Shown here in pieces: positions 1 through 64,000 of a stretch of DNA of 64,000 nucleotides (positions are counted from its first letter, which is position 1; each line of letters starts with the position of its first letter). The notes under the pieces were generated by a model. It ran no database searches, was not told the DNA's origin, and saw nothing but the letters and a program-made list of their open reading frames with translations. The DNA is from Sporopachydermia quercuum (lineage: Eukaryota). A program made the translations under genes and the position numbers. Location: positions 1,426,001-1,490,000 of the forward strand of contig BCGN01000003.1 of assembly GCA_001599295.1 (NCBI GenBank), written 5' to 3'.

Positions 1-228
1 CTTTGATTTATGTTAACAATTATATATAAATACTGATAGATTACAAATACTTACAAGTCATCGGCTATCAAATACCAATAGAATCCAGTCCATTTACTTC
101 CTATCATTATTATTCATCTTCATTAATAAAGTTATCATAGTTTTTACAACTACACTGCTTTATCAACCGATCATCATAAACTCCCACAATCCAAATCTCT
201 TCCTGGTTCCTAGTTCCCTTTCCAAATC

Positions 229-2937
229 CTACACACTGTCTGTTGAGCTAATACTATCACCACATTGATCCATACTATCTACTGCTAACAATGCCTCATC
301 AATTGAATCAAAATACAACCTACTCCTAATGCGTCCATCTGGTAATACAATTGGAACAATAGGATTCACTCCTGCTGTTTCTCCTAACACCTCGTCTGCC
401 CTTGAGATCATTGAATTGATACCTGACCTTTCTAATCCTTTCCTAATTTCAACATTATAAGGAACACGTGTTAATAACACTTTGATTCCCCTTCTTCTAT
501 ATGAAGAAACAATCTCGTTGAGAATCTGTAATGCTGAAGAGTCAATTTCTGATACTCCATTCAAATCAATGATCAAGAACCGGGTCATGATCTCCTGCCG
601 AGTCCTGGGTTGACCCGGATGTACTTTCAACGACCCGTATAACTCTAATCGTTTGAGCCTAGACCTCAAGTCACCAGCATTAGCAAACGTTAACGGTTCA
701 GGCACTTTAACAATCAAACAACCTTCAATTTCTTCTAATACCTCAAGGATTCTTTCATTCCCTTCATCCCCATTGTTTCCATGACCAATAGCACCATTAT
801 GTTTTCTCATGTAGTCATCATAATCTTCAAATTCATCAGCATTGAGAAATGTGGAAGTATGAGGGATTCTACCAAGAATCTGAATGCGGGATTTTGTTGC
901 GTGTCGGATAACTCTTAGCAGTGAAAAAGCAACTCCTAATAGAACACCGATTTCCACTGAATAGAAGATTGTTATCAGCAATGTTATGAAAAACGTGAAC
1001 AGTTCTTCATATCCTTTGGTTTTCCAATGGAACTTCAAATCTCTGGGTGATTCTTCTAATAAAGAAAGACCCACAACAGTTACAACAGCAGATAAAACAC
1101 ATTTCGGTAGGTAATAGAAATAATGCATGAAATAGTTCAAACTGATGAGAGTAATAACAGCCATGACACAGCCTGACATCAACGTTTTCCCCCCAGAAAG
1201 AACGTTGATTTTGCTTCTACCATAGCCACCAAAAGCCGGCAGAGCCCCAAACAGAGATCCTGCAAAATTGCATACTCCCAGGGCAACTAGTTCACGATTT
1301 GACGAGATGTTATAGTCAAAGGCACTGCCCAAGGCTTTGGCAGCAGTTGTAGACTCAAAGAAGCCTAAGACAGCTATTAAGAATGAAGCTGTGAAGCTAT
1401 CATTGAGGAATCTCCAAGTGCGACTTGTAAAAGGGAAAGATAATTCCAGTTTACCTGGGCTTATAGGGCCTACGATCTCGACGCCAAAATTGTGATGCCA
1501 ATCAAAGACATTTGAGCAAATGGTGGAAGCAATAACAGCAATGAGGATCTCAGGAACAAACATAAGCCATTTTGTTGATGGTTTAGAAGCCCAGTAGGCT
1601 TTGCAAGATCTAATAGCAAGCATGAAGCTAATAGCTATTATTGCTATGACAAGAGTGAATAATTGTATGTCGTTTCTCTGATTCCAGATAAATATGCATT
1701 TTTCAAAAGGTGAATGATAGAGCTTTGGTGATTCTTCAAACAGCTTTGATAATCCCAGTTCTGCGATAGCAGAAGTAATCACCATGACAATACCTACAGC
1801 GGAGATAAATCCTTGTAGTAAAGCTCTAGATAGGACATTGTCAAGATATCCTAATCTCATTAGACCAGCAGCTAGTAAAACACCACCAGATGCACCGGCC
1901 ATAACCGTAGCAACATCACCGGTAGATATGTCTGGATAACCGTCACCATCATAATCAATACGGGTACTTAGTTCAACGGCTTGTCCTACAACAAGAGAAA
2001 TAGCTGCTTCAGGTCCAACTATCATCTGAGGTACACTGCCCATAAATGCATATAATATAGGCTGAATAGCTAATCCATATAAACCAGAAGCTGCTGGAAC
2101 ATGGGCTAGAGATGTGGCATAAGACATAGACAATGGGATTTGAAAAGATGAAAGACTTAATCCTGCTACTAGGTCTCCCCAGAATAGTGTTAGATTATAC
2201 TGAGGTAGCCATGACATGAACGGTATGTAATAAGAGATATAATATTTGGTCGTATCTGGTAATGTTCCTGTTGTATAATAATTGGCATCCTTATATCGAT
2301 CGGAAATGGTATTGTGCTCATCATTGAAAGATATATTATCAGCATTTATACCCTTGTTAGCAAGCAATTGAGATTCCTCGTTTATACCGGACGCATTTGC
2401 TTGGTTTGAGACGGATCTCCTGTGAGGTTTGAACAAAGGGTCATTTGAGTAGCTGGGTCTTCGGGTCAATGATATAAGTGGAACAGTTCGAAGGGGAGAT
2501 GGGCTTTGGAAATGAGTCAAATGATGGCAAGATTCCGGATTAAGAGAATCTCTCTCGAATCGAGATGATCGCCGTTGACGGTTAGAGTATTGAGAGTTCC
2601 TATCGTTGTTTAAGGAGCTTTCTTGAGATTTANTACTCCCATCTTCTCTACCATTGTTTCCCGATGAAAGAGCAGTAGAGAGGTACTGAGAAACAGGGTA
2701 ATCAAATTTAGAGACTGGATTCAAAACTGAATTACCGCTTGGCTGATTTCTGTCTCTCCCAGAACGGTCAAATCGGAGAAGATCTGTAGCGCTGTCGGAA
2801 GTCTCAGGACGGCGAAGTCTCCGACCAACACTCGTTTGCGGTGGTGATAAAGATCTAATAGCGGAGATCGACCTTTTGACTAATGGTGAAGGCTCTCGTT
2901 TGTCCAGTAATCGAGCTCTTTCAGAGGAGAACGCCAT
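229..2937 (-). CDS. SulP/SLC26 anion (sulfate) transporter with C-terminal STAS domain, YPR003C-like
   Basis: 902 aa ORF with a disordered N-terminus, SulP signature (GDLVAGLSLSSFQIPLSMSYA...GLYG), NRELVALG motif, many TM segments and a STAS domain (LIIDLNGVSEIDSSALQ). Confidence 0.9.
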   Translation of the reverse strand: MAFSSERARLLDKREPSPLVKRSISAIRSLSPPQTSVGRRLRRPETSDSATDLLRFDRSGRDRNQPSGNSVLNPVSKFDYPVSQYLSTALSSGNNGREDGSXKSQESSLNNDRNSQYSNRQRRSSRFERDSLNPESCHHLTHFQSPSPLRTVPLISLTRRPSYSNDPLFKPHRRSVSNQANASGINEESQLLANKGINADNISFNDEHNTISDRYKDANYYTTGTLPDTTKYYISYYIPFMSWLPQYNLTLFWGDLVAGLSLSSFQIPLSMSYATSLAHVPAASGLYGLAIQPILYAFMGSVPQMIVGPEAAISLVVGQAVELSTRIDYDGDGYPDISTGDVATVMAGASGGVLLAAGLMRLGYLDNVLSRALLQGFISAVGIVMVITSAIAELGLSKLFEESPKLYHSPFEKCIFIWNQRNDIQLFTLVIAIIAISFMLAIRSCKAYWASKPSTKWLMFVPEILIAVIASTICSNVFDWHHNFGVEIVGPISPGKLELSFPFTSRTWRFLNDSFTASFLIAVLGFFESTTAAKALGSAFDYNISSNRELVALGVCNFAGSLFGALPAFGGYGRSKINVLSGGKTLMSGCVMAVITLISLNYFMHYFYYLPKCVLSAVVTVVGLSLLEESPRDLKFHWKTKGYEELFTFFITLLITIFYSVEIGVLLGVAFSLLRVIRHATKSRIQILGRIPHTSTFLNADEFEDYDDYMRKHNGAIGHGNNGDEGNERILEVLEEIEGCLIVKVPEPLTFANAGDLRSRLKRLELYGSLKVHPGQPRTRQEIMTRFLIIDLNGVSEIDSSALQILNEIVSSYRRRGIKVLLTRVPYNVEIRKGLERSGINSMISRADEVLGETAGVNPIVPIVLPDGRIRSRLYFDSIDEALLAVDSMDQCGDSISSTDSV

Positions 2938-4334
2938 TTTGTATATTGAAATTAATGCAAAGCTTTATGTGTATAAGGATGATTTTTGAGGCAGATAATA
3001 GATATCTTACCTATCGTGTCTATGAGTATTGATGCTGAGATAGACTGATGATGACATAAGCATCACGAGGTTGANTGAACTGTTTGAATATTTGTACGAC
3101 GGATTAAAAAAGGTGTCTCGAAATTAAACACAGTTAAACGCTGTGATTCTAAGTGTATAATTCAATATTTGAATAGTGGTAAATGAGAAATGGACAGTAG
3201 TAGATATTAGCTCCAAAAGTGTTAACAATCAGAGTTAAATCAGTGTGACAGACCCACGCCCTATTAGTTTGAATACTAGATGGTTGATTCTACAGTTAAT
3301 AATATAAGTAGCAAACGTTTTACTGAGTTATTTTGGTTATTCTCAGCAAAAACTATTTGTTTTATAGCAAGAAAAGTACTGTTTACATAGTGAAATGCTA
3401 TTTATCAAAACATGGCGTTATGATTTGATACATAGGAAAGAGCAAAAAGAAAGCGAAACATAATAAGAATATCGGAAAAGATAGGAAAGCTCAACGGAAT
3501 TTCTGGAGAGATGCATAACTAGTGCATGAGATGTTCGGAATCTGTATGTTATTTGGTGGTAGCTTCCAGTCTTCGAGCAACAGACTTTGCCGCTTTGATA
3601 TTGAAATTAGTAGTCTATTTGACCATTATGCTAATAGAATCTTTAGTTTTAGTATAGCTATTAAAAATGTTGGAAGACTTCAAAAGAATTTTACTACGTG
3701 GAGGGTATTGATATAGCCCTGACTCTAAAGCTACAAAAAATAATCATAGGCTCTTGCATGAATTTTACATATTTATGCATATCACATGCGGAGAAGTAGT
3801 ACCACGTTTTTTNTGAGGAATTGGAGATGTTATGTTGGTATAATATCATATGTTTTCATATAACTTTGTGATCTTTTGACTTAAATATATAAATTTATAC
3901 TAATTGTCATAAAGCAGCGCCATAAAAACTCAAGTTTTTATGAATAAATATTCTTATTTTCAATATCATATACCATCAATTACAACTCGACTGTCTGACT
4001 ATTCGTATGTATAATATTCAAGTTCTTAAACTCTAAACGTTCAAAGTTCATTATTTCTCATATGCATTGACACGCATGATGTCTCGTAACTTTCCGTTTT
4101 CGGAGAGATTAACAACTTTATTTATTTTTCATTTATTACTGTTGTTTTCTAATTACTGAAAGGTATTAAGTATCATCATCTAATAATTCACTATCATTAA
4201 CGACTATTTACTTTTATCGTGCGGATTTTATATCGTATTTTTGGTAACAGTTGGTTGTGGTTCAATTTAATCTGTTTAAATGATAGTTTGCGGAACCAAA
4301 CAATTAATTGCATAGCAGAAAGATTGGGTTCAAA

Positions 4335-6060
4335 ATGCCTGAAGATGTTGAAAGACACAGTAAAAAGCTGAGAGTAGGTGAGACTATTGAAAGGAGCAAT
4401 AAAGGTATTGCTAATGGAACTCTCAACCTAAATCATGAATCCACCGCAGAATCTGTTGAGCGTCAAAGTGATAATTCAATGAGTAGTTTATACTTAGAGA
4501 CTGTAAGTGTCATGGCAATAAAGGTGTAATGTATTGTTCTTCATGAGAGAAAGCAGTTACGTTGGTCAAAGGAAGAAAGAATATCTACATTTGAATAAAG
4601 TTAGCCATGCTGTTGAAATGTCTACTAACATCAATTAATTTTAATAGATAGATAGACTGAAAGTTGATTTTGATTTTGAAAAGGTCTGCTCTGTTTCTTT
4701 ATCAAAAGTTAACATATATTCTTGTCTAGTATGTGGTAAATACTTCCAAGGAAGAGGCAAGCAATCTTATGCATATTTTCATAGCGTGAATGAAGATCAT
4801 CATCCATTCATTAATCTTAGTACCAGAAAAGTATACATTCTTCCTGAGAACTACGAAGTGACCGATGCCTCATTAAACGATATCAAATATGTTGTAAACC
4901 CTACTTATACTGTTGAAGAAGTCAGAGCACTTGACTCCAAAGCGGTTTCCTGTTTGACTTTAGAACGAAAATCATATTCTCAAGGCTTCATCGGAATCAA
5001 TAATATAAAAGAAAATGATTTTGCCAATGTGGTCCTTCAATCGATTATGCATGTGAAGCCAATTAGAGACTTCTTTCTTCTGAATAATTGTCATGAACTA
5101 CCGGTGGATTCTAGCGTGAATACTGAGTTAGCAGAGAAATTCAGTATTATTACTAGAAAACTATGGAATGGTAAAGTATTCAGGGCTCATATTTCTCCTC
5201 ATGAATTTCTGCAGTATGTTTCTCAGCTATCAAATAAGAAATTTGTTATAACCAAGCAAGCTGATCCCTTTGCTTTTCTCAATTGGTTATTGAATCAGTT
5301 GCATTTAAGCTTGGGAGGCAGCAAAACAGTACCACTTTCAAGCTTGATTCAGAAGACATTTCAAGGCAAAGTTCAAATGGAAATGGAAGATATAAAAACT
5401 GGAGGTTTAACGAGAAAAGTTCTACCATTTTTGTTTCTCAAGCTAGACTTACCGCCTTTGCCTACCTTCAAATCCGGTAGACAAACAGAAGGAATATTGC
5501 AAGTATCTTTATCTAGCTTAATGAATAAATACAATGGTATAACAGAAAATAAAGAAACCATTTCCAAGGGATTCATTAGAAGGTTTAAGATTGCTGAGGC
5601 TCCTAAGTATCTTATACTGCATATTGATCGATTTAATAACTCTTTGAATAAGTTTACTATTATGGAGGATAGAAATAGCACTGTTGTGAATTTTCCTTTG
5701 GTCATTGACATATCACCATATGTCAAAAATAGTAAGTGCTATAATAACAATGATGACAATGGAGATAAACAACCTGTTAATTATCGATTGATAGCCAATA
5801 TAGCATATCAGTCAACAAATCAAGTCAGTGACTTATCCACGATTACACCTNCAAAGCATGTCTCAGATATCAATAAGGATGAGCCTCAGATTGAAAGGAA
5901 ACAAACAAAACGTGAAGGNGCTTCACATAGTTGGAAAATACAATTACTAGACAAAGCTACTAATGATTGGTATGAGATACAGGATCTAGAAGTCAAGAAG
6001 ATTCAACAGGAGATGATAATTTTGAGTGAAACGTATATTCAAATATGGGAGAAACTATAG
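4335..6060 (+). CDS. SAD1: U4/U6.U5 tri-snRNP protein Sad1/USP39 (ZnF-UBP plus inactive USP domain); 2 exons 4335-4502 and 4648-6060
   Basis: Splicing GTAAGT(4503)..TACTAAC(4623-4629)..TAG(4647) gives LYLET|IDRLKVDFDFEKVCSVSLS...YSCLVCGKYFQGRG, in frame with the 4786-6060 ORF. GINNIKENDFANV has Asp in place of the catalytic Cys, as in USP39. Confidence 0.93.
4503..4647 (+). other. Spliceosomal intron in SAD1 (145 nt, phase 0)
   Basis: GTAAGT donor, TACTAAC branch point and TAG acceptor; removal restores a conserved motif. Confidence 0.9.
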
Positions 6061-6345
6061 AATATGATAAAAGATGATGATGATATATCACAGTTTGAAG
6101 ATGCCCCAGGATAAAAGACATATATAATATATAAGGTTGGGACAAATCATAAGTACTGATAGTATCAATGAATGTATATATAGCTACAGATCAATAGAAG
6201 AGCATAGCAACAAATTCAGAGCATGGCCTAATGTCAACGTAATATACATGGAAACACGAAGGTGATAATCACAGTATAGGTGAATTAAATCTTTTCGATG
6301 ATTAGTAGTATGGATGACTGAATGGTAATAAGAATGTGTATGTAT

Positions 6346-7281
6346 TTATTTGATGGCAACTGAGTTGATGTTACTTGCTAGCAGACTCACAACGTTTTCT
6401 TCGATACGCTTCTCAGCTGTTTCTGATAAATGTTTCTTGGGGTCTTGTTTTCCGACGTATCGAGTCTTTAGTTCGTCTTCAGTGAACTCCTTTTCTTCTT
6501 GTATTCTTGTTGCATATTGTTCTGCTAGTTTCACCATCCTCTTCACTGATTCAGTGTTTTCCTTCGATTCGTGTTCGTAGTCTTTTAATAATAAACCAGA
6601 GTCCCATTTTGTCTTGTGAAGATTTAATAGCATAGCGACTTCAAGTTGTGGTTTAGAATAGTTGATATTAATTGAATAGTAATGTCGATTCAGGCCATGG
6701 ATCAAAGCTTGAATAGAAGGTTTGTTGATATGGCCAGTATTACTTGTAGATTGTCTTGGTTCTTTGCCCATGACTAATGAATTAGTGTTGATTAATCTGA
6801 ATGCATCAATAACCACTTTACCTTTAACTGATTGAATAGGATCAATGACCACAGCAACAGCTCTTCTGTTCAATTGTTCAAAACTTTGTTGTGTATTGAT
6901 ATCCACACTTGAAAGCCAACAACCAAAACCAGGATGTGAGTGATACCAGCCGACAACCATTTCGTCTCTACCGGTTTGGCGTAACATATCCATCATCCGG
7001 GCTTGAAATACATCATCCACCGCTTCAACACTAACGCCAGTTCCACTTTGAGGCATGGCAAACACATCTTTAACAATTACAGTATAATCATCAACAACTT
7101 CACCAAGCATTAATCCCATGACTTCCATTGGCACACCGGCTCTTCCGTGTTTCAACATTTTCAGTAAGGCTAATGATGATATATGAACTGTCTCTGCGTT
7201 ATCAATCACTGGTCCATCAGCTAAGGCTGCTCCACCACCTAGAGCACCAGCTTGGCTCAGCATTCTTTGTAAACGATCCAT
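6346..7281 (-). CDS. RPN11: 26S proteasome lid JAMM deubiquitinase Rpn11
   Basis: [28 protein letters not shown] and intact JAMM motif [16 protein letters not shown]. Confidence 0.98.
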
Positions 7282-7416
7282 TATTGAACTGAGATTGAGG
7301 ATGCTATAACTAGTTTATCAATAAAATAAATGGCTGTTTGATAGTATTATTCAATTATTATATAAAATCATAGTCCAAAACTAACTAACTAGTTGATTGA
7401 TTGTTTGAATATCTGT

Positions 7417-7424
7417 AGTGGCAA
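7417..7424 (+). promoter_or_regulatory. PACE/Rpn4-like element upstream of RPN11
   Basis: AGTGGCAA about 140 bp upstream of the RPN11 ATG, a variant of GGTGGCAAA. Confidence 0.55.
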
Positions 7425-7531
7425 TCATATAATATAGATCCGTTGTGCATTACTAACTACTGCATATCCACTTAGATAGATACATAATGTATTAATGTAT
7501 TGAATGAATAGCTTACTACCCAAAGTGTAGG

Positions 7532-7539
7532 TTACCCGG
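7532..7539 (+). promoter_or_regulatory. Reb1-type site (TTACCCGG)
   Basis: Exact Reb1 consensus between the AIM45 3' end and the RPN11 promoter. Confidence 0.5.
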
Positions 7540-7759
7540 AACTTCAGTTATACAGTTCAGGAGATTAGATTTTTAAGTTCATCTCGGTCCCATATCAGGT
7601 GTTTAATGCTTAATGTAATGTTGGTAATAGGATAGATCACAAATAAGGTACAAAATTGTGAAATATGTATGATAAGGAGCTACGAATACATAAGAATAAA
7701 TAGGTATGTCGACATAAAGGATTGTGGATATGGAAGAGTAAGTGATAGCTGAATAGTAT

Positions 7760-8773
7760 TTACTTGAGCTCGTTGAATTTCTTTGTTAGTTCAGGGACAG
7801 CTTCGAACAAATCACCCACATAACCAACATCAGCGACTTGGAAAATGGGAGCTTCTTCGTCCTTGTTGATGGCAGCGATGACCTTAGAATCTTTCATACC
7901 AGCAAGATGTTGAATAGCACCGGAAATACCGACGGCAAGGTAGAGATCAGGAGCAACTACTTTACCAGTTTGACCAACTTGCAAAGAGTTATCAGCAAAT
8001 CCAGAATCAACGGCAGCTCTAGAAGCACCAACAGCAGCATTTAATGATTCTGCTAATGGGAAAATCAAGCTTTCGAAATTTTCCTTAGATTTAAGACCTC
8101 TACCACCAGAAACAACCTTTGAAGCAGATGTTAAGTCTGGTCTTTCAGACTTTACAACTTCTTCACCTTCCCAGGTAAGAATGGAAGGTTCATTAGGATC
8201 ACTAGCAGCTTCAATTGGTGCAGATCCAGAACTTGGTGTAACAGCATCGAAAGCGGTACCTCTGACAGTAACGAGCTTGATAGGGTCCTTCGATTTGACT
8301 GTAGCTAAAGCATTACCAGCGTAAATGGGACGAATGAAAGTGTCTTCAGATTCAACTGAAGTGATATCAGAAATTTGCTGAACATCAAGAATAGCTGAGA
8401 CTCTTGGTAGAACATTTTTACCAACAGAGGTTGCGGCAGCAAAAACGTGGGTTGCTCCTTGCTCTTTGGTGACACCAGCAATCAAAGCAGCCAAGTTATC
8501 TGGTAAGCTCTTGTCATACGCTTCATTCTCAGCAATCAAAATCTTAGAAACGCCTTCAACTCCTGAAAGTGATTCAGCGATAGCCTTAGATGAGCTACCC
8601 GAGACTAACAAAGTCAAGTCACCCCCAACTTTCTTAGCAGCTGTAATGGTGTTCAAAGAGCTTGGAACAATAGCGCCTCCATTTTGCTCAACAAATGCAA
8701 CAGTAGATGCAAATCTACTAACAAAAGATGAGAATGCAGGTCTAGAGAATAATCGGCTGCCAGTTCTCAACAT
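7760..8773 (-). CDS. AIM45: Electron transfer flavoprotein alpha subunit, mitochondrial
   Basis: Arg/Ser-rich presequence MLRTGSRLFSR; FAD-binding motifs VVSGGRGLKS, GASRAAVD, QVGQTGKVVAPDLYLAVGISGAIQHLAGM. Confidence 0.97.
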   Translation of the reverse strand: MLRTGSRLFSRPAFSSFVSRFASTVAFVEQNGGAIVPSSLNTITAAKKVGGDLTLLVSGSSSKAIAESLSGVEGVSKILIAENEAYDKSLPDNLAALIAGVTKEQGATHVFAAATSVGKNVLPRVSAILDVQQISDITSVESEDTFIRPIYAGNALATVKSKDPIKLVTVRGTAFDAVTPSSGSAPIEAASDPNEPSILTWEGEEVVKSERPDLTSASKVVSGGRGLKSKENFESLIFPLAESLNAAVGASRAAVDSGFADNSLQVGQTGKVVAPDLYLAVGISGAIQHLAGMKDSKVIAAINKDEEAPIFQVADVGYVGDLFEAVPELTKKFNELK

Positions 8774-8848
8774 CTAGTTATATTGTTAGCATGATTCACA
8801 ATATTGCAATACTCATATTTAGATCCATTCAAGTATTGATTCACTTAC
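8774..8848 (-). other. 5'UTR intron of ETF-alpha ending directly at the ATG (75 nt)
   Basis: Minus strand reads GTAAGT(8848)...TGCTAAC...AATATAACTAG|ATG. Confidence 0.8.
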
Positions 8849-10585
8849 TTTAATTTATGATAATGATGAAATATGCAATTGAGATGACTCCTGTGTGTTT
8901 AACTGCCAGATTGAACAGGCAAGTACGCAAATCCTGAAAATGTACTATTCTATTGAGTCTCAACCTCAGCAGTGATCCTAAAAGAAAATCATACAACAAA
9001 CTAAGTATCAAATCTTCCCTTTGAATTATGTAGAATCTCATTAACAGTTCATCCATTCGAAACTACTAACTCAGTTGATTCCTCCCTTATATTTTTCCAA
9101 GCTGTTTTTTGGTTTTCCTTTAAGGTGAAGAACGGAATTGCCGAGTTGAGCGGTGTCATCTCGAGAGATGCCCTCGATGTTCATCATAAGGGGTAAGTAA
9201 ACAAAAAATGGTGGTATGAAAGCCCCCCGCTCCCCTCAAGACAATAAACCGAGCACCCGATGAGGGGTGTATGGCGGTTAAGTGGGATTTCTGGGAATGA
9301 TAGTGAAACTAAAGGCGATGGATGGTATTATTAGGGCATTATTGATGAACTTTTGACGAGATGCGTATGATGAGATACAAGGTAAGGCATTGACCGATAT
9401 GCCATTTTTTGGATAAGGACTCAACCAGAGCGGGAATGGTGGTGATACATATGATATGAAATGTGGGGAAACAAGTTGAAGAAAGCAGAGGTACGATTAG
9501 CAATGTTTCGAATGTTGTATAGTTGTACATTGAGTACGTCGATTGAATCATTGGTAGTAATGAATAATCCTAGGGCAATTAACTCGATAAATCAATGAGC
9601 TGCGTACATATATGTTATATAATACAGTCTTTAAAGGCCTTTCTTTACCCTTACTTCTAATTCTTCCATTCTTTCTGCCACGTGATTTAAATAAATGATG
9701 AGACCTCATAATAAATTCACATTATTTCCGCTATTAGAAGGTCTCCGGATATTCCGTGTTCACTGCCTCTACGAATTTTAAATTGTCTCGACTGTTGACA
9801 TCAGTCATCTCACTTTCCTCCTCAGGATTCTCTACAAAAGTGAGAAAAAAAATGATAAGCCATTGCGCTGCGCCTACCACTAGTGAGTATGCCAATTCAG
9901 CATCGAAAACAGTGGTTATCCAGTTTGTATAACAGCCCCCACTTCTATTTTATCTGAATTTTAGTCGAGTACCTGACGGCTCGTGCCTGAAATTTTCCCA
10001 ATTTGGTAATTTTTATTCTATTTTTAATCCTAAATGGCAAGGAGATACGAGGACTAGCTGGGATAAATGATAATTTTAGAACAGTGGTGCCTGAATCCCC
10101 TGTTGGTTCTCCAAAAGTAAGTAAAAGCATTTAAATCCAACTAGTTGATCAACTGAAATCAGTAGAATAAAGAAGGAATAACCGACGGGGCAGTTCTTTT
10201 TATNGTCTTGACTAAGCTTTTCTTCCAGTCTACTATTCAGGGTCCAATTTCTTTCAATGTCTTGNAGTTTGTCATTAACATGCATCTCCTTTTGAATAGA
10301 ATTCAAGCTTTTGACAAGACGCACCTTACTTGTGACAATATTTGTACTTGGGATGATGACCGATGTCATGTATGACAAGAGAAAGTTGTATTAACTTAAG
10401 GACTGGAGAATTATTTATAACTCACAGTTCAGCTTCACATTTGTTATTAATCTGTGTTCACTGTATTGTATTATTATTTGAAAAAATTGACTATTGAGTT
10501 TTGAGTATTGGAATTTGAGCAGTTTCAGAACCGACTCAATTTTTGGGCTCAGAATAAGGATATTTTCTTTTGGTTCGACGAAATA

Positions 10586-12217
10586 ATGAAGATCGCATCT
10601 TTTTTGATCCTTGCAGCTGCTGGAATGGCTGCTGCTTCGATTAAGGTCGCTAAGGATGGATCTAAAGTAATCAATTTAGAATTGGAACCAAAACTTAGAC
10701 CAGTTACTCCTAAATTCGCAAGGGCACATTCTTTGGAAAGAAGAGATGGGTCTTTTGTCGATGTTGTTCTCGATAATCAACAAAACTTTTATTACTCCAC
10801 CAATCTGTCAGTTGGCAGTAACGGGGACCGAGTAACAGTTTTGGTTGATACTGGATCATCTGATTTGTGGGTTCCTTCATCCGAAGATCCTTACTGTCAA
10901 ATAGCAAGCTTTAGACAGCAATGTGAAATTTGGGGTACATTTGATGCTGAAAAGTCAAGTTCGTTTTCAGCAAATAACAGTGCTCCAGAATTTTACATTC
11001 AATATGGGGATCTCACCTTTGCACAAGGTATCTGGGGAACTGATTCAGTGGAAATTGGTGATGTAACACTTACCGATTTCTCATTTGCTGTAGCTACTAC
11101 AACCAATTCTACGCAAAGTGTTCTTGGTATTGGCTATGCAGCTGGAGAAATGACTAATCTACGTATTCCCTCCGGTGGATCATCCAGTGATCTTTATACT
11201 TACGCAAATCTTCCAGTAGCTTTGGTTGAAGAGGGATTTATCAACTCGAATGCTTATTCTCTTTATCTCAATAGTAACACCTCTGCTACAGGATCTGTTC
11301 TTTTTGGGGCAGTTGATCATGCAAAGTATGAAGGTACACTCTCAACGTTGAAAGTTGTGAATCCTTATGCAGCACAAGTTGACTCACCGGTTCGTCTACA
11401 GGTCACTTTAAATGATCTATCTATCAGTGACCAATTCAACATTTTAAATTCACCTCTTCCTGTTCTTCTTGACTCCGGTACATCTTATAGTTACCTTCCA
11501 AGCACAATAATCGCTGCTATGGACCGATTCTTTGATGGTCTTTATGTTGACTCTCTTGCTGCCTATGTCATAAGTTGTGATGATGCAAATGCCAACACAT
11601 TGCAGTTCAACTTGACAGGTGTCACCGTGGATATTCCTTTCTCTAGCTTCACTACCGCACTTTATACTACAAGAGGCTATGTTGTTACTCTAGATAATGG
11701 TGATCCAGCTTGTGTAGTCAATATACAAGATTCATCCACTGTTGGTCTTCCAATTCTTGGTATAAATTTCCTTAGATATGTTTATGCCGTTTTTGATTTG
11801 GATAATAACGAAATCTCAATTGCCAATGCCATCTTCGATGTTGAAGATGAAGATATTGAAACAATTGCGAAAGGACCCAGCGGTGTTCCTTCTGCAACTG
11901 ATGCTCCGTACATTTCAGCAACATATTCTGGTTCAATGTCATCAGATTTCTCCGTTGGTTTTGGTGGTTTTTATGACCCTGCTACTAGTTATGATAACAG
12001 TGCCATTNTTGGTACTACAACTGATGGTGAGAGTACCCTTACAGATGGAACTGGGGCCGAAACCACTACTTCTGACACAACGACTGATTTTGACCCCAAT
12101 TCTGATTCTGGAAGTACAAGTGGTGACGCTGGTGCTTTGGTTACTGTTGACACCACATATATTTATGGGTCATTCGGAGGTTTGGCGTTAATATTTGGTC
12201 TGGGATTATTCGTTTAA
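10586..12217 (+). CDS. Yapsin-like GPI-anchored aspartyl protease (pepsin family A1)
   Basis: ATG 10586 starts a signal peptide MKIASFLILAAAGMAAA. Dibasic pro-site LERR, catalytic DTGSSDLW and DSGTSY, Ser/Thr-rich stalk and hydrophobic C-terminal GPI-type signal. Confidence 0.9.
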   Translation: MKIASFLILAAAGMAAASIKVAKDGSKVINLELEPKLRPVTPKFARAHSLERRDGSFVDVVLDNQQNFYYSTNLSVGSNGDRVTVLVDTGSSDLWVPSSEDPYCQIASFRQQCEIWGTFDAEKSSSFSANNSAPEFYIQYGDLTFAQGIWGTDSVEIGDVTLTDFSFAVATTTNSTQSVLGIGYAAGEMTNLRIPSGGSSSDLYTYANLPVALVEEGFINSNAYSLYLNSNTSATGSVLFGAVDHAKYEGTLSTLKVVNPYAAQVDSPVRLQVTLNDLSISDQFNILNSPLPVLLDSGTSYSYLPSTIIAAMDRFFDGLYVDSLAAYVISCDDANANTLQFNLTGVTVDIPFSSFTTALYTTRGYVVTLDNGDPACVVNIQDSSTVGLPILGINFLRYVYAVFDLDNNEISIANAIFDVEDEDIETIAKGPSGVPSATDAPYISATYSGSMSSDFSVGFGGFYDPATSYDNSAIXGTTTDGESTLTDGTGAETTTSDTTTDFDPNSDSGSTSGDAGALVTVDTTYIYGSFGGLALIFGLGLFV

Positions 12218-15200
12218 AAGTATGCTTACACATATATTTGATTTGAATCTTAAGAATGATTGTTTCACTTTCTAGATTGGATTAATGACTTCATATCTAT
12301 TTAGGGGTTCATTATTTTATTTTCGAATTTTGAGTAAAGTCATTCTTATTAATCGTAGTTAGTGTAGTCGTATAGTTTGAGTTCCATTGTTTTGTTGGGT
12401 AACTTTTTCTTAGTAAGCTTGTAGACGTAGTTTCCAATAAGCTAATTACATACAACATCCTGGCTTAGAAAAAAACAGAAATCCTTTGAGTAGAACTATC
12501 TGGTCCACATATTGCCATGCTTTTCTAACTCGTTCGCTCAATTACTCATTCTCTCGTATGATTTTTTCATCCTCTTTAGAAAACACTTCCCTTTCTTATA
12601 GCGCAAAAACATTATGCTGTGACTATAATATCTACCATACTAAAAGCTCCTCTTGCCTACAAGTAAACCATCAAGCAGAAATGAACTTATAACCAAAATA
12701 CCTTATTTGGCTCGTTTTCATCTTTATTCATTCTTAAATTCAATTGTCAACTAAATAACAATTAAGTTAAACATCCTTCAGGAACAACCTTTTAACTTAT
12801 AGCTAAATAAACCATAATGAATTTTAGCCCCAACTTTATGTGGTGATCTAAATTCTGGTATAAACTCTTTTCTCAGTTGTTCAAAGCTTAATTACAGTAA
12901 GAAATTGAAATATCACGAACGAAAGAATAAACGAATTATTGTGGTACTGTTTCCAAGTATCACATTTTAATTATAAAAATCAACAGTTGATCCCACTTGC
13001 AATTCAAATTAGAGATGAAAGATTTATTCTGTATTTCTCGTTTGTGGTTGACATATGAAGCAGAAACATTGGTTAATCGGAGTTCACCGAACACAAAGTA
13101 GGTATCGAAAGTTTTTGAAGACTTCACACAAGATACCTACCTGCATATGTAAGACAAATATTGTTTTATAATATCATTCAGTATATATAATGAATGTAGT
13201 CTTCAATTCTCACTCTTTACCAACAAAGTATACATTAAATCAAGTCAATAGTAGGAAAATTNCATTTGAAGATCCAAGCTCAATATTTTACTGCGTTTGG
13301 TTCAGGGCGAAATTCGCACTTCATACATTAGCGAAAGAAAATATGTATCTTGAAAACACCATTGATCGTACTCGTAAGGGAATTTAAGGGAGAACAGTTT
13401 TTTTTGTGACTGGTTTATAAATCTACTTTGATCGTTTACAAAACAGAAAATTAACAGCATATGATAGGTGTAGCTTAGCACCATAAAATCCAGTCTGTTC
13501 ATCTATACTCCGAAAAACTATCAATTGCGACAGTCGTATTGAGTACTTATCGCCATTCATTGTTTCGAACGGTAACAGCCGACCAAGTCCTTTTGAAAAA
13601 AAAGTTTGAAATATTAAATTCGTTAGCATTAAATACAATTATGGTTTGCTGCTACCTGTTTAGTTGTAAATGTTTTAGCTTCAAGACCTTACTTTTATTT
13701 AAGATCTGANTAGAGACTGGTAAAGTTTCAACGGTAGATGAGATGAAAGGTTACTTATTTATGCAAAAAGAAACAACAAAGACAGACTCAAATTCAAATG
13801 AAATGAANGAAAAGAGATTTTCCAACGTTTACTCTACAGCTTGAACTTTTGGTTCGCTGAATTCTCTCTTTCTAATACCTGGAATATTTTGTGCACTGTT
13901 GCTGAGATCTGGCAAACGTTATAGAAAGATATTATGATTTGAAGACAGAATTTTGTGATAACTTTTTGAAGCTTTATGAGTCCGATGGTTCTAACTTTGT
14001 TGAGATTCCATATTTGATCATGCAACAACAAGAATCTCCTTTTTCTCAACCGTTAAAAATCATTGTTCTTTCGATAAAGGATGAATAAAAATGCATCAGC
14101 AAGACACTGAATTGCCGAGAATTAATGATTAGGTTATAGTCCTTGAGATTCAACCTTAAAATCCACTTAAGGTGGAAGGTTAATTGCTCTTTGAAAGGGT
14201 CTGGTTGATTAGTTCTTGAATCGCTTTGTTTTGGGTGTCGTGTATAGTAAAAAGGAGGATTTGACACTATATATCTTCATGACTAAGCAGAATAAGGATT
14301 TATATACTTCATATAGTTATAATCATGTTGGTGAACACAGGATACTTAAAGTAGAAGAGCTTATATGAACGACTTCCATGTTTGTTTAAGCAAATAAGTT
14401 TGTATTCAAGTGGCAACTTTATATATGAAGCCATGAATACTCGTACAAAGTTTAAAAGCTTCACTTAGGAAATTAAGGAACTTAAGCTTAATTTGAAACT
14501 TTTTTTCTCACTGTTTGCCTGTCCAAGGATGGCAGTTTCTTGAGAACCCAGGGAAGACTTTATATAGATATTAGTATGTTCTTTCACTATCGAATTAACA
14601 ATTATGACAATCAATTGTAATCCAAATACCGTGATCTTTAATGTTCTAGTACCTTGTTGTAATAAACTCATGTCACTGTAGGCTCAAGTAGTCCCTCAAA
14701 TAAACCGTTAGGAAAACCAGACACCTGGCTTGGAGGCTATGGTTATATATAATGCTTCCCTACATATAAGCCTCCATTTTACAATTATTAAACACCAGTA
14801 GACATATTTTAGTGTCGAGAACTCTGTTCGAATGTATTTCAACTGATCTGTAGACGTGATAATATACCATTAATCCAAACCAGTTCATTTACGAGGCCTA
14901 ATACCTCAATGGGATAACATTCTTCCGATTAATAATATATATTATATTTTTTCAACCGCCGTTTATTAATTTACATTTCAGCAACCTCTTTCATATCGTG
15001 AGGACGACATCTCAAAATTATAGTTCGGTTCCAACAGTTTTGTTCCTTCATTAAGATGTACTTTGATATAAAAGGTTCATTATTTCTGTTTCTTTGATGA
15101 AAGTATGAAGTGTTACAAGATACCGATGTCCTACTGATAACTGCTAAGGAAATAGAACTATTGATTTCAATTATCCGAAAGCTATCGTCATATAACAAAA

Positions 15201-18200
15201 TTTTCCCTACTATGTGCCATCCATCATCTAGCTAGTTATTGTACACGACTCTACATGACATCACAAGAAAACGATTTATTTAGTTAGTTTAAATTAGACC
15301 AAACATAATGGAGAAATTCGAGAACCCTCATTGGATTTAAATACATTTTTTCTCATGTGTATGAAGAATATTCGTATGAATAGAACTCCTTCCTTGAGCT
15401 ATCTATCTTATGCAATTCCAGACCAACAAGAGAGCTGTATTTCATTGAAGAACCATGATATGTCAGGCCAGATTGAATGATATAGTAGTGACTCAATATC
15501 TATTGTTATGATACAAACCGATCCAACGACAGTTCTTCCATAAAGTTTAAGTCTTATCATTTCAATTATTTCAATGTTTGAGCCAGAGAGTGCATTGATA
15601 CTCATATCTTAATCCTGATAGAACTCGCCTTTATTATTCTTAAGACTATTTCAAACTTCCCAAATTCATGTTGAGTAGTTCATTGAGTAGTTCATTACTT
15701 TAAGTAACGCGGGTAAAGTTTACATTTAAGATTAGGGTTCACCGAAAAGTTAAAAATTACCTGAGAGATTTAAGATTCATTTTTATTTCCAACTTTCAAC
15801 AGGCTTAACTTAAATAATAATAATACTGTTGGCAACATATTACAAGGCAATACGTAAATGTAGAACGAGATTCAGAATTAGTCACCGGATTAAATGCTTT
15901 TTCAATAATCGATATATTCGACGGAAGCATATCTTCTAAATATTAACCTTCTTCAATTCGAATCATGTGAATCAATTTAGTGTTTGATTACAAAAGAGTA
16001 CTTCCTTTTCTATAGTAAAAGTCGTTGAATTCACAACCCCCAATCTTATATAAGCTCTCAACTGAACTTTCCAACCTCACATACTGAAAATATGAAGTTA
16101 GTTTAGACAACTTCATATTTAGTTGCATCTACTCTTTAACTTAAATGCTTGTATTTTCAGGGCCGTTGCAGACATTTGGTACCAGGTATGGAAATACATC
16201 AAAAGATTCTTGAACATATAGTTGAGTAGTTCTCAGATTTTCGTGGTAATTCACTACCTGATTTGCTATTCATGTATAATACTCAATTGAGTTCATAATA
16301 GGATCTGCCATAGAGCAGAAAAATGCATTGAAGGGACTCTTCGCTTGAACAGTCGACCTATAAGCAGACTATTGTACACTGGTATGGAAATGTACGATTT
16401 TTCGATTACCAGCAGACAAGGTGCGAATAAAAAAAGAGCATTATTTGTTATACATTAATATGAATATGAAAAGCATCCTACTTGATTTTGAACTTGAAAT
16501 GTACCATTTGCGCCTTTGGTCTATAACCAGATTTTAACTGCTGTATTCCAGAAGTTAATTTTTTGCGTGTTACTCCATCCAGGATTTACGCAGTGTGCTT
16601 TATTTTACCGTCCAAGTATATCCTGGTTGAATTCTCGCAATCGATGACGCTTTCTCAAAGATTTTAATTGGCTTCCCTTCATATATTGTCTATAGTCAAT
16701 AGTAGTTTAATGTATTGTTTTACTATGATCGTCTGTCGACAATCTTTAACTTGTGCGTATTAGTAGCTGTTTACACTCGTTCTATCCTTCCCATTCATAG
16801 GCAGATAAAATAGTGTTCTTNTGATCTAAAGTTTAGCTGAGTTAAACTCCCAATCTTATTTTAATGAAGATCTTAGTATTGACTTTCGTAACACCTCCCA
16901 GTCGCAGCAGGAGATGAGCCTAATACATTTTGGACGAAACATTAAGCAGCAGTAACCAAGAAATCTAAAAAGTAAATCAAATGGAATTAGGATGCTACGC
17001 TATATAGAAGTTTTTATACAGTATATTCCTTTTCATATAGCTGTCCTAAAAAGTAACGAACTGTGAAAGTATAAGAGACACGATCACCCGAAAGACACAC
17101 CCAACAGATACCTGTGGTATGATATGAGATACATATTTTTCTTCAGTCAAAATTCCCGAACCATTGGAAGTAGCATTAATAACCAAATTCGAATCTATTT
17201 ACGAATATATTCCTTTACAATGCCGTAGTAGTAATGCTGGATACCTGAACAGTTAGTAATTTCTTACCTCCGAAAACTAAATAACCCAGACCATATAAGG
17301 GGCTGAGGGCGTTAGACCCTTTCTACTGAAACCTTGTTTTGGCTCAAAAACAAGGTTTCAATGTTTATTTCAATATCCCTCCCAAAACATGACCATTTAG
17401 GTTCTAAGTTTAGAGCAAATGTTAACCTTGTTTGCTTTCGGATGGNTATTCTCATCCTTAGATCATTTGGGTTAAGCTTTATGGATTCAATTTGTTTAAG
17501 ACAAATCCTAATTATGACTTTGGAACGATGGATATTCAAGCCCTGATACATCAAATAAACTATCTCAACGAACATGCAATAATTAAGGGTTTCATACAAT
17601 GAATCAACAATCGAAGAATACAGGATNCTGTGGAGATATAATAGTTTTTCGCGTTGGAAAAAGGTAATTGATCCAATTCTAAGTCACAGCGACAGAACTT
17701 TAATGGTAAGCCAAGTTGACTTGGTCCTTCGAATTACTCACTAGTTCTACTTAATGAAATACATATTAACTGGGTGTATCGGCATTGTATCAATAAGACT
17801 TTCCTACTTCGTAGAATAAATATAGCGTTAGTAATCAAAAGTAGTCAATTCATAAATTGAACCGATGGTAAACAACTGAGACTTGACATTACTTTCGACA
17901 ATTCCAGCACAACAAAGGGCATCACGTTTGCTTGAATATCATGACAAGACATTTGTCAATCGTTACTTCTCAAACTGGCAAATAAAAACCATTATTCAAT
18001 CCAGTAATCCCTGCGTTTCATTTTATCAGCTATTGTTATTTGATTAACACGCCCCTTGTTGATAAATTGTATAATCTGTTTTGATGTTTGATTGAAACGA
18101 AATTTGCTCTTTCGAACTTTTTAGGTACATCTCGTTTAAGGTTTGTTCGTCAATGTTTATTAAGTACATTCTCGGAATGTGCGTNCTTTCAACAGTTGGA

Positions 18201-18390
18201 TAGGAGTTCAACTAATTGTTTTAATACTTTCTAATAAAGTTAATCGTACATTTAAATACTACTAGTATTTTCACTGGATATAGGTTGATTACTAAGTTAC
18301 AAAATCTTTCCGTCACCAGAAGCTTTAGAAACAATAAGTAACAAAGAGAAAATCACCAATTTGAAGAAAAAGGAATTTCTAGTCTTTAAA

Positions 18391-18759
18391 GTATGTTGTC
18401 ATACATGCCAAGTGTTTAAACCTTAACTCTAATACATGTAAACGGGTTGTGTTTATTTTTAAAGTGTGCACTAAAATTTCTAGTAAGTTTCTGATTGTTT
18501 CTTCTAAACTTAAGCTTAAATTGTTCATAAAGATGGGAATCTCTCCTTTTCTTCCTCTTTATGGTTTATATTTGTAAACTGTCTCTCTTTCTCTTCTTTG
18601 TTACTTTGATATAAATTAAACTGAATCAAATTAGTTAATTGATATATTTATATATTCTTCGATTTGTCAATTTGTTTAACTCCAGACCTTTCTTCAATTT
18701 CATAGTTACTGGTTTTAATCTCTGTTTTCGCTTGAATTCACTAACAATCCTTGTACTAG
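18391..18759 (+). other. Probable 5'UTR intron of the WOR1-like gene (donor 18391 or 18483)
   Basis: CACTAAC then TAG at 18759 (alternative TAG 18763), about 30 nt before the ATG. Candidate donors GTATGT(18391) and GTAAGT(18483). Confidence 0.55.
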
Positions 18760-18788
18760 GTAGATCAACCAAATGCTATTTAGTAAAA

Positions 18789-20210
18789 ATGCCTTATAGT
18801 ACGAACTCGAAGATTGTTCCAACCTTTTTTGGTTATGTTGCCACTACCAAAGATGCTTTACTCTTAATTCAAGCGACCTTGAATGAAACTATACCACTTG
18901 TTCCCAGAAGACCTCATGACAGGGAAAGGGGCGACCTTATTAAGTCCGGTAATGTTTTCATTTTCAGTGAAGAAAAATCAGGAATTAAGCGGTGGACTGA
19001 TGGTGTATCTTGGTCACCAAGTAGAATCTTAGGAAGATTTTTGGTGTATCGTGAATTAGATTCTGCTGCCGCTGGTGAAAAATCAAAAAAGACTAATGAA
19101 GAAAAGGATAAGAAACCAACTATCAATAGTAATGGCTCTANTGATCTGCCTGGTAACGCTAATATGAACAGAGAACTTGTTGGTTCTTTAGTTTCTTCCT
19201 ATGCATTCAAAGATCATGGATTGGTAAAGAAGACTCTATCAATCACTATAAATAGACCTGAACCAGAAACTGTTCATATGGTTTCTTATTACTGCGCTGA
19301 AGATGTTTTGGCCAATAAGTTGATCAAACCTATCGATAGTGAAGAATTAAGAGATGTTAAGATCTCTAACGAATTATGGATGGCTGTTAAGGAAACTGGT
19401 ATTGGCGCAAAGAATGCCGGTGAAGAAGAAAATAATATCGGAACTAATACTCCCATGATGGGTGCTGGTGGTGCTCAAGGCCACTTAATTGCTGATGGTA
19501 GCCATGATTATTCTACTGTTGGTCCTCATGATTTAAATGCAGCTTACCAAATGAAACCAGACGCCATGTCAGGTTATCCATATCAAGTTCCTCAACCAAT
19601 TCAACTCGTCCGACAGCCAATGACTCAACCTTATCCTCCAGGAAAGTCTTATGCCTACCCAGGAATGTACCAGCCTTATGGCCCTCAAGGTCAGGTATAT
19701 GGACATGATATGTATAACACTGGTGCTGGTTTAGCTTATGCACAACAATCACAAGGAACTCAAAATAAGTTACCATCACAAGGTACCCAAGGACAAGGGC
19801 AAGCACAAGCTGCTCAGGGTCAACAATCAACACCAAATATTCAGCAACCCCAATTACAACAAGGATCCACGGAAACCCCTACTAATACTTCAGGGAATGC
19901 AGCAACTAATACAAATGCTTCCAATATGGTTCGTCCTATTTCTAGCATCGGTGGCATGTCACAAGGATTGCCCCAACCTGGTGAATTGCACCGGCACACT
20001 GGGTATGTTCCTCATTATGATCCTTCTGGTCAAGCTTATTCTAGGACTAATATGCCTTATACGAGTATGTCATCTAACATAGCTGCTAATTCTGGTAGAA
20101 TTGGTACAGGAAGTTATTCATCAGCATACGGCAACTTTGATGAAAACGCCTATGCTCAACAATATCATCTACAACAACAAAATCAGTACCAAAGTGGTTC
20201 TCACCCTTGA
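18789..20210 (+). CDS. WOR1: WOPR (Gti1/Pac2 family) transcription factor, Wor1/Mit1/Ryp1 subfamily
   Basis: WOPRa (PTFFGYVATTKDALL...RRPHDRER..IKSGNVF..SGIKRWTDGVSWSPSRILGRFLVYREL) and WOPRb (LVGSLVSSYAFKDHGLVKKTLS..HMVSYY), followed by a Q/G/Y/N-rich C-terminus. First ATG is 18789. Confidence 0.9.
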   Translation: MPYSTNSKIVPTFFGYVATTKDALLLIQATLNETIPLVPRRPHDRERGDLIKSGNVFIFSEEKSGIKRWTDGVSWSPSRILGRFLVYRELDSAAAGEKSKKTNEEKDKKPTINSNGSXDLPGNANMNRELVGSLVSSYAFKDHGLVKKTLSITINRPEPETVHMVSYYCAEDVLANKLIKPIDSEELRDVKISNELWMAVKETGIGAKNAGEEENNIGTNTPMMGAGGAQGHLIADGSHDYSTVGPHDLNAAYQMKPDAMSGYPYQVPQPIQLVRQPMTQPYPPGKSYAYPGMYQPYGPQGQVYGHDMYNTGAGLAYAQQSQGTQNKLPSQGTQGQGQAQAAQGQQSTPNIQQPQLQQGSTETPTNTSGNAATNTNASNMVRPISSIGGMSQGLPQPGELHRHTGYVPHYDPSGQAYSRTNMPYTSMSSNIAANSGRIGTGSYSSAYGNFDENAYAQQYHLQQQNQYQSGSHP

Positions 20211-21599
20211 AGATAATTTTATCATAATATCTTAACTGTATCTTATATTGCCTTGCTCTATTTCCTTTGAATATTGATGAGTTTGTATTTTTAAGCAAAG
20301 TAATGCTAATGCTTGATTTTATAGTTCTATTTTTCTATTTATGTTACTACTATTCTTGTATCACTTATATATTAATATAATATCAGCTGTTTGGTAATTT
20401 ATCTAGGATTTACACCTGTTAACGTTATTCCGTGGATTCTCTCTAATCTTCATTTTCAATTCCAGTTAATTATTAGTTGGATTTGAATCTGGATTCTCTA
20501 AATTGCTGTCAATTTTTTATAAATAGAGTAGGCTGTATGAATTGCTCTAAATTTAATTCATGATCCATGTACTGGATTCAGAGATTATTGCTTGCGAAAG
20601 GAACTCATACTAGTTGACTGCTTTGATATTTCTTCCACTACTGAACTGAAACGGATTTACTTAAACATCTAATCTTATTTCATACTTCTTACAAATACTT
20701 TATCAACGGTTCCTGACATGCTCTTCTTGTCATCAATCAAGTTTCCATTATTCGGCAAATGATATTATTTAAACCGTTTGATAAACTCTCAACTATGAAA
20801 TACGAAACTCTATTGAATAGGATTTAGAATTTATGTTTAGCTTATGACTGAATTATTACGAATCATTAAGTTAAGCTTACGTCTTTGGCTACAAGTACAC
20901 TATTGAAAAGATACCTGACTGTTAAGCGCTCATGGAAACATGAAGATTGTTCCATTTAAGACCAGTTTTCAGCAGTCACCACTTAGCTAATGAAATTTCC
21001 TCTAAATGTTAAGAATACAGGAGTTTAGTATTCAAATATTAGCACCATAATATCATAAGAGGTGGCTCTACCAACAGAGATATTTGAGTTTCAATTAGAT
21101 TAAATCATCCAGAATCAGCGTTCACACCATGAAAATAAACACTCAAACCATAAACAAAGTCTAAATGCTTTTTTGAGGAAGGTTTTTGTTAGGTCTAATT
21201 TAAATTTTAGTAGTAAACTTTAAGTATCACCACATTATAAGTTTAAATGGAACGAGACCTGATGAGTCATGGGTAGGTAGAGTGTAGTTGAATGAAAATA
21301 GATTGGAACCAAATATAAATTTGCTGATTGAGACGAATATTATTTCTTGAGTCATAAGTACTGATCAAGAAATTACCTTTTTTTGTTTTAAGATGGTGAG
21401 AACGACACATTTGAATCAATTGCTAAAAATCCAATGCTTAGAAGGCAGTCACTGATTAGTAATGAACGAGTTATGATAACTAGGTCCACCGTAATATGTA
21501 TATATGTAACTATGAAACAATGAAAATAATGTGCAGTTTTTATTGAGTATGAATGAAGACATTTCATGATATTGCAATAAGGATATTTTACACAAAGTC

Positions 21600-22431
21600 T
21601 TACAAAACACCAGCTTCCTTAATCTTTTCAACAAAGGAGTCAATTGAGTCAACCTTGATTCCAGCTTGTCTTGTAGGTGGCTCAGAAACTTTCAAAGTCT
21701 CTAATCGTGGAGAAATATCAACGCCGAGATCTTCTGGCTTAAGCTTCTCAAGAGGCTTCTTCTTAGCCTTCATAATATTTGGAAGAGTTGTGTATCTGGG
21801 TTCATTCAATCGTAAATCGGTTGTGATAATCATTGGCAGTGGTGCAGATACAGTTTCTGAACCTCCATCAACCTCGCGGGTAACAGTCACCTTATTACCA
21901 GCAATCTCAACTTTGCTTGCATTAGTAGCCTAGCAGTAACAATTGTTAGTATATCCTTCAAAGAATAATTCAAACATAAAAACTTCAACATACCTGTGGC
22001 CATTTCAATAAACCGGCAAGAATTTGACCAGTTTGGTTAGCATCATCATCAATCGCTTGTTTTCCAAGAATAACTAATTGACTTCCTTGTTTTTCAACTG
22101 TCTTTTGTAAAATCTTAGCAACTGCTAAAGGTTCAACAATCTTTTCACCGACATCAACCAATGTAGCGCTATCAACACCTTTAGCCAAAGCAACTCTCAA
22201 TACTTCTTGTGCTTTAGTAGGACCAATGGAAATACTATGAATTGACTCAACCAATTCCTTGTTTCCTTCACGTATTCTCAATGCTTCTTCAACTGCAATA
22301 TCACAGAATGGATTAATACTGAATTTAACACCTTGTGTTTCAACTCCAGTGCCAGCCTTATTGATTCTAGGCTTGATGGCAAAATCAATTACCCTTTTGA
22401 CGGGCACAAGAATCTTTAACTTAGAAGACAT
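21600..22431 (-). CDS. CIR1: Electron transfer flavoprotein beta subunit; 2 exons 22431-21994 and 21929-21600
   Basis: [41 protein letters not shown]. Intron GTATGT(21993)..TACTAAC..TAG(21930) joins [11 protein letters not shown] and continues to DLRLNEPRY. Confidence 0.96.
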
Positions 22432-23651
22432 TATATGATATACAGTTGATGACAACCTTTCCTTCTTTTCTATGGTCACTTGATTATACAGTAGTCCAAC
22501 TTTTCCGTCAATAATATGAACAGTTACTCTTTACAAAGTTTGTACAAGAAATTGATACAGACCAATGACAACAATCAACTCAACCGCAAAAGAATTACCA
22601 ACAGCAATATCACTATAATCAACTATATTCAACTGTATCAACACTATCGTAACAACAACACATATACTAACACTTACAATATAAGTATTGAATCAATCAG
22701 CTTTTTCTTCATCCATATTCAATGAATTTACCTCATTTGGCCCTCTCCCTTCTTCCCCCTATTATGTGCCATGCGCTATTCTCTGAGGTTTCCTGATTCA
22801 TCTTTCTTACCGACAAGCCGGGATTTCAAAAATTTTCAAGCGGGGGCCTTTCTTGCTATATGCTTTCGGCACTTAGAAATGATCTCGAGACACTCCTCCA
22901 AGGGTGAGCGGAGTTTCCCCACAGGGCAAAAGGGGTTACCCGTAGGAGGATTTGTAGGAAATAAGTACCTACCTGCAAGGATAGAGCCATTCGTACGTTG
23001 GATATGTCATGATATAGGGGATGAGGGGCCAGAAAGGCCAGAAATATATCCCTATTTTTGAAGTAAACCGTAGGCACGTATTGATGTATTTATTAAATGC
23101 TGGGTTATGAAGAATAAGTTGGCGAAAGTGATATGCTTGAGGATTAATCACTGCAGGGTGAACATGCACAATATGACGTATCTACACAAGCATGCATCCC
23201 ATTGATTACATGTATATTTCCAGTTGACCGATAATCCATCTTTCTCGGCCCGAAGAGCAGTTGAACAGAATATTCTATAATAATATGACCCTTAATTGCA
23301 ATTGAGGATACTCTAGTATTTAGATAAGAGAGTTACTGAGCGAATCTGATTACAGCTCATCAAATGACTGCATTGACAGCACCTATATTTAGTACCTAAG
23401 CATCTAGGAGAATGAAACGCTTGCAATTAATATCATTGGTACAAGTATCGGTGCATTAGGCTACATCACATATATTCGAGGGCAATAAGTGATACATTTA
23501 CAATAGTTCGTTGACAAGCACTAACTAACTAATATATTACAATCACATTAAGACTACATTCTTATCTGTACTGCAGATGGAACTGTCATCACGACAGCTA
23601 TTAAATTACAACTCCAACCATATTATCAACTTCTCTGCTTGATTCTTTGCT

Positions 23652-26624
23652 TCAACTAATCATCGATTTGCTTGCTCTCATTTTCTCTATCCTTTCTTTC
23701 AATTGAGATGTCACCTCTGTTGCTCGCTTCCATTCTTCTCTACCATCTCCGCTTCTACTTGATCCTGAATGATCAAATGTTTTGTACATACCTGTAGAGG
23801 TAGAACTTGGTTTACCAAACAAGTTCTCTTTTTGCTCAGTAGAGAATCCTTTCATGCCACTGGAGAGACCCATAACAGGGTTTTTATAGCTAGCACCACT
23901 ATCTATGTTGATATTACTAACTCTAGCTTCTAATTCTTCCATTCTGCTGCCATTGGGCTTCTGTAAAGGTATCCTTTCAGAGCTCGTTGATTTCACACTT
24001 GCTGCTGAAGAATGATACTTTTCTTCTATATCAAAAGAGCCATTTGATCCAACAGGACTTTGTTTCCTTTCTGTATTTCCAAACGATTGCTTGTTATCCA
24101 CACTTAAAGTATCTGTGAGCATATCAGCAGTTACAAGTCCTTTTTGCATTATAATATTAAGCCTCTGGGTATATTCAAGCTTCATCTGCTCATTACTCGT
24201 CTTTAACCGCTCTATTTCTAGTTGTAGCTTTGAGTTAAGTATCTTACTAGCGTCCAAATCTGTACTGGTTCTTGATAGTTGCGTCTCTTTTGATTTCAAT
24301 GCTAATGTATCTTTTGTATGTTCATCTGTTAATCTGTCAACTTTAGCTTGGAGATTACTGATTTCCTGCAGCAATCGGGTTTTCTCAGTTTGATGTTCTT
24401 GATGTTGCCACATCAACTTTTCTTTTTCCTTTGCTAGTTCTGCTTTACCCGCTCGTAATTGTTCTAATTCTGCCCGTTCACTAGGTGTCATTTGACTAAT
24501 AGCACTAGAATTCAATCCAACTGATACATTATTGCCTACGGTAGTAGTCACCGGAGCTCCTAAAGTTCTATTGGTCAGGCTACGGCCATTTTGACCATTG
24601 TTGAACACTGATACTTTGTTCCCATTATTACCATTACTAGCCGTTGATCCATCAATATCATTTATCGGCTGCTGACCATATCCACTGCTTTTTATTGATC
24701 CCATTCTCACGGGAGATCCAACAACACTTTTCTTATGTAAACTGGATCCTACTAAGCTAGATCCCGGAGTAGAAAGCATTCGTTTCTTTGCAACTTGGGT
24801 ACCAGGTGTCCTTAAACCAACTGGAACCGCCTCAGAGTTACCTCCAAGATCAATTTCTGATCCTGCACTACTGCCACCTGCTGAAGTATTTACACCTGCA
24901 CCTGGTCGTCCGTTCAATGGTCTACGAACAGCTCCCCCTGAACGAGCAGGTCCTCTGGCAGCTCCGTCTCTAGCACCAGTAAGATTAATAGTAGGTTTAC
25001 TACCACCGACTTTGGCTCTTACTTCAGCTTGTTCATAAAACTCCTTAATTTTAGATTTCTTGGAACCATCTGATACCTTCTCCAAATAGGGATTCATTTC
25101 TCGTTCACCAGTTATCTTCATAAGCGTCCCAACTAATTCACAAGCAGATGTTCTTACAGGCTCTTGAGCATCGTTCAATGACTTTTCCATTGATGCCATT
25201 AGCTGTTGAATCTCTCCTCTATTAGGAGCCAAGGAAGTAACTTTCAAGCAACGAATAATGAACTTAGTTGTTTCAATGCGAACATTAGGTGTTTTATGAT
25301 TAAGGAAAGGGACCACAATCTCAAATATATCAGAAAAGGAAACAGTACCAAATACAGCATCTAAAGCAGTTGCCAAAACAGTTGCTTGCTTCTTTTCTCT
25401 AGTTCTTTCCAATAGACTCGGCAATACCAGAGAAACATATTTCGAAAACTCTGTACGCAATGCTGTTGCCAATGAAGTAGTACAAGTAGCCGCAGCATTT
25501 GCTACTTGAATATTAGCATCTTTAGAAATAAGTTTACTGAGAATTCTCATCAAGTTTGTGTAATCAGCAGACTTGACAACTTTAGGAACATTTACAATTT
25601 CCACCAGTGAATCGATTGCCTCTTTTCTTTCTTTCCATTTGTTTGATATAATTAGCTCATAGAAACTATCAGGAATCTTACTCAGAATATCAGTTTCTTG
25701 AGCCATATCAAATGCATCAATCACTTGATTATCCTCAAAACCACTTGATTCATTACCCATCGAATAGTCTTGACTTTCGTTAGAAACAGCGGCAGCTTGT
25801 TGACGTTCCATTGCTTTTTGCTGAGATCTAAGGTATCTTTTCTGTTGAACAGGTTCACTTTTAACAGCATCAAATGCTGCTCTTAGGTCCTTTTGTTGAA
25901 CAGGCTTCAAATCATTGAACAGCAGTGTCTCTAACGAGTCTCCTATCCATCTATAAAGCTCTACACATAGTTTAGAGGTTTCTGCTCTTACATTTCGATC
26001 ACCGTGAGAGAAAAGCTTAGGAAGCAATGATATAATTGGTTGAGGTGAAACAGTTCTCGCTCCAAAAGCATCGAAGATTGAATTAAGAGCCAAAACTGTT
26101 GCTGCTACAAGTTTTGGTAGTTTATGTGAAAGAAATGGTAGCATTTCATCAATAACTGGTTGTGGTGTATCAAGCTCAATAAGCCATAATAGTGTTTCAA
26201 TCGATTTGTTTTTCGTTCCTGCCCTTGAAGAACTTAATCCTTTTTCAATCAAGCCTTTAACTACGATGCTTCTTATTCTCAAACAAGCTGTTGATCCACC
26301 AAATTCAAGGAACTGGTTCAATGCATTTATACCCTGCTCTTGAGCTACCATATTACTATCTGTCACCATCTTTCTAAATAGTTCAGGGTCTGATAATGAA
26401 GACTGAAAACATTCATCATATTCACTTGCTGATTTGGAGAATGTCTTGGCCATTTCTTCATATGCTTCTAAACGAACCTTCCAAACCTATAGATGTCGTT
26501 AGTTTATAAACAATGATGCGATTGACCTAGTAGGGATCACGCCTAAATCACATAAATGGTCACATACTTTATGAACAGCCCTTTCTTGCAAAGGCAAAGA
26601 GGAATAATCTTCTTCGTCAGCCAT
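23652..26624 (-). CDS. STU2: XMAP215/Dis1 microtubule polymerase Stu2 (two TOG domains plus coiled coil); 2 exons 26624-26568 and 26486-23652
   Basis: Spliced N-terminus MADEEDYSSLPLQERAVHK|VWKVRLEAYEE; TOG2 motif SNKWKERKEA; intron GTATGT(26567)..AACTAAC..TAG(26487). Confidence 0.93.
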
Positions 26625-28315
26625 ATTGATGTAATTATTGTACTGATCTAGCTTCTTTGTTTGCCTATATCGTATTCACTTAGCTTTTTATTGTTGAACC
26701 TAGATCTCTCGTTATGATACCTATTTATTGTTACTAACACATTAAAACAGTTATTGTCTGTTTATCCACTGGTTTTATTAGTGTTTTGGCTTCGAATTCA
26801 ATATCAAACATCCACATATACCTTCTTTTCGTTCTTTCTGCTACGCAACTAGTATTCAATCCATCAAATGTATTGTTTTTACAACAGCCTCTCTAGCACT
26901 AAGAATAGTATCCTATTCTACAATCAACGCAATTTTATAGATCTTTACAATCCTTTTTTTATCCTTTCTTTTTATCAAGCAAATTATCCACTATTGAAGT
27001 CATTTAGCGTATCCAAATCCACACAACATGGAAGAACTCCCGGTGTCTCTGTCTACAAACTGTATTGTTTATCTGATTTCTTTGCTCCCTCCCAAACAGG
27101 CAGAAAATAATTAGAATACCCTCAAAGAATGAAAATAAGGTAGCGAAGCCTGCATAATGATGCAAGAGCGACATAGTATGTTTAGGTATTTCCATAAAGG
27201 GAAAGTATAGAATAGGAAACTTAAAAATATTCCGACACCATGGCAACCAATAGGGTGTCTAATATGAACTTTTCTATTGAAGGTGGTGNGGGAATACAAG
27301 AGACTGGAAAATGGAGTGATGAGTTGAAGATACAAGTGGAGTTTGGTAGTGAATGAAAATGACCGTTGAAACAAGGAATGATGGATAATCATTATATTCA
27401 TTTGTTCTCCTATGATAGTTGACTGAATAATACTAAAAATTGTACGCAGATACTCAGTACTTCTTATGTTAGAGTTAAGGTGAATGTTGGAGTATTATAC
27501 GTATGATTCATACGTATAGTGGAAGCGCAGAAGCAATCGAAGGGAGGAGAAATCAATGAGAAATACATTTGATGATTCACAGATATAGATTTAGGTCCAG
27601 ATATGTTTTTAGACACTGGTTGTTGATAAATTCATTTGTGATACCTTCGTATACGAGTACGAAACAGTTCGAGGTATTCTTGCCATCTAAATATCCATTA
27701 TGTGGAATCAATTCAAATCATATATCAATCATATATCATTTATATATTGTCTTTCATCGTATTATCACTGCTCCTACGATTATTTTAATCTCCTCNAACC
27801 ATAATCTAAGTAAAGCCCAACATATTCAATTCAAATGATATAGTTCGACTTGACGACAGAAAGTCCATAACAAATAAAGAAACAAATATATAATAGATAG
27901 AAAACAGGATACAGAGAATGAAATGGCCTTCTTAACAGATAAGTTTCTCATCAATTAGAAGGCATGCAAATAGATGAATTTGTAATTAATTCGGCATTCA
28001 TTGAATCAAAAATAAAAAAGACACCATAAAAGATGTAATGAAAAGAAAAAGTCAACAGCCGGTGGTCGCGGAGGCCAAAGAAACAATTCTCCATTCAGAG
28101 AAATGATCGAAGAAACAATATCTTCCTTATACAGATTTTCATGACTCAACCAGAATCTCCTAATATATATCCTATCAATTCTTCAATCATACCCATTTAC
28201 TTCAACATGTTTTACTTACCTTTTTACCTGAACAGATTTTATATGAAACCAGCTGGTAGGATTCTCACATAACGATATATATATCGAACAACCCATTAAA
28301 GCTACAAACTGCCTT

Positions 28316-29015
28316 TCAAAAGATACCTTTCTTAGCCAATTCTTCATAAGGAGGAAGTTGGATTCCCCATTCTTCTTCGCCTTCTCGCACTTCATAATAT
28401 TTCTTTAAATCGACACCGTGAAAGTCATGATTGACCAAATTAAACCATGGGAAAACTCCAAAGGCCAATGCAGAAGATGTGGAATTTCCAGCAGCAACCT
28501 TTTGCAACCATGGTGCTAAATTTGATTGACCATATGGCTTTTCTCCCTTAGAAAGCTTAGACTTGATTTCATATCTATCTTTCTTGACTTCAGGAATGTT
28601 CTCTGACCAACCCCAGAATCTCTTTGAAGATCTTTGATATGCCAACAAGAATCCACCAAAGAAACCCAATAATACTCCAACTCTGTTGTATTTTCCCCCT
28701 AAACGTTGAAAAGCTTTGGTTTTATCTATAGGATCCAAATATGACCAAGCGTTCAATAGAATTGGAACAGATGCTGTTGTACCAGCCCAGTATGCATAAT
28801 CTGACGTCCTCATATATCTGACAACCCTATTGAAATGCGGATCAATATCTATGATCTACGAACTGTTAGTATCATTTCTTGCAACAAAATTCAGCCACAA
28901 AACCTTGCTCATCTTTGTTATTTCAAATAACATCACCGATTCAATTATCTTCCATTATTTATCCTTTACTTACCTCATATGGAGTCGCAGACGGAGGATT
29001 TTGTAGAACACCCAT
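28316..29015 (-). CDS. NUXM: Complex I accessory subunit NUXM (fungal 20.9/21 kDa subunit); 2 exons 29015-28974 and 28855-28316
   Basis: Spliced N-terminus MGVLQNPPSATPYE|IIDIDPHFNRVVRYMRTSDY; GGFLLAYQRSSKRFWGWSEN; PWFNLVNHDFHGVD. Intron GTAAGT(28973)..TACTAAC..TAG(28856). Confidence 0.88.
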
Positions 29016-29166
29016 TTTGATACTTAAGTAATATATAGAAAGTTGTGATTCTGTTAGTTGACCTTCCTAACTTTTTATCCTATCTTTATACCGTTAAGCT
29101 TCACGTTCTAGTATCACTTTTCATCCTATCTTTTCTGTCTTTTCTTCTTTTGTTTCCTTTATCTGC

Positions 29167-29210
29167 ATCTGCAGTAGTAGTATATGCAATCTGCAGTAGT
29201 AGTATATGCA
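29167..29210 (+). repeat. Perfect 22-bp tandem duplication
   Basis: ATCTGCAGTAGTAGTATATGCA occurs twice in the NUXM upstream region. Confidence 0.9.
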
Positions 29211-29822
29211 AACTTCTCATCATTTCTCTTATTATCCTGTCTATTCATTGGTCAACTCCTGAAGTGAGTGTTGAGGTGTTGAGATGCTATGTGTGCTATT
29301 GTATTACCGGACGGACAGACATGCTCCCTCCCATAGTAGGTATTTTTGGATATGTACTTTATTCTGGGCAAGGGAAAATTAACATATAGAGCTATTTCCC
29401 TTTGTTACGATTATAATCCGGGGGGTATATACAAGATAGTTCTTTATATGGAGAAAGAACACATCATATAATCGGACAGACAATATCACATCTCACTCCG
29501 TTATGAAAATTTTCAGCGAGAGTGATACTTTTCGCATTATGAGGCTAATAATACATCTGATAAAAGCTACGATAATGATGTTCATCTCAATTAGCCCATC
29601 TTGAGTAATAACTCTTGATGATGGGCTTTATAGGTACAGAACATACAATCTCATGTTTCTCGAAGAAAAGGACTAAATGCTGGAGGAGATAGGCGAATAT
29701 TCATTGGCTCAGAATCATAGGGATACTATATGATACAATGAATAGATTGTATCAATAGGACGAAGTAACTCAGGACACTTAGATTAAAGTAACTACTTCT
29801 CATTAAATGCAAATAGCTGAAA

Positions 29823-31388
29823 ATGCCTGGAACTATCAGCAATAATAACATCACCGAACAGGTGAACAAAAGACATAAAACCGGCTTAGGAGGTAGTCAA
29901 AGACCGAAAGATAAACTACTAAAGAACTTATCTGTAATGTACGCCAATCAACACCCTCTAGGTGTGAAACCAACAGGGAATGCTTTATTGCTTCCTCAAT
30001 CTGTTCAAAAACATCATGATCGGCTTCTGGGCGTATTTTCTTTATGGCCAGATGAACTGATTTTACTCTTTCTTAGTAACTTTCTTTCTGCTAAGGACGT
30101 ACTAGCATTTGCCCATGCATCCAGAGTAATGTATGCATACACATACCATGATGATATTTGGAGACGCCTATATCTATCACAATCTCTAGACTATCAATGG
30201 AAAGGTTCTTGGAGGAAAACATATTTACAAATTGACAAAGAATCAATGATTTTTTGTACTGGATCCTTATTGTGTTCCGACACTCTTTATCGACCTTTCC
30301 AATGTTCTCAAATCGATTACAATGCAATCATTGACGTTGAATCTTTACACTCTTTGAACAAAATACCCAGAATTGAAGCACCATTAACCAAAGAGAAGTT
30401 TCAAACCACGATTGATTTTCCATTTATTCTCGCGGGTCAAACATGGCCAAAATGGACTGTAGACGCTTTAGTACAAAGATTTGGAGATGAACTATTCAGA
30501 GCTGAAGATGCTTTATGGTCATTAAAACATTATGCGGATTATATGAAAGCAAATATTGATGAAGCACCATTATATTTATTTGATTGTAATAGCAAAGCAC
30601 ATGCGGAGTTGAGCAAAGAATATGGGATTCCAGAAGCTTTTCAAGAAGATCTTTTCGTTCTATTAGGTGAGGCCAATTGTAGGCCAGATTTTCGATGGGT
30701 CATTCTTGGTCCCGCTAGAAGTGGGAGCACGTTTCATAAGGATCCTAATGGAACATGCGCTTGGAATGCCGCAATCAAAGGTCGAAAACTATGGGTGATG
30801 TATCCTCCTGGCAATATGCCTGCAGGTGTAAGTACTGACGATGAAGAAAGCGAAGTAACTAGTCCTGCTAGTTTAGCTGAGTGGTTTTTAGGGGGATTTT
30901 ACCGTCAGGCAGTAGAAGATATGTTTGAGGGTAGATGTGTAATCGATGTATGTGAAGAAGGTGAAATGATGTATGTTCCTGCTGGTTGGTGGCATGCAGT
31001 AGCTAATTTGGAAGATTCTATTGCTGTTACGCAAAATTTTGTTCCTGCAAAGAAGATTGAAAATGTTTTATCGTTTATGAAGAATAAACCTGATCAATTA
31101 TCTGGATTCAACAAAGGGAAAGTGTTAAGAGCATTGGGGCAAGATTATGAGGGAGTTGCAGGAAACATTGAGGATGAGGAAGACGAGGATAAAATTGAGA
31201 ATGATGGTTGTAAAGTGAATGAGAAGATATTCCCATTGTTTTGCCAGTTATTAGAGAAATCTCAGTATAAGGATCTACTGGAGAAGGCGTTGGATCATCT
31301 GGGTAATAAGGAATCTCAGGCAAAGAGGAAAAAATGGCACGTTGAAGAAGAAAGCTTCAGCTTTGGATTTAATTTTAATGATGATTAA
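29823..31388 (+). CDS. F-box plus JmjC-domain 2-oxoglutarate/Fe(II) oxygenase (JMJD6-like)
   Basis: F-box-like FSLWPDELILLFL..LSAKDV; JmjC motifs RPDFRWVILGPARSGSTFHKDP (HxD) and YVPAGWWHAVANL..IAVTQNF. Confidence 0.88.
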   Translation: MPGTISNNNITEQVNKRHKTGLGGSQRPKDKLLKNLSVMYANQHPLGVKPTGNALLLPQSVQKHHDRLLGVFSLWPDELILLFLSNFLSAKDVLAFAHASRVMYAYTYHDDIWRRLYLSQSLDYQWKGSWRKTYLQIDKESMIFCTGSLLCSDTLYRPFQCSQIDYNAIIDVESLHSLNKIPRIEAPLTKEKFQTTIDFPFILAGQTWPKWTVDALVQRFGDELFRAEDALWSLKHYADYMKANIDEAPLYLFDCNSKAHAELSKEYGIPEAFQEDLFVLLGEANCRPDFRWVILGPARSGSTFHKDPNGTCAWNAAIKGRKLWVMYPPGNMPAGVSTDDEESEVTSPASLAEWFLGGFYRQAVEDMFEGRCVIDVCEEGEMMYVPAGWWHAVANLEDSIAVTQNFVPAKKIENVLSFMKNKPDQLSGFNKGKVLRALGQDYEGVAGNIEDEEDEDKIENDGCKVNEKIFPLFCQLLEKSQYKDLLEKALDHLGNKESQAKRKKWHVEEESFSFGFNFNDD

Positions 31389-32012
31389 GGAANGGTATAA
31401 GGAAACGGTAGAGGTAGTTTAGAATAACATTCTGAAACATGAATTTCTTTTTATAGAAATACGAAAAAATATATATAGATAAGCTGTATGGAAGTTGTAT
31501 TGCTATCTTTAAGAAATAAGAAATAACCAGTAGAGCATTAAAGTTTACTTGTTTATGAAAGTGCCTATTAACGGTTTATACTCTTTAGTTGCATGTTTAT
31601 TCATTTGGGCATTATGATCTAGCAGGCTGCCTTCTTCAAAATCCATGTTTATTAGGAAAGCTAAAGTTTCTTTAATCATAAAGCAATCTAATACAGTCTT
31701 ACTCTCACCAACCAAAAACACTACATTGAAATACACATACATCTGAAAAAATCATCATACAATTCATCTATACATAATATCANACTTTTCTTATTTACGC
31801 ATCAAATAAATAAAATCCGGATCATAAAATCACCTCCCCTTTTCTTTCTTTCTTTTCTTTTTCAATTCCCTAAGTACAACACAAGCTTAGTCCTTTCTTC
31901 CAATATTCATAACTTCACTCATGTCAATAATCATCACCATATCCCTTACTTCCTATGAGACGCCTACCCACATATCTAATTAAACAATGTACTAAGGTAT
32001 TGTCTTATCGGT

Positions 32013-34647
32013 TCATTCTTTCAGGTTTTGTAAGACAGAAAAACCATTACGAGGTGTTCTAACAACTGGTGCTTTCTTCATAGGTTGCGCTGGTAATGTT
32101 TGAGTCTGTTGTTGAGCTTGTTGCTTATTCACTGGTTTCTTTGTTCTTTCTATGTTCTTTACCTTATCCTTCGCCTTTTCTTTCGGTTTTTCCTTATCCT
32201 TTTCCCTATCCTTGTCCTTATCCTTATCATTGTTTTTATTGTCCCTATTGTTCCATGAGCTTCTATCTCTAGGTTTGGAAGTTTCTCTTTCATTGTTGAT
32301 TCTAGAATAAGTACCACCTGATCTTCCATCTTGTGGACGTATTCTTCCTCGTCCACGATAGAGTCCTCCTCGATAACCTCTATAACTTTTCGGTCTTTCA
32401 TCAGTTTTATCACTATCATCTTCAGAACGTAAAGGAATGTATACTTCGGGTTTTGGTGACAGTGTTGAGGTATATTTTTGATGAATATATGAACCCTCAG
32501 CTAATCTGCTTCCTTCTACTTCTTTTTCTTCTTCTTCTTCTTTCTCTTTTTTTTCTTGCTTATTCTGCTGCAGCTCCAATTGTTGTTGTTGTTGCTGTTT
32601 TAACTTGAGCAGTTCTATTCGGTCTTTCAAGGTAGATTCCAATTCTTCCACACGGGCTTCACTTACTGTTGGCGAACGAGTATGGCCTCTGTTGTATTCC
32701 ACAGTAACTTCATTGAGAGATGAGGTCAGATTTTCAGTTTGGGCGCCGCTCTTTTTATTACCTAGTAAACGAGAAGGTTTCAGTATAGTTGGTTTACCTT
32801 TGAATTGTCGCTTATCCTTCAAGTTAGCCGTAGCTGTAGGGGTTGCATCTTTTGAGGTATCAATAGGTGTGTTAATAGTAGAATTAGTAGTCGTCGTAGC
32901 AGCATCAGCACTAGTATTATCATTCGAATTGGTACTTTTTATGGAATCTTTTTCATTCTTTTCCAAAACCTCAGAGACTTTCTTCTCATTTCGAACAAGC
33001 TTATCTTGTTGCTGGTTCATTTCTTTTTCAACTATTTCTCGTTTTTCCTTCTCTTCATGTTCATGTTCTAATCTGTTTTCGATTTCAATGAATTTAGAAG
33101 CTGTGTCAACAGGCTTTGCTTCGCCAAAGGGATTGGATTTCTTTGGCTGAGGCGCCGGTGTCGATGCTGATTCAGTAGGAACAACNGTAATATTAGAAGG
33201 TGATAAAACGGTAGGTGTTGTCCGCCTTGTTGATTGAAGTCTATTTTTTGATATTGCTATTGAAGTAGTCGGTACAGCTGACTTATTAGCATTCGTATTG
33301 TTGATAATAGGATTATGGCTAACATGAGACCAATCTAAGTTATCTGTTACAGGCGCAGTGTGTGGGATATCGGTATCTCGATCGCTTCCTGCAGCTGCTT
33401 CTGATGTTGGAGTAGATCCTGTTGGTCCTCCAACTAACGATCTTCTTGGTCCAAATGAAGGCTGGTGTGACTTTTGCATAGCAACATTTACTCTGATTGG
33501 TTTCCCATACAAATGGAATCCTTCCATATCCAAAGCTTCTTTTAACAATTCTCTGGAAGGGAATTCTATAAAGCAGTAACCTTTTGACCTTTGCGTGAAA
33601 CCATCTCTGATTAGTTTGATGGATACGGGTTCATTATGAAGAGTGTCAGTTATTGCGGTGTGTATATCTTCTTCTTGAACATTTGGATGTAATCCTGATA
33701 TAATAGCAGTAAAAGGAGGTTGATTGGGTACAATTCCTGCATCTGGGTGAATATATCGTCTGTTATAAGAATTATAAGAATGAGATGAATAACTGCTTTC
33801 TCTGTTATGATTTGAGTATCTGGAGTTGTCATGATTATTATAGGAGTCTTGTCGTCTGTTAGAATAAGAAGAATATGCTTGACCGTTTGAGGCTTTAGTA
33901 TAATGTTAGTGACAGAAATATTATGCGTGTCAAGAAGACATAATCAGAGGTTTGGCATTTGAAGTAGGTGTCACAATGTGTAACAATATGTCTATTTTCA
34001 TGATATGGTTCATAGTGAGGATGAATTCAAAGTAATGATGATTTGGCTTACTAAAAGTCGGTAGGCCTGCATAACTCTTGTCCTTTTGATTTGTATTTGC
34101 CAATTCGATTGACAAGGCTACTTCAATACGGATGCATATGCCCATCAAAGAAAATGCAGCTCTCATGAAAAATCACCATCTCCTTAGCAATCGATGATAC
34201 TCCTCGTTACTAATTAACAATTGGAAACACATACAATCATTCAATTTGATATTAGAAACATCAAATTCATCATCATCAGCCCACGAATCAATTGCTGTAC
34301 CTGTAGTTGATAAGTTAATAACAATTCTCGATTCTTATAGTTCATTCTCATCCAATGATCAAAAAAACTATTCATGGCATAGTTTTTCATCAATCAAATA
34401 CATACTTTGAGCAGCTACAAAAGCTGTCAAGTCAACTTTTTTTCCCTTTTTATTAGCTGAAAATAGTCAATTATTAGTTAGTTTCTCCGACAAATCAACA
34501 GCAATTCAGATTGCTCTTGGCATCAATCCAAATATATTGATGGTCATGCTTGATGACACTGTGCCAAACTGTGAACACAGATTGTCATTACATCAGGAAC
34601 ATTGTTTCAACCTCTGGAGTGAACATCAATAGTCAAAACTTACCCAT
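32013..34647 (-). CDS. PSP2: PSP2-like / eIF4B-eIF4H-related RRM and RGG protein; 4 exons 34647-34644, 34456-34406, 34300-34235, 33892-32013
   Basis: Spliced N-terminus MANKKGKKVDLTAFVAAQSTAIDSWADDDEFDV; RRM (PNQPPFTAIISGL...SKGYCFIEF); KKSNPFGEAKPVDTASKFIEIE; RG-rich YRGYRGGLYRGRGR. It lacks the DWxxARG repeats of Tif3, which favours PSP2. Confidence 0.75.
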
Positions 34648-35137
34648 AAGAGAGTAAGTGGTTTCCTTTATTCAATCGAATTGCCAATAGTTTTCTACCG
34701 TTGATCTATTGTTTGTCCAATAAGTATATTCAATTGAATTGTTTTATCTACCCTGATATCAAGTGAAGGTTTGTAATCTTTTCAATACTAATCACAGTTT
34801 CTACTACGTTATATGCCACAATACACAATATGCAATACAATGCACAATAGCAGTAAACTAAGATGAGATATAAACACTGTTCTTCTTAATAGATGTTTCC
34901 AATAGGTGTATTATATACTAGAAAGCAATACAGCGTCAATTATTATAATTTGGATCTGAAAAGAAGACTTTTGTATCAAATTTCTATATTGGTATACGTT
35001 TATATCATTAGGAAATAACAAAGAAATACCTTGTTGTGTTTCTTAGTAACTGTGAGCCACTAAAAGCGAAGAGCATTAAGTAAGGAAATTCGAACTTAAC
35101 GTCTCACCATGGACAAATAGAGGAAAGGGGCTGTAAG

Positions 35138-35145
35138 TTACCCGG
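35138..35145 (+). promoter_or_regulatory. Reb1-type site (TTACCCGG)
   Basis: Exact consensus in the divergent PSP2/FMP27 intergenic region. Confidence 0.45.
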
Positions 35146-36400
35146 ATGGAAATGTGGTTATGGGATGATGGATACAAATGCCGATTGATCACGTAATCTG
35201 TATTGGGTAGTCTGATAAGACAGGAGAAGAGTGAGACGTAGAAAGGCGATATAGAGAAAAGATGAAAACGATTTATCGTTGTTAAGGGTTTGTTTGTTCA
35301 AAAGTAGGTATGTCAGTGCCTTCATTAAATTGTTATCAAATATCAAACTGTTTGTTTCTATTTTTATGCTATCTCTCATTTTTTGTCTCCATGTTGGCAG
35401 GTTTATAGTTTCCGAAATTTAAAATCTTACTTCCCCAAAGTATATGCAGTTGAAAAGTACGATTTGACATTGACTTTCACTCAAGAATCATTGTCTTTAG
35501 AAATGTCAATCTTTCATCTTATTCATCAAAAGGCTATTACATCTAAAAATGAATCTCTTAAAGCTTGTATTGTTTATATATTTTCATACATATATAATTT
35601 GATGTTGTATCATAGCTGAATGAAAGACTCCATGTTGTCAATTAGTTCTAAGATATTGACTATTATCTCCGAAACTTTTTGCCTATGTCTTTATATGTAA
35701 ACTGCTAGTTTCTTTNTCAAGAACCAATATCAATTATAACTAAAAATATTCTTTCCAGGAAGAAATTGGCTTACTACGTAATGTCCTACGGCCTTTGCTT
35801 TATTACTCGTTCTATCATTGCTGCTTCAAATTGAGGAAACTAATGACTCTTGTACGAATCATGAATATGACTTGTCCAATATAGTAGCAATACGGCATAC
35901 CTTGGCTATGCATAACATGTATCGCTTTATACAACTTCAAAAGTTTTTGAATTTGTCACAATTATATCCTATGAATCTATCGGATTCAAAACCATACCTA
36001 ATTATCCTTGCTCACCCTCTAACTTATTTCAACCTCTGTTTCCTAATAACTCACTAATGCCTTTTCCCTTCATTATATCTCTCCACTGCCCCCTTTGGAA
36101 ATTCCAATAAACTTCCAATAAACTTCTCGCTAAACCCCAAATGAAATTAGACTTGCAGATATCATACATCATTGTTGCAGCTTACCTTTTGAACCTTATA
36201 TTTCACTGGTAACAAGAACCCAACGCAAAGCTTACAATTATACAATGGACTATTCCACTTAGAAGAAGGAAATCCTACAAATAAATCAAATTAACTCTTC
36301 TTATTACTGCACTCTATGTAAATCAACTAATTGAATTTAGCTAGTAATCAGGATTACTAAGCGCCCAATTGTTCATATCAATTAGAGGTACAACTGTGAC

Positions 36401-36425
36401 ATTGCCTTGCCTTGCCTTGCCTTGC
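36401..36425 (+). repeat. (TTGCC)n microsatellite
   Basis: TTGCC four times plus a partial copy. Confidence 0.8.
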
Positions 36426-36745
36426 TTGTCCTTACTATTATTGATATTGCTTGTCTCACTGACAATTGGGCTCACCTGCCTATTAATTGATCTATCGACT
36501 AACCGTTGTCAACTTCTATAAATCAATTGGTATAAACAGAAAAGAACTTTTTGGCATTTTTTGGTAATTTATTCAATATTTGTTCTACTCGCTTGACTGT
36601 TTTATTTTTGTTTCTACTATATTATTTATGACCATATCGCCTATATTACCTCCCATCTAAGTAAAGTGTATGGATATGTAATATATACTATTGCTATCGC
36701 TACTACTACTGCTACTATCACAACAATAACAACTACTTTTTTATT

Positions 36746-39700
36746 ATGTGGATCCAAACATTACCTTCAGAAATACTGGAGATTGCTTCTTCATTTGCTT
36801 TGAAAAGTTTGGCTTATCTTGTTACTGGTTTCTTGCTGCAACTGCTTATCCTAAGGCTACTATATTGGTTCACAGGGATAAACATCTTATCATTTGGCCA
36901 CTTGTCTCTTCATAGAATTCGCTATGAACTAAAACCTGGGTTGAAAATGTCCGTCAGAAAGATCGGAGTTTCCTTTCATTTACCTAGTGTATCCAGACCC
37001 GGATGGTTTACACTATATATAGTGAGTCCTCAGTTTGAGCTGGACTCACAAATTCTTATTACTAAAGGATCGAAAGTAAAACAAGCCAAGGGAGCAAAAG
37101 AACCTGGACGAAGGAGAAAATCTAAGGGAAGAAACAAAGAAGGTGAGAATCCTGATGACTCATTATTAATATGGCTGGACCAATTCACAACATCTTCGGA
37201 TAATGATTTAAGCTATATCTCACTGAAAAGTATTCCTCATTTACCAACAATCCTATCTATTGTTAGATGGATGAGATTGCAGTATTTTGATTTGTCTTTG
37301 TACAATCTAACTGTTGCATATGCATCTTTGGGTTGTGTAGTGATAGGAGAAATGCATTATAAGCTTAATCTTGGTGATCGATTAAGTAATTTAGAGTCAA
37401 TTTCTGGCACTCTTTACTCATTTATGCAGAACCCTAAAGTAACAAGGCCAATCATCCAAACGTTTACGTGTCGTGAGATTGTTGGTTATTCATTTGAGGG
37501 CTCAATTGTTGATAAGACAACTGGTCAACCTCCTGCGTTTGATTTCTTTCATAAAATCAATTCTGAAGTCCATCAAAGAAATCCCGGTTATAATTACTCT
37601 CATTATTCTAAATTAGTTGATGTTTTCACTATCAAGGTTAATTACATGTTTGATACTGAAAAATATTACTTATTTGATGCATCTGTTGATGTTAGAGTTG
37701 GCACATTAACGTTATTGATGAATAAGATTGCCGCTGCCGTTGCTGTTATGATGAATGATTATAGATTGGGCAAAGAGTATTCTGATTATGTTGAAAACGA
37801 AGAAAATGCTCCAGAAGAGGTGACTTCCAAAGACCCGGGATTGTTTTCTAGTACATCTGAATCTCCGGATATAGTTTCCGATATTGATGCTGAAGATCTA
37901 ACATCTGCACTTAATTCTATCATATTAGCGGCCAATGCAGTGAAACTGATTCGTGAATTTGAATTCAAAGTTGATGTGATTTCAGTCTTCAAGCTTGCTT
38001 TGAACAAGAAATGCCATCAGCAGAATATCTTTTTCTCATTTGTATGTAATGATTTTCTGATTGATATTAGCAGATTGAACCCTCATAACCCAGGATTCAA
38101 GCTATTCTTCTCTCAAGATGAATGTGCTCACCAAGCATTATGCGTCATGAATTCAATTCATTTGGGTGTTCATAGAGGCAGTGAGATAGACGAATTAATG
38201 TACATCCCTGTTGTCAACTATATATCTAAAACCAATACGTTGTTTCGAACGCTAAGGCTGATAATACAGAACATCGGGGTGAGTTCTGGGGTTAATATCC
38301 GAAAAGATACATGTGGAGGTGAAAGTAGGAAAAAGAAATCAGAAATTATAACGGAACAAGACCCAGAGAATATAGAAGAGACACCGGAAGCTAAACCGAA
38401 TGAAATCCCAACTTCGGAGTCTTCAGAGACTTCAGGGTCTTCAGAACCTTTACAACAACCAACTCATAGTATTCTCAACGGCACTCTCAATGTTTCATTT
38501 CCGTCATTTGATTTCGCAGAACATCACATTCCCATATTACTGAAACTAATTGCGTGCTTCAAATCAGCAGACACATCGTCATCAGAATTGAAACCCCAGA
38601 CGACTTTGTCGGGAAACCCTTCCGAACAGCACATGACTTCAACCGGTAAATTATTAAGCAAACTCCAGAAGTTTATTCCTATTATGTGCCTTAAAGTTAT
38701 ATTATCGGCTCCTGCTCTCCGAATGTCGATAACAACAATTGAAAATGGTAAATCTCGAGATGAAATGATCATTTCTTCTTGTGAGGCTTTAGTACTACAA
38801 TTAACGGGTGAACATAATCACTCCAACTCAGTTTCCGAATCCGATTCTGATTCCGAGCGCGATTCTGATTCCGAGACCGAGAAAACTTCCGAACATAAAC
38901 ATCGTGGAATCTCATACAAAGCATTAGTTTCTTGCTCTCTCAATACTTTTGAAACATGGTATCGGCTAAAAAATGGAGCAAGAGTTGATTTAATAAGATC
39001 AGAGAGTCTGTCTGCTTCTATTGAAAGCATCCTAACTAATGGAAGGGTTCTTGCTGCTATTGATGTCGGTTTGAATTATTTCCACGTTGACTGTCAGCGG
39101 AAAGAAGTTGTTGATGGGTTCTTAAAACTAGCAGATATAATCCGATCGACCAAAGCTCCGATTTACTCTGCTCCGAAACCTCAAAATACACAAGCAAATC
39201 TCCCCTTAGTGGCATCATTGCCGTCTTGGATTACCAATATCTCGGTTAAACTACAAGACTTCTCCATTGCTTTAGCGTTACAACTAGAACTGAAAGATTG
39301 TAGCTCGGAAGATGAATCTATGGCCAAAATACCAAGAGGATTCAAATTAAGCTTAGTTAGTGTTTTGGCTAGGTATAATAATCAGTATGGGGAAAGACCG
39401 GAAGATTTTGATCGGAATTTGGAGATATTATTATCGGAATTAAAAGGATTAAAAATACAAGAGGATTCCGAGAGCGATACATTTGGTTCAAATCAGTTTT
39501 TGAGTTTGCCAGAGTTAACTTACCGAAGCCGATATAATCCGAAAGTGAATGAATCATGTTTGGATATTAAGACAATCCGGTTGTTTTATACGTTGAATTT
39601 GCATTTCCTAATAGCAATGATAATGTTAGCAGGTGGAGGACAACCAGAAACTATACCTGAAGAAGGAAACCCCGAATCGGACACTATATCGGAAGGATCT

Positions 39701-42700
39701 GTTGATGGCTCAAGTATTTTGCTGAGAACTCCGTTATCACGTGCCTTTTCAAATAGAACAACTGAAACTATTACCCCCCTTTCCCCACATACCCTACCAG
39801 CCCCGCTCCCTAACCATTCCTTCAAAACCGACATCAAAACTGTTATTGTCAAAGCAATCTTACCAAATGATCTTCATTTGATGCTTGAATTGTCATCATC
39901 TGTTTTATCTAAGTTACCATATACTCCGCCAAGTTTTCAAACTAAGCATTTAAGGTTGTATACCCTGAGTCCCACTATCAAACATACTTGGGTTAAGGTT
40001 CTTTCGGCTCAAGAGTTCAAATTAGGGAAAACTCAAATAGAACCGGGTTCAATCAAAGCTCCCACTGTCGTTGAAGACAAATGGAACGAAATCTCGCTTC
40101 CAGAATCGATGGAGCCAACGGAACCCATGGAATCGGCCGAGTCAACCAAAACGGCAGAAGTGAAGCCGGAAATCTCAGCCGACATGAAATCTTTACTTAT
40201 TGCCTTACCTCATCAGTACCCCTTCTATAGGATTTTTGATAACATAATCACAGCCGCTAAAGCTGTCAAACAAATTCATTACTCGGCTAAGCACGGCATA
40301 ACTGAAATGATAGCAGGACCGACTATTGAACAACCGAAGGTTCCTCATAGAACTAGAATTAAAGCTTCTAGATTCTTATTATGCATTCATGAAGACTCTT
40401 TTGAAGCTGAATTAGGAGTTATATTTCAAACCGGGTTGAACGAGCAGTTAGCTCGGATAAGCCGATGGGAATTGTTTAATAAGAAGTACAAAACTTTACT
40501 GCAGATATATCAAAAGCATGGTCCATCAAGGTTAGGACATCCTCATACCGATAAGGATGTATTTATTTCCAATCTAGAGTTGGAGGATTTTTCCGAAGAT
40601 CGGAGGAAAGGTCCATCTTTCCGGCTTCCTCGTTTACATAACCATAGTAAAAGAAGAAACACTGCGGACGCTTTCAAGTCATCGGAACCTAGAACCCGAT
40701 CTCCGGGATTAGATGATATTATGACAACAATAGCGGAAGCTCGGGAAAGAATGTATGAAGGATTTTCCCGAACATGGATCAAAAGAATCCAAGCGGCTAG
40801 ACGGTATGGTGAAAAACAAGCTCGGAAAGCTCGAGAAGGATTTTTAGGCAAAGATTGTATTCCGTCATATGAACTTTTAAGTTCGGAAAGAGTATTAGAA
40901 GATCCAAGAGCTTTCCCGTTATTTTCCTATATGGTTTCGGAATTAGACCTGACATTGGACAAACCGAGATTCCGGCTTGAAGATTTACCGGAATATCTTG
41001 CCGAAACAGGTAAGAACATGCCGAAAACGGCGACTTTTACCCTTTGTTTCCCAATGTATATTCAAGTCGATTCTTGTGATTTAAGAGTCTTACTCCGAGA
41101 TTACCCGCTTCCTTTACTACATTTACCAGGATTTCCACCCGATCAGCAAGCAAAGCCTGAGTTTTCCGGTAGCTCCGCTACTCGGTTCTCCTGGGATTTA
41201 GTTATTGCCGAACAGTTCAACTCAAAACCTTCAATTATCCGGAGAATCTTAGTTCCGTTAGTTCCATTGGCTATATCGGCTGCGCCGACTTCGGTGTTTT
41301 CTATTGCTGTGCCGAGAACTGTTTCTCCGGTTCAAATGTTCTCTCGGTTAGTTATAACATCATTATCATCAGCGCCAACCAGAATCTCGTTTGCTCCTTG
41401 CCTTCAGCCGGCTTTACAGTCAATGATGCTTTGTTTCGATAACTTCACTAAACCTCCTCTGGATCCGTCACCGAAAATCGGGTTCTGGGATAAGACTCGG
41501 CTCATCGTACACGGAAGAGCCCGGATAAATTGGCCGGAAGCCGAAGTCCATCTAATCTTAAAAGGATCCCGTTCTCCTTATACCCTTATGGGCAACGGTG
41601 CCGGATTCTCAATGGTTTGGCGTAAAGGTGTTATACTAGACGTTAATAGAGAAGACAATCCAAAGGAATTCCTCATTGTTCAGTCATCGGAATTCTTCTT
41701 TACTATTCCAATTCTTAATTCCCAAGTCTCTGAGCTCTGGAAACCCAACGAAAATCAAGAACCAATCAGAATGATCCACCAAAAGATCGTTATGAAGTTA
41801 AGTGACCGGGTTAAATGGCAGTTAGGTTTATTATTTGAGAGAGATGACCCAGAAGCAGGGAAAACCAAGCCAATAGGAAGCAGAACTAATCATTTTGCTC
41901 CTCATTATACTGTTGAGCTTGCTAATAAGATATATGTTGATGATCTAGATCATTATGATGCCTATAAGGATTTCCGGTCCCAGTATATTCATATGGCTAT
42001 TTCTGTTCAATCACCAAAGGATCGGAACTGGAGAGAATCAGGTTCTGAGACTGAAGCATATGCATATAATTCGGTACATTTATCGCCGAGAACATTTGCT
42101 CATTTTTTCAATTGGTGGCATAATTTCTCGGGAATTAATTCCCTTCCGGTCCGACATGGGAAAATATTCCATTCAGCTCCTGCCTCGGTTAAATTCGGTA
42201 AGCATTTATTCACTATGAAGTACCAATTATTACTAGCGCCATTATACATGTCACATTTATACCGGCATTCGGCCTCGGAAGAGTTAACTCGGGATAATCG
42301 CCTAGTTGCTACCGGATTAAAGGCTCAGTTCAGAAGTTTCACTATGGATTTACATCAAAGACGGCAACAGGTTGTCCAGAGAAATTGGGTGTTGGGAAGA
42401 AGCCGGACAATGTGGAAGATGAAGATGAACAGAGCCGAGATCGATTTTGCCGAATGCGATGTTCGGGTCGTTTCGGCCCAATTTGATGAAATGTCGGCGC
42501 ATGAGTTTTTAGCTAGGGCCGCAGATTCAGATACCTCATCTTATGAATCGTCAGCAAAGGCAAGTAACAATACTCCAATAACTGCGGGTCAAAGTTGTAG
42601 GTTTGTTTTCGGATCAGGAACGGGGTCAGTATCAAATGGTGATTCTAATTGGCTCGACTCGGATGATTATGTTGAGTTATATGAACCGCTTAAACCCGAT

Positions 42701-45700
42701 TCGGTTCCCGCGGTTCAAATTCATCCGTTGTTGTATACCCCGAGAATCACATACTTCAGGGATACCGAGGCCTCGGAAGCAAGGGAATCCACGTCCGAAG
42801 ATCGGAAAGCCAACAGAAAATATCCACCTTTCGGTTCGGAACCATCGCATGACTGTGTGATCGGCTTAGTTAATCCCGAAACCACGGAAGCAGAACTCAC
42901 TTTCTCCCGAGCCAGTGAAATCGAAGAGCAAATCAAAATCAATGAAGAGTTGCTTGATACTTTGATCCGAACTTTGGATAAATTTCCAGACGATAAAGCT
43001 ATTCAGGAGAGAATTAATTCTACTACCGATATGACGGAAAACCTTCGGAAACAGCTACAGATTGTGCATGCAATGCAAGCTGAGATTCGGGTCCGAGAGT
43101 TAAAACGAGCCGAGACCAAATTGGAAGCAGAAGCTGATAAANCGCAGGACGATTCCGGGTCTAACCTTAACTATACAAATACCAACAACACAGCTCTAAC
43201 AACAGGAGATACCGAATACGAAAGTTCTATTTCTTCTGCCGACGATTCACATGTTCCTTTAAGTTATAATCCTTCCCCGCATCTTGCCCTTCATTTGACC
43301 TCGGAAGACTGGCAACAAGAACTGCTCCGAACACCAATTGTGAATCCAAAGAGGCTCTCAATTCCTTCAATGATAAGCCGATCGTCGTTTGTGTCTATGA
43401 AAATGGCTATTGATTCATCCTCTTACCGCGGATTCTGTAATAGATTTGTTGTGCATAATATGAATCTCAGGTGGAACAATACTGTCCGGAACCTTATTTA
43501 TATTTATTCACATAAGGTTTCCGATCGCCGAGCAATGTCTTTCTTTTTATCCCGAAAAGCGGTTAAAATGGTAGAAGATATGATTAAAGAAGTGGAGCTG
43601 GAGAGAGAAAAGGAGAATGAATTGAACGACATGAAAAGTGGAGGATCTAGAGGAAGCCGAGACGGAAGCCAAAGTGGAAAGAAAAGAAGCAGCTCGAGTG
43701 ATAGAACTGGCTATAATTCCGATAGTAAGACTGAATTCTCTTGGGAATCGGACCACAAGACAAATGCCTATTCCGGTAATAGTGATTCCGAATCACGACC
43801 AGACTCCGAATCCGGCCAAACCCATGTGAAGCCCAAGCATAACAAAGCAAGATCGTCCCGAGAACGCATGAAATATTTTGAATCGGACCTCCGTTCGGTT
43901 AACGCTAACGAATCTTACCGAGAATCCTACATTTTAAAGTTCATTGCACCGCAGATCCAACTCATTTCGGAAGAGAATCCGAATTCTGCAGCTCTAATTA
44001 CATCACATGATCTTGAAGCTAAATTTATCGACGTGTCGCGCGCAGACCAACAAGATGATGATACCACGTTAGTAGAAACGCGTTATGGCGGAGTGTTCCG
44101 AGGCTTTCACGTGTTTGTATTTAATAAGAATGAAGTCAAAGCCGATAACATTCCTATGATCTCAAAGCCAATTTTTGGAGATGAGGTCGATGAATCCTGG
44201 CCCCCATGGTTATCACCGGAATTATGTTATGATAGCTCACCATTAAAGGATTATTTAGTTATTGAGAAAACTTCAGCATGCTTAAGATATGATAAGCCTA
44301 ATGTATTGTATATGGATCAGAAATCATCACCAGAAGGAGAACCAAAAGTCGGAATGGATTCCGAGGCGAACATCGGAAACAATGATGGCACAAATGACGG
44401 AACAGATAATCAAGCTAGCGATGGATCAAATATCGGAAATCATGATGACTTTAATAATTGTTCGGGGCAAGCTTTACGAGGGGATCACAATAGAAATCAT
44501 AGATTATCACTAGATTTCCCTAAACTTATTGCTTCTTGCACTTCTAAACAATATTATGCTTTATTCTCAATTGCTAATGATCTATTAATCTATTCAGAAC
44601 CTCATAGAAAGAAAGCAGAGGATGAAATGGAAAAAATCATCCTGGCAACCGATTTCCGCAATTTGTTCGGAATCCCTCAGAGAATTGAACGTCTCCAGAG
44701 AGAATTCTCAATCCTTGCTCAAATTAAACATTTCATCTTACAAGATGGTACTTTACATCCTTCCGATAAGAGAAATCTGGCAGTATTAAATGCAGAAATC
44801 GAAAGATGCCAAATAGAACTATTCACGATGTTAAAGGCTCTGAAAAAGCATTCTCAGCGTAATGTCGGTCATGATGTTGATCTATTCAATAGTTTGAAAT
44901 GGGTAGTTGGTGCAGATGAGATCATTTGGCATTTATTCCTTGACGCAGGAAATCCATTCCTTGATTTTGCAATGGCTAGATTTTCTTTTAATAGAATAGA
45001 AAAGCCAAGCGGCGCCAATTCGAATACTATAGAAATCGGAATGATTCAAGGCATCAATCTACTGAATAATATATTATACCCTGAATTATTATCACCATAC
45101 AATTATGATGAGGAAGAAGAAGGAGATGATGGTAAGTTGATTACTGTTCGATGGACCATGCTTGAACCAATTGGTGGAATTCCCATCATGGCGAAATTCG
45201 AAGCTATGTTGAAACCATTGAAGATTCAATTAGAACATGATACTGGAAAAAAGATAATGGAGTATGTTTTCCCTACTGAAGTGGAGCCAGATAATGAGTC
45301 CAGTAATGGAACTGGAGCCGGTTTTAGCGAATCCAGCGTTTGGGCTTCGGATTCAACTTTATCATTTATGGATGAAGCATCGGAAGATATGGTTAGTATG
45401 ATGTCGGATCAATCCCAGGACCAGAGCTTGGCTTCCGGGTCAATTGCCCAATCGGGATCGAGTTCCGGCTCGCGAGTTCCATCTGGAGGGACCGGGTCCA
45501 GATATAGCACAACATTAGGATCTACTCGGTCTAGATTATCGCTGTCTCCGGGCACTCGGTTATTCAAACGGAATGCTGGACAACAACCTGATGGTTCGCA
45601 TCGATCAGTTCTAGCTAAACTCAACGATGATTCGAGCTCAATGATCTCAACCGGTAACTCTTCAAGTCTATCTGTTGTCGGATCTGCTAGAACCTCATCA

Positions 45701-46462
45701 ACAATAAGTCGGAAAGATTCTCGGTTACCCAAGAACAAGAAACATAGTCGGAAGAATACGGACGATGACAGTAAAGACGATATGTCAAAAATGATGGTTC
45801 GTGCTTCACAATACTTCACTATTATTAGAATCCGGGTGGAATCCGTTATTTTATGTATTAGTTATAAGGGACCGGGACATAGAAGCATTGCTGATGTTCA
45901 AGGGCTGGAATTCAAACTTCCAGTGTTAGAATATCATAATATGACCCTTTCGAAGAAAGATCTAGCAGAAAAGATTGAAAAGGATGTTTTGAAAGCAGTT
46001 CTCTCCCATGCAGGTAGAATTATTAAGAATAAGTTCAAATCTCATACCAAAACGCGATTTTCGGAGCCATTACATCAATTCTCATCATATTCATCATTCA
46101 TGCCGTTACAAGAGTTAAGAGAGATGGGTAAAACTACAGAAACCACTGAAAATAATAGGAGAATGTCTCGTATAAGAACAATGCTCAGTGATAAAGATGA
46201 GAATATCAATAGCAACGGTAGCGGTGGAGATAAGTCAGAGAAGCCTGAAAGAACAGCATCATCAGTTGCTTCATCAATTAAAAGAAAAGTAGTGTCAACA
46301 GCAGAATCAGTCAAAAATGTTACTATTGGTAGTTCAAGTCAAGATAGTGGCGATGATAACAATAAGAAAGGTGAAAATGACCATTCAAAATCATCTGATT
46401 CTGATTCTGATTTTGATAAAACTGAGAATACCCTTGGATCAATTTCTAGTGATGATGATTGA
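36746..46462 (+). CDS. FMP27: Bridge-like lipid transfer protein Fmp27/Hob1-2 (Hobbit/BLTP2), 3238 aa
   Basis: N-terminal TM anchor; family motifs KIGFWDK, SWPPW and LRDYPLP; Apt1-like C-terminus (MMVRASQYFTI...CISYKG). Confidence 0.92.
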   Translation: MWIQTLPSEILEIASSFALKSLAYLVTGFLLQLLILRLLYWFTGINILSFGHLSLHRIRYELKPGLKMSVRKIGVSFHLPSVSRPGWFTLYIVSPQFELDSQILITKGSKVKQAKGAKEPGRRRKSKGRNKEGENPDDSLLIWLDQFTTSSDNDLSYISLKSIPHLPTILSIVRWMRLQYFDLSLYNLTVAYASLGCVVIGEMHYKLNLGDRLSNLESISGTLYSFMQNPKVTRPIIQTFTCREIVGYSFEGSIVDKTTGQPPAFDFFHKINSEVHQRNPGYNYSHYSKLVDVFTIKVNYMFDTEKYYLFDASVDVRVGTLTLLMNKIAAAVAVMMNDYRLGKEYSDYVENEENAPEEVTSKDPGLFSSTSESPDIVSDIDAEDLTSALNSIILAANAVKLIREFEFKVDVISVFKLALNKKCHQQNIFFSFVCNDFLIDISRLNPHNPGFKLFFSQDECAHQALCVMNSIHLGVHRGSEIDELMYIPVVNYISKTNTLFRTLRLIIQNIGVSSGVNIRKDTCGGESRKKKSEIITEQDPENIEETPEAKPNEIPTSESSETSGSSEPLQQPTHSILNGTLNVSFPSFDFAEHHIPILLKLIACFKSADTSSSELKPQTTLSGNPSEQHMTSTGKLLSKLQKFIPIMCLKVILSAPALRMSITTIENGKSRDEMIISSCEALVLQLTGEHNHSNSVSESDSDSERDSDSETEKTSEHKHRGISYKALVSCSLNTFETWYRLKNGARVDLIRSESLSASIESILTNGRVLAAIDVGLNYFHVDCQRKEVVDGFLKLADIIRSTKAPIYSAPKPQNTQANLPLVASLPSWITNISVKLQDFSIALALQLELKDCSSEDESMAKIPRGFKLSLVSVLARYNNQYGERPEDFDRNLEILLSELKGLKIQEDSESDTFGSNQFLSLPELTYRSRYNPKVNESCLDIKTIRLFYTLNLHFLIAMIMLAGGGQPETIPEEGNPESDTISEGSVDGSSILLRTPLSRAFSNRTTETITPLSPHTLPAPLPNHSFKTDIKTVIVKAILPNDLHLMLELSSSVLSKLPYTPPSFQTKHLRLYTLSPTIKHTWVKVLSAQEFKLGKTQIEPGSIKAPTVVEDKWNEISLPESMEPTEPMESAESTKTAEVKPEISADMKSLLIALPHQYPFYRIFDNIITAAKAVKQIHYSAKHGITEMIAGPTIEQPKVPHRTRIKASRFLLCIHEDSFEAELGVIFQTGLNEQLARISRWELFNKKYKTLLQIYQKHGPSRLGHPHTDKDVFISNLELEDFSEDRRKGPSFRLPRLHNHSKRRNTADAFKSSEPRTRSPGLDDIMTTIAEARERMYEGFSRTWIKRIQAARRYGEKQARKAREGFLGKDCIPSYELLSSERVLEDPRAFPLFSYMVSELDLTLDKPRFRLEDLPEYLAETGKNMPKTATFTLCFPMYIQVDSCDLRVLLRDYPLPLLHLPGFPPDQQAKPEFSGSSATRFSWDLVIAEQFNSKPSIIRRILVPLVPLAISAAPTSVFSIAVPRTVSPVQMFSRLVITSLSSAPTRISFAPCLQPALQSMMLCFDNFTKPPLDPSPKIGFWDKTRLIVHGRARINWPEAEVHLILKGSRSPYTLMGNGAGFSMVWRKGVILDVNREDNPKEFLIVQSSEFFFTIPILNSQVSELWKPNENQEPIRMIHQKIVMKLSDRVKWQLGLLFERDDPEAGKTKPIGSRTNHFAPHYTVELANKIYVDDLDHYDAYKDFRSQYIHMAISVQSPKDRNWRESGSETEAYAYNSVHLSPRTFAHFFNWWHNFSGINSLPVRHGKIFHSAPASVKFGKHLFTMKYQLLLAPLYMSHLYRHSASEELTRDNRLVATGLKAQFRSFTMDLHQRRQQVVQRNWVLGRSRTMWKMKMNRAEIDFAECDVRVVSAQFDEMSAHEFLARAADSDTSSYESSAKASNNTPITAGQSCRFVFGSGTGSVSNGDSNWLDSDDYVELYEPLKPDSVPAVQIHPLLYTPRITYFRDTEASEARESTSEDRKANRKYPPFGSEPSHDCVIGLVNPETTEAELTFSRASEIEEQIKINEELLDTLIRTLDKFPDDKAIQERINSTTDMTENLRKQLQIVHAMQAEIRVRELKRAETKLEAEADKXQDDSGSNLNYTNTNNTALTTGDTEYESSISSADDSHVPLSYNPSPHLALHLTSEDWQQELLRTPIVNPKRLSIPSMISRSSFVSMKMAIDSSSYRGFCNRFVVHNMNLRWNNTVRNLIYIYSHKVSDRRAMSFFLSRKAVKMVEDMIKEVELEREKENELNDMKSGGSRGSRDGSQSGKKRSSSSDRTGYNSDSKTEFSWESDHKTNAYSGNSDSESRPDSESGQTHVKPKHNKARSSRERMKYFESDLRSVNANESYRESYILKFIAPQIQLISEENPNSAALITSHDLEAKFIDVSRADQQDDDTTLVETRYGGVFRGFHVFVFNKNEVKADNIPMISKPIFGDEVDESWPPWLSPELCYDSSPLKDYLVIEKTSACLRYDKPNVLYMDQKSSPEGEPKVGMDSEANIGNNDGTNDGTDNQASDGSNIGNHDDFNNCSGQALRGDHNRNHRLSLDFPKLIASCTSKQYYALFSIANDLLIYSEPHRKKAEDEMEKIILATDFRNLFGIPQRIERLQREFSILAQIKHFILQDGTLHPSDKRNLAVLNAEIERCQIELFTMLKALKKHSQRNVGHDVDLFNSLKWVVGADEIIWHLFLDAGNPFLDFAMARFSFNRIEKPSGANSNTIEIGMIQGINLLNNILYPELLSPYNYDEEEEGDDGKLITVRWTMLEPIGGIPIMAKFEAMLKPLKIQLEHDTGKKIMEYVFPTEVEPDNESSNGTGAGFSESSVWASDSTLSFMDEASEDMVSMMSDQSQDQSLASGSIAQSGSSSGSRVPSGGTGSRYSTTLGSTRSRLSLSPGTRLFKRNAGQQPDGSHRSVLAKLNDDSSSMISTGNSSSLSVVGSARTSSTISRKDSRLPKNKKHSRKNTDDDSKDDMSKMMVRASQYFTIIRIRVESVILCISYKGPGHRSIADVQGLEFKLPVLEYHNMTLSKKDLAEKIEKDVLKAVLSHAGRIIKNKFKSHTKTRFSEPLHQFSSYSSFMPLQELREMGKTTETTENNRRMSRIRTMLSDKDENINSNGSGGDKSEKPERTASSVASSIKRKVVSTAESVKNVTIGSSSQDSGDDNNKKGENDHSKSSDSDSDFDKTENTLGSISSDDD

Positions 46463-47420
46463 GTTGAGATAGTTGAATGACTAACTGAATGGCTAAATGG
46501 CTGAATAAATGGCCAATTGACTAGCTAGTAAAGAAAGAAACTTGTATTGTGAATGAGCTGTTGACTTTGTTTAGTAGTTATTTGGCTGGCTAGCTACATG
46601 ATTTGTAAGAGCAATGAAAACTGGAGGACTGGATTGTTCAATTTTGGTATTTAAACATTGCTAAATTAATCTGATCAAAACATGACTGATTGATTCCTGT
46701 TTTTCATTTTTGATGTATGATATCTGTTTTATTATTTATTTTGTAGATTAAACTACTGTATAATAGGTCTAATTGATATATTAATTGTTTACATATCCCT
46801 ACTAATTCTACTATTGTTACTATCTATTTGTTGAAATTTGTTTAGCTTTCATCGAACAAACTAGCATTTACGGTGATTGTTATAGCTACTTCTAAGCAAA
46901 TTTTTTCTCAGAAAGTGTCGAGGCTTATACGAACTAATAAGTGAAGTAGTCTATTGATAGTTTTATCCCTCTTCGAGTTCATCATTAGCATTGTCATAAT
47001 GATCAGAGCGCATAATCAGAAATATGACACTACGTCTCACTTTATGAGGCAAGGATAAATCACGTGGAAAAATTAAGGGCGAAATAATTTTTCTAATTCA
47101 AAATTTGGTTCGTTCCAAATAGGGTAATGACTGTTGAAGAAATATTTTCTGCGTAAATTGCATACCCTCTTGTCTCATTAACTTCATTTCAGCTTATGCC
47201 ACTCACATTCCACTCAAAACTATGGCAGTGCGTCAACCCACTCACTCGAACGGGACCTTCCTGGTTAGTGCCTCAGTGTGGATGTGGAAGATAGTAAGAA
47301 GCTTCTTTATCAATATACTTAAATTTTAAAGAATCTTGAGGACGCAGTAGAACTAAGGAAAGAGGAAAAACCTGTTATTCATCGCAATAATTAATAGATC
47401 ATCAACGAAAATATATCAAG

Positions 47421-47978
47421 GTATGTTATTGAAAGAAGCAAATGAAATATTCCAGATAGTACTGTTAATGATAATCGTGACTGAGGAACAAATGGGAGAC
47501 TTCAAATGGGAGACTTCAAATGGGATTTGATGGATTGAAATAAAAAGCTATGAAATGAATATCAGCAATAGTAGTTATCATAAAGAGCTAGGAGAATCAC
47601 TGTTTAATCTTTATTATAATTCCGTATTGAATGGAAGACGACACCAGCAAGCCCACTAGTTGAATGATTGTTCAAGATAGAAGCAACTAGTTAGTACTGT
47701 GCAAACCTTTTAGCTATCCAGTACAGCTTTCTGCAGTTTAATAGAAGGATTTACTTGAAGCCGTTTGAGACAATGCAACGTGCGTTTAAACAATTATAAA
47801 TATTTGCACTACCTGTTATATTGTTCTCCCACAGGTGATATGACCGAACGAAATACCTCAATTATCAGTCATTTATCATTCACAATTTATCTCCTATTAA
47901 TACTTCGCTTTGTACTATAAATATGGAATATCCACAACTATAATTACCCTGCTGAACTGGAAACTAACATGTTTTTAG
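47421..47978 (+). other. 5'UTR intron of RPL32 ending directly at the ATG (558 nt)
   Basis: AAG|GTATGT at 47421 and AACTAAC-ATGTTTTTAG|ATG. S. cerevisiae RPL32 also has a 5'UTR intron. Confidence 0.85.
47489..47525 (+). repeat. 14-bp tandem repeat (about 2.6 copies) in the RPL32 intron
   Basis: CAAATGGGAGACTT twice, then CAAATGGGA. Confidence 0.85.
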
Positions 47979-48374
47979 ATGGCCGCCTCACTTCCCCACC
48001 CAAAGATCGTGAAGAAGCACGCTAAGAAGTTCAAGAGACATCACTCTGACCGTTACGACCGTGTTTCAGAATCATGGAGAAAGCCTAAGGGAATTGACTC
48101 TTGTGTCAGAAGAAGATTCAGAGGTACCATCCGTATGCCAAAGATCGGTTACGGTTCCAACAAGAAGACCAGACACTTGTCACCTTCTGGCCACAAGACT
48201 TTCTTGGTTTCTAACATCAAGGAATTAGAATTGTTGTTGTTACACACCAAGACCTACGCTGCCGAAATTGCTCACAATGTTTCTTCCAGAAACAGAGCTG
48301 CCATTGTTGAAAAGGCTAAGTCTTACGGTATCAAAGTCACCAACCCTAAGGGTAGATTAGCTCTTGAAGCCTAA
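47979..48374 (+). CDS. RPL32: 60S ribosomal protein eL32
   Basis: [38 protein letters not shown]; strongly biased codon usage. Confidence 0.99.
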
Positions 48375-49409
48375 ATATTTCTATGAAAATAATATAATAT
48401 TGATTCATATCGTTTAATTAACTCTTTACAAGAAGATATTTTCTGTAGAATTTTGGTTAAATGTTAAACATGGAAATAAAGCGTTGCTTTGGATCCTCAT
48501 TAGGGGACAATCTATTGTAACATAGATTTAAGCTATATTTTCAGAATTTTTCCGAGATATCTGTTACTTAAATACTAGTTTTATCCTTCTTAAATCACCT
48601 GCAATCAGTGAATCTGTTGTCATTATATTGCTTGGTCTTTAAGTGATGTCTAGTGTATACTCCCCTTACTAATCATTATATTTTCTTATCTTCTGAATAA
48701 TCCTCTCAGCTTGATCATTCCTTGAAGTTCTTTAAGCCCTGGAAATGAGACCCAAACATTCACTTCACTAAATTAGAACAACGGTAGAACAATACCTGTA
48801 ACTGACTTCTCATAGACTAGCCTGTTTATTCTACTCAAAAATATCAAAAGCTAATAAACTGGCATATTATTGAAACTCAAATCAATTCCCTCAAAGCAAG
48901 TAGTAAACCTACCATTCATCTCTTAGTGCCTCACAGTCCTTTTATAATTAGCTAATCAAATAAATAAGCATGCTCTTACTTATGTCTCTCGCCTTCTTTT
49001 ACTAGATTATGTAATCATTATATCATCTTCATGTCCTCGTTGATTGATTCCTTCATGTTTATGCTGTCATTTGTATGTGTCAATTAACAAGCACAAATAC
49101 ACAGTATGGCTACGGAACTACTCATAATCTATTACTGAATCTAGAAATCAAACCGCTAACATATACATCTGATAAGCGGGTCAAAATTGGGGAAATTGAA
49201 ATACAAATCAACAACAGTTTCTCCTGTTTTGCTTCAACAAGACAACCGAACTTCCTAATCCAATCAACAGCCATTCAGCACAAAGTCCGGAACCCGATCA
49301 TCATCAACTATACAACATAACCTTCGATATTCAACACTTTCGCCTCATACAGCTCAATTATAAGTTTGGAACTGTCAATCAATCTTCAATATAAATTCCG
49401 ATTCTAACA

Positions 49410-52400
49410 ATGTCGTTTTTAGAGTCGCTGCGATCGAAAGCAGCAGCTCTTTCTATTTTCGATAGCTTCCAATCGGATTCTAATCCAAAGCCCACAAAGG
49501 ATGAACTATTCAGAAGAAGTTTCAATCTTCCAGACTCTGAAATAATCATTGATGAATCATCAGTTGAAATAGCATTCACCTCCCCATTTCACAACGGCTC
49601 TTCTGCCAGTTCTTCTAATTCCCATACTACCACAACTATCCCTAATGAAGACCCGATGAATGGTACAGCTTTCTATTCAGGCAGATTATATCTTACACCT
49701 CATTTTCTAATATTCAAGGACCAATTCGATAGGAAAATATGCTCTTTTGCTATAATGCTAACAACAATTAAAAGGGTTGAAAGATTACCTTCCAAAACGT
49801 ATATTTTTGCTTTACAGATAAATCTATTCCATAGCTTATCTATCACCACTCAATTCATTGGCTTGCGATCAAGTTCCGAGAACTTCTCTCACAACCTCAA
49901 GAACTGTCTTAAGGAAAACCTTCCATTACTAAAAACGATGAAACCTTTCTTAGACTCGCTGTACTCTGAATATCTCTTCTCCGAACGATTTAAACCTGGT
50001 GGAGAAAAAATCGAACCTCCTAACGGTGGCTTAGGTCAGATATTCAGATATCCTGGTGATGCTAAGAAGCTGCGGGATAAATCAAAAATGAGACTTTGGT
50101 TTGATTATCTAAAACTTCATGGTAGGAATATAACAATCATTAAACAGCCCATGTTTTATAAGCTGATTCGAGTTGGGTTGCCTAATAGATTACGAGGTGA
50201 GGTTTGGGAGCTATCTAGTGGTTCAATGTATGAAAGGTTTCAAAAGCCTGAATTATACAAAGGATTACTTGAAGTGAATAAGGATAAAACGTCTCATGCA
50301 ATTGATGAGATCGAGAAAGATTTGAATCGTTCATTACCTGAATATCATGCTTATCAAACAGAAGAAGGTATCGATAGATTAAGAAGAGTTCTAACAGCAT
50401 ATTCTTGGAAAAATCCTGATGTTGGCTATTGTCAAGCTATGAATATTGTTGGTGCTGCTTTATTGATATATATGTCAGAAGAACAAGCCTTTTGGTGTTT
50501 AAATAGTATATGCGAAACGATTGTCCCTGGTTACTATTCTAAAACAATGTATGGTACTTTACTTGATCAAAAGGTATTTGAAGCTCTAGTCAAAAACACT
50601 ATNCCTATATTATGGGATCATATATCAAAAAACGATATCCAATTATCAGTGGTGTCTTTGCCGTGGTTTTTATCATTATTCATCAATGCTATGCCTTTAA
50701 TATTTGCGTTCAGAATCCTTGATATATTCTTTCTCATGGGTTCTAAAACACTCTTCCAAGTGTCTTTAGCTATATTGAAATGCAATGGAGAAGAACTTCT
50801 CAAGACTGAAGATGATGGCTCTTTTATCTCTGTTCTAAAAGATTATTTTGCATCCTTGGACCAACCTGCCCATCCAAATGCTAGAAATGAAAGAATTAGA
50901 AAAGCTACTAAGTTTCAAGAACTTTTGGTAGTTGCTTTCAAAGAGTTTCAAGTCGTCACTGATGAAATGGTCAATGACTTGAGAGGCAAGCATCGTAATA
51001 GTGTACTAGATGGTATCGAGGTATTTGTTAAACGTACTCAGATTAGAAATATACCAAAGGTTGCTAATCTGAATCAAGATGCTATTTCTAATATCTATGA
51101 TAGGTTTTTCCAGACTATCCAGTCTACAAGATTAGGATTTGGGGCTGGTGTAAACAGGATGAGCTATCATGCGTTTCGAGTGTTTTTAGCAGGTTTTGTT
51201 GATTGGATTGATAAAGGAGATGATGAAGATACTATTACTGGGAATGCCAATGGTAGTAATGGTAATAAACTAGTGGAAGTTCCAAGACTATTATTTAATA
51301 AATGGCAAGGAATTGGTGAACCTGACAACAGCAGTCATAATACTTCTAATGATAATAGTAATGGCCCAGATGTACCTCCAGGATTGACATTGGCTGATGT
51401 GGCCCTTGGACTAGACTCTTTGGTGGAGAAAGATCTAATGGTATCTATCAGTAACTTTTTCTCACTGTATACAACGAAAGAAAGACCCGATAGAGTTGAT
51501 AAAGAAGGCATTCTTCGTATTTCTGAAGGTTTATTGTATCTTACTAAGCCTTGGAGAGAAGGAAGATTGTTTGATAGTATTACTAGTAAGCTCATAGAGG
51601 ATTCTATTGCGGAAAAGATCGTGCAAGATAATGTTGAAACCGGAAATAATAAAGATAACGGAGATAATAGGAGTCGAAGTGGCAGTATCGGAGTTACCAC
51701 AGGTGAACATATCAGCATTGGAAATAATATCACTTCTGATGGTACCCAAGGGGGACGTGGGAATCATTCTAAATCTACAGCTACATCTACTTCTTCAATT
51801 CTTAAGCAAGCTTCTGATGATATAGTGATTCCTGAGAATATTGAAATAGATCGCGAGGATTTTGAAAGACAACAACAGGAAAGATACTTGACATCTATTG
51901 GATCATTTATGCAAAGGGCTTTCGAGTATGCTCTTCCTGATGAAGCATCTGTTCCTTTAATTGATCTCGATGATGATGATACTAATTCTCCAAAGATAGA
52001 GCTTTCCAAAGCTGAAAAGAAGGTCTTGAAAGCTAATACAGCCTTAGATCTCAGTAGACAGTTGTATGTATCCTTAGCTACCTTCCGCATGGTAATTCTT
52101 GCTGATGAGACCCTGGAAAGCTTTTTCAGTGACACTTTACCAAAATCTATTCATTTAGATAAAACTAGTGAAATTGGTTCCACTAGTTATAATATCAGAG
52201 AGATGTTTGATGGAATTATGGCTGATGGACGCAGAGTCGCCCAAGAAGTTAGAAGAAAGATGGATGAGCTAGGAAGACCAGCTTCAGCATCAGTTTCTAG
52301 TGGTTCTGGCAACAGCAGTAATAATAGGAATGGGGCAATGGATGAAGAAGAAGAATTTGATCCTTCTATGGTGAATGCTGCAGATTCCACTGATAAAGAG

Positions 52401-52487
52401 CTATTAACTGGGGCAGAGGTTTCAGCAATGATTGACATTCCAACAGAAAGTATTAAAAGTGAAGAACAAGTCCTACATGGGGATTAA
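49410..52487 (+). CDS. MDR1: Rab GTPase-activating protein (GRAM plus TBC domains)
   Basis: GRAM (YSGRLYLTPHFL); TBC motifs IRVGLPNRLRGEVW, IEKDLNRS (Arg finger), GYCQAMN (Gln finger). Confidence 0.9.
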   Translation: MSFLESLRSKAAALSIFDSFQSDSNPKPTKDELFRRSFNLPDSEIIIDESSVEIAFTSPFHNGSSASSSNSHTTTTIPNEDPMNGTAFYSGRLYLTPHFLIFKDQFDRKICSFAIMLTTIKRVERLPSKTYIFALQINLFHSLSITTQFIGLRSSSENFSHNLKNCLKENLPLLKTMKPFLDSLYSEYLFSERFKPGGEKIEPPNGGLGQIFRYPGDAKKLRDKSKMRLWFDYLKLHGRNITIIKQPMFYKLIRVGLPNRLRGEVWELSSGSMYERFQKPELYKGLLEVNKDKTSHAIDEIEKDLNRSLPEYHAYQTEEGIDRLRRVLTAYSWKNPDVGYCQAMNIVGAALLIYMSEEQAFWCLNSICETIVPGYYSKTMYGTLLDQKVFEALVKNTXPILWDHISKNDIQLSVVSLPWFLSLFINAMPLIFAFRILDIFFLMGSKTLFQVSLAILKCNGEELLKTEDDGSFISVLKDYFASLDQPAHPNARNERIRKATKFQELLVVAFKEFQVVTDEMVNDLRGKHRNSVLDGIEVFVKRTQIRNIPKVANLNQDAISNIYDRFFQTIQSTRLGFGAGVNRMSYHAFRVFLAGFVDWIDKGDDEDTITGNANGSNGNKLVEVPRLLFNKWQGIGEPDNSSHNTSNDNSNGPDVPPGLTLADVALGLDSLVEKDLMVSISNFFSLYTTKERPDRVDKEGILRISEGLLYLTKPWREGRLFDSITSKLIEDSIAEKIVQDNVETGNNKDNGDNRSRSGSIGVTTGEHISIGNNITSDGTQGGRGNHSKSTATSTSSILKQASDDIVIPENIEIDREDFERQQQERYLTSIGSFMQRAFEYALPDEASVPLIDLDDDDTNSPKIELSKAEKKVLKANTALDLSRQLYVSLATFRMVILADETLESFFSDTLPKSIHLDKTSEIGSTSYNIREMFDGIMADGRRVAQEVRRKMDELGRPASASVSSGSGNSSNNRNGAMDEEEEFDPSMVNAADSTDKELLTGAEVSAMIDIPTESIKSEEQVLHGD

Positions 52488-52833
52488 TGATGACTAAATG
52501 AGCAAAATGGTTTATACAAAGGGTCGTTTCATTGGTTATTATTATTATTATCTCTTCTATAGATGTTATGGCATAAGAAAAAATGGAGGAGATATAAGAA
52601 TTGTTCTATTTTCTTAAGTATATCACTGTTAAAGGACATAAACTACTAGTGTATGTAGCTGAAACAATGATATATTGCCTACAAGTAATACGAAGAAATA
52701 CATAGTAATGATAATGGAGATATAAAACATCGATAGGGCAAATAGGAAATTGATATTACCAAATTATAATACTATTACTACTAATACTATACATACGCTA
52801 ACGGTAACAGTTTATTCTAACATTCCTTCGCGT

Positions 52834-55417
52834 CTACTTCCTATGAAACATCTTCTTCAACCCTCCAAATCGTTTCTTCTTTTTTTCTGCTTTTGGTGCA
52901 GTAACATAACTATCTCCTCCATCTCCTACAGTACCAAGACCTTTACTTTTCTTAGGACTATCAAATCTACTGGTTTTTATAGTTGGTTTAACAAACACAT
53001 CGTCATCAGAATCAGAATCAGCAAATCGTGAAACAAAAGGCTTTGAAGAAACTGGCGTTGGTGATTCACTTCTTTTACGTGAATGCGAGTAAGATGGTGA
53101 TGGTTTAGATGGAGGTATTGCAAAGGAATTCAATGTATGAGCTGCAAATCCATTGCCAGTACCTACATCGGCACCAGAACCAGCACCACCAGAAGCAGTA
53201 GCAGCAGATGAGACGTTAGCAGTACTGCTGTTATTATGACTATTATGACTATGCATAAAACTATGACCATGACCATGACTAGAATTACCACTGGTTCCCC
53301 CATCAACTCGTAATGACAACCGTTTAAAAGAGTCAGTTGGTTCCTTTGCCGGAGGATGGCTTCTTAGTGTTGTGAATCCCAGAACACTGCCCGGGCCACT
53401 ATTATTGCCATTGCCATTGCCGTTTCCATTGCCATTTCCAGGCTTCTTAACAGAAGCAGCAGCAGCAGCAGCACCAAATGAAAGCTTTGGTAGGACCAAA
53501 CGGCCTTTTTCGATCCGGGAAGGCGTTCGTTTCACTTCGCTTTCGGGAGGAACAACAATTTCTACTTTCTTTCTTGAACGGGTCCTCGTTAATGACATTT
53601 CATCGCTAGAACCAACCATTGCTCCTTCATCACCCGAGTAAAAAGAAGAGTCACTCATATCCGAGAAAGAAAGCCTTCTGGAGTTCCTCATGGCAGATTT
53701 CATAGGTTTGGCATCATGTCCAGGAGGTGTTGATAGATGAATTGGTTCTGTAGATAAATAACCTGCAGACCTCAATTGCTTAGCTAAGGAAATATGATTA
53801 TTGCCAGACGTTGAATTGGAACTCGATTCATCGTACAAATCTTCATCATCACCAGAACCAGGTTTCAAGAAAGAGTGCCTTTTAGGTGTAGAAACTGGCG
53901 ATATGGTTTTAGTAGTATTGACGTTATTTTGTTGCCTAGTAGTTAATGATTCGGTATCTAAATTGTTGATGGAAGAAGAGCGCGATCTGATTTTCCTTGT
54001 TGAAGTTAAATTGGACGGACTGGGAACGGTAGGGCTATCATTAGGCAAAGCGGAAGAGATATTCTGAGAGTGTTTTAGATTGATTTTAGGAGACGGCGGT
54101 CGAACTGTTACTTCTACTAGTGTTGAGTTAGTCGAACTGGCAGAATCAAGTTTCTCCGTTGGCGATAGAGGGGAAGGAACCAGAGAATTCCGTTTGGAAA
54201 TAGTGGAGACTTTAGTAGGAGAAGAAACAGATTTGGGTTTAGAAGTTTTTTCCCGAATTTCTGGTTCTCCACCATCATTTCCGGTATCATCATCTAGAAC
54301 TTCCATAATATCCGGCAAAGTTTCCACTTGGGTTGGCAATCTCTGGACATTTCTGGATTTGGATTTAGACTTTCCTTTAGTTCCGCTTTTACCCGAATGT
54401 CTCGGCTTCGTTATCGAGATCTCGGGGACATCAGGAACTTCAACCTCGACCTGTTGTAATCCCGTCGCTGTAGGAATCCATTTTTTTATTATCTTCGTTT
54501 TCACTTTCGGTTTATCTGCTGATACCAAACTGTTATTTCTGCTACTACTTCTACTGATAATACTGCTATTGCTGCTTCCAGCTATTGAACTGGCTTTTGA
54601 TGTGCTTGCAGATCTTGTGAGCTTTAATCTTGGAGCATCATCAACGATGACAGAACTTCTTTTACCTTGTTGTTGTGGTTGTTGTTTAGCAGTGGCACTA
54701 CCAGAAGAAAACTTCATAGGCTGTTTGGCACTAGGTTCAACGACCTTTGTTTTAAAGAAAGGATTTGAAGAAATTCTTGCTAGAGACTGTTGAGTTAATG
54801 ACATAGTTCTCCTAGGTTTTTGTTTAGAGGCAGTAGCGGTAGTAGTAGATGCAGCAGATTTACCACCAGCAGTACTATTAGTAGTACTACTGGCAGTAGT
54901 ATTAGTAGATTTATTCTTATTGTTAGCTACTGCCTTTTGAGCGGCAACAGTAGTATGTCCAACTGATGATACACTACTTGCCTTAGGTGCACTTTTATTT
55001 AAAGCAGTTCTGAAGTTGGAGATTGATGCAGATTTCGTCAGTGAGCTTCTCTGATTTTTTCCTTTTGATCTCAACTGAGAATAAGACCCAGTATCAAGAG
55101 ATCCAATAGAAGAAGTCCTATTATTAAGAGAAGCTGAAGAAGAAGATGGGGTACTCAAACCTGCTGCGGAAGCAGCAGCCACAGCATTGTTGCTAGCTCT
55201 AGGAATAGATGGTGGCTAGTAACTGTTAGTAATTTGAATTGTATATCAACACATAATGTGTATATGATCAATAGCTAATAGATCAGTAGCCCAATAGTAC
55301 GTGTAGTAATATGCTACGTCATACAAATGAGTAACACTAGATGATAATACTTACAGCATATCCAACCCCAGTATATGAATAGGATGATATTGAGTAAGTT
55401 CTTGAATTTTTACTCAT
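52834..55417 (-). CDS. Ser-rich eisosome/cortical protein of Seg1/Seg2/Msc3 type; 2 exons 55417-55355 and 55215-52834
   Basis: Motifs RRTMSLT, KKWIPTATGLQQVEVEV, PMKSAMR and basic C-terminus KKKRFGGLKKMFHRK resemble Seg1/Msc3. Intron GTAAGT(55354)..TACTAAC..TAG(55216) joins an ATG exon in frame. Confidence 0.7.
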
Positions 55418-55478
55418 TGTGGGAAAACGATTGATGATATGATGCTTTGCTTCTTGCTTTCTGCAATAGTAACTGTTC

Positions 55479-55522
55479 TAATATGTATAATATGTATAAT
55501 ATGTGTAATATGCGTAATGTGT
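55479..55522 (+). repeat. Degenerate 9-bp tandem repeat (TAATATGTA-like, about 5 copies)
   Basis: taatatgta taatatgta taatatgtg taatatgcg taatgtgt, in the 5' leader of the SEG1-like gene. Confidence 0.75.
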
Positions 55523-56690
55523 TTGATATGCCGGTATTGTGCTATTATCATTAGAACCAGGTGGGAAATACCAATGATGTTTAACTAGCAAACAAAAAAT
55601 CTCAATAGATAAAAAGTATCCTGATTGGCGATTCAAAATTTTACCTAGTTTAATCAACAGTTCGCTTTTACTATGCATTAATTCTACTCCTGTAACGATT
55701 GTTCTGGTGATGTATCCCACCTTATAACAAGGCCTTGTTGATGATAAGAAGTCGGTATTAATATGGGTGGAAAAACGTCATAGAACGTTTCAGTATTACC
55801 AGAATTTTAACTGATAATATCAAGTAATGATGAATTGGCAGGATAATTCACAAAATAATTAATGATTCACCTCTACTCATCTTTTTATTAGATGATATTG
55901 GATCAGTTAGAAGAGATTAAAAGAGGAAGAAGGGAATGATGGATTGAGTACGCGTAAATTGACAGGATATGCAGCCAGCTGTATGAATAATGCAAAGTTG
56001 TGACAAACATGACAAAAGAGAATGAGACATTGGATTAGGGTGGGCGGGAGATCTAACTGGTGGGTGTGATAAGATACTAGCTTTATTACGAAGTCTTTTG
56101 AAGAAAAATACTGATAGTAAGGTAGCAAATTATAAAGGTGTTAACGAAATTGATTGATTGAGTGCACAGCGATGGAATCAATTCAACACGTGTATCTGCT
56201 GCCTTTTCTTGCTGCATTGTTCCTATAGCCTTACGTAGTACAAAAGACATACGCGTGACATTTCAGTTCTTCCTTCTCTGAAATGACATAACAGGCAATT
56301 AAGTAAGCGTCAAGACACAAAAGCACATTTGATGACAATTCTTCTAACTTCCATGACAATCCTCTGAAAACAGTATAATTTCCGTTTTTGCTTGGAAAGT
56401 CTCTTCTCGCCCTTCTCATAATCTCCGCTATCGTGGCATTTACTTTCTCATTGACTCTTCTCTCTACCAGAACACTTGGTGGTAGCGCTTGAAATCAATT
56501 ATCTCTTTGAATATATTCGTGATTGTATCATCAGATTTTTCTTAAGAGGGTGCATAAACCATTCAACCCTTTAATACAGCTTTTCATTAAGATAAAATCT
56601 CTTTATAGCCACCACCCATTCAACTAATATCTCTTTCCAGCGGTAAATTCACTAGCAAACATACACAGCATAGTTCAAACATTTACAGAA

Positions 56691-57758
56691 ATGTCACTCG
56701 ATTTAGAACCATCATTGAAGTCAATAATTAATCAAAAATCTCTGAAATGGATCTTTGTTGGAGGCAAAGGTGGTGTAGGAAAAACCACAACTTCATGCTC
56801 AGTAGCTATCCAAATAGCTAAGTCTAGACCTAATGAAAACATCTTGCTTATATCAACGGATCCAGCTCATAACTTATCGGACGCTTTTGGGCAAAAATTT
56901 GGTAAAGAAGCACGTAAAGTAGAAGGATTAGATAATCTGTCATGCATTGAGATTGATGCATCTGGTCAATTACAGGAATTGATGAATTCTGATGAATCTG
57001 TTGATGGTGCTAATCCTTTAAAGAACTTAATGGAAGATGTAGCACTTTCAGTACCAGGAATCGATGAGGCACTTTCGTTTGCAGAGGTGTTGAAAACTAT
57101 CAAGAATCAAAAGAAAGTCATTGAAAATAGCAATGGAGGTAATAACAATGATAGCAATGCAACTACTGAAGAGCTGATTGATTATTCAGTTGTCGTATTT
57201 GATACAGCCCCCACAGGACATACTTTGAGATTTCTACAATTACCCACAGTTTTATCACAAGCCCTTGAGAAGTTTTCTCAAATATCCGGTAGATTTGGAC
57301 CTTTAATGAGTTCCATTTTAGGCAATCAAGCCCCAAACCAACAGGATATGTTCAATAAACTCAATAGTCTTAAAGAGTCTATTGCAGAGGTAAATGAACA
57401 GTTCCAGAACCCAGATTTGACTACATTTGTATGCGTTTGCATTGCAGAATTCCTTTCATTATACGAAACTGAAAGATTGATCCAAGAGCTTGCAGGATAT
57501 CAAATTGATGTGAATTCAATTGTTATCAATCAGTTGTTATTTGCTAACAATTCTGATTGTAATCTATGCAAAAGTAGATGGAAGATGCAAAGAAAATACT
57601 TGGATCAATATGATGATTTGTATGAAGATTTCCACGTTGTCAAAATGCCTTTATTGGGTTCTGAAATTAGAGGAAGAGATGCTCTTATTGATTTCTCAAA
57701 GTTTTTGGTTGAACCTTTTAATCCCGAGACGGATTTACAAAGGATTAGAGAATGTTAG
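56691..57758 (+). CDS. GET3: Get3/ArsA ATPase for tail-anchored protein targeting
   Basis: [44 protein letters not shown], CxxC (CNLC). Confidence 0.98.
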
Positions 57759-58717
57759 GTGGGAGTGATGTATGATGGTGAGTCTTGATGAGAACCGATA
57801 GTAGTAAGTATCAGAATGAACAGGTACTGTTAGCTTTAATACCTTACTTTAGTTGATGGCTATTACAAATAATATAGTAAATAAGTAATAATAGATTTTT
57901 TATACATAATGATTGAAGATATGTAGCTAAATAACATAGCTGCGATAGCTCTAATGGTCATTGCACTATGCTCCGGAATGTGGTAAGGTTTGAGAATCCA
58001 AAAGTACATGTGAAACAAAAAGGTTGGATGCATATTTGTACATCTTTCTGCTTAAACCCGAACTTTAAAATAAAAAAACTCCTTTATAGCCTGTTATGAT
58101 TTAGTCTTCAGAATAATCAGCTTTACTTTCAACTCACCCTTAAAACCGCTCAACTTAATTGTACCCCGTCTCTCGCTCGTATACTTACCCTATCTAATAT
58201 CCCAATTAACATATCACAATTAGCCATTCGTCATTTGTTTGCTCTTTCTCTGAAATCCCTCGCTTAAACTTTACCTTTCGGCATACAAACCTTAACCCTT
58301 TCACCCCAACATTTATCATATTCTCCGAAATTCTCTCCCTCCAGTCTCCGTTATTTACTTATCGGAACTTTTTAAAAACAGTGCAAGTAGACTCGATCAT
58401 TCTTGTCGGCTATTCATCAACAATCGCTTGAATTCTATATTCAGCTTGATCTCATGAGTTCAGCCAATATATGAAAATCAGTACGGAATAACAGTTTAAT
58501 GTCAAAAGTTATGCTTAGATTTGATTCTATTTCGTGCAGATTGGCTTAGCTTAGCTCATTGTTGCAGACCCTGTACACATATCGTCTTTGCTTGCTGCAT
58601 CATAGATAATATAGATACTACATTGAAAGCATTGGATAAAAACCTGATTTTAATTATTGCCTATCTATAAGGTACTGCGCCACATTTTTACTATGAGAAA
58701 AGCCGCGTTCTTCAAAA

Positions 58718-61700
58718 ATGGAGCCTGAAAATTCCAAGAGCGTTGTACTGGATCTCCATGAAAGTGGCATAGTAAGTATATCTCACTGTATAGTTATTTC
58801 ATACTATCTACTTGAAAAGATAAAAGAGACCTTTGATTTCGGTAGCTCTTGTCGCAGTTTTTGCATTAATTTCTAACTGGAGTTCTAGGCAGTTTATAAG
58901 CTTGTTAATGGGGAGAAACGAGGCCGTGTTTTTGTAAGCTTTAGCCAAAAGATGGCTACTGTTTATGGAAGGAGAAGTTCAATATTTGGTACCGCGTGGA
59001 GTCCTAGGTGGCCTACGAGTAAGGCTCAGCTGTCAATCACGTGTTTCGGCATTCTCGGATGCTTAACTGTGGACACTGGATATTTATTATCCGTTGTGGC
59101 TCAGACCGTTGTGGCTACTTTCTACGATCGGAATGGCGATCCGCATGAGATTAATAAGGTTAACAGATGCCTGGTGATTCCATTGACCTATTTGGGAGCT
59201 TTGCCGATATTTCAAAAATATTTAGCCTCAATTCAACCAGAAACGGAAAGAGAGGCTAAGCAAAATTTTGGAACAGAATCAGATGAGGAAACAGAACCCG
59301 ATGAAGAAGAACTAAACGAACTTGTTCGCTTTGGAACTAATAAAAGCCTAAAAGATAGTTCAGCTGGCTTCAAAGGGGAACCAACCGATCCAAATTGCTT
59401 GAAATCCACCTTAAGTTTAGAACCGGAAACAATACTGGAAGAACCTAAACAAATATTTGAAGATGTTATTGTTTCTGCTATGGGATTACCTAAAGAACAG
59501 ATAACAAAGCTTAATGAAACTACACACGGTTTGCCGAGCCTACCAGGTTTAACTATCCCTTTAAGGAAATCCTGCGCCGACCCATCGGCAACTACATACA
59601 ATAACCCCATTTCAACTACGGGAGAACTTATTACCGAGTCATCTCAGGGGCCTGATTGGACGTTACTTCGAGACCAGCTTTCGAGGTTGCAATCATCTCC
59701 GGATAAGAAGCCTAAAAGAGGAACGGGCTTAAAGCTTAAATTAAACAATAAGGTTGAACCTAAATCCAGGGTTTCACCGCGTTTGACTAAGAAGTTCGTT
59801 AAAGTTTTAACTTCTATAATCAATTCGGGTTATTTATTTCATTCTGCCACATTAGATATCAGCCACCCGTTATGTTTAGACGAAAATGGGAATATGAGCC
59901 CCCAAATTATCTCAAGCAGGCAACAATTACGCCAAAACAAGTATTTTTTCAATAAAAACATGCTGGGACCTTTTCTACCTTCGGATGTTTCAATTGTGGC
60001 TATTGAAGGCTTTGTTGACTCTTTCCGATTCTCAGTATTTAATTCTAATTTTAATTTTGCCACAACTAAAACAACACAAAATGCCCAATTGGTAGTTATT
60101 TCCAGAAGAAGTACAGAAAGATGTGGNGTTCGATATTTAAGAAGAGGAATAAACGATGAAGGGAATGTGGCTAATTGGGTGGAGACAAATCAGTATTTAA
60201 CTATTGAATCAGCCGAGCCACAGGAGCCACAAGAATCAGTACCTGCATACTATCAAATATTCTCTCGTTACGATATAATTCGCGGCTCTATTCCTCTTTT
60301 CTTTCAACAGAGTTTCTATAAACTTCAACCAACACCCAAAGTAGTATGTCCTGTGACCCAGAAAAGAAGCCGTTTGGCATTCGCCAAACACTTTAATAAT
60401 ATGTTCCAACGATTTGGTTCAGTTCTTGCAATTTCTCTTGTTGAGAAGGAGAATCGGGAAAAAGATCTCGGCACGGCGTATGCCGAAATGGCCGAGATGT
60501 TTATTAAGTATTTGAAAGACAATTCTGGAGAAGATAGTATGGAACACGGAAAAGATAAAGGAAATTTAAGTTCAGAAGCAGATTCCAACAAAGATGCCGC
60601 TGGGAAATCTGAAAATGGGATAGCTGTGGACTCCACGGTCAAATTTGATAGTAATATTGAGGCTAAACTGAGACAGTTTTTTAATTTGGATGATTGGAAA
60701 CCAGGCAAATTCGATTTTGTATGGTTTGATTTCCATAAAGCTTGTAAAGGATTGAAGTTTGAGAATGTGAGCAAACTATTTGAATCGGAAAAGATAGTAG
60801 ATACAATAGCGGAAAAGATAAATGATGAACAGAAAACGGATATAATAGCTTCACCTGATCAAGAACCAGATTTGAATAACAATTCTATTACTGGATCACA
60901 GAACAATACCAGAAACGATAACAAAGCAGAATCTGCGCCAAATTCGCTACGATCAAAGCTGCAATCTTCATCATCACCAGCTTTATTACCATCTTCCTCT
61001 TCAACCTCTAATTTTGCATCACCTCCGATTCCTATTCCTGCTTCAGCGATGGCCCAATTCGGATGGTCCGAGTTTCTAGGATCCGGAAATCAAACTGCAT
61101 TTCAATCCGGCGTTTTTCGTATCAACTGTGTGGACTGTCTAGATAGAACAAACGTTGTTCAGTCAGCTTGTGCTAAACGTTTGGTTTCATTGCAGCTGTC
61201 CAAATGGAAATTCACCCTTTCAGATGTCCAAAGTTTTAACCAGCAGTTAGCTTATCTATGGGCAGATAACGGAGATTATATTTCTCTTCAATATGCATCT
61301 ACAAATGCTCTGAAAGGTGACTTCACTAGAACTTCTAAACGAGATTATCGTGGAATCATTAATGATGCTTTCCTTACATTATCAAGGCTATATTTTGGCA
61401 TAGTAACAGATTTCTTTCTACAATGTACCATTGATTACCTTTTGGGGGTCTCTAAAGACAACTTTCTTGATGTATTTGATACTGATTTAGGCAAAATCAC
61501 GATGGGATTTAACGGGAGCGTTCCTAATAGCGGTACGTTTTCTGCGGCTTCTATCAGTTTATCTTTGACACAGGACATCATTCAACAATGTGTAAACAAC
61601 AACAACGAGACATTGCAAGATGTTCAACAACATCTATGGGTGAAATCATCAATGTGTGAGGAGCCAAGAAAACAGCAATTGAAACCTTGTTTGGTGATAG

Positions 61701-62206
61701 TCACTGGAACATGGTTTTACATATGCGATTTTGAGTTCGGAGAGCAGAGAATTGCTAAGCTACAGACTATAGAGAATAGAGACGTTGAAGGAGTTGAATT
61801 TGGATGTTATTTTGAGAAAAAACTTGGGAAAATGAGTGAAAATCCTGAATGGAACTCAGGATTTGTAATTAGATATCAAAGGAATTCAGAGGGGTATTCA
61901 GAAGATAATTTAAATACCGGAGATGATATTGATAATGATGACGATAACGATAACGGTAAAGATAATGGTGAGGATGAGGTGAACGATAACGGAAATGATC
62001 TTGAGTCAAGCAATTCAGACACTCAAATTGCATTTAAATTCACTGGAATTGGATTCGAAGATGGGAAAAGATTTAGTAAAGAAATTGCATCTATTTTTGG
62101 AGTCGAATTGATAGAAAAAGATATTGTTGGGTTGAAAGAGGCTCAACAAGATACCAGCTTGTTTGATGTTATTGAGTATAGAATGAAGAAGCTTATATGG
62201 ACTTAG
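58718..62206 (+). CDS. Sac-domain phosphoinositide phosphatase, Sac2/INPP5F-like; 2 exons 58718-58771 and 58889-62206
   Basis: ISRRSTERCGVRYLRRG, NVANWVETNQ, RGSIPLFFQQ, FDFHKAC, intact CX5R(T) motif RINCVDCLDRTN, WADNGD. No C-terminal TM pair. Intron GTAAGT(58772)..TTCTAAC..TAG(58888) is in frame. Confidence 0.85.
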
Positions 62207-63367
62207 AAGTGAATTGATAAGGTATGATATAGAGTTGTTGAGAGAATGAATAGTAATGGAATTGGAAAAGAGACAGAAGAAACAGGGAAAGTTGAAACTA
62301 TCACCATTGGGGTGTTTATACAATAGATGTTCATTAAAGGATTGTTTCTCAGGTAGGTTATTCAATATACGTGTAGAGTATAACAGATTAACTGTAAGGT
62401 ACAATGTGTGTTGTTAGGATCGGGAAAGACTCTCAATTATGTTGAAAATAAGCTAGTTGATCAGAAACTCTTATAATTATTTTCCTTATGAAAATTCTGT
62501 AAATATCTCATCACTGTTATAAGTTCTTTTTATATGGTACTTCTACCTTTAACACGGGTTAATGTAAAGTATCCCAAATGAAACCAGTAAGTTAACTAAA
62601 TATTGGACTACTACTTTTCACAGTCATTGTAAAACGTCAATGAAAAACGTATAATGAATAAATTGTGAAATGCAATTTCAATTGGGTACATTAATACGTT
62701 CGTTTTTTCTCATAGCTCAAAACAAAGTAGCTAAAATATACATCATTAATCATTGGTTAAGTATATACTACAGTATACTTTATGATAACAATTGATACTC
62801 TTACACCTCCAATCTTTAATACTTTATATCTAATCATCCATTTAGTGAACCGTACGTTATAAAAGCAAGCAAACATCTGGCAAACACCAGGCACAAATCA
62901 TGGTACCCGTCTGACAATCTAACACTACACTGATTGATTAATTGATTATCTGATAACACATCAGGAGATATTTGGATTCATGGCAAAGAAATGAGATATT
63001 GCACTATTAAACTACTAGGAAATAGTGAATGTATGTTTAGATTATGCACATAAATAAGCACAATAGAACCAGATGTCAATAGAAATGGAAAACGTCAGAG
63101 AAAACAACTTAGAGGTAAACAAGCAAACAAAGAAGCAAAAAAAAAGAAGAAACAAAGAAGCAAGTAAGAAGTAGATAAAAAAAAAGTAAATAGTCACCAA
63201 AATGAAATTAATCAACAAACAAGAGGAATAATAACTAATCCGAAGGTAATATCTTCAAGAAACTAATCATTCCACTAGATTATAACATAGTAAACAGACA
63301 GTTCCTACTATCTCTTTCTAATACACTACCTCTTCCTATTCCTTTTCTCTCTTATCCCTTCCATTAA

Positions 63368-64000
63368 TCATTGTCTTAGTGCATTATTATCACTGAATGG
63401 ATCATTGGAATCAGAAACCCTCAAAGTTGCCATTTCACTTGTTATACTTCCTTCATAGCTTTCATCATCCTCTTCTTCATCTTTGTCATCATCATCCTCT
63501 TCACTATCATCGTAATAAAAGGAATCATCTTCGTCTCCTTCTTCATCATCATCTTCACTTTCTTCGCTATCAGCTAAGTCGTCATCTTTGTTCCTACTTA
63601 ATTCATCATACTTCATCAAAGCTGCCACCAGTTCTTCATTAGCATGAATCAATGACCCTAGATACTCTTCATTTTCAATCACTTGTATATATCTTAGAAC
63701 AGCTCTACGTATCTTCTTACATTTATCAAACCAACCACTAGCAATAGGATCTTCAGTGGAAAGGCTCACATCGCGGTTAATCAGTTGAAGAGAGTTTTGT
63801 AGGTTGGTAGCATTAGTTCCTGCTTCGGCCAAAACGGCTTGGATCTTAGGCTTTTCCTTTTGCAGATCAATTGCAGGCCTCGAGATAACAATCTTCTTAT
63901 GTTTCTTTGAGCCCTTTCTCTTGCTTTTCTTAGTATATTTACTGTGGGTATGTGCAGGAGGTTCCTCAGACAGTTGTATGGTAGTTGATTGACTATGAAC
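63368..64000 (-). CDS. LSB5: LSB5-like VHS/GAT protein, 3' part (runs off the window)
   Basis: Frame is open to the window edge. GAT-like CKKIRRAVLRYIQVIENEEYLGSLIHANEELVAAL, acidic tail and DPF motif. Confidence 0.75.
   Translation of the reverse strand, partial: VHSQSTTIQLSEEPPAHTHSKYTKKSKRKGSKKHKKIVISRPAIDLQKEKPKIQAVLAEAGTNATNLQNSLQLINRDVSLSTEDPIASGWFDKCKKIRRAVLRYIQVIENEEYLGSLIHANEELVAALMKYDELSRNKDDDLADSEESEDDDEEGDEDDSFYYDDSEEDDDDKDEEEDDESYEGSITSEMATLRVSDSNDPFSDNNALRQ

Follow-up and report, generated by a model that had tools for sequence, protein, structure and literature searches.

What could fill the interior of one long protein-coding gene with CpGs of a single kind? The first-pass annotation of the window (the whole 64-kb stretch of DNA analyzed here) raised this question by hand counting CpGs in a Hobbit/FMP27-family gene, and its counts proved exact: there are 16 CpGs in 40561-40860 (13 in CCG/CGG context and 3 others), 12 in 41161-41340 (11 and 1) and 4 in 37201-37500 (0 and 4). 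It had proposed a DNA-level signal laid over coding sequence, which is borne out: the TCGG/CCGA overlay in the gene is real, and it is independent of frame, amino acids, GC3, strand and protein constraint. A search of the open-access literature found no account of such a block, in agreement with the earlier remark that no description of such a system in yeasts was known.

The host gene and the extent of the enriched block

The feature lies in an ORF on the forward strand (36746-46462; 3238 aa), the sole ORF of at least 150 aa at its place. The encoded protein matches the Pfam Hobbit family (PF10344) over residues 1149-3129 (E=3.6e-255; 850.7 bits vs a cut-off of 24.5), and its nearest proteins share 25-37% identity with it. 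Positions 36000-47000 showed 0 differences between contigs from two runs of two studies, both of which may come from the source strain. Two runs of other organisms from the same study gave matches of just 36-37 letters with less than 90% likeness, and hence no orthologue. The 25 single N positions bore no relation to the TCGG/CCGA word.

The limits of the block were set by a two-state HMM on synonymous opportunities for TCGG, CCGA or CCGG, at synonymous positions and codon junctions. The block spans 38609-45872 (~7.3 kb), in which 175/393 opportunities were used, vs 12/84 before it and 1/30 after it. It holds 139 TCGG/CCGA (19.1/kb vs 3.3/kb in other coding DNA), about six times commoner than in neighbouring genes, and 35 CCGG; GC is 0.41-0.43 vs 0.36 and CpG o/e 1.03 vs 0.60. 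When 1.5-kb windows were scanned across the 64 kb, 22 of 209 were flagged, all of them in a single run at 37501-45300. Most of the statistics below are based on a core, 38270-44400, which contains 230 CCG+CGG (37.5/kb vs 4.9-17.5/kb in 13 other ORFs) and in which the word occupies 155 of 340 synonymously capable codon pairs, vs 114/1101 in the 13 other ORFs.

Dense patches had been described as alternating with depleted ones, a picture that did not hold: 300-bp counts in the core were Poisson (dispersion 1.13, p=0.32), consistent with one block of ~7.3 kb. Near-background status is weakly to moderately supported for two stretches, 41546-41998 (6 observed vs 3.4 expected, z=1.5; occupancy 4/19, p=0.03 vs the rest), which the HMM did not separate from the block, and 44399-45298 (z=0.3; occupancy 7/35, p=0.004). 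The distal segment, 45299-45898, is Ser/Gly-rich coding sequence and is enriched (21 observed vs 7.2 expected from its amino acids, z=5.8). The 3' limit of the block is fairly sharp, with an occupancy of 18/41 before 45898, in this segment, and 1/28 after it. A tandem repeat finder located a forward-strand Ser-Glu/Ser-Asp repeat at 38833-38874 that is spelled TCC GAx with a period of 6 (TTCCGA); this 42-bp tandem supplies ~5 sites, and a Ser-Asp repeat outside the block (46394-46417) is spelled TCT GAT. Repeats were also considered as a source of the block, and no long dispersed or inverted repeats were found, just chance-level 14-26-mers.

Word occupancy at both ends of the Hobbit ORF is at background, and non-ORF DNA has the lowest word density (2.87/kb). 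Together with the nesting of the block in the ORF, between background ends, this links it to the gene and not to a random chromosomal region.

The 64-kb window contains this one block and two weak patches of the same word, and it is raised nowhere else. The larger patch, 59000-60700, is in the 5' half of an ORF for a SacI-homology phosphatase (58952-62206), where TCGG/CCGA reaches 10.6/kb vs 2.7/kb. It has 20 TCGG/CCGA/CCGG vs 7.1 expected, with a Poisson P=5e-5 for a region chosen post hoc; it was uncalled by the HMM, and the ORF in full has z=3.7. The other, at 54258-54510 in an ORF that belongs to no Pfam family (52834-54804), is a very small possible patch (HMM segment 7/14), weak enough that it may have arisen by chance. 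Both lie near the 5' ends of unrelated ORFs, which a multi-locus process fits as well as a gene-specific element does. A rule based on distance from the gene end was rejected; the middle parts of other ORFs (1.0-1.7 kb from an end) are at background (9.1/kb), and the weak patches are near 5' ends.

Enrichment was absent from 67 other fungal Hobbit loci (from metagenomes, several of them near-duplicates). Their gene/flank ratios were 0.60-1.76, the highest of which rests on a 783-bp flank, vs 2.9-3.3 in the window; 0 of their 4102 1.5-kb windows were flagged, and the 1.32 Mb around these loci held no such signature. Any function of the block would therefore be lineage-specific and unrelated to general Hobbit biology.

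The word and the codon controls

The enrichment had been ascribed to CCG/CGG in general. The excess stands, but it is mainly one of TCGG/CCGA, at 20.6/kb vs 2.7/kb (7.6-fold), followed by CCGG (3.4-fold), GCGG/CCGC (2.2-fold) and ACGG/CCGT (1.75-fold). TCGA, one base off TCGG, is not raised (2.1/kb vs 3.0/kb), and the five CpG contexts lacking a CGG triplet (ACGA, ACGC, ACGT, GCGA and TCGA) are at 0.7-1.1 fold; the value for GCGC rests on 7 sites. CGG sites have T at -1 (0.55), A at +4 (0.43) and A/T at +5 (0.77), giving a consensus of approximately H-TCGG-A-W plus its mirror, of which CCGG is a weaker form. The flanks are mirror images on both strands (G avoided at -1, A at +4, A/T at +5), and the strands are balanced (119 CCG vs 111 CGG, p=0.64; 69 CCGA vs 57 TCGG, p=0.33). 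Every codon phase contributes (CCG 39/46/34; CGG 28/58/25). CCG/CGG context accounts for 246/365 (67%) of the CpGs of the ORF vs 404/1082 (37%) in the rest of the window, and the remaining CpGs of the core are at 11.9/kb, the same as elsewhere. That figure, a GC of 0.41 that is not above ~50%, and a position in the interior of an ORF led to rejection of a CpG island.

The influence of protein sequence and codon usage was assessed with two shuffles. With the amino-acid sequence fixed and each codon drawn anew from the usage of the other ORFs, 67.0±7.6 were expected and 200 observed (z=17.6). With synonymous codons permuted within the region, so that its GC3 and codon usage stay as they are, 148.0±6.4 were expected (z=8.1). 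In neither case did any of 1000 shuffles reach the observed value. The excess thus persists under control for GC3 and amino-acid content, and the CpG contexts are not equally raised, as non-CCG CpGs were under expectation in these controls (73 vs 129.8). Amino-acid content, codon bias and GC3 are ruled out as the cause by the shuffles and by the background occupancy at the ORF ends, and the frame-independence originally claimed for sites both within codons and across their junctions is upheld.

Translational selection was likewise rejected, with all three phases raised, a z of 8.1 under the region's own codon usage, and a choice of Arg codon that tracks the preceding base. After pyrimidine-ending codons, CGA/CGG encodes Arg in 55/95 cases vs 43/210 elsewhere (p=2e-10); after purine-ending codons the figure is 8/54 vs 32/194, i.e., background. 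Ser before GA/GG is TCC/TCG in 43/63 cases vs 29/154, AGT-Ser before G is reduced (7/98 vs 55/257), and for Pro, CCG is up and CCT down. The codons CGG, CCG and CGA are all infrequent in this DNA.

Codon changes of the T>C, A>G, T>G and A>C types all lead to the word. Its transition neighbours (TTGG 0.84, TCAG 0.71) and transversion neighbours (TAGG, TGGG and TCTG, each 0.82) are similarly depleted. The convergence of at least four substitution types on one word indicates a force directed at the motif as such. A simple mutational regime, one of the earlier suggestions, accords with neither observation. Ordinary GC-biased gene conversion, another, fares no better, as generic third positions are not raised (AAG 0.35 vs 0.37, GAG 0.27 vs 0.26, GAC 0.26 vs 0.21) and TTA is even up; a GC-biased conversion tract was rejected on the same absence of a context-free rise in G/C at synonymous third positions. 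CpG is up by 139, offset by a CpA/TpG loss of 150, and CAG/CTG is the most depleted trinucleotide (0.70).

No association was seen between the word and protein conservation. CGG-Arg is conserved as other Arg is (0.38 vs 0.38), CCG-Pro scores 0.52 vs 0.47 for other Pro, and word occupancy is 0.45 at lineage-specific, 0.44 at variable and 0.50 at conserved positions. Where the protein is free, there is a drift to word-capable dipeptides (84/395 vs 33/247, p=0.012).

A putative CGG-reading protein and competing explanations

The explanation that we favor, tentatively, is that synonymous codon choice has filled the block with an array of half-sites for a putative reader of double-stranded DNA, most plausibly a monomeric zinc-cluster protein that reads CGG. 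A short double-strand word, TCGG/CCGA, overlies the interior of the Hobbit/FMP27 gene in ~170-200 copies, placed in synonymous third positions and codon junctions, and the protein is unchanged because of that placement. A weak but persistent force on the whole word, with a scaled advantage of ~2 per site as estimated from an odds ratio of 7.25, would keep ~45% of the synonymous opportunities in the word-present state over ~7.3 kb. The agent would be a sequence-specific reader of single CGG half-sites with T before them, for which a monomeric Zn2Cys6-type protein is the most plausible candidate, and the block would be its dense homotypic landing pad within the gene body.

CGG triplets are read by zinc-cluster proteins, for which monomeric binding is reported (PMC10954478). 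Pho7 of Schizosaccharomyces pombe binds TCG(G/C)(A/T)xxTTxAA as a monomer, through a contact that accounts for the T ahead of CGG (PMC6265462). In two model yeasts, CCG/CGG rank with the trinucleotides that mutate most readily (PMC4704713), so an active force would be needed to hold the word.

The suggestion that these could be zinc-cluster sites survives in part. The enrichment is limited to CpGs that form CGG/CCG, which agrees with a CGG triplet as the core of the site, but pairing of sites fails. Start-to-start distances of 2 to 40 show no preference (at most 7 pairs vs ~2.2 expected, in ~160 classes, with the overlapping CCGG (29) set aside), and classical dimeric zinc-cluster sites are excluded by this absence of preferred spacing or orientation. 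Nor was 10-bp or nucleosome-scale periodicity, the spacing proposed for examination, found among the sites; the 3-bp coding peak stood alone. Beyond the TCGGA/W core, which resembles the Pho7 site, there was no TT/AA signal of the kind expected for a Pho7-type downstream TTxAA.

We infer that the word is read by a protein and maintained by selection. As speculation, the bound domain might set a chromatin state, suppress internal initiation or position the locus within the 9.7-kb transcription unit. More doubtfully, the block could be a new intragenic cis-element, in which ~200 single CGG half-sites coated by the putative reader give 7 kb a special chromatin or positional state and the same word marks other loci. 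We know of no precedent for ~200 such sites inside coding DNA.

The main rival to a protein reader is motif-directed molecular drive, in which heteroduplexes or breaks that arise in recombination or gene-body-coupled repair are resolved to the TCGG/CCGA allele, i.e., word-specific biased gene conversion. We regard this as unlikely. It might take the form of repair resembling bacterial very-short-patch repair, or of drive by alleles that make breaks rarer in cis, with the word accumulating neutrally to an equilibrium. The log odds of 1.98 fall in the weak range of biased gene conversion, and a scaled advantage of ~2 is equally expected from biased conversion. Drive would also suit a word without evident function, whose occupancy is independent of protein constraint, which gains ground where the protein is free, whose CpG gain is balanced by CpA/TpG loss, and which recurs in weaker patches in two other ORFs. 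Against it, generic W-to-S third positions are not raised, and a regional neutral process would not be expected to leave a block nested in one ORF with intergenic DNA poorest in the word. Transversion paths (AGA>CGA, CCT>CCG) also count as much as transitions, a pattern that would not arise from T:G-specific repair such as VSP or TDG/MBD4; a very-short-patch-like T:G signature was rejected, with transition neighbours not specially depleted and A>C and T>G switches present. We know of no eukaryotic repair with TCGG/CCGA specificity.

As a strand-symmetric word of four-base specificity built on a CpG, TCGG/CCGA would fit the recognition site of a DNA-modifying enzyme, e.g., a YCGG cytosine methyltransferase aimed at deep gene bodies, and the block is located in a gene interior. 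On this view the word would be retained because its modification is useful at that place. Methylated CpGs are normally lost through deamination, however, and not gained, and to our knowledge budding yeasts are generally held to be without cytosine methylation. We regard a modification target as improbable.

A local, context-specific mutational regime limited to this stretch, with a single signature of a lesion or a polymerase (C[T>C]G, for instance), would account for the exchange of CpA/TpG for CpG and for the depletion of CAG/CTG, and the switches TCT|G>TCC|G and TCA|G>TCG|G match one strand-symmetric transition. Yet four or more classes of substitution lead to the word, A>C and T>G among them, transversion neighbours are depleted like transition neighbours, and TCGA is not raised despite its common CpG. 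CCG/CGG is moreover hypermutable in model yeasts (PMC4704713). Such a regime seems quite improbable.

An RNA-level function, in which UCGG and CCGA base-pair with one another in the mRNA, or attract an RNA-binding protein, and thereby alter the structure, translation or localization of a very long transcript, would suit a block nested in a transcript, composed of the mutually complementary CCG and CGG and rich in rare codons. However, the stability of native 300-nt windows does not exceed that of their synonymous permutations (z=-0.68 sense, +0.30 antisense), the word is raised in all three phases, and for an RNA motif bound by a protein an equal number of reverse complements with mirror-image flanks would not be expected. 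No Rfam family was matched (0), and there were 0 tRNA genes. This explanation we regard as very improbable.

A foreign or hybrid origin, with the block copied from a lineage or subgenome of another oligonucleotide signature, would explain its block-like shape, its fairly sharp 3' limit and its higher GC, but is highly improbable given that codon usage for Lys, Glu, Asp, Asn, Tyr and Cys (unrelated to the word) is the host's, that 27 homologues rank alike by identity in the block and the ORF ends, that the signature is absent from the 67 fungal Hobbit loci and the 1.32 Mb surrounding them, and that a 7.3-kb import would seldom fall wholly within one ORF.

Comparison with known systems

Synonymous sites are usually credited with just weak translational or splicing information, and along these 7 kb close to half of the chances to write a single four-base double-strand word synonymously are taken, against the known hypermutability of CCG/CGG in yeasts. 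Should a protein read the word, the coding sequence would carry a dense regulatory or structural code as a second layer; should repair or conversion write it, a eukaryote would have a molecular drive specific to one word. In either case this would be a first for fungi.

GC-biased conversion tracts and vertebrate-type CpG islands resemble the block in a local rise of GC and CpG o/e over kilobases. They differ in that just YCGG/CCGR contexts are up here, with generic GC3 flat, and in that the block occupies a gene interior and not a promoter. Word-level forces are known from bacteria, where they act genome-wide: very-short-patch repair in Escherichia coli favors CCWGG, via T:G only, and Neisseria and Haemophilus carry DNA uptake sequences. 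As in those systems, a short word is raised in all frames and both orientations; unlike them, the excess is limited to one block in 64 kb, and in contrast to very-short-patch repair, transversion paths are also used.

Among eukaryotic parallels, meiotic mRNAs of S. pombe carry clusters of the DSR hexamer in coding sequence, where they are strand-specific RNA signals. The likeness lies in many copies of a short word embedded in an ORF with the protein intact, the difference in the matching of the block's word by its reverse complement with mirror flanks. Known Zn2Cys6 sites occur in one to a few promoter copies, vs ~170-200 in coding DNA over 7.3 kb here, and the downstream part of the Pho7 site is missing from the block. 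Zn2Cys6 half-sites, above all the monomeric Pho7 site, resemble those of the block in a CGG core, a preference for T before it, A or A/T after it, freedom of orientation and the lack of a partner triplet (PMC6265462, PMC10954478).

Extent and composition of the word excess

A single ORF contains the CCG/CGG-rich stretch, that of the Hobbit/FMP27 gene (36746-46462, forward strand; 3238 aa; Pfam PF10344, E=3.6e-255). The first-pass annotation had counted CpGs by hand in three of its segments, in CCG/CGG and other contexts respectively, and the counts (13+3, 11+1 and 0+4) proved exact. Across the Hobbit ORF 246 of 365 CpGs lie in CCG/CGG context, compared with 404 of 1082 in the rest of the window. 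The density of CCG plus CGG is 37.5/kb in 38270-44400, the core used for most statistics, against 4.9-17.5/kb in 13 other ORFs; other-context CpGs in the core remain at 11.9/kb. The claimed frame independence was borne out, as every codon phase contributes (CCG 39/46/34, CGG 28/58/25).

When amino acids were held fixed and codons drawn from the other ORFs, 67.0±7.6 sites were expected and 200 observed (z=17.6, 0/1000). Permuting synonymous codons inside the region, which preserves its own codon usage and GC3, raised the expectation to 148.0±6.4 (z=8.1, 0/1000), and non-CCG CpGs were then below expectation (73 vs 129.8). Amino-acid need and codon bias are thus insufficient, as had been argued: the excess outlasts control for GC3 and amino-acid content, and non-CCG CpGs are not equally raised.

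The description as CCG/CGG enrichment was, however, too broad. Counted on both strands in the core and in 12 other ORFs, TCGG/CCGA occurs at 20.6 and 2.7/kb (7.6-fold), CCGG at 4.7 and 1.4/kb (3.4-fold), GCGG/CCGC at 3.3 and 1.5/kb (2.2-fold), ACGG/CCGT at 4.2 and 2.4/kb (1.75-fold) and TCGA at 2.1 and 3.0/kb (0.7-fold). ACGA, ACGC, ACGT and GCGA are unchanged, and the value for GCGC (1.1 vs 0.5/kb) rests on 7 sites only. Alignment of 126 TCGG sites from both strands gave a consensus of approximately H-TCGG-A-W, with similar flank preferences at sense- and antisense-strand sites. The strands are balanced (CCG 119 vs CGG 111; CCGA 69 vs TCGG 57).

A two-state HMM placed one enriched block at 38609-45872, and all 22 flagged 1.5-kb windows in the 64 kb form one run, 37501-45300. 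Dense and depleted patches had been reported to alternate within it. Inside the block, 300-bp counts scatter as a Poisson process would make them (dispersion 1.13, p=0.32), so this alternation is mostly sampling noise, but two stretches, 41546-41998 (p=0.03) and 44399-45298 (p=0.004), are indeed near background. A weaker patch, chosen post hoc, lies at 59000-60700 (20 words vs 7.1 expected, P=5e-5), the 5' half of a SacI-homology/hSac2 phosphoinositide-phosphatase ORF (58952-62206), and the HMM called a very small one at 54258-54510 (7/14 opportunities used) in ORF 52834-54804. The SacI-homology ORF is lipid-related, as is Hobbit, possibly by coincidence.

The evidence comes from one locus within one 64-kb window. 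Contigs from two runs in two studies, which may represent one strain, have 0 differences over 36000-47000 (11 kb); the block is therefore no assembly accident.

Synonymous codon choice and the host ORF

Occupancy was defined as the codon pairs with TCGG, CCGA or CCGG over those where synonymous choice allows one. It is 46% in 38270-44398 (155/340), 10.4% in 13 other ORFs (114/1101), 11% in the first 1.5 kb of the Hobbit ORF (7/63) and 3.6% in its last 0.56 kb (1/28), with an odds ratio of 7.25 (log odds 1.98, p=3e-42). Of 32 Ser-Glu pairs, 24 take the word spelling. Within the block, a repeat of Ser-Asp/Ser-Glu is spelled TCC GAx, and in the C-terminal tail a Ser-Asp repeat is spelled TCT GAT. 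After pyrimidine-ending codons Arg shifts from AGA to CGA/CGG (55/95 vs 43/210, p=2e-10), with no such switch after purine-ending codons (8/54 vs 32/194). CCG rises and CCT falls for Pro, and Ser before G moves from TCT/TCA to TCC/TCG, with AGT depleted (7/98 vs 55/257).

The nearest database relatives of the Hobbit protein, with Nadsonia, Magnusiomyces and Lipomyces among the source-named ones, are only 25-37% identical, so the host organism is a yeast-like ascomycete to which no sequenced species in the protein collection is close. Among 28 listed relatives (1989-3305 aa), two of them above 3100 aa, 26 are shorter than this protein, which has lineage-specific inserts rich in Ser/Glu/Asp; word-capable dipeptides are commoner in inserts of the block (84/395) than in those of the ORF ends (33/247, p=0.012). 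Ordinary eukaryotic Pfam families were found in 11 of the 13 other long ORFs, and none at E<=1e-5 for 32013-33527 (504 aa) and 52834-54804 (656 aa).

Nowhere in its 9.7 kb does the sense strand of the Hobbit ORF contain AATAAA, the canonical poly(A) hexamer (0 vs 5.6 expected from other ORFs, Poisson P=0.004). GTA on that strand is roughly half as dense as in other ORFs; in the block GTAA/GTAG stand at 0.36-0.45 with no depletion of TTAC. Premature termination or cryptic splice signals may be avoided in a very long transcript. The window also has 25 isolated single Ns (e.g. 2633, 43142, 60127), about 1 per 2.5 kb and with no common context; one, inside the Hobbit ORF, is translated as X. All resemble assembly ambiguity codes.

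A force acting on the word

Diverse codon changes converge on one double-strand word of four bases, whereas TCGA, one base away from it, is untouched. It follows that the force acts on the TCGG/CCGA word itself. From the log odds we infer, under the usual mutation-selection-drift balance, that each site has a scaled advantage near 2. PMC4704713 places CCG/CGG with the trinucleotides that mutate most in S. cerevisiae and S. pombe, and on that basis the force must oppose mutation.

Two kinds of force are compatible with these observations: selection for a word that is read, or a conversion or repair drive directed at the word. Selection is tentatively preferred; a putative reader would recognise the word in the block, and selection would maintain it. 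We lean this way because the block is wholly nested in a giant ORF with both ends at background, because unconstrained non-ORF DNA has the lowest word density in the window (2.87/kb), and because T-CGG-A/W is the core read by a monomeric Zn2Cys6 protein, Pho7. Any effect of a bound domain over the block is speculation. A word-directed drive fits too, and a multi-locus drive would account equally well for the weaker patches, which lie in two ORFs unrelated to each other.

Rejected readings and known systems

Protein need is contradicted by occupancies of 0.45, 0.44 and 0.50 at lineage-specific, variable and conserved positions; CGG-Arg and CCG-Pro positions are no more or less conserved than other Arg and Pro codons, and word density does not track conservation along the protein. 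A single mutational signature is at odds with the varied Arg, Pro and Ser switches and with equal depletion of transition and transversion neighbours of TCGG (0.71-0.84). Biased gene conversion, suggested by the first-pass annotation, fails in its generic GC form, as AAG, GAG and GAC show no rise in the block. The proposed search for spacing at 10 bp and nucleosome scale revealed no helix or nucleosome phasing. Dimeric zinc-cluster sites are rejected, as no spacing between sites is favoured. A general Hobbit-gene trait is excluded by 67 metagenome loci, near-duplicates included, in which the gene/flank ratio of CCG+CGG observed/expected is 0.60-1.76 (the top value depending on a 783-bp flank) vs 2.9-3.3 here; the flagging threshold was reached by 0/4102 1.5-kb windows in their 1.32 Mb vs 22/209 here. 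A foreign segment is rejected by host-like word-unrelated codon usage and by identity to 27 homologues that ranks equally in block and ORF ends. Local RNA structure is no stronger in the native windows than after synonymous permutation (z=-0.68 sense, +0.30 antisense), Rfam gave no match, and repeat searches ruled out repeats as the source.

The block belongs to none of five known classes, lacking for each a defining feature that was tested: CpG islands, GC-biased conversion tracts, the VSP-type repair signature, codon-usage bias and classical dimeric zinc-cluster sites. We know of no precedent for some 200 such sites in coding DNA, which counts against a reader, and no description of such a block was found in the open-access literature searched. 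The chance that this intragenic element is of a genuinely new kind is judged rather low.

Zinc-cluster proteins follow a CGG rule and can bind as monomers (PMC10954478), and the Pho7 site is given as TCG(G/C)(A/T)xxTTxAA, with a specific contact to the T (PMC6265462). Compared with the site as given there, the block consensus shares the core, with T before CGG and A/W after it, but its sites lack the distal part, a point against the reader. The block behaves as a homotypic half-site cluster or a driven genome word.
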